Of a stretch of DNA of 24,512 bases, positions 1 to 24,512 are shown piece after piece (the first letter of the stretch is position 1; every line of letters starts with the position of its first letter). This stretch comes from Candidatus Thorarchaeota archaeon. Its GTDB lineage: Archaea; Asgardarchaeota; Thorarchaeia; Thorarchaeales; Thorarchaeaceae. The DNA is taken from positions 1 to 24,512 of the forward strand of contig JAEOUG010000006.1 in assembly GCA_016839445.1 (NCBI GenBank), written 5' to 3'. The position numbers and the translations under genes were made by a program. Under the pieces are notes generated by a model. That model was not told where the DNA came from and did not search any database. It worked only from the letters and a program-made list of their open reading frames with translations.

Positions 1-23
1 AGGCTTTGCGACTGATTGATGAA

Positions 24-33
24 TTTAAGATTC
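24..33 (+). promoter_or_regulatory. Archaeal TATA-box candidate (TTTAAGATTC)
   Basis: TTTAAG at 24-29, 21 nt before ATG 51 (near-leaderless geometry). The identical 10-mer recurs at 10741-10750 upstream of the 10789 ORF. Confidence 0.55.
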
Positions 34-50
34 TGAGGACGGACGGCGAA

Positions 51-545
51 ATGATGAAGAAACTGCTGCTTGTCGATATGGACAAGTGCACAGGCTGCAA
101 GCAGTGTTCCTTGGCGTGTTCTCTCACGAAGGAGGACCTATTCGACCCTGCGCGCGGTCGAATCAAAGTGATGAAGTTCGAGGACATCGCATTGGGAATT
201 CAGCTGCTTTGTGAGCAATGTGATGCGCATCCCTGCATAGACTCGTGCGCGGAGGGCGCCCTCTCACGAAACGAGACGACGGGAGTAATCACAGTAGATG
301 AGGAGGTCTGTACACAGTGCGGATCATGCGTTGAAGCGTGTCCCTACCATGGAATACGACTTCATCCAGTGACAGGTGTTCCGATGATATGCGACCTCTG
401 TGGAGGAGACCCATATTGTGCAAAACACTGTGTTCCAGGCGCAATCCAGTGGCTTGACGCCTCTGAGGAGTTAGAGAAAGAGAAGAAGAAACTGCGTTCT
501 GCGCGAATGGCCAAGTATCGAGAAATGAAGAAGGAGGGCCGATAG
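51..545 (+). CDS. 4Fe-4S dicluster protein (DmsB/CooF-like), probable electron-transfer subunit of the downstream AOR
   Basis: CTGCKQCSLAC, CEQCDAHPCIDSC, CTQCGSCVEACP and CDLCGGDPYCAKHC give four cluster motifs. Start moved from TTG 6 to ATG 51 (or 54) because of the TATA box at 24. Stop abuts the AOR ATG (TAGATG). Confidence 0.9.
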   Translation: MMKKLLLVDMDKCTGCKQCSLACSLTKEDLFDPARGRIKVMKFEDIALGIQLLCEQCDAHPCIDSCAEGALSRNETTGVITVDEEVCTQCGSCVEACPYHGIRLHPVTGVPMICDLCGGDPYCAKHCVPGAIQWLDASEELEKEKKKLRSARMAKYREMKKEGR

Positions 546-2468
546 ATGTACGGACACCAAGGTAAGATACTACACGTTGACCTGAGCAGTGGCAAGATCT
601 GGAAGGAGGACATTCCTGAGGATTGGAGGAAGCTCTATGTCGGATCGAGAGGGATCAATGCGAGACTGCTCTGGGACTACTGCAAGGACCCAGACATCAC
701 ATGGGATGACCCAAGGAATATCATTATCTATGCCCCAGGCGCCGTGACCGGTACAACTGCTCCTTGCTCTGGGAGAACATCTGTCACAACCGTGGGCTGC
801 ACAACAGGCCTATACTTGAAGAGCAATACAGGAGGGCACTGGGGAGCGGAGTTGAAGTTCGCAGGCTATGACCATCTGGTTGTCCATGGCGAATCGAAAA
901 AGCCTGTCTACATCAACATCGTTGATGATAAGGTTGAGATTCTCGACGGAAAGGATCTCTGGGGCAAAGACATCATAGAGACAGATGCATGGCTCAAGAA
1001 GAGACATGGAGAAGATTCCAAGGGTCTCTACATAGGGCCAGCTGGCGAGAATCTTGTACGAGCCGCGTCCATCCAGTGTTCTCTCTACCATGCAGCCGGG
1101 AGAGGCGGTGGCGCTGCAGTGATGGGCAAGAAGAAGCTGAAGGCAATTCAGGTGAAGGGAACGAAGCCCGTCAAAGTGAAAGAACCGAAGAAGTTCGCGC
1201 AAGTCGCTGAAGAGATGCGAGAGAACCTCCGGAAGGACAGTGGTGCCATTGGACTTCACGAACACGGGACCGCAGGTTCCCTGGCGGGAGTGAACGAACT
1301 ACATGCATTCCCCGGAAAGAACTGGCAGACCGGCTACACTCCGAATGTATATCCCATTACTGGCCAAGCCCTCACTGAAAAGGGCTACCTCAAGAGGAGA
1401 GTGGCCTGCTTCGGTTGCACCATCGGATGCCATCGATATTCCACCATCGATGAGGGTGAGAACGCAGGTATTGCCAGCGGAGGCCCCGAGTACGAAACCT
1501 TTGGCGCGCTTGGGAACGGCCCCGGAATCATAGATACGGAGGGAGTCCTTATCCTGAACGAACTCTGCAACAGAGTTGGCCTTGACACTATCACTGCAGG
1601 GACTGTCACCCAGTGGGCCATCGAGAGCTACCTCAGAGGCGTTCTCACGAAAGAGGACACCAACGGGATGGATCTCGACTGGGGCAAGCTAGAAGAAACA
1701 AGGAGGACTGTTGAAGCAATAGCCAAGAGAGAGGGCAAGCTCGGGCAACTCCTCGGAGATGGTCTCAAGATTGCCACCAAGAAGGTCGGGCAAGACTCCT
1801 ACAAATGGGCCATCATCAACGCCAAGGGTCTTGAGCAGTCAAACGTGGAAACCCGCTCTGCAAAGGCCTACGCTCTAGCCTTTGCTGTGAACCCCCGAGG
1901 CAATGACCACCTCATGACAGAGACTTTCGCCGAATTCGGTGCAAGCCCTGAGTCTGTTGAACTCATCGAGAAGATCACAGGCGATGGCAAGTGGGCGTCT
2001 CCGCATTTCACGGAATATCGAGCCGAGATAGTGAGATGGCATGAGGACTGCTACGAGATAACAGAGGCCCTTGGCTTCTGTGTGTTCACCTCAACTGCTG
2101 CATTCGGCATCAATCCAGACAACATGGCGAGGATATACGAGGCAGCCACAGGAATCCCAATGACTGAGGAACGAATCATGGAAACAGGGCGCAGAGTAGT
2201 GACACTTGAGAAGGCGTTCAACGTTACTCGTGGAGCCACTCGAGAACATGACAATCTGCCCTGGAGACTGATGAATGAGGGTGCCGCCTCAGGTCCGTTG
2301 AAGGGAGAGATGAACGACCAGGAGGAGATGGACCAGATGCTCGACAGATACTACACTCTGCACGAGTGGGACCTGAAGACAAGCTGGCCAACAAGGAAAA
2401 CGCTGGAGATGCTCGGTCTAAAGGACGTCGCAGACTACCTTGGCAAGATCGGCAAGCTACCAAAATAG
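546..2468 (+). CDS. aor: Aldehyde:ferredoxin oxidoreductase family (tungstopterin, AOR/WOR), 640 aa
   Basis: Family motifs GKILHVDLSSG, GAELKFAGYD, GRGGGAAVMGKKKLKAI, CFGCTIGC (Fe-S), PEYET, CNRVGLDTI, NPRGNDH, LGFCVF. SD-like AGGAGGG at 532-538. Confidence 0.93.
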   Translation: MYGHQGKILHVDLSSGKIWKEDIPEDWRKLYVGSRGINARLLWDYCKDPDITWDDPRNIIIYAPGAVTGTTAPCSGRTSVTTVGCTTGLYLKSNTGGHWGAELKFAGYDHLVVHGESKKPVYINIVDDKVEILDGKDLWGKDIIETDAWLKKRHGEDSKGLYIGPAGENLVRAASIQCSLYHAAGRGGGAAVMGKKKLKAIQVKGTKPVKVKEPKKFAQVAEEMRENLRKDSGAIGLHEHGTAGSLAGVNELHAFPGKNWQTGYTPNVYPITGQALTEKGYLKRRVACFGCTIGCHRYSTIDEGENAGIASGGPEYETFGALGNGPGIIDTEGVLILNELCNRVGLDTITAGTVTQWAIESYLRGVLTKEDTNGMDLDWGKLEETRRTVEAIAKREGKLGQLLGDGLKIATKKVGQDSYKWAIINAKGLEQSNVETRSAKAYALAFAVNPRGNDHLMTETFAEFGASPESVELIEKITGDGKWASPHFTEYRAEIVRWHEDCYEITEALGFCVFTSTAAFGINPDNMARIYEAATGIPMTEERIMETGRRVVTLEKAFNVTRGATREHDNLPWRLMNEGAASGPLKGEMNDQEEMDQMLDRYYTLHEWDLKTSWPTRKTLEMLGLKDVADYLGKIGKLPK

Positions 2469-2497
2469 AGGGGCAAGACGCCCCTCAATGTTTTTCT
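2468..2497 (+). terminator. Stem-loop plus T-tract after aor
   Basis: GAGGGGC-AAGAC-GCCCCTC (2468-2486) followed by AATGTTTTTCT. Confidence 0.5.
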
Positions 2498-2507
2498 CGG
2501 AGATGAC

Positions 2508-3521
2508 ATGACTGTGAAAGGATTCAAAGAAGTCGGATTGGCAATGACTGGAGTGTTTCCAGTACGAGAAGCTGTAGAAATGGCTGTGGCCACGGAGAAG
2601 CTTGGCCTAGGCTCAGTGTGGTTTGCTGAGGATTACTTCTTCAGGGGTGGCATCCCTTACATGGCTGCCGCCTCCATGGCAACAGAAAGGGTCAGAATAG
2701 GCCTCGGAGTGGTCAACCCGTATTCAAGACACCCTGCACTGACCGCGATGGAATTTGCCACTATTGACGAGATGTCCAACGAGCGAGCTGTGTTCGGTCT
2801 TGGCTCCGGAGTCCCTTTCTGGATGCAGCAGATGGGCTTCGCCGTCAAGAAGCCGCTCTCTCGCACAAGAGAGTGCGTCGAACTAATCAGGAAGATTATG
2901 ACTGGAGAGAATGTCAACTTCGAAGGGGACTTCTTCTCCGCGAAGGATGTGAAGCTGATCTTCAAGCCAGTCAGAGCAGATGCTCCAATCTACTTGGCCT
3001 TCGAAGGTAAGATGGGATTGAAGCTGACGGGAGAGATTGGGGACGGGGCAATCCTCTCAATATTCAACACTCCTAGCTACGTGAAGTGGGCGTGGGAGAG
3101 AGTCGAGCTTGGAGCACAGAAGGCAGGGAAATCGACAGACGGCTTCGAGATGGTCTCATATCTCCCCATGGTCATCGACGAAGATACCGACAAGGCGATA
3201 GCACTTGCGCGGAGCCTCATGAAGCTCTACCTCCCCCATTCACAGGCGGGTGGCCCTCTAATGGAACATGCAGGAATCAAGGAAGAAGAGACCCTTGCAT
3301 TCAGAGAAGCGGATGCTGCGGGGAGGGACGTTGGAGAGCTCGTGACTGACAAGATGGTCGTCACTCTGGGCGTCGTTGGCGACGTAGAGTCATGTACAAA
3401 GCAGCTTCAAGAGATAATCGATGCGGGAGCTAACACCGTAGTAGCCTTTCCAGTTCCGGGAACAGACCCCGTGAACACGGCTGAGGTTCTAGCCAAGGAT
3501 ATAGCACCGCACCTTAAGTAG
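2508..3521 (+). CDS. Luciferase-like (LLM) oxidoreductase, Mer-like, probably F420-dependent, 337 aa
   Basis: VWFAEDYFFR, ATERVRIGLGVVNPYSRHPALTAMEFATIDEMSNERAVFGLGSG and PIYLA..G..GLKLTGEIGDG match the Mer/LLM pattern. Confidence 0.85.
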   Translation: MTVKGFKEVGLAMTGVFPVREAVEMAVATEKLGLGSVWFAEDYFFRGGIPYMAAASMATERVRIGLGVVNPYSRHPALTAMEFATIDEMSNERAVFGLGSGVPFWMQQMGFAVKKPLSRTRECVELIRKIMTGENVNFEGDFFSAKDVKLIFKPVRADAPIYLAFEGKMGLKLTGEIGDGAILSIFNTPSYVKWAWERVELGAQKAGKSTDGFEMVSYLPMVIDEDTDKAIALARSLMKLYLPHSQAGGPLMEHAGIKEEETLAFREADAAGRDVGELVTDKMVVTLGVVGDVESCTKQLQEIIDAGANTVVAFPVPGTDPVNTAEVLAKDIAPHLK

Positions 3522-3615
3522 CCGTTTGACAAGAAGCACAGCACCTCCAAGCCAGCAGGAGACACTGATATTGACTCAGCCAATCGAGCCGTTCTGCCTA
3601 GGTGATGATGACTCT

Positions 3616-4824
3616 GTGGATTTGCCCGCTTCTTCGAGAAGAAGGAACCGACTGGTAGGTTACATATCCACATTCCTAGTAACGTTCACGCTCGGCACGA
3701 CGGAGATTTTTGCGCCTTGGTATACTGGAATCCTCGGTGGAAGCGGCTTCGAGATAGGATGGGCGATGGGCTCCTTTGGCATTGTCTACATGGTCTCTCC
3801 CGCATTGGGGGGCCGCTTCTCGGACAGGGTCGGAAGGAAGCGATCACTGACAATAGCCACTATCGCATACATTGGAGTCCTAGTCCTTTACCTGAATCCC
3901 TATCTCGTTTCGCCGCTGTACCTCATCACAATCCGAGCTCTGGAAGGACTGGTCTACGGCTTCATTGCGCCTTCCATCCAGGGAATGCTTGCGGAACTGA
4001 CTCCGGAAGCCGAATGTGAGGTCCTAGGCAATTTCTCCACATCTTGGAGTGCGGGAATGATATTCAGTCCATTTGTCATCGCCTATGTCGAGGGACTCTA
4101 CCAGCCAATCTCAACCATCTATGTAGTGCTCGCTATCGAGCTAGTCTCACTGGGGCTGATTGCAGGTCTGCTGCAGGGATATCGCAGGAAGAAGGTGACT
4201 GTTGATGATGCCACCAACAACGACTCCACCAAAGAGACATCGCTGAAGAGTGCTTCTAAAACGAGCCCCAGGTTCATTGCATCATATCTCTCGATCATGC
4301 TATGGGGCGTTGTCTCTACGGTAGTCCTCGCCCTCTTTCCGTCCTACGTCGAAACACTCCCTGGACTCACATCAGACCACTGGGGTATCATGTTGCTTGT
4401 ATGGAATGGTGTTCGAACTGTGGCGTTCATTGTCACTGCGCGCCTTCCTGAGCAATCTATGAGCTCTGTAATCACGTACGGGGCGATTCTCTCAGCCGTT
4501 TCGTCTGCAATGCTCTTCGCATTCACAGACTTCTGGATGCTGGCCATGGCAATGGTTGTTTCAGGTGTGGCCGTAGGATTCAGCTATCTCGGAGCGCTCT
4601 ATCTGATTGTCTCCGCCACCGACATTGAGAAGGGTGCATACGCGGGTCTTGTTGAGAGCATGGGGGGAGTCGGGCTCTTTCTTGGTCCGATCCTAGGTGG
4701 CTGGCTAGCCGACTTCCAGCTCACCCTGCCGTATCTGATGTGCACAATCCTGTCAGTGGTGGTCATCATTGGAATCATCCCCCTGCTGCGGAGAGAAAAG
4801 CTCAAGGCGCAAATCATTCCTTAA
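3616..4824 (+). CDS. MFS transporter (about 12 TM)
   Basis: Motif A GRFSDRVGRKR, IRALEG, two hydrophobic halves joined by a polar loop. GTG 3616 preferred over TTG 3526 because AGGTGA (3600-3605) lies 10 nt upstream. Confidence 0.88.
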   Translation: MDLPASSRRRNRLVGYISTFLVTFTLGTTEIFAPWYTGILGGSGFEIGWAMGSFGIVYMVSPALGGRFSDRVGRKRSLTIATIAYIGVLVLYLNPYLVSPLYLITIRALEGLVYGFIAPSIQGMLAELTPEAECEVLGNFSTSWSAGMIFSPFVIAYVEGLYQPISTIYVVLAIELVSLGLIAGLLQGYRRKKVTVDDATNNDSTKETSLKSASKTSPRFIASYLSIMLWGVVSTVVLALFPSYVETLPGLTSDHWGIMLLVWNGVRTVAFIVTARLPEQSMSSVITYGAILSAVSSAMLFAFTDFWMLAMAMVVSGVAVGFSYLGALYLIVSATDIEKGAYAGLVESMGGVGLFLGPILGGWLADFQLTLPYLMCTILSVVVIIGIIPLLRREKLKAQIIP

Positions 4825-5578
4825 GGACATCATCGAAGGAACCCTTGAGTGAGGGGGCTTCATTGATCTTCTTCCGCGGCGGGTCAGGGTAGGCTACCTT
4901 ACTGTGCGTGAGACCTGTTTCAGCTAGCATGAATGCGGTCTTGACAGCTACGACCCAAGGGTCAATTATCGGCACCCCTAGCTCGTTCATTACCGGCTCT
5001 AGGTCAACTTCGTGGGAGAGGGCCGTACATCCGAGTACAATCACGTCGGCACCATGATTCTGAATTAGCTCCTTACTCTCTAGGAGTATCTCTTTCTGCG
5101 CATCCTTTGGTCGCTTTGATATGTCGAGGACTGGCATCTTCAGATACCGGACACCTGCGCAGAAAGGCTCGAGACCCTCCTTTCTGATTCCATGCTCAAT
5201 GCAACGTTTCAGGGACTGACCTTGAACCGTCACGACTCCGAATCTCGTTCCCAAAGTCAGAGCGAGATGCAGTGCTGTGTTCCGCGGACCCACGACGGGA
5301 ATCTTCGAGACCTCCCTAGCCGCCTCGAGGATGGGGTCGCATGCACAATCAATCACGATTACATCGTACTGCTCACGATTAGCTCGGACAACTTGCTCGA
5401 GAATGAATGGCGCATTGTAGGCCTCATCTGTCAAAGACTCAACGCTGTGAGTGCCATGGCGGGGGGTCAGATTCCCTACTTCCGAGCCGCCTGGCACGTG
5501 CTTCAACACGAAGGTCATCTTCTTCGGGTCTTCCCACCAGTCTATGCCAGTGGCTCCAATTAGCGCGAGTCGTACCAT
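4814..5578 (-). CDS. Asp/Glu/hydantoin racemase family (hydantoin/allantoin racemase-like), 254 aa
   Basis: Two-cysteine motifs IVIDCACDP and VIVLGCT, plus AAREVSKIPVVG, LGVPIIDP and C-terminal GLTHSKVAYP. SD AAGGAG upstream on the minus strand. Confidence 0.88.
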   Translation of the reverse strand: MVRLALIGATGIDWWEDPKKMTFVLKHVPGGSEVGNLTPRHGTHSVESLTDEAYNAPFILEQVVRANREQYDVIVIDCACDPILEAAREVSKIPVVGPRNTALHLALTLGTRFGVVTVQGQSLKRCIEHGIRKEGLEPFCAGVRYLKMPVLDISKRPKDAQKEILLESKELIQNHGADVIVLGCTALSHEVDLEPVMNELGVPIIDPWVVAVKTAFMLAETGLTHSKVAYPDPPRKKINEAPSLKGSFDDVLKE

Positions 5579-5627
5579 GCTAAATCAACTCCTTACCGCA
5601 TTAGGGGCACGGGGCAGTATACACTGC

Positions 5628-6749
5628 TCACTTGTGAAGCCGCCCAATAATATCTTCCATGGGCAGATAGACAAGCTCAGGATGGCCGTAGCGCGCAGGA
5701 GAGAATGCCTTCTTGCCAATCTCCGTACTTCCTGCGTGCCGCAATCGTTCGTGGGCAGAGACTGCCGTCACTGCCACCTCCATGCCCTTCTTCAGATGAG
5801 AACTCATTATTCCATGTCCGGTCTTCGGGTCATGAAGACAGATGAGATCTGGAAACATCACCACAGGCTCACCACCCGCCATCGCCATCATGTATTCGTT
5901 CTTCACGACGATCTGGAGCTTCCTCGAAATCTCCTTCGAAGAGATTGTGACAAGAACATGCCAGTGGCCGGCCCGATCCTCTCCTTTGACCTCGGTTATC
6001 TTTCCAGTGGCCAATCTCTGTCCACCTGTGATGTCAAGGAATGCATCGATAGGATTACGGCCATTCTCATTCGCGTCCCGTACTGCCTCTCCAAGCTCAA
6101 CCGATTTGGAGATGCTGTCGGGAATGACCGCCTCCTTCAGCTGCGCGCCAGTTTGGTAGTAGTGGTTGTTCGCACCGGCCCCACCATCCTGAACGACAGC
6201 AAACCGCCCAATCTCGTCGGCCAGAGCCGGTGATGTTGTCTTCTCGACGATTATGACACTGCCATTCCTTGTGACAACGGGCATTGGGCACAACTCAATC
6301 CCATAGCCAACGAAGGTTATCATTTGGGTTTCAGGGGCCGAACGACCTAAGCCGTCTCCATCCACTGTAGTGATACCAGCCCGCGAGGCAAGTGAGAGCA
6401 TGACCGTTGTGTTTGTCCCACCAAGTTCGAATGGGACAAGGTGATCAACCTTCTTGCCCGTGATCTTCTCTGACATCTTCATCGCTTCGTGGAGCTCGTA
6501 CTTGGTCTCCCAGGCTTCCAGCATGTCTCCAATAGAGGTGAACGCGCTGACAGAGCCCATGTATCCGCCGCACACAATGAAGGCATCATCTCGAATCTCA
6601 GAAGGAGGCGTGATCTCATAGACCCGCCCTTTTCCATAGTCCCAGTCGACCATTGGTTTTCCGAAGCCAACGGGGTCACCGCCCCCACCTGTGCCCAGTA
6701 TTCCCACTCCGGTCAGCATGTCATATGCATTCTGTTTCGACAGCTTCAT
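5628..6749 (-). CDS. DUF917 family protein, copy A (S-methyl-thiohydantoin desulfurase-like fold)
   Basis: LGTGGGGDP, PFELGGTNT, DGDGLGRSAPE, KNEY, FPDLI. ATG 6749 has GAGGT 6 nt upstream (alternative TTG 6755). Confidence 0.88.
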   Translation of the reverse strand: MKLSKQNAYDMLTGVGILGTGGGGDPVGFGKPMVDWDYGKGRVYEITPPSEIRDDAFIVCGGYMGSVSAFTSIGDMLEAWETKYELHEAMKMSEKITGKKVDHLVPFELGGTNTTVMLSLASRAGITTVDGDGLGRSAPETQMITFVGYGIELCPMPVVTRNGSVIIVEKTTSPALADEIGRFAVVQDGGAGANNHYYQTGAQLKEAVIPDSISKSVELGEAVRDANENGRNPIDAFLDITGGQRLATGKITEVKGEDRAGHWHVLVTISSKEISRKLQIVVKNEYMMAMAGGEPVVMFPDLICLHDPKTGHGIMSSHLKKGMEVAVTAVSAHERLRHAGSTEIGKKAFSPARYGHPELVYLPMEDIIGRLHK

Positions 6750-6768
6750 TGCCAAACCTCAGTTGATT

Positions 6769-7569
6769 CTAATCAGCCTGTCTTATCCCATCCATCGAGT
6801 GAACAATCTTGTACCATCGCTTCTTGGGGCCCACCTTGGCCCGGCTCTTCCATCCCCTGGTCTTCGGTTCATCCTCGATCATGCGATGTAGCTTCTTCAC
6901 TCTCTCCAACACCAAGTCCTTCTGCTCCTGTGTGATTTCGCGAACGGAGGGAACGAACTCGATGAACTTCTTGATGTTAGTTGTCACAGTGTAATAGAAG
7001 CCCCAGTCGTCAGCCAGAATCTTCGCGATGTGGTAACCGTTGACCTTTGAATCGTCATCGGTTTCGCTGACCTCGTGGGCAAGGAACGTAATGATAAGGT
7101 CCTTCAGGTCCTTAGCGTTAATTTCAACAATCTGAGTTTTCTCGAGGAAGAGCTCGGCTAGCGGAATCGTAGGCGAATCGACTTCGAGGCGCTTATCCTT
7201 CTTGAAGTCTATATTGTGACAGAAGTCGAGATGGTCGTAGAAGACGTCAACCTTTCTGTCGCGCTCCTTGTCAATGAAGAGATCCCGAAGGGTGCTGGCT
7301 CTAGCGAAGCTTGGCGGAACCCAATGATATCCGAGTTCATCCCTGAAGAGATTGATGATCTTCTGCTGATGCTTGTAGTATGAGATGTAGTCTATATCAG
7401 TGACTTCTCGACCCATCTTCTTGTGCAAGTCAGTGTACTCGGGGCTCTTGAGTCTGAAAGCCAGGCAGCCGATGAGCCTCAAGGGGACTCCCGTTTCTGC
7501 TGCAGCCTTCTCGATTCTGAGAGCCTCTTCCATGAAATCGTCAAGTATCGGACCGTATTTTCCAGGCAA
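6769..7569 (-). CDS. Uncharacterised protein with Pol-beta-type nucleotidyltransferase signature, 266 aa
   Basis: LRLIGCLAF...REVTDIDY...KVDVF fits hG[G/S]..DxD..D. The C-terminal helical part LFLEK...KDLKD resembles DUF1814/AbiEii-like NTases. TTG start with GGAG upstream. Confidence 0.7.
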   Translation of the reverse strand: MPGKYGPILDDFMEEALRIEKAAAETGVPLRLIGCLAFRLKSPEYTDLHKKMGREVTDIDYISYYKHQQKIINLFRDELGYHWVPPSFARASTLRDLFIDKERDRKVDVFYDHLDFCHNIDFKKDKRLEVDSPTIPLAELFLEKTQIVEINAKDLKDLIITFLAHEVSETDDDSKVNGYHIAKILADDWGFYYTVTTNIKKFIEFVPSVREITQEQKDLVLERVKKLHRMIEDEPKTRGWKSRAKVGPKKRWYKIVHSMDGIRQAD

Positions 7570-7753
7570 TCGTCTCTCTCCAGAACTTTTGAATGGTGTC
7601 GTGACCTTGATTGCACTACTTTAATTCTTTGCGCAACAGCACAGAACGCGGGCAGGATTTCTTAAAGTCAATTGCCCCCTACCATTAAACCTTTAAACTG
7701 GCTAGCAAATTCGCGTCTAGTTCTGATGAACGATACAACCTAGAGGTATTAGA

Positions 7754-8695
7754 ATGAGAATCTTCCTTGCTGCTGACCCTCATGGGAGCAACGAAACGTG
7801 GAGCAAGATGTGTCGTGCGCCAGGTGTATTCAAGGCCGATGTGGCAATGATGTGTGGCGACCTCACTGGAAAGGCCATAATGCCCATCATCCAAGAGAAA
7901 GAGGACAGGTGGTATGCCCAGCCCTATGGACAGAAGAAGGAGTTCAAGAAGCAGAAGGACTTGGACAAGTTCGTCAAGTTCGTAGAAACTGAAGGATACT
8001 ACCCGAAGGTCCTCACGCCAGAGGATTTGGCGAAACTCAGAGAAACGGAAGGTGCCATCACGAAGCTCTTCCAGGACCTAATGGTTGAGAGGATTCAGAT
8101 GTGGATGGATATGGCCAGAGAGAGGATACCCGAGGACGTACTTATCGTGGTCAACCCTGGTAATGATGATGATTACTCAATTGACGAAGTCATCAAGAAT
8201 GACCCCAGGATTGTGTATCCTCTTGGCAGAGTGGTTGATGTCAGAGGCTATCCCATGATAAGCTGTGAATGGGTCAACTCAACACCTTGGGACACTCACC
8301 GGGAGTGCCCAGAGGAGGAACTTATGGAAAAGCTAGAGGCGGAGTTTGCGCGTCTAGAGACTGATGACTACTCGAATGTCATCTGCAACTTCCACGACCC
8401 CCCATTCAATTCGGGTCTTGATACTGCGCCTACACTGACTCGGGATCATAAGATCAAGAAGGCAGGCGCCTACGAAGTCGTCGGCCCTGTAGGTAGCAAA
8501 TCGGTTCGAGCCATCATTGAGAAGTATCAGCCACTGCTTGGCCTGCATGGTCACATTCATGAGTCAGTAGGCTATCGCAACATTGGCAGAACACTGTGTG
8601 TCAATCCCGGCTCTGAATACCGAGAAGGGATTCTCAAAGGCTTCGTAATCAACGTCGATGACGGCAAGGTGAATGCGGGCCGCGTAGAGCTCTAG
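7754..8695 (+). CDS. Calcineurin-like (Icc-related) metallophosphoesterase, 313 aa
   Basis: All five motifs present: ADPHG, CGDLTG, PGNDD, FHDPP, GHIHE, then VNPGS. TTTAAA at 7692-7697 and GAGGT at 7743-7747 upstream. Confidence 0.9.
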   Translation: MRIFLAADPHGSNETWSKMCRAPGVFKADVAMMCGDLTGKAIMPIIQEKEDRWYAQPYGQKKEFKKQKDLDKFVKFVETEGYYPKVLTPEDLAKLRETEGAITKLFQDLMVERIQMWMDMARERIPEDVLIVVNPGNDDDYSIDEVIKNDPRIVYPLGRVVDVRGYPMISCEWVNSTPWDTHRECPEEELMEKLEAEFARLETDDYSNVICNFHDPPFNSGLDTAPTLTRDHKIKKAGAYEVVGPVGSKSVRAIIEKYQPLLGLHGHIHESVGYRNIGRTLCVNPGSEYREGILKGFVINVDDGKVNAGRVEL

Positions 8696-8707
8696 CATCA
8701 CGAGATA

Positions 8708-8757
8708 TCAGAGAGAGTGCGATGACACTCTCCTGAACTTCTTCTGCCCTTTCTCTG
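8708..8757 (+). terminator. Hairpin plus pyrimidine tract after the metallophosphoesterase
   Basis: TCAG-A-GAGAGTG-CGATGA-CACTCTC-CTGA (8708-8736), then ACTTCTTCTGCCCTTTCTCT. Confidence 0.45.
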
Positions 8758-8765
8758 TTAAGAGA

Positions 8766-8805
8766 TTTAAGTCAGTGTGCACACTCTTTCTTAAACTCAC
8801 TTAAA
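8766..8805 (+). promoter_or_regulatory. Promoter region with perfect 12-bp palindrome (candidate operator)
   Basis: AGTGTGCACACT at 8774-8785 between TTTAAG (8766-8771) and CTTAAA repeats (8790-8795, 8800-8805). ATG at 8820. Confidence 0.45.
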
Positions 8806-8819
8806 GGGCGGATGATTGA

Positions 8820-9935
8820 ATGGGACTGACTCTGAAGACGAGAGCAGATGTTGAGGATCTCACCACTGGCTGCACCTTCTTTGGAACAGGCGGCGGTGGT
8901 GACAAGCAGCTTGGCCTGAACATGCTGTACCCGCACATCGATGCGGGTACGAGGATTCAAATCGTCGATGTAGGCACCATCAAAGACGACGACTGGCTTG
9001 CCTGTCCGTATTACTCGGGCACTATTGCTCCACCTACATCTGAGATTGAGGCAGTGAGGACCAGATTCCCCTGGGACTTCTTTGAGAAGGAACTCGCAGA
9101 AGGGCTAGCCGCACTAGAAGCGCACATGGGAGTGAACTTCGCGGCTGCAGTGCCGTTTGAGCTTGGAGGTGTCAACACCCCCGCCCCAATCGATGCCGCC
9201 GTGAAGCATGGGATTCCGTGCGTAGATGGTGACTACTCAGGTAGAGCTGTTCCTGAGATATGTCAGAACACTGTCTGCGTCAAGGGATACTCCATGGCAC
9301 CGATGGCACTTATTGACTGGTATGGAAACAAGAGCATTGTGGAGCACGTAGTGAACTACGAAATGGGTGAGCGAATATCGAAAGCGCTTAGCGAGGTGGC
9401 CTGGGGCCGTCTCGGAAATGTTGCGTTTCCAGTGAAGGGAAAGGACTTCCACAGGGCAATCATCCCCGGAACACTCAGCAAGAGCTACAGGGTAGGACGC
9501 ATTATCCGAGAGAGTCGGGAATCGGGAGATGATCCCGCTGCCAGGATAGTTGAGAGCGTTGGAGGCTGGGTTCTGTTCAGAGGAGAGGTCGTTGAGAGAA
9601 CCTGGGAGAACAGAGAAGGCTACATGTGGGGAGAGACCGTCATCAAGGGCAGCGGTGTCAAACCTGGAATGAAGATGAAGGTCTGGTTCAAGAACGAGAA
9701 CCATGTGACATGGCTTGACGACAAGCCTTGGATTACGAGCCCGGACATAATAGAGATTATAGATTCGAAGACAGGTGAGCCCATCACGAACACTGACATC
9801 AAGGAAGGTGACAAGGTCAGTGTTGTCGGAATGAAGGGTGAACCCGTTTTCAGAACAGAAGAAGGACTCAAGGTGTTGGGACCTCGCCATTTCGGATTTG
9901 ATCTCGACTACAAACCCATTGAGAAGCTAGTATGA
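8820..9935 (+). CDS. DUF917 family protein, copy B, 371 aa
   Basis: FGTGGGGDK, PFELGGVNT, DGDYSGRAVPE, FKNEN, SPDII, LGPRHFG. Confidence 0.9.
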   Translation: MGLTLKTRADVEDLTTGCTFFGTGGGGDKQLGLNMLYPHIDAGTRIQIVDVGTIKDDDWLACPYYSGTIAPPTSEIEAVRTRFPWDFFEKELAEGLAALEAHMGVNFAAAVPFELGGVNTPAPIDAAVKHGIPCVDGDYSGRAVPEICQNTVCVKGYSMAPMALIDWYGNKSIVEHVVNYEMGERISKALSEVAWGRLGNVAFPVKGKDFHRAIIPGTLSKSYRVGRIIRESRESGDDPAARIVESVGGWVLFRGEVVERTWENREGYMWGETVIKGSGVKPGMKMKVWFKNENHVTWLDDKPWITSPDIIEIIDSKTGEPITNTDIKEGDKVSVVGMKGEPVFRTEEGLKVLGPRHFGFDLDYKPIEKLV

Positions 9936-9940
9936 GATCA

Positions 9941-9970
9941 GAGGGCCAGCTAGTCTGCTAGCTGGCTCTC
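9941..9970. terminator. 13-bp hairpin between convergent genes
   Basis: GAGGGCCAGCTAG-TCTG-CTAGCTGGCTCTC (one G:U pair on the + strand) fills most of the 40-bp gap. Confidence 0.55.
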
Positions 9971-9975
9971 ACAAC

Positions 9976-10680
9976 CTATTTGGCTGAAAGCCTGATCTTA
10001 ACGACGTAGTGCTTCCTGAATCCGCTGGGCTCCTTGATGACCTCGATGCCCTCGTAGTCGTCATTGAAGAACTTGACCAACTTCTTGTCAGGATTAGCTC
10101 CATCCTTTCTCATTAGCCGAGCCACATGGAAGATCATTGATTGGGTCCACTTCTTCAGAACTCTTCTCTCGTTGCTCACTAGTTCGGGGTGATCCTCTAT
10201 GTAGTAATGAATGGCCCATGCAACTTTTCGGTTATACCAGGATGAAGACAGCCAGCTTATCAACATGAGAGCAATAGCAGCAATGGAAAGCGGAAATGCT
10301 ATCGGCTGTAGCCATTCAAGTGTAAGAACCCATGTGAAGACTAGGAGAGGGACTGCAATGGTTAGCAGTGCCATGGCCGCAAAGGAGATGTACTGCTTCT
10401 GGTTTAGCCACTTCTCAACGTTGGGCACCTTTGGACCAAGTGCCGCGAGTTTGTGAAGAACTGACCTAATTGTACCCCACTGCTGGATGAAGCTTCTCGG
10501 GAGCTCACCCTTGTTGATCTTCTTGTCAACAAACTCCGTGCTGTACGTACGGTTGATGCGGTACGCATCCATTACCGTAATCAGATTACGACTGAAATCC
10601 AGATCGAGACCGGAGGTGGCTATGTCGAGACCCTCGGCGGCCTGACTATCGTCCTTGCTCCTTTTTGACTGGCGACTCAT
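9976..10680 (-). CDS. Hypothetical membrane protein, two central TM helices, 234 aa
   Basis: Hydrophobic hairpin YISFAAMALLTIAVPLLVFTWVL / IAFPLSIAAIALMLISWLSS. GTTAATTA on the minus strand about 23 nt upstream. Fills the gap with no competing ORF. Confidence 0.75.
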   Translation of the reverse strand: MSRQSKRSKDDSQAAEGLDIATSGLDLDFSRNLITVMDAYRINRTYSTEFVDKKINKGELPRSFIQQWGTIRSVLHKLAALGPKVPNVEKWLNQKQYISFAAMALLTIAVPLLVFTWVLTLEWLQPIAFPLSIAAIALMLISWLSSSWYNRKVAWAIHYYIEDHPELVSNERRVLKKWTQSMIFHVARLMRKDGANPDKKLVKFFNDDYEGIEVIKEPSGFRKHYVVKIRLSAK

Positions 10681-10788
10681 AACGTTCCGACCTGACTTCG
10701 GGTAATTAACGGTTGCGATTCTTTAACAGACGAGAACCAGTTTAAGATTCCAGTATCCGGAAGGCTATTTACTACCTAGGACAGGGAA

Positions 10789-11751
10789 ATGAGCCAACCA
10801 AAGCAAGAAGTGAAGACCGATATGTCAGACTATGAGAAGTTGCCTGATGCAGAGTATACAGCCAATGACCCGTTCAATGAGAACAACGAGATACAGATTG
10901 GGTCCGAATTGATCCGTTTCTTTCTAGAACGTGAGAAGAAGGGTCGGAAGTACTACCAGCAATATGATGCGAAGCTGAGTGAAGTTGTTTCCTATGATGT
11001 CTGCGAGGTTCATTTCTGTAAGAGTGACCTTACCTGGCCACTCCATGAACAGATACCCGAGGAGTTCGAAACACTAGATACTGCAGGGCTGGTCTTCCTA
11101 TACACAGTGCTCGAGGGAGCGGCCTTCTTTCCAGTGTGGTGCCTAATCCCGTTAGAGGATGTCCCAGAGGCACGCAATGCAATTGAGGAGAATCTCAATC
11201 GCCCTCATCTACCAGGGTTGGCTCATCATGGAACTGCTGCTGCAGTCAAGTACATTCTGGACAACTGTGAGATTGTAGAAAGGATCAGTGGGGAGTGGTA
11301 TGACTGGGGCAAGAGGGGCAGGCAGTACAAGCCCAATCCCAAGTTCCGAGAGAGAGGTCCCGACTATGTGTACTGCAAAGAGGGAATGGCAATCGACTTC
11401 TACGGAGCAGGCGAGCAGCTTGAGCAAATGTCAGCTTTCTGGCCATGGAGACTAATCAGAAGAGTCTTTCCGGATCATGACGAACTGAGCGTCCGATACC
11501 AATGGAACGACGACGCCTACGTGTATAGTCAGCAGGTCCTTGAGAACGAGGACAGAGCTCGCTTCGTGGATGCAGCAGAGAAGGCTATGAAACTCTACCA
11601 CTCGTCAGAAGATGTCAGGGAGCTTCTCTTCATCAGACCATGGTCCTTCCCATCGAGATTCCATAGGACCTGGGACAAGCTCGAGCCTCTCTCCAGCAAG
11701 GCTTCACGAAACAAGTTTCCTCCTATCTATGACTTCGTCGAAGAAGACTGA
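10789..11751 (+). CDS. Hypothetical soluble protein, acidic and aromatic-rich, 320 aa
   Basis: Long ORF with ATG start and TTTAAG at 10741. No family motif recognised. Confidence 0.75.
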   Translation: MSQPKQEVKTDMSDYEKLPDAEYTANDPFNENNEIQIGSELIRFFLEREKKGRKYYQQYDAKLSEVVSYDVCEVHFCKSDLTWPLHEQIPEEFETLDTAGLVFLYTVLEGAAFFPVWCLIPLEDVPEARNAIEENLNRPHLPGLAHHGTAAAVKYILDNCEIVERISGEWYDWGKRGRQYKPNPKFRERGPDYVYCKEGMAIDFYGAGEQLEQMSAFWPWRLIRRVFPDHDELSVRYQWNDDAYVYSQQVLENEDRARFVDAAEKAMKLYHSSEDVRELLFIRPWSFPSRFHRTWDKLEPLSSKASRNKFPPIYDFVEED

Positions 11752-11757
11752 CAGGAC

Positions 11758-11797
11758 AAAAAGAGGGGTGGGAAGAGAGCTGGCTGCTCTCTTCACC
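11758..11797 (-). terminator. Hairpin plus T-tract downstream of the APC permease (convergent junction)
   Basis: GAAGAGAGC-TGGCT-GCTCTCTTC (11772-11794). On the minus strand it is followed by CCCCTCTTTTTG. Confidence 0.55.
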
Positions 11798-11807
11798 TAT
11801 ACTAGGT

Positions 11808-13373
11808 CTACTCGGGTGGTAGCTGTCCAAAGATGGCGGACATCTCGATGCCCTTTGCCTTGTTCTTTGCGCCGTAGTACATGTAGGCCAGCTGACCTAT
11901 CACGTAGATGATAACCGTGAACCAGACCTCAAATTGGACACCTGGGTCAGGTACGTAGGAAATCATAGCGTAGAAGAAGGCTGCACCGGACACCAAACCG
12001 CCTATGGAGATCAGTGGAATGCCTAGGAACTTCCAGGCTCCGCTGCGCTCCCATAACGTCGGTCGGTAGTACGGTAAGGACACTGCTGCCAAGGCCATCT
12101 GCCATCTGATGAAGACGTAGGTGTACGCTACGCCAATCAGAGAGGCAAGCGCCGTGCCGAAGAAGAACTGCAAGACCGTAGCATATGCTACTGTGCCAGC
12201 CGAGAGGATTAGCCAGAACCACAACGTGATGTGTGGTACATGGTACTTCGGATGGACTCTTGCGAACATCTCGGGGCAGAACCTGTCCATAGCCATCGAG
12301 TGCATCGGACGAGTCACCCATAGTGCGTTGCTGGGGGAGTCTAGCACGCTAGCAAATATCGGACATAATATCACGAAGAATGCCAGCGGATTGGCTCCGA
12401 GGGCAATTGCTGCATAGTTGCCGAAGCCTGGGAAGACACCACCTGCTATGTTGATACCATAGAGGTATGTTCCCATGCTGCTCTCTACTGCGAAACCAGA
12501 GAGCAGGAAGAAGCCGGCAATTCCAGCCCAGCCACCAACGTTGCTTAGTGGAATGTTCTTGCTTGGCTGCGAAACCTCACCAGCCACAGGCATAATCAGA
12601 TAGGGCCACATTCCACCAACGGTGAGAATGAGAGCACCACCGATTGCACCCGGATTGAAGGTAGTGAAGTCCACTGGCGTAGTCGGATCAAATGCACCCG
12701 GACCAGTCGCCCATGAGCCAGCACCGAATACGCCGTCCCATATTGTAGGCCAAGACGCATTGGGCGTTGCCAAGAGCACTAGGTCAGCTGTTAACAGCGC
12801 CAGTATGTTCACGAGCCCTAGGATTATCACAAACCATCCTAGCCATTTTACGCTAAGATAGCTGAAGACGAATCCTACAAGGATCATGAGGAGTGCCGCC
12901 ACGAACAACCAGGGAAGACCGGCATCACTAAGCAGGAAGATACCGCCAGTGGTCAACATTGCGTTGCCTGTGGCGCTTCCTACTATGATGAGTCCACCAG
13001 CAAAGATTTGCACAGCGAAGAAGCTACCTGTTCCTCTAAAGACAGGGTTCGTGATAACGCTTCGCCAGCCTTCCATAACACCGAATATCGGGCTCAGACC
13101 ACGTCCAGTGAAGTGGTATGAAGCACCAGATCTTGGCATAGCAAGCATCAGGCACATCAGTGAAAGTGCTTCAAAGAACACAATACCTGCACCAATGGCA
13201 TACATTGGGACAAGATGCGCGCCGGGATACCAAGTCGATACCTGCGGGCCGAAGTAGTGGAACCAGGGCCCAAGGGTAAGTGCTATGGGAAGGAGGAGAG
13301 CGAAACCAGTCCCTACCTCTTTAACGAGGCCGGAAGATTCTCGCACGAATAGGAGTTTCTCCTCTTCACTCAT
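11808..13373 (-). CDS. APC-superfamily amino acid/amine permease, archaeal type, 521 aa
   Basis: N-terminal LFVRESSGLVKE, AMPRSGA, AGEVSQPSKN, RPMHSMAMDRFCPEMFARVHPKYHVP, C-terminal IFGQLPPE, and about 12 or more TM segments. Confidence 0.92.
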   Translation of the reverse strand: MSEEEKLLFVRESSGLVKEVGTGFALLLPIALTLGPWFHYFGPQVSTWYPGAHLVPMYAIGAGIVFFEALSLMCLMLAMPRSGASYHFTGRGLSPIFGVMEGWRSVITNPVFRGTGSFFAVQIFAGGLIIVGSATGNAMLTTGGIFLLSDAGLPWLFVAALLMILVGFVFSYLSVKWLGWFVIILGLVNILALLTADLVLLATPNASWPTIWDGVFGAGSWATGPGAFDPTTPVDFTTFNPGAIGGALILTVGGMWPYLIMPVAGEVSQPSKNIPLSNVGGWAGIAGFFLLSGFAVESSMGTYLYGINIAGGVFPGFGNYAAIALGANPLAFFVILCPIFASVLDSPSNALWVTRPMHSMAMDRFCPEMFARVHPKYHVPHITLWFWLILSAGTVAYATVLQFFFGTALASLIGVAYTYVFIRWQMALAAVSLPYYRPTLWERSGAWKFLGIPLISIGGLVSGAAFFYAMISYVPDPGVQFEVWFTVIIYVIGQLAYMYYGAKNKAKGIEMSAIFGQLPPE

Positions 13374-13398
13374 TTGCGTTGTTCTCCGTTTTTCTCTC

Positions 13399-13461
13399 TC
13401 ACGAGATACGTATCAGACGTATCGGGTGATAACTGACTTGAGAGTAACGGTTGTATTTAAA
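13399..13461 (-). promoter_or_regulatory. Permease promoter: TATA box plus 31-bp inverted repeat at the predicted start site
   Basis: TTTAAATA on the minus strand (13461-13454). TCAC-nn-GATACGT-N5-ACGTATC-nn-GTGA at 13399-13429. Confidence 0.55.
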
Positions 13462-13505
13462 GTTGGCTGGCCCGATATTTAACTCTCGGAAGAATTGACA
13501 AAATT

Positions 13506-13571
13506 GCCGGAAACCCATTCGCTGGAGAGTCCGCTCTGAAGGGTCCTTGGGAGGACAAGAGCAGAGCCGGC
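13506..13571 (-). ncRNA. Candidate small structured RNA (unassigned)
   Basis: Complementary ends GCCGG/CCGGC, an internal two-stem hairpin, upstream TTTAAGTTT (13598-13590) and downstream AATTTT. Could instead be a 3' UTR structure. Confidence 0.25.
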
Positions 13572-13604
13572 GAAAACTTAGATTAAGCGAAACTTAAAGA
13601 CTGC

Positions 13605-14384
13605 CTATGCCGCGCCATCCGAGGTGAGCTGTTCGAAGAAGTCCTCGTCGAGGAACAGGATCTCAATCTTGCGAGATTTGACGCCAGCACGGCTCTCCTC
13701 CAGAATGTTCAGAATGATGTCTTTGTCCATTATGTGTACAGGCGGCACCGTGTAGTGGCTCTGCACTGCAGCCTCTCGTGCCTCCTTGGTACAGATACCG
13801 TTCGATATCAGTACTCCTTGATTCGCCTGATAGTTGGGAAGTGCTCCTCGTATCTCGAGAATGGTCTCCTTTCCTATCTCCTCGTTCAGGTCACACTTCT
13901 TGACGTGGAAGACGACTGGGGCCTCCCCACCATCGTCAAGCCATGAGCCTGTCAGAACCACCGTGTTGTTGTAGCGATCACGTTCTCTGACATCCTCAAC
14001 CCGCACTCGGATGTTGGCGAGGATGGTGTTGGCCAGATGAGCGAATGCCTTGAGGTCAAGCTGTGCAATGGCCTCGTTCATATCGCTACGGGCCTTCCGA
14101 TTGACCTCCTTGGCCTTCTCTCGAATCTCCTCATCGACCTTCTCTTCATCTTTGGCGGCTTCGCAGAGTTCATTGTAACGGTAGAGACCGGCTTTAACAC
14201 GTACGAAGTATGGTGGCCTTCCTTCGGTTTCGGCTTGGGCCTTCTCGATGGATAGAGAAGCAGACACAGATGCAGGGTCTCTGCCGAGCTCTTCGGCAAT
14301 CTCTCGATAGTGGATTGGCTCATCTCTGGCATTTTCGGCCATCCATTCTCTGAGGGTCGTTCGCGATGATCTGGAGTCAGCCAA
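13605..14384 (-). CDS. HARE-HTH (HB1/ASXL/restriction endonuclease winged HTH) fused to a Mrr-like domain with degenerate catalytic motif, 259 aa
   Basis: N-terminal EPIHYREIAEEL..PASVSASL...YFVRVKAGLYRY. C-terminal IGKETILEIRGAL...GVLISNGICTKEAREAA...VHIMDKDIILNILEESRAGV follows the Mrr_cat pattern. TTG start (alternative ATG 14342). Confidence 0.75.
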   Translation of the reverse strand: MADSRSSRTTLREWMAENARDEPIHYREIAEELGRDPASVSASLSIEKAQAETEGRPPYFVRVKAGLYRYNELCEAAKDEEKVDEEIREKAKEVNRKARSDMNEAIAQLDLKAFAHLANTILANIRVRVEDVRERDRYNNTVVLTGSWLDDGGEAPVVFHVKKCDLNEEIGKETILEIRGALPNYQANQGVLISNGICTKEAREAAVQSHYTVPPVHIMDKDIILNILEESRAGVKSRKIEILFLDEDFFEQLTSDGAA

Positions 14385-14524
14385 GGTTCATTGCCGCCAT
14401 TGTTGTTCTTGGTTCCCACGAGTCCCGAGTAGGGCTCTGGAGTCAAGGGACATCTCTAGAGTCCCCGGCCCCCTCACCGCTATTAAAGTCTTGGTGGGCG
14501 TCGGCCAAGACTAGACCGTGACCA

Positions 14525-14549
14525 TTTTAAGGTTATGGAGAATCTCCAT
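14525..14549 (+). promoter_or_regulatory. TATA box followed by 7-1-7 palindrome (candidate operator)
   Basis: TTTTAAG at 14525-14531, then ATGGAGA-A-TCTCCAT at 14535-14549. Confidence 0.45.
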
Positions 14550-14561
14550 CTGGATGAACCG

Positions 14562-14852
14562 ATGCCTGAGATCTTCGTAAAGCTGATGAACAAGGGCATG
14601 AAGTACGACGAGCACAACAGCTTCCCCTTTGAGACCCAGGAGGGGGCGACAGTAGCTGATCTCATTGATGAACTGCATGAGGGCTACAAGGATCGGTTCG
14701 ATGTCTATCTTGAGGACAAGGAGCAGCGAATGCTGCGACGTGACACCATTGTCATTGTCAACGGTATGAACATGGTTGCCAGGGATGGAGTGAAGACCAA
14801 GCTCTCCAAAGGAGACTTAGTTGTCTTCATGATTGCAGCTGTCGGAGGCTAG
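14562..14852 (+). CDS. MoaD/ThiS/SAMP ubiquitin-like sulfur carrier, 96 aa
   Basis: GATVADLIDEL, IVIVNG, LSKGDLVVF and C-terminal VGG-stop. ATG 14562 preferred because ATG 14535 is only 3 nt from the TATA box. Confidence 0.88.
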   Translation: MPEIFVKLMNKGMKYDEHNSFPFETQEGATVADLIDELHEGYKDRFDVYLEDKEQRMLRRDTIVIVNGMNMVARDGVKTKLSKGDLVVFMIAAVGG

Positions 14853-16045
14853 TCCTCGGGGAAGTAGTCAGACTCCAGTATCTCTGGATCCTCTATTCCA
14901 GCAGAGACCGCCATCAACTCAGCCACGTCAAGCACTCTTGCCTCGATGTCAGCAGCATAGGTGCCATGAGTCAGATTCATCTCACAAGCAGGGCATATCG
15001 TTGTCATTAGCTCTGCTCCTGTCTCGATGAAGTCCTGTATCCGTTCCTTGGCTACTGTGTTGCTATAGTCCTCATACAGAGTTTTCACGGCACCACCGCC
15101 ACCGCAGCAGAAGGCTTCCTCGCGGTTACGGGACATCTCAACAAACTGCACACCGGGGAGGGCATTGAGTATCTTCCGAGCAGGCTCGTAGATGCCTCGG
15201 TATCGCCCAATCTCACACGGATCATGATAGGTGATCTTCTTGTTTATTGGGACTGTGAACTTCAGCTTCTTCTTCTCGACTATCTCAGCCAGAACCTCGC
15301 TTGTGTGTCGAACGCGAATGGGGAACTCCTCGAGCCCAAGTAGCTCCGGATACTCCTCGTCAAAGGCTCTGAAACAGCTTGGGCACGGAGTGATGATCTC
15401 CTTGACTCCCCGGGCTTTGAGCTTCTCCAAATAACCCTCAGCCCACTGTTTGGCCTTCTGGTCCTTGCCTGTCACCCAGTAGGGGGTTCCACAGCAGGTC
15501 TGCTCATCGCCTAAGAAGTCAAGCTCGTATCCCGCAGCCTGAAGCACCCGAACGAGGATGTTCGTCTTCTCCTTGAACCTGTGACTGGCAAGACATCCTG
15601 GGAAGAAGAGCAACCCCGAGCCCTCCCTGAATTCAAGACCTTTTGCCCAGCCAGTGTGGACTTCTGGGGAGTCTGCGAATATGTTGCCTGATTCCAGGGC
15701 GGTGTTAGCCATGACTTCCCCGCCTTCGGGGATTTTCACTCCTTGGTCAACGAAGTCGCCGCGCATCGCCTTGGTTATGGCAATGGCATCTATGTTTGCA
15801 GCCTTCTTGCATTCCTCTCTGCATCGACCACACAAGAAGCATCCAAAGATCCTCTCAGCTAGTTCTTCAGTGTACTCCAAGTTCCCTTCGAGGAGTCCTC
15901 GTGCGATAGCCATTCGTCCCCGGAGTGTAGCAGATTCCCAGACTTGTGTGAAGATCTGCGGGCAGCGCTCATCGAAGTCAATGCCTCTGCAGAAGTTGCA
16001 CCTCCCGCAGGCATAGATCATGTCCCTGTATTCCTCAATCCTCAT
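14849..16045 (-). CDS. Fe-S oxidoreductase subunit, GlpC/GlcF/HdrD-like (2x 4Fe-4S + 2 CCG domains), 398 aa
   Basis: CGRCNFC..CP, CFLCGRCREEC, FPGC, TCCG, CPSC, YHDPC, FCCGGGG, CPAC. Shares an ATGA overlap with the upstream flavoprotein gene. Confidence 0.92.
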   Translation of the reverse strand: MRIEEYRDMIYACGRCNFCRGIDFDERCPQIFTQVWESATLRGRMAIARGLLEGNLEYTEELAERIFGCFLCGRCREECKKAANIDAIAITKAMRGDFVDQGVKIPEGGEVMANTALESGNIFADSPEVHTGWAKGLEFREGSGLLFFPGCLASHRFKEKTNILVRVLQAAGYELDFLGDEQTCCGTPYWVTGKDQKAKQWAEGYLEKLKARGVKEIITPCPSCFRAFDEEYPELLGLEEFPIRVRHTSEVLAEIVEKKKLKFTVPINKKITYHDPCEIGRYRGIYEPARKILNALPGVQFVEMSRNREEAFCCGGGGAVKTLYEDYSNTVAKERIQDFIETGAELMTTICPACEMNLTHGTYAADIEARVLDVAELMAVSAGIEDPEILESDYFPED

Positions 16046-17424
16046 CGCAGTTCCTCCTCTGGAATGAATATCCCGCGTTGCAGTATGTTCTTTGGATCGA
16101 GTGTCTTCTTCAATGTCTTCAGAAGGCGATAGTAACCCGTATCCCTCTCAGCGACAAAGCGTCGAAGACCGTCCCGTCCTCCGATGCCGTACGGAACTAC
16201 TGGTCCTGATAGCACCTTGGCATCAATCTCATCAGCCATCTCTACTAGCTCTTTCCACTCCTGGGGCTCCTTGTAGTTGGTCACCATGAAGGCCAGCCAT
16301 CGCCTTGGCAGAATCTGGCCCCCAAATCCAGCCTTCTTGTAGCCCCGTTTCTCTATGAGATCCTTTCTCCATATGTCATAGATGAAGTGGATGTCGTCGA
16401 TTCGCAGGGTTCCTGCTCCGAAGAAGTGCCAGACTCCAGCCGCGAAGAGATCGGTGAGCCCAGTGAGAATCCTGTCGAAGTAATCGTTGGCAGGTCCGGG
16501 GTCTCCAATCTCACCGCCGAGTTCCCTAATCTTCTCTAGAATCCGGTTCTTTCTGTGCTCCACAATCTCCTTCTCGTATCCGAAGATGTCCATCATGAGA
16601 AGGAAGACATCTGGAGAAGCCGGGTCCACCCATAGGTAGATGCCCTGCAAGTACTCGTCTCCAACATGCTGGTTGATGAAGTGTCCAAATGAAACCACGT
16701 CATCAAGCGACTTCATTACCGCAAGTAGGCGCTCCACATGGTCAGTTGCGGGGCGGATTCTCAGTGTGAGCTCGGTGCAGACTCCAAGGATTCCCTCGGC
16801 ACCGATGAACATCCCTCCCAAATCAGGACCAAGACACTGCCTCTCGAACTTCCCTGCACTGGGCCAAGCGGCAGAACCTGTTTCAACCACGTCCCCGGTT
16901 GGTAGCACCATCTGCAACGTTAGTACGTCCTGGTTGCCATGGAATCCGAACTTCGCTGTCGAGTGTGGACCACTACCCGCCTTCATCACAGAGCCGCCAA
17001 CGGTCATTGCCGGACCGCCAGCCTCGCTGCAGAGGTAGGTCAGGCCGTGCTTCCTGAGCTCCTGGTCAAGCTTGGCCCATGTGCAGTTGGGCTGAACTGT
17101 GACAGCGAGGTCACGCTCATTGATGTCCACTATTTTGTTCATGCGGCCCATGTCCATCATGATGCCCGGATTTTGAGCCAGATATGCATCCCAGTGCGAT
17201 GTTCCGCCACCTCGGATGTAGACAGGAACATTGTGCTCGTTGGCAATCTTGAGGATGGCCTGTACTTCCTCCTTGGAGTCTGGCATTACCACGTGAGTGG
17301 GCATCTTGGGCGCGGCGGGACTGAGATCACGGCTGTACGTAATCAGGTCGAAGTCCTTGTCCGTTACTCTCGAGGGACTGAGAGCCTCACCAAGAAGTGT
17401 GGTCAGCTTCTCCTTGCTCACCAT
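16042..17424 (-). CDS. FAD-binding oxidoreductase, GlcD/D-lactate dehydrogenase (VAO/PCMH) family, 460 aa
   Basis: HVVMPDSKEEVQAILKIANEHNVPVYIRGGGT, TVGG, GPDLGGMFIGAEGILGVCTE, LKKTLDPKNIL. Start moved to ATG 17424. Confidence 0.9.
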   Translation of the reverse strand: MVSKEKLTTLLGEALSPSRVTDKDFDLITYSRDLSPAAPKMPTHVVMPDSKEEVQAILKIANEHNVPVYIRGGGTSHWDAYLAQNPGIMMDMGRMNKIVDINERDLAVTVQPNCTWAKLDQELRKHGLTYLCSEAGGPAMTVGGSVMKAGSGPHSTAKFGFHGNQDVLTLQMVLPTGDVVETGSAAWPSAGKFERQCLGPDLGGMFIGAEGILGVCTELTLRIRPATDHVERLLAVMKSLDDVVSFGHFINQHVGDEYLQGIYLWVDPASPDVFLLMMDIFGYEKEIVEHRKNRILEKIRELGGEIGDPGPANDYFDRILTGLTDLFAAGVWHFFGAGTLRIDDIHFIYDIWRKDLIEKRGYKKAGFGGQILPRRWLAFMVTNYKEPQEWKELVEMADEIDAKVLSGPVVPYGIGGRDGLRRFVAERDTGYYRLLKTLKKTLDPKNILQRGIFIPEEELR

Positions 17425-17465
17425 TCTCTGTATCTCCTGTATTCCTTCCTCCTCATCATTCTCTC

Positions 17466-17506
17466 TGTTAAACGTTGTTAAACAGATGATATCAAGCACT
17501 TTAATA
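17466..17506. promoter_or_regulatory. Divergent promoter region with tandem 8-bp repeat
   Basis: TGTTAAAC at 17466-17473 and 17476-17483 (10-bp period, GTTTAACA on the minus strand). TTTAATA at 17500-17506 on the + strand, 27 nt before ATG 17534. Confidence 0.5.
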
Positions 17507-17533
17507 CGCCATTTGCAGACGAGGGTTGATACA

Positions 17534-18661
17534 ATGAAGTCCCGCGAACGAGTGCAGAAGGCTCTGGCACACGAAGAGCCAGACAGAGTCCCAATCGACT
17601 ACTGGACCACTCCAGCGGCCTATGAGCAGCTGCGTGACCACCTTGGAATCACGGCCCCTGAAACGCAGGAGTGGGGAATCATGAGCAACTGGAAGATCTC
17701 CGAAGAGATGCTTCAGCGACTGCATGTGGACTTCAGAAGAGTCTACATGAACCCGTCCTCGAGGTTCCAGATGAAGACCTACCCGGATGGGACAACAGAC
17801 TCGGAGTACGGATTCAGAGGCAAGTGGTTTGGACCATACTGGGAAGTAACCCACTTCCCGTGGGCAGAGATAACCGAGGTCGAGCAGATAGAGGATTGGG
17901 AGTGGCCTGACGCCGACGACCCATCAAGGATGGATGGTGTGGTTGAATGGGCCAGATATCTACACGAGGAAACAGACTACGCTGTCGTAGGTATGGTTGG
18001 GGGGCCTTGGGGGGTCTTTGAGATATGTGAGCACTACATGCGAGGCTTCGATAAGTTTCTGATTGACCTGGCGGAGAACACTCCACTGGCTGAGGCGATG
18101 ATGGACAAGTCCATGGAGTATGCTTTGGACATGAACCGTGTACTTCTCGACCAGGTGGGGGAGTATCTGGACATCGTACAGGTCGGCGATGACCTAGGAC
18201 ACCAGCACGGACTCATCATGAGTCCAAGGATGTACAGAGGACTAGTGAAACCCAGACATGCTCAGATGTACGGAGAGATACACAGGCGTGCCCCCCACAT
18301 CAAACTCCTGTATCACAGTTGCGGAGCAATCGAGCCCCTAATCGGTGACTTGATCGACGTTGGCGTGGACATCTTGAACCCAATCCAACCGCTGGCCGCA
18401 GGAATGGACTCAGCCCGGCTAAAGGAGAAGTACGGGGACAGGCTCAGCTTTCATGGCGGTATAGACCTGCAACGGGCAATGGCAGAAAGAGGCACCATGG
18501 AAGATGTCAGAAACGAGATCGACACACGACTCAGAGCTCTTGCGCCAGGAGGAGGCTACATCTTGGCACCTGCACACAATATACAGCCAGATTCTACACC
18601 CGAGAAGATACTGGCAATGTATGACTATGCTGCGGAGAAAGGAAGGTATCCAATCAGCTAG
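17534..18661 (+). CDS. Uroporphyrinogen decarboxylase / MtaA-CmuA-like TIM-barrel protein, 375 aa
   Basis: MKSRERVQKALAHEEPDRVP, GDDLG, YHSCG (HxC), LNPIQP, FHGGID, GGGYILAPAHNIQ. The ORF-track start at 17297 overlaps the divergent gene and was trimmed. Confidence 0.88.
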   Translation: MKSRERVQKALAHEEPDRVPIDYWTTPAAYEQLRDHLGITAPETQEWGIMSNWKISEEMLQRLHVDFRRVYMNPSSRFQMKTYPDGTTDSEYGFRGKWFGPYWEVTHFPWAEITEVEQIEDWEWPDADDPSRMDGVVEWARYLHEETDYAVVGMVGGPWGVFEICEHYMRGFDKFLIDLAENTPLAEAMMDKSMEYALDMNRVLLDQVGEYLDIVQVGDDLGHQHGLIMSPRMYRGLVKPRHAQMYGEIHRRAPHIKLLYHSCGAIEPLIGDLIDVGVDILNPIQPLAAGMDSARLKEKYGDRLSFHGGIDLQRAMAERGTMEDVRNEIDTRLRALAPGGGYILAPAHNIQPDSTPEKILAMYDYAAEKGRYPIS

Positions 18662-19326
18662 GGAATAGGTCGTTCCTTGTGCAACTCGTGAGGGTCTTCA
18701 CCCTTGTCGAGTTTCTCAGCCCACCACTCATCAGTAGAAACAACTCCTTCTGCGTGAGTCAGAACCTCTTCAATCGAGTCGGCAGGAATAACCACAATCC
18801 CATCTCCATCACCGAAGATGAGATCTCCCGGGTGGACAATCACACCTCCACAGACGATTGGCTCGTTTACTGACTCCATGTCCAGACGACCTCGCATGGT
18901 TCCGGGGTGACGACCTCTGGCGAAGACAGGGAAGTCCATTCTGTTGATGTCATCAATGTCACGTGAAGTCCCATCGACGACGGCACCTCTGACTCCTAGT
19001 GGCTTGCCAATCCGAGTTAGAACCTGGCCCCATGCTGAGCAATCTGTTGCTCCTGACATATCTATGGCAATCAGGTCATCGCTCTTTGCCTTCGTTGCCA
19101 TGCTCATGAACACATCGAGCTGCCCCTCATCATATGGTCGGTTGGCAGGTGATCTTACCAGACGACCTGTTCTGGCATATCCTGCCATTCGCTGGTTGAT
19201 TGTCAGGGGGACTATCCCCCTGTCCATGCACACCTGATTCAGCCCTATTTCATCTGCAGCATCAGATAGAGCAGCTACATACAGCCTCAGTGTCCTTTCG
19301 ACTATTCGTCCTCGTTTGCTTGCCAT
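18658..19326 (-). CDS. RraA-like / HMG-CHA aldolase family protein
   Basis: LSDA, AGYART, AWGQV, GVRGAVVDGTSRDIDDI, VHPGDLIFGDGDGIVVIP. Alternative start 19344. Confidence 0.88.
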   Translation of the reverse strand: MASKRGRIVERTLRLYVAALSDAADEIGLNQVCMDRGIVPLTINQRMAGYARTGRLVRSPANRPYDEGQLDVFMSMATKAKSDDLIAIDMSGATDCSAWGQVLTRIGKPLGVRGAVVDGTSRDIDDINRMDFPVFARGRHPGTMRGRLDMESVNEPIVCGGVIVHPGDLIFGDGDGIVVIPADSIEEVLTHAEGVVSTDEWWAEKLDKGEDPHELHKERPIP

Positions 19327-19331
19327 CTCGC

Positions 19332-19808
19332 TCACTTCTCCCATCGGTATATGCAGTAATCATCTCCCTTCATCATGCACTTCGGGAGAGTCATATTCAG
19401 CCTACTGTCAACAGCCTGTCCTATTCCCTCGTCCATTTTCGTGACCCAGTGACAGATGTCTTCACCTACGCCCATTTGCCGGAATGTGTCTATCCATGGG
19501 CACTCGGTCACCTTCACATCCAATAGGCGGTCAGTGTGCTCACTCACACTAAGCTCGAAGCCGAAATACGGACGGGCTGATTCGAACATCTCAAAGATTG
19601 AGAGCAGATCGCCCCTTCTAAGCTCCCCCCGCTCTATCGCGGACTCGCCCAAATCGATACCGTGAAGGCGGTTCTCCTCTCCTAGGGCTTCAAGTCCCTT
19701 CGTGCCCGCAATCTTACGGACAGCCTCGACGTAGACGGCGTGGGCGTTAGCTAACGTAACCATGTTAGTCTTGCGAACTTGATCTGCTGTAGGCTTCATC
19801 TCTTCCAC
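19332..19808 (-). CDS. ATC-hydrolase-like (L-2-amino-thiazoline-4-carboxylate hydrolase / V4R-related) protein, 158 aa
   Basis: VKVTECPWIDTFRQMG...IC...D...LPKCMMKGDDYCIYRW cysteine pattern. GTG start (alternative ATG 19799). Confidence 0.75.
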   Translation of the reverse strand: MEEMKPTADQVRKTNMVTLANAHAVYVEAVRKIAGTKGLEALGEENRLHGIDLGESAIERGELRRGDLLSIFEMFESARPYFGFELSVSEHTDRLLDVKVTECPWIDTFRQMGVGEDICHWVTKMDEGIGQAVDSRLNMTLPKCMMKGDDYCIYRWEK

Positions 19809-19830
19809 CCTTCATCCAGAATCAAGAACG

Positions 19831-19889
19831 CAAACTTAAACTCTCGGTCGCTAGCTCATGCTTGGTTCATTCAGGGAAGTTTAAGTTTG
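19831..19889. promoter_or_regulatory. Back-to-back promoters formed by a perfect 12-bp inverted repeat
   Basis: CAAACTTAAACT (19831-19842) and AGTTTAAGTTTG (19878-19889), 35 bp apart. Each presents TTTAAG about 26-35 nt before a divergent start codon. Confidence 0.65.
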
Positions 19890-19920
19890 GGCAAGGGGTT
19901 CTAGCCAGCCAGTGGTCCAT

Positions 19921-21081
19921 ATGCTCGCAGAAAGAAATCGCTACGTACCAGCAAGCGAAATACGCAAGATCTTCAACATGATCATTGACCGCCCTGATGT
20001 ACTGGATATGACTCTGGGTGTGCCTGACTTCGATACGCCTGATCACATCAAGCAGGCTGCGAAGGATGCCATCGACCAGGGGTTCACAAGGTACACCCAC
20101 AACGCAGGCTACATGGATGTCAGAGAGGCATTCGTGGACAAGCTCAGAAGAGACAACCAGATAGATGCAGACCCAGCTAGCGAGATTATGATGACTGCGG
20201 GTGGCATGGGAGCTCTTGTTCTGGCTAACCTCGTCCTCGTGAATCCTGGTGATGAGGTCCTCTATCCGGACCCGGGATTCGTGAGTCACTTCGCTCACGC
20301 CAGACTCGCCCAGGGCGACCCGGTGGTGGTTCCTCTCAAGAAAGAGAATGGATTCGGAATGGTGGCGGCAGACATCGAAGAGAGAATCACGGAGAATACC
20401 AAGCTGCTGGTCCTAAACTCGCCGAACAATCCCACAGGAGGCGTTACAAGCAACAAGGAGATCAAACGAATAGCAGATCTCTGCCTAGAGCATGACATCT
20501 ACGTCCTCTGCGATGAGGCTTATGAGAAGTTCATCTACGTTGATGAGAAGCCTCTCTTCGTGGGGTCAATTCCGGAGATGAAGGATCGGACAGTATCTAT
20601 CTTCTCGTTGTCGAAGACCTATGCAATGACTGGGTGGCGAATCGGAGCATGTGTTGGGCCAAGCGATATCATAGGAGCCATGGTCAAGCTCCAAGAACAC
20701 ATTCTAGCAATGCCGACAAGTATCGCCCAGAAAGCAGCCAAGGCCGCGGTGAGTGGACCCCAGGACTGTGTGGATGCGATGATTTCCACTTTCAGGAAGC
20801 GAAGAGACCTAATCACCCGAGGTCTGAGCGCAATTGAAGGAATAGAAGTCAACCCACCCGGTGGAGCCTTCTATGTCTTCCCCGATGTTTCCGCATATGG
20901 AATCAAGTCCTATGATCTGGTTCTCAAGATCCTTGAGGAGACCGGCGTTGTCACCGTTCACGGTTCCGCTTTTGGAGACCACGGAGAGGGCTTCTTGCGC
21001 CTCTGCTATGCTGTTTCAACTGAGCGCATAGAGGAGGCTCTGTCCAGACTTGACAGATACCTGCCTACTCTCCTGAAGTAG
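19921..21081 (+). CDS. PLP-dependent class I/II aminotransferase (AspC-like)
   Basis: LGVPDFDTP, LNSPNNPTG, DEAYE, SLSKTYAMTGWRIG (PLP lysine), GAFYVFP, GEGFLRLCYA. Alternative GTG start 19912. Confidence 0.93.
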   Translation: MLAERNRYVPASEIRKIFNMIIDRPDVLDMTLGVPDFDTPDHIKQAAKDAIDQGFTRYTHNAGYMDVREAFVDKLRRDNQIDADPASEIMMTAGGMGALVLANLVLVNPGDEVLYPDPGFVSHFAHARLAQGDPVVVPLKKENGFGMVAADIEERITENTKLLVLNSPNNPTGGVTSNKEIKRIADLCLEHDIYVLCDEAYEKFIYVDEKPLFVGSIPEMKDRTVSIFSLSKTYAMTGWRIGACVGPSDIIGAMVKLQEHILAMPTSIAQKAAKAAVSGPQDCVDAMISTFRKRRDLITRGLSAIEGIEVNPPGGAFYVFPDVSAYGIKSYDLVLKILEETGVVTVHGSAFGDHGEGFLRLCYAVSTERIEEALSRLDRYLPTLLK

Positions 21082-21128
21082 TCGTCCGCATGCGAACAGT
21101 AATGAATAGAAACGTGGATTGATGTGCA

Positions 21129-23468
21129 ATGACCTCACGAACCCTGCGACTCAAAGGGCAGATGCTCAGCTCCGAACCCACGATTTCTTCGGAGAGAGCA
21201 GTCCTCTTCACAGAGTATGTCCAGAAGCACCTCGATGAGGACTCGGTATCGAGGATCTCTGGCGCGTTTGCGCACGTCCTAGACAACATGGCGATCCGGA
21301 TCGAACCGGAGGAGCTGATTGTAGGGAACATGGGACCAACACCAAGGTCCTGCCAGGTATTCCCAGAATACAGCTGGGCTTGGATAGAGGAAGAACTGGA
21401 CAGATTCGACAAGCGCAGGACGGAGAGATTCAGGATCGGCAATGAGGACAAAGAGAGACTCCGTGAGGTCTTCAGGTTCTGGAAGGGGAGAAGCACTGCT
21501 GAGAGGGCCATGGCCCTAATGTCTAAGGAGTCTCTTGCTGCATCGAAGGCAGGGCTGTTTACTATCGGGGCTCCAGGCACGGGAATCGGCCACTTCATTG
21601 CGGATTACGAGCGAGTCCTCCAAGACGGCCTTGGAGGTATTCTCGAAGAGGTCGAAGCCAAACTTGCCGACACATCAATGGACAATGATAGTTCGGAGTT
21701 CTATGAAGCGATCCGAACTGCCTACAGTGCAGTCATCAGGTTCTCACACAGGTTCTCGAGACTCGCTGCTGAGAAAGCCGAGGAGGAAGAGAACCCAGAT
21801 AGGAAGCGTGAGCTCCTAGAGATTGCCCGAATCTGCCTGAAGGTTCCAGAGAAGCCTGCGGAAACACTCCGCGAGGCGCTGCAGTCCCTCTGGTTCATTC
21901 ATCTCTTGGTGCAGACTGAGTCGAACGGACACTCTGTCTCTGTTGGCAGGTTTGACCAGTTCATGTATCCCTTCTATGCTCGTGATTTGAAGAACGGTCT
22001 GACCTCACGAGAACAGGCACTGGAGCTTCTAGAGATGCTCTGGGTGAAGTTCACCTCACTTATCAAACTCAGAAACGAATACTACAGCATTGCATTTGCG
22101 GGACATCCAATGTTCCAGAATCTGACAGTCGGAGGACAGGATGCAGAGGGCAGAGATGCTTCCAATGAACTCACTGAACTCGTACTTGAGGCCACTGCCA
22201 ATATCAGAGTGACTCAACCTACAGTCTCGTTCAGATGGCATTCAGGGGTTCCCGAGAAACTCAAGAGAAAGGTCGTGGAGGTGGTCTCGCAGGGTCTCGG
22301 CATGCCAGGCCTCTTCAACGATGTAGCCATCATCGAAACCATGCTAGACAAGGGCACTGACGAAGAGGAGGCGTATGACTACTCGATTCTTGGATGTGTT
22401 GAGCCAATAGTCGGAGGTAAGTCGGATCCAAGGCAGAACATAGGTTATGTCAACCTTCCGAAGATTCTCGAGGTGACTTTGAACAACGGGATGGATCCAA
22501 GAACGCAGACCCAGGTTGGACCAAAGACCGGAGACCCGGTGGAGTTCACGAACTTCGGCGAACTGCAGGATGCCTTTGAGAGGCAAATCGACAATGCGAT
22601 AGAACTCCTTACGCAAGCTGACAGGATTGCAGCAGATGTCCACCGACAGCACGTCCCGACCCCGTTCATCTCGAGTCTTATAGAGGGATGTATCGAGAAG
22701 GGGGTCACTATGCAGGAGGGCGGAGCGAAGTACAACTCTGGAGGGATAATGGGAGTCGGAGTCGCCATTGTGGCAGACTCACTTGAGGTGCTTCGCACGC
22801 ATGTCTTCGAGCAGCGCGACCTGAACATGAGAACACTCCTCAAGGTCCTAGGGGAAGACTACGAAGGACACGAGGAGCTTCGTATCAGACTGGAGAACGA
22901 CCCTCGCAAGTACGGCAACGACATCGAGGACGTGGATCTCTTGGCCCGGGACACTGGAGAGGCATTCTGCAAATCGATTCAGAAACGACAGACGACACGT
23001 GATGGTCCGTACCATGGTGCGCTCTTCTCGGTATCTATGTATATTCCGCAGGGAGAGGTCCTCGGGGCAACGCCCGATGGTAGGCACGCTGGGCACATGC
23101 TCTCTGATGGTGTTTCACCTACACAGAATAGAGATGTTAACGGGCCGACGGCTGCAATGAAGTCTGTAGCCAGGCTGAACCATAGGCTCTGTTACAACGG
23201 GACGCTGTATAACATGAAGTTCGCGCCGGACTTCTTTGCCACTGAGGCCAGGCGCCAGAAGTTCATCGGAATGATAGATGCATACTTCAGAATGGGAGGA
23301 TTCCATGTTCAGTTCAATGTAGTTTCGAGAGAAACTCTTGAGGATGCAAAAATCAATCCTCTACAGCACAGAGACCTCATTGTGCGTGTTGCTGGGTATA
23401 GCGCATACTTCATCGAGCTAGATGCATTCGTGCAGGACGAAGTCATCGCCAGAACCGAGTTCAGCTGA
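21129..23468 (+). CDS. Glycyl radical enzyme, eliminase/diol-dehydratase-like (PFL2-type), 779 aa
   Basis: GCVEP (Cys423/Glu425), RVAGYS (Gly756), GRFDQ, GATPDGR, HVQFNV. No activating enzyme in the window. Confidence 0.93.
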   Translation: MTSRTLRLKGQMLSSEPTISSERAVLFTEYVQKHLDEDSVSRISGAFAHVLDNMAIRIEPEELIVGNMGPTPRSCQVFPEYSWAWIEEELDRFDKRRTERFRIGNEDKERLREVFRFWKGRSTAERAMALMSKESLAASKAGLFTIGAPGTGIGHFIADYERVLQDGLGGILEEVEAKLADTSMDNDSSEFYEAIRTAYSAVIRFSHRFSRLAAEKAEEEENPDRKRELLEIARICLKVPEKPAETLREALQSLWFIHLLVQTESNGHSVSVGRFDQFMYPFYARDLKNGLTSREQALELLEMLWVKFTSLIKLRNEYYSIAFAGHPMFQNLTVGGQDAEGRDASNELTELVLEATANIRVTQPTVSFRWHSGVPEKLKRKVVEVVSQGLGMPGLFNDVAIIETMLDKGTDEEEAYDYSILGCVEPIVGGKSDPRQNIGYVNLPKILEVTLNNGMDPRTQTQVGPKTGDPVEFTNFGELQDAFERQIDNAIELLTQADRIAADVHRQHVPTPFISSLIEGCIEKGVTMQEGGAKYNSGGIMGVGVAIVADSLEVLRTHVFEQRDLNMRTLLKVLGEDYEGHEELRIRLENDPRKYGNDIEDVDLLARDTGEAFCKSIQKRQTTRDGPYHGALFSVSMYIPQGEVLGATPDGRHAGHMLSDGVSPTQNRDVNGPTAAMKSVARLNHRLCYNGTLYNMKFAPDFFATEARRQKFIGMIDAYFRMGGFHVQFNVVSRETLEDAKINPLQHRDLIVRVAGYSAYFIELDAFVQDEVIARTEFS

Positions 23469-23545
23469 CGGCAAGGCCTTTCCGTTATCTTTAACATCTT
23501 GCGACCATTAGCTTAATCCTGTTTAAGCGAGGAGAAGAGTGGACA

Positions 23546-24512
23546 ATGGTCTATGATGTCGTAACTTTTGGCGAAGTCATGCTGAGGCTTTCACCTCCTG
23601 ATTTCATGCGCTTCGAGCAGACGCATAGCTTCAATGCACATGCAGGAGGCGCCGAGATGAATGTGGCAGTTGCGTGTGCGCGCCTTGGGCTGGAGTCAGC
23701 CTACGTCACGAAACTCGGCGACAACTCCATCGGGCATTTCATACGAAACAAGGCCAGAGAACATGGTGTAGACACCTCGCACATCCTCTGGGACTCTGAT
23801 AGCCGGTGCGGTGTCTACTTTGTGGAGTTCGGTGCTGCACCTCGGACGAACCGTGTCATCTATGACCGGAAGGATTCGGCAATCAGCAAGATCAAACCTG
23901 GCGAAGTCAAGTGGGCGGACATTCTCAAGGGTGCCAAGCTCTTCCACACAAGCGGAATCACTCCTGCACTGAGCAAGACATGCGCACAAGCCACGACCGA
24001 GGCGCTCAGGACTGCCAAGGAGCAGGGCTGCAGGATTTCCTACGATGTGAACTACCGTGGGAAGCTTTGGTCTCCAGCAGAGGCCAAGGAGTTCACAGAG
24101 CCAGCATCAGAGTACATCGACATTTTGATCACAACAGAGGAAGACACTAAGGTCGTCTATGGCATTGAGGGGAAAGACTACGAGGATGTGGCAGCGAAAC
24201 TGACGGACAAGTTCGGTTTTGATGTGGTGGTCATCACCCTGAGAGAAACACCCTCGGTCTGGTTGAACAAGTGGTCTGTATTCGCGTACTCGAACGGCAA
24301 GGTGTACCACAGCCCCAAGTATGATGTAGAAGTTGTGGACAGACTGGGTGGGGGCGACTCATGCAGCGCAGGATTCATCTACGGATATCTGGAACTGAAG
24401 GATCTCCAGAAGGCCGTGGACTTCGGATCAGCATTCTCAGCTCTGAAGCACTCTGTGCCTGGAGACTTGGCCTTTGTCTACAAGGAGGAAGTGGAGAAGC
24501 TCATCAAGGGCC
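23546..24512 (+). CDS. kdgK: PfkB-family sugar kinase, 2-keto-3-deoxygluconate kinase-like (3' end truncated by window)
   Basis: Manual translation from ATG 23546: MVYDVVTFGEVMLRLSPP...GGAEMNVAVACARLG...VIYDRKDSA...HTSGITPALS...DVNYRGKLW...VDRLGGGDSCSAG, open to the end. TTTAAG at 23522-23527. Not in the ORF track because it has no stop codon. Confidence 0.9.
   Translation, partial: MVYDVVTFGEVMLRLSPPDFMRFEQTHSFNAHAGGAEMNVAVACARLGLESAYVTKLGDNSIGHFIRNKAREHGVDTSHILWDSDSRCGVYFVEFGAAPRTNRVIYDRKDSAISKIKPGEVKWADILKGAKLFHTSGITPALSKTCAQATTEALRTAKEQGCRISYDVNYRGKLWSPAEAKEFTEPASEYIDILITTEEDTKVVYGIEGKDYEDVAAKLTDKFGFDVVVITLRETPSVWLNKWSVFAYSNGKVYHSPKYDVEVVDRLGGGDSCSAGFIYGYLELKDLQKAVDFGSAFSALKHSVPGDLAFVYKEEVEKLIKG

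Follow-up and report, generated by a model that had tools for sequence, protein, structure and literature searches.

Gene organization of the locus

The window analyzed here is a stretch of 24,512 nucleotides from a Candidatus Thorarchaeota contig. Five of its open reading frames (254, 375, 266, 313 and 371 amino acids in the ORF listing) are arranged around a divergent intergenic region of 184 bp (7570-7753). On the reverse strand, the gene of a 266-residue nucleotidyltransferase recognized by its Pol-beta fold and motifs (NTL; 6769-7569, TTG start) is followed by DUF917-A (5628-6755, 375 residues, with N- and C-terminal domains resembling those of S-Me-THD; PF20906, E = 1.4e-39; PF06032, E = 5.2e-36) and by a racemase of the Asp/Glu/hydantoin type as the terminal gene of this arm (4814-5578, 254 residues; PF01177, E = 1.7e-38). 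On the forward strand, the gene of a calcineurin-type metallophosphoesterase assigned by fold and metal motifs (MPE; 7754-8695, 313 residues) is followed on its 3' side by DUF917-B (8820-9935, 371 residues; PF20906, E = 2.7e-57; PF06032, E = 3e-40). The start codon of DUF917-A is probably the ATG at 6749 and not the upstream TTG at 6755, and because this ATG was taken as the start, the gap between NTL and DUF917-A is 19 bp; the gap to the racemase is 49 bp. The 184 bp region and both gaps had been read in the same way in the first-pass annotation, the 19 bp holding with ATG 6749. A sigma-70 scan of 4700-10100 gave no site within 7570-7753, a bacterial consensus being uninformative for an archaeal host.

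Three further genes lie beyond DUF917-B: a small membrane protein of 234 residues with only a sub-threshold match to DUF2207_C (MEM; 9976-10680, reverse strand), a 320-residue protein (10789-11751, forward strand) and an APC-superfamily permease of 521 residues (11808-13373, reverse strand; PF00324, E = 1.3e-13). The 320-residue protein gave no match in Pfam and NCBIfam, and its cluster comprises 27 loci, every one of them in the Thorarchaeota orthologue group.

NTL has the fold and motifs of a nucleotidyltransferase

The window NTL matched no Pfam or NCBIfam family, including PF14907 (NTP_transf_5, gathering cut-off 31.2 bits), against which its relatives scored 19.4-28.8 bits, below the cut-off; in the protein atlas, PF14907 is annotated on 19% of one cluster neighboring NTL. 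An AF2 model (pLDDT 91.2) was compared with known structures using VIA-align. The best matches were MenT1 (8an4; Z 12.0, 168 aligned residues, rmsd 3.4), ANT(2'')-Ia (4xje; Z 12.0, 154 residues) and LnuA (4wh5; Z 10.8, 141 residues), with TglT (Z 8.7) and MenT4 (Z 8.2) lower, and all eight chains at Z of at least 8 were nucleotidyltransferases or NTase-like proteins. CD-NTases and Rel, which are messenger synthases with a Pol-beta fold, ranked lower among the structure matches. The top Foldseek match was JHP933 (E = 7.5e-4).

The motifs G34-C, D58xD60, D108 and K144...K153-D154..D157 were followed through an alignment of 48 relatives (31-46% identity). R54, D58, D60, K144, D154 and D157 are present in 48/48 sequences, D108 is Asp in 46 and Glu in two, G34 is found in 44, and K153 in 44 with Arg in two more. 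The hG[GS]...DhD catalytic motif of the Pol-beta superfamily is thus present, with a Gly-to-DhD spacing of 23 residues, which exceeds the superfamily consensus of 9-13 given in PMC3985639. D108, in the strand VDVF, is the third carboxylate and is predicted from the model to lie in the active site. Beyond the catalytic part, a C-terminal helical domain and basic tail carry the invariant residues W189, K236, W240, R243, G247 and W252. Taken together, the modeled fold and the motifs indicate that NTL is apparently an active Pol-beta-fold nucleotidyltransferase, distantly related to AbiEii/MenT (DUF1814) and to ANT(2'')/Lnu. The first-pass annotation had already picked out the two motif blocks and had proposed the fold.

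The likeness to AbiEii/MenT extends to most of the DUF1814 motif set given in PMC3985639, namely a motif-I Gly, an Arg four residues before DhD, DhD, a Lys and +DxxD. The series R54-x-x-x-D58-x-D60 falls in the register of AbiEii R63, D67 and D69, and K153-D154-L-K-D157 corresponds to motif IV. For motif III (KLxAaxxR), the Lys is present as the invariant K144 with hydrophobic neighbors, whereas the +7 position is Asn or Ser and not Arg; the Gly-to-DhD spacing in AbiEii/MenT is 15, against 23 in NTL. The DUF1814 Pfam model did not match the window NTL (P0001) even at E = 10.

This kinship raises the possibility that NTL and MPE form a toxin-antitoxin or defence-like pair, in which a tRNA-modifying toxin of the MenT/AbiEii type would be neutralized or reversed by MPE, for example by dephosphorylation of auto-phosphorylated NTL. 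Motifs I, II and IV of DUF1814 and the rank of MenT1 as best fold match speak for it, as does a weak match of the window NTL to the PADLOC candidate PDC-M15B (E = 1.9e-4). MenT toxins also offer a precedent, being switched off by auto-phosphorylation beside the catalytic Asp according to PMC11375011; in NTL, T57 precedes the catalytic Asp, yet its register differs by one position from that of MenT, and it is Thr or Ser in 21/21 close relatives but only 23/48 members family-wide. AbiEii/MenT are paired with an AbiEi/MenA antitoxin, whereas the partners of NTL are a phosphoesterase and a permease: no AbiEi/MenA-type partner and no winged-helix antitoxin gene was found in the window, where DUF917 and the metallophosphoesterase flank NTL.

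ANT(2'')-Ia and LnuA resemble the NTL fold at an equal or similar score and transfer NMP to a hydroxyl group on small molecules that bear an amine. Their sequence similarity to NTL is insignificant (profile against PDB, E = 0.45), and NTL differs from them in its additional conserved helical C-terminal half with the basic tail, in a context other than resistance and in its pairing with a hydrolase.

MPE has the complete set of metal motifs

The five metal motifs expected from the first-pass annotation were all found in MPE, as D8xH10, G35-D36, G136-N137-D138-D139 (motif III being GNDD), H214 and G266-H267-x-H269, with residues conserved in all or at least 90% of 20 sequences. The AF2 model (pLDDT 92.3) aligned in VIA-align with TT1561 (Z 24.4 over 206 residues) and aq_1956 (Z 23.9 over 228 residues), with the class-III phosphodiesterases MPPED2 (Z 21.3), GpdQ (Z 18.3) and Rv0805 (Z 18.2), and with PptH (6unc; Z 16.9); Foldseek matched 2yvt (E = 1.5e-10). 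Pfam scores of the window protein were below gathering (PF12850, 22.5 bits against 27; PF14582, 19.2 against 28.2), while homologues at 47-89% identity bear PF12850, PF00149 or PF14582 in a precomputed table. Fold and metal motifs are common to MPE, the Metallophos_3-like TT1561 and aq_1956, and the class-III enzymes, at about 16-19% identity; MPE differs by an additional stretch of about 90 residues that follows the GD motif, between metal motifs II and III, and holds the invariant GDLTGKA...P...W...P.G. The structure entry titles of TT1561 and aq_1956 name no substrate. On the basis of model and motifs, MPE is apparently an active binuclear metallophosphoesterase. NTL and MPE were both taken as cytoplasmic because signal peptides and membrane segments were absent by eye.

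The presence of the cyclic-nucleotide phosphodiesterases Rv0805 and MPPED2 among the fold neighbors of MPE, together with the Pol-beta fold of the CD-NTase and Rel synthases, would suit a local nucleotide signal, with NTL making a second messenger or alarmone-like product, MPE degrading it and the permease acting as its receptor. We consider this improbable: the nearest structural neighbors of NTL modify acceptors and are not cyclases, no known receptor domain was matched in the permease, and a diffusible product would cross-talk among the up to 7-10 copies per genome described below.

NTL and MPE belong to a conserved cassette with an APC-type permease

Linkage was counted over 43 loci that do not belong to the Thorarchaeota orthologue group. 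MPE lies beside NTL in 38 of them, in varying orders and orientations, and the linkage is far beyond chance. An APC-type permease accompanies NTL in 36/43 loci, MEM in 22/43, and a DUF917 gene accompanies the NTL/MPE pair in only 5/43. For 71 of the 108 distinct NTL copies, an MPE gene is found within 4 kb as well as an APC gene within 6 kb; of the other 37, which are incomplete, 24 are at locus edges. The core cassette therefore consists of NTL, MPE and a dedicated APC-type permease, with MEM as a frequent fourth member. It spans Asgard archaea, Bathyarchaeia, Nitrososphaerales, Chloroflexota and Thermoleophilia, and is often present in several copies per genome (7 matches in G025, 10 in G152). 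Between two Thorarchaeota cassette types, identity is about 47% for NTL and 50% for MPE and about 27% for the permease. The permease is not always close by: one complete Thorarchaeota chromosome has its orthologue at a distance of about 320 kb from NTL/MPE.

The first-pass annotation had named two findings that would speak against its proposal, the lack of a nucleotidyltransferase fold and unlinked homologues in other genomes. Since the fold is real and the linkage of the two genes extends over distant phyla, both points came out in its favor. It had also named no described pathway of this composition as known, and our literature search likewise found no published description of an NTL/MPE/permease cassette.

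The distribution also bears on the toxin reading. Some distant members of the NTL family are fusions, either with a complete SoFic defence protein (L102; SoFic E = 8.5e-100) or with a winged helix of the MarR type (P0239), which argues for it; yet in a FastTree phylogeny with midpoint root only, the solo and the fused members branch as a group of their own, mostly basal. AbiEii/MenT constitute a mobile two-gene module, whereas NTL stays linked to the permease and catabolic genes, in conserved synteny, throughout a family at 60-89% identity. A toxin-antitoxin or defence-like role thus appears quite improbable to us.

Cassette copies are associated with diverse catabolic genes

The cargo in the window consists of the two DUF917 genes and the racemase. 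DUF917-A and DUF917-B both carry PF06032 and PF20906 above threshold and are about 29% identical, with cross-matches at 26-32%. Against the thiohydantoin and S-methyl-thiohydantoin desulfurase equivalogs (cut-offs 440-450) the best DUF917 scores were 79.7 and 49.2 bits, the former for DUF917-A against NF058532 (cut-off 450), and by sequence the two proteins appear related to these desulfurases at family level only. As stated in the first-pass annotation, no hydantoinase or oxoprolinase family was matched in the 24 larger window ORFs scanned.

Elsewhere, the cassette is found with MttB, a corrinoid protein and URO-D; with a class-III aminotransferase, Fe-ADH and AOR; with a CN-hydrolase; with DAO-GCV_T dehydrogenases; with a copper amine oxidase and creatininase; or with an amidohydrolase and racemase. 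Each copy thus sits among different genes degrading amines, methylated amines or five-membered N-heterocycles. The pair occurs without DUF917 in the MttB/corrinoid, aminotransferase, creatininase, dimethylglycine-dehydrogenase-like and PfkB-SIS contexts. The initial interpretation of a nucleotidyltransferase-like/esterase pair heading two DUF917 arms was therefore only partly right: the pair holds, whereas the DUF917 arms are no defining part of the unit, and DUF917-A is lineage-specific catabolic cargo.

The same data weaken the suggestion that NTL and MPE stand in for the ATP-dependent hydantoinase/oxoprolinase step in a DUF917 pathway, a ring compound being first activated and then hydrolyzed. 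The absence of that step from the scanned ORFs and the gene order, with NTL preceding DUF917-A by 19 bp and MPE preceding DUF917-B, are in line with it, and so is a Chloroflexota locus (L115) with NTL, a racemase and a DUF917 gene (40% identical to DUF917-B) side by side. The scarcity of DUF917 among the non-orthologous loci and the occurrence of the pair with entirely different cargo argue against it. Moreover, Pol-beta transferases of the families matched by the NTL model act on hydroxyls, and the hydantoin ring offers none. We regard this proposal as very improbable.

A 935-residue ORF from Chloroflexota (L114) fuses a PfkB kinase, SIS domains and NTL, in the gene order GntR-UTRA, APC, PfkB-SIS-NTL fusion, MPE; the full fusion occurs in 1 of 301 genomes searched. 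In another genome (L116) a separate PfkB-SIS protein is encoded directly upstream of NTL. The order GntR-UTRA, APC permease, PfkB kinase, SIS in two Chloroflexota loci equals the gene set of the fructoselysine operon frlABCDR of E. coli. FrlB is matched by the SIS part (E = 3e-10), and remote matches connect PfkB with FrlD (E = 3e-5) and the permeases (E = 3e-5 and 2e-7). Unlike the cassette, the frl operon has no nucleotidyltransferase or metallophosphoesterase, and the frl-like context is seen in the Chloroflexota loci, not in the Thorarchaeota window.

The permease and MEM as possible targets

The extreme C-terminus of the cassette permeases is PPE in 19/21 aligned sequences, including the window permease. 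MEM has two central hydrophobic helices between soluble N- and C-terminal parts, and D38, R41, Q180, D208 and Y209 are invariant. A complex prediction for APC, MEM(26-234) and NTL reached a score of 0.32 (runs 0.44, 0.32 and 0.15) with the best control at 0.00, including the one with a substituted permease; the partners had pLDDT values of 81 or higher, and the runs shared no fewer than 60% of contacts. The mark applied was reached by 116/157 solved complexes and 2/215 mismatches, and at scores of 0.60 or less by only 18/157 solved complexes and both mismatches, so that a pass at such a score is more often wrong than right unless the complex is likely beforehand. Docking of NTL on permease and MEM is thus weakly predicted.

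Such docking would be expected if NTL reversibly nucleotidylated a hydroxyl residue of the permease or MEM and MPE removed the nucleotide, gating uptake post-translationally. This is the main rival to the mechanism that we favor. The pair keeps company with a permease whatever the downstream pathway, the permease diverges more than the pair from one cassette type to the other, and a writer and an eraser are the natural logic of a transferase paired with a hydrolase. The C-terminal domain and tail of NTL with their invariant residues, the permease PPE end and D208-Y209 of MEM are further features consistent with it. PptH provides a precedent for the MPE step by stripping a phosphodiester-linked group from a protein. 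The GlnD-GlnK-AmtB and GlnE-glutamine synthetase systems likewise combine a Pol-beta-fold writer with a removing activity, and in the AmtB case nucleotidylation controls a nitrogen-compound transporter. They differ from the cassette, in which the eraser is a calcineurin-type esterase and NTL/MPE are encoded beside each permease copy and not once per genome; no PII, HD, ACT or second NTase domain was matched in the 24 window ORFs. Against such a switch, no sensor domain was matched in NTL or MPE, MEM is absent from 21/43 loci, the permease can lie as far away as in the chromosome mentioned above, and the fusion found joins NTL to a sugar kinase and a SIS enzyme, not to a transporter. Seven to ten dedicated writer/eraser pairs per genome would also be unusual for regulators, and no directly nucleotidylated permease is known to us. 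We consider this switch somewhat unlikely.

Discussion

The mechanism that we favor, with a confidence that stays below even, is one in which an imported small molecule is nucleotidylated by the pair and de-esterified at a later stage. An amine-bearing compound would enter through the permease, and NTL would transfer NMP from an NTP to a hydroxyl on this compound or on a moiety common to the substrates, by a chemistry modeled on ANT(2'') and LnuA. The added NMP may capture or activate the compound on the cytoplasmic side, and MPE would later cleave the phosphodiester and thereby free the nucleotide, either ahead of the cargo enzymes or after they have acted. Multiple cassette copies, each with a different catabolic context, are the usual pattern of substrate-specific enzymes, and the PfkB-SIS-NTL fusion, the PfkB-SIS gene next to NTL and the close spacing of DUF917-A tie the pair to small-molecule enzymes.

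Several observations weigh against nucleotidylation of a small molecule. A transferase and a hydrolase acting on one adduct amount to a futile cycle unless steps intervene, and the cargo genes are so diverse that one shared acceptor moiety must be assumed. The stronger conservation of NTL and MPE relative to the permease is more easily reconciled with a constant chemistry than with a change of substrates. The fold neighbors of NTL include the tRNA-modifying toxins MenT1, MenT4 and TglT, the full PfkB-SIS-NTL fusion was seen in a single genome, and the weak docking on permease and MEM suits the permease switch at least as well.

In a broader formulation, which we put forward as a rather doubtful proposal, the pair would couple a secondary-type permease to nucleotide chemistry, either as a docked reversible switch or by trapping and releasing the substrate as an NMP adduct ('vectorial nucleotidylation'). 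If true, each permease copy would have its own dedicated writer/eraser pair, and the cassette would represent a general, unrecognized layer of control over how Asgard archaea, Bathyarchaeia and Chloroflexota take up nitrogen compounds.

Gene arrangement of the locus

The window comes from a Thorarchaeota (Asgard) genome, judging by the names of proteins with 80-89% identity to its products and by syntenic contigs. The arrangement described in the first-pass annotation was borne out by the ORF coordinates: genes for a racemase (4814-5578, minus strand), DUF917-A (5628-6755, minus strand) and the 266-aa nucleotidyltransferase-like protein (called NTL; 6769-7569, minus strand) are separated by a divergent gap of 184 bp from those for the 313-aa phosphoesterase (called MPE; 7754-8695, plus strand) and DUF917-B (8820-9935, plus strand). 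The 19-bp gap between NTL and DUF917-A is correct if the ATG at 6749 is taken as the start of DUF917-A. Pfam confirmed the racemase and both DUF917 proteins, returned sub-threshold matches only for MPE and nothing for NTL. On the thiohydantoin desulfurase equivalogs of NCBIfam the DUF917 proteins scored 79.7 and 49.2 bits, far under the cut-offs of 440-450. Along the locus GC content varies little (0.49-0.54), and the GC profile contains no island signature around it. A scan for sigma-70 promoters and terminators was uninformative for an archaeon.

Between the two-helix membrane protein (9976-10680, minus strand) and the APC-type permease (11808-13373, minus strand) lies a gene for a 320-aa protein with an acidic N-terminus and no family match (10789-11751, plus strand), which is confined to Thorarchaeota orthologue loci (27 loci). 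Next to the permease is a gene resembling Mrr-type restriction endonucleases (13605-14384, minus strand; PF04471 E 2.1e-9, PADLOC PDC-S02 E 2.9e-16), which is syntenic beside the permease in 25/37 Thorarchaeota orthologue loci, an unexpected position for a gene of defence type. The right flank (16042-24511) carries oxidoreductase genes of the FAD-binding and CCG-domain types, which NCBIfam relates to GlcD and GlpC/HdrD, together with genes resembling those for URO-D, RraA and ATC hydrolase and genes for an aminotransferase, a PfkB kinase and a 779-aa glycyl-radical (PFL-like) enzyme. In related genomes (loci L037, L038, L042 and L046) a nine-gene block (ATC-hydrolase-like, MttB, corrinoid protein, permease, membrane protein, MPE, NTL, ATC-hydrolase-like, Zn-ADH) separates the counterparts of the FAD-binding gene and the URO-D gene; the window is without this block, and its own assembly (89.8% complete) has a single NTL copy.

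A conserved cassette with variable cargo

A scan of one genome per species yielded at least 506 loci with an NTL relative, 80 of which were taken for neighbour counts, with ORFs called, clustered and the clusters labelled by the window proteins. Thirty-seven of the 80 loci are Thorarchaeota-type orthologues with the full synteny of the window (Fe-S, AOR, LLM, MFS, racemase, DUF917-A, NTL, MPE and DUF917-B, then membrane protein, unknown protein, APC permease and Mrr-like nuclease), and the remaining 43 belong to a second Thorarchaeota cassette type, Bathyarchaeia, Nitrososphaerales, Chloroflexota and Thermoleophilia. Among these 43 non-orthologous loci, in which order and orientation of the cassette genes vary, the neighbours of NTL were MPE in 38, an APC-type permease of one homologous cluster in 36, the two-helix membrane protein in 22, DUF917 in 5 and the racemase in 1 under strict clustering, with weaker racemase matches in 2 more loci (tblastn). 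The neighbour counts thus indicate that the unit is defined by NTL, MPE and permease, to which the membrane protein is often added. Both DUF917 arms, previously taken as part of the system, are cargo, and the related proposal that the pair replaces a hydantoinase step is the least probable of the readings considered here, since DUF917 is rare among the neighbours of NTL and MPE.

When the set was enlarged to 108 distinct NTL copies, including those added from multi-copy genomes, 71 had MPE within 4 kb together with the permease within 6 kb, while 13 had MPE only, 7 the permease only and 17 neither; 24 of these 37 incomplete cases sit at the edge of the DNA compared. The solo NTL group is small and mostly basal in a FastTree phylogeny with a midpoint root and many weak branches. 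In one complete Thorarchaeota chromosome the NTL/MPE pair lies ~320 kb from the permease orthologue. Between the two Thorarchaeota cassette types, identity is ~47% for NTL, ~50% for MPE and ~27-28% for permease and membrane protein. As a separate observation, in two Thorarchaeota genomes (L019 and L065) the segment of MPE, DUF917-B, membrane protein, unknown protein and permease is inverted and relocated, which leaves NTL adjacent to the Mrr-like gene and several kb away from MPE.

All components of the cassette belong to known superfamilies. No description of the cassette or of the NTL family was found among open-access papers and preprints, and literature combining nucleotidyltransferase, metallophosphoesterase, permease and DUF917 yielded nothing relevant. 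The DUF917 literature, judged by title or abstract, contained nothing on this locus type, and no open-access literature on thiohydantoin desulfurase or NTP_transf_5 was found.

The linkage of the pair to one permease family is conserved. The catabolic cargo is variable, as determined by Pfam scans of recurrent or adjacent neighbours. The second Thorarchaeota cassette has as neighbours an MttB-superfamily methyltransferase, a corrinoid protein, proteins resembling URO-D and ATC hydrolase, Zn-ADH and RraA. Elsewhere in Asgard archaea and Bathyarchaeia the copies are accompanied by class-III aminotransferases with Fe-ADH and AOR, by CN-hydrolase, by amidohydrolases with a Bmp-type ABC system, or by saccharopine-dehydrogenase-like proteins. 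The Chloroflexota copies have two DAO-GCV_T dehydrogenases, or copper amine oxidase and creatininase, and further ones FGGY kinases, HAD and GntR-UTRA; at L115, also in Chloroflexota, permease, racemase and NTL stand with a DUF917 protein 40% identical to DUF917-B. What these contexts have in common is that amines, methylated amines and small N-heterocycles are imported and degraded. The paper PMC11291895 describes Asgard non-pyrrolysine MttB-like genes as probable quaternary-amine methyltransferases, and the words 'permease', 'phosphoesterase' and 'nucleotidyltransferase' do not occur in it. At one Asgard locus (L091, G041:C7:122000-139000) the cassette adjoins PylD-like, ATP-grasp (PylC-like) and radical-SAM (PylB-like) genes, along with glutamate dehydrogenase and a class-III aminotransferase.

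NTL was present in 63/151 sampled genomes of the window's phylum (28/72 of those with completeness of 90% or more and contamination of 5% or less) and in 63/301 sampled genomes of Chloroflexota, the phylum of locus L080. Many genomes contain several NTL matches, with 7 in G025, 6 in G048 and 10 in the Thermoleophilia genome G152. That the pair makes and degrades a diffusible nucleotide signal is improbable, as these copy numbers disfavour it.

NTL, an apparently active enzyme of a new family, and the phosphoesterase MPE

The NTL family is large, without a family name and annotated as hypothetical only: at E up to 0.001 it comprises 1683 clusters in a library clustered at 50% identity, and among 711 near-length relatives in a set of 5.8 billion proteins every named one is hypothetical and 0 have a Pfam domain. 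Searches of Pfam, NCBIfam and PDB sequences with NTL gave no significant match, and a 48-sequence NTL profile retrieved from the PDB ANT(2'') alone (E 0.45). An AlphaFold2 model built from 21 sequences was confident (pLDDT 91.2, pTM 0.88). Its top Foldseek match was the putative nucleotidyltransferase JHP933 of H. pylori (E 7.5e-4), and a Foldseek-independent search returned MenT1 (Z 12.0, 168 residues, rmsd 3.4), ANT(2'')-Ia (Z 12.0, 154 residues), a Paracoccidioides NTase-like protein (Z 10.9), LnuA (10.8) and JHP933 (10.0) and, lower, TM1012 (9.7), TglT (8.7) and MenT4 (8.2).

In 48 relatives at 31-46% identity, residues R54, D58, D60, R95, H118, K144, D154, D157, W189, R243, G247 and W252 are invariant, and D108 is Asp in 46/48 and Glu in 2/48. 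With the four-motif description of DUF1814/AbiEii, as given in PMC3985639, NTL shares the motif I Gly, the Arg four residues before DhD, the Lys among hydrophobic residues and the +DxxD pentad (K153-D154-L-K-D157), but it is without the motif III Arg; the Pfam DUF1814 model does not match NTL. Several relatives score 19-29 bits on NTP_transf_5, for which the cut-off is 31.2. Fold, conserved residues and DUF1814-type motifs together indicate that NTL represents a new family inside the DUF1814/AbiEii branch of the Pol-beta superfamily and is apparently active. That NTL is a MenT-like toxin, with MPE as neutraliser or reactivator, is improbable given the lack of conservation of a regulatory phosphosite of MenT type (T/S57 in 23/48) and the metabolic and syntenic context of NTL.

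A protein of ~375 aa at L099 (7694-8815, minus strand), without Pfam match, corresponds to the C-terminal helical part of NTL only (model positions 147-237), and similar proteins are encoded in four sister genomes by ORFs of 375-381 aa. Hence the helical domain may exist apart from the NTase part, joined to a different N-terminal part.

MPE belongs to a much larger family than NTL, with at least 6962 members (E up to 0.001 in 6962/8000 candidates scored), whose relatives are named phosphoesterase or Icc-related by the sources. Its metal motifs are all invariant or nearly so in 20 sequences, motif III being GNDD, and an insert of ~90 residues after the GD motif holds additional invariant residues. 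The model was confident (pLDDT 92.3); the nearest structures were TT1561 (Z 24.4), aq_1956 (Z 23.9; Foldseek E 1.5e-10) and MPPED2 (Z 21.3), with further matches to Mre11 (~Z 20), GpdQ (Z 18.3) and Rv0805 (Z 18.2).

Membrane partners and complex prediction

The cassette permeases combine standard APC motifs with an unusual conserved extreme C-terminus, 19/21 ending in PPE; in the alignment of these permeases (A3), which includes that of the window (11808-13373, minus strand), the consensus is ...(L/I/V)PPE. This terminus looks like a docking motif. The invariant residues of the two-helix membrane protein are D38, R41, Q180, D208 and Y209. A complex of permease, membrane protein residues 26-234 and NTL as the scored partner was predicted with a score of 0.32 (runs 0.44, 0.32 and 0.15), which supports it weakly; all three controls scored 0.00, including one in which the permease was replaced, the partner had a pLDDT of 81 or higher, and at least 60% of contacts were shared between the runs. 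In the benchmark the mark was reached by 116/157 solved complexes and 2/215 mismatches, but at scores of 0.60 or under by only 18/157 solved complexes and yet by both mismatches, so that such a pass is oftener wrong than right unless the complex is likely beforehand. The predicted docking of NTL on permease and membrane protein is thus a hint only.

A possible, if rather doubtful, role of the pair is that of a protein-level switch on the uptake machinery. In its favour, the pair stays the same regardless of the cargo and follows the logic of a writer plus an eraser, and both enzymes are more strongly conserved than the permease; the conserved permease C-terminus and the weak docking result from modelling also count for it.

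Fusions and frl-like loci

No longer or fused NTL forms were found in the 5.8-billion-protein set, which is weak evidence, and no NTase-phosphoesterase fusion was seen among the 108 NTL copies or the open frames of genome-survey matches. Protein P0239 has a MarR-type winged helix N-terminal to NTL. A 675-aa protein of G152 (L102:10280-12307, minus strand) consists of full-length SoFic (PADLOC E 8.5e-100; Pfam Fic_N and Fic) and a distant NTL domain (residues 398-659), placing two different nucleotide-transferring domains on one chain. An uninterrupted 935-aa ORF in the Chloroflexota genome G442 (L114:5906-8713, plus strand) joins PfkB kinase, FrlB-like SIS domains and NTL, in the order GntR-UTRA, permease, PfkB-SIS-NTL fusion, MPE, amidohydrolase and hydantoin-type racemase. 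The order is the same in G345 (L116), except that PfkB-SIS forms a separate frame directly upstream of NTL; the full fusion occurs in 1/301 genomes. The gene set GntR-UTRA, APC, SIS and PfkB is common to E. coli frlABCDR and these two Chloroflexota loci. Sequence similarity to the frl proteins is remote (FrlB E 3e-10, FrlD E 3e-5, FrlA E 3e-5 against the G442 permease and 2e-7 against that of the window), and an frl-operon reading is valid as gene composition only, in the two Chloroflexota loci.

Discussion

NTL and MPE are apparently two active cytoplasmic enzymes, for NMP transfer and phosphoester hydrolysis, and all that we say of the acceptor's identity we infer. We tentatively favour the reading in which NTL would act on a small-molecule acceptor, because its non-toxin fold neighbours include ANT(2'') and LnuA, its operon position precedes catabolic enzymes, the copies within a genome are numerous and each has a catabolic context to itself, and PfkB-SIS is fused or adjacent to NTL. 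This reading and the switch on the permease were weighed almost equally.

In uncultured sediment archaea, whose substrates are for the most part guesses, NTL is a marker of loci that import and degrade amines, methylated amines and N-heterocycles. If the permease is the target, the pair would, to our knowledge, be the first to nucleotidylate a transporter directly, as we know of no other enzyme pair that does so. Identification of the acceptor would make dozens of catabolic islands interpretable.
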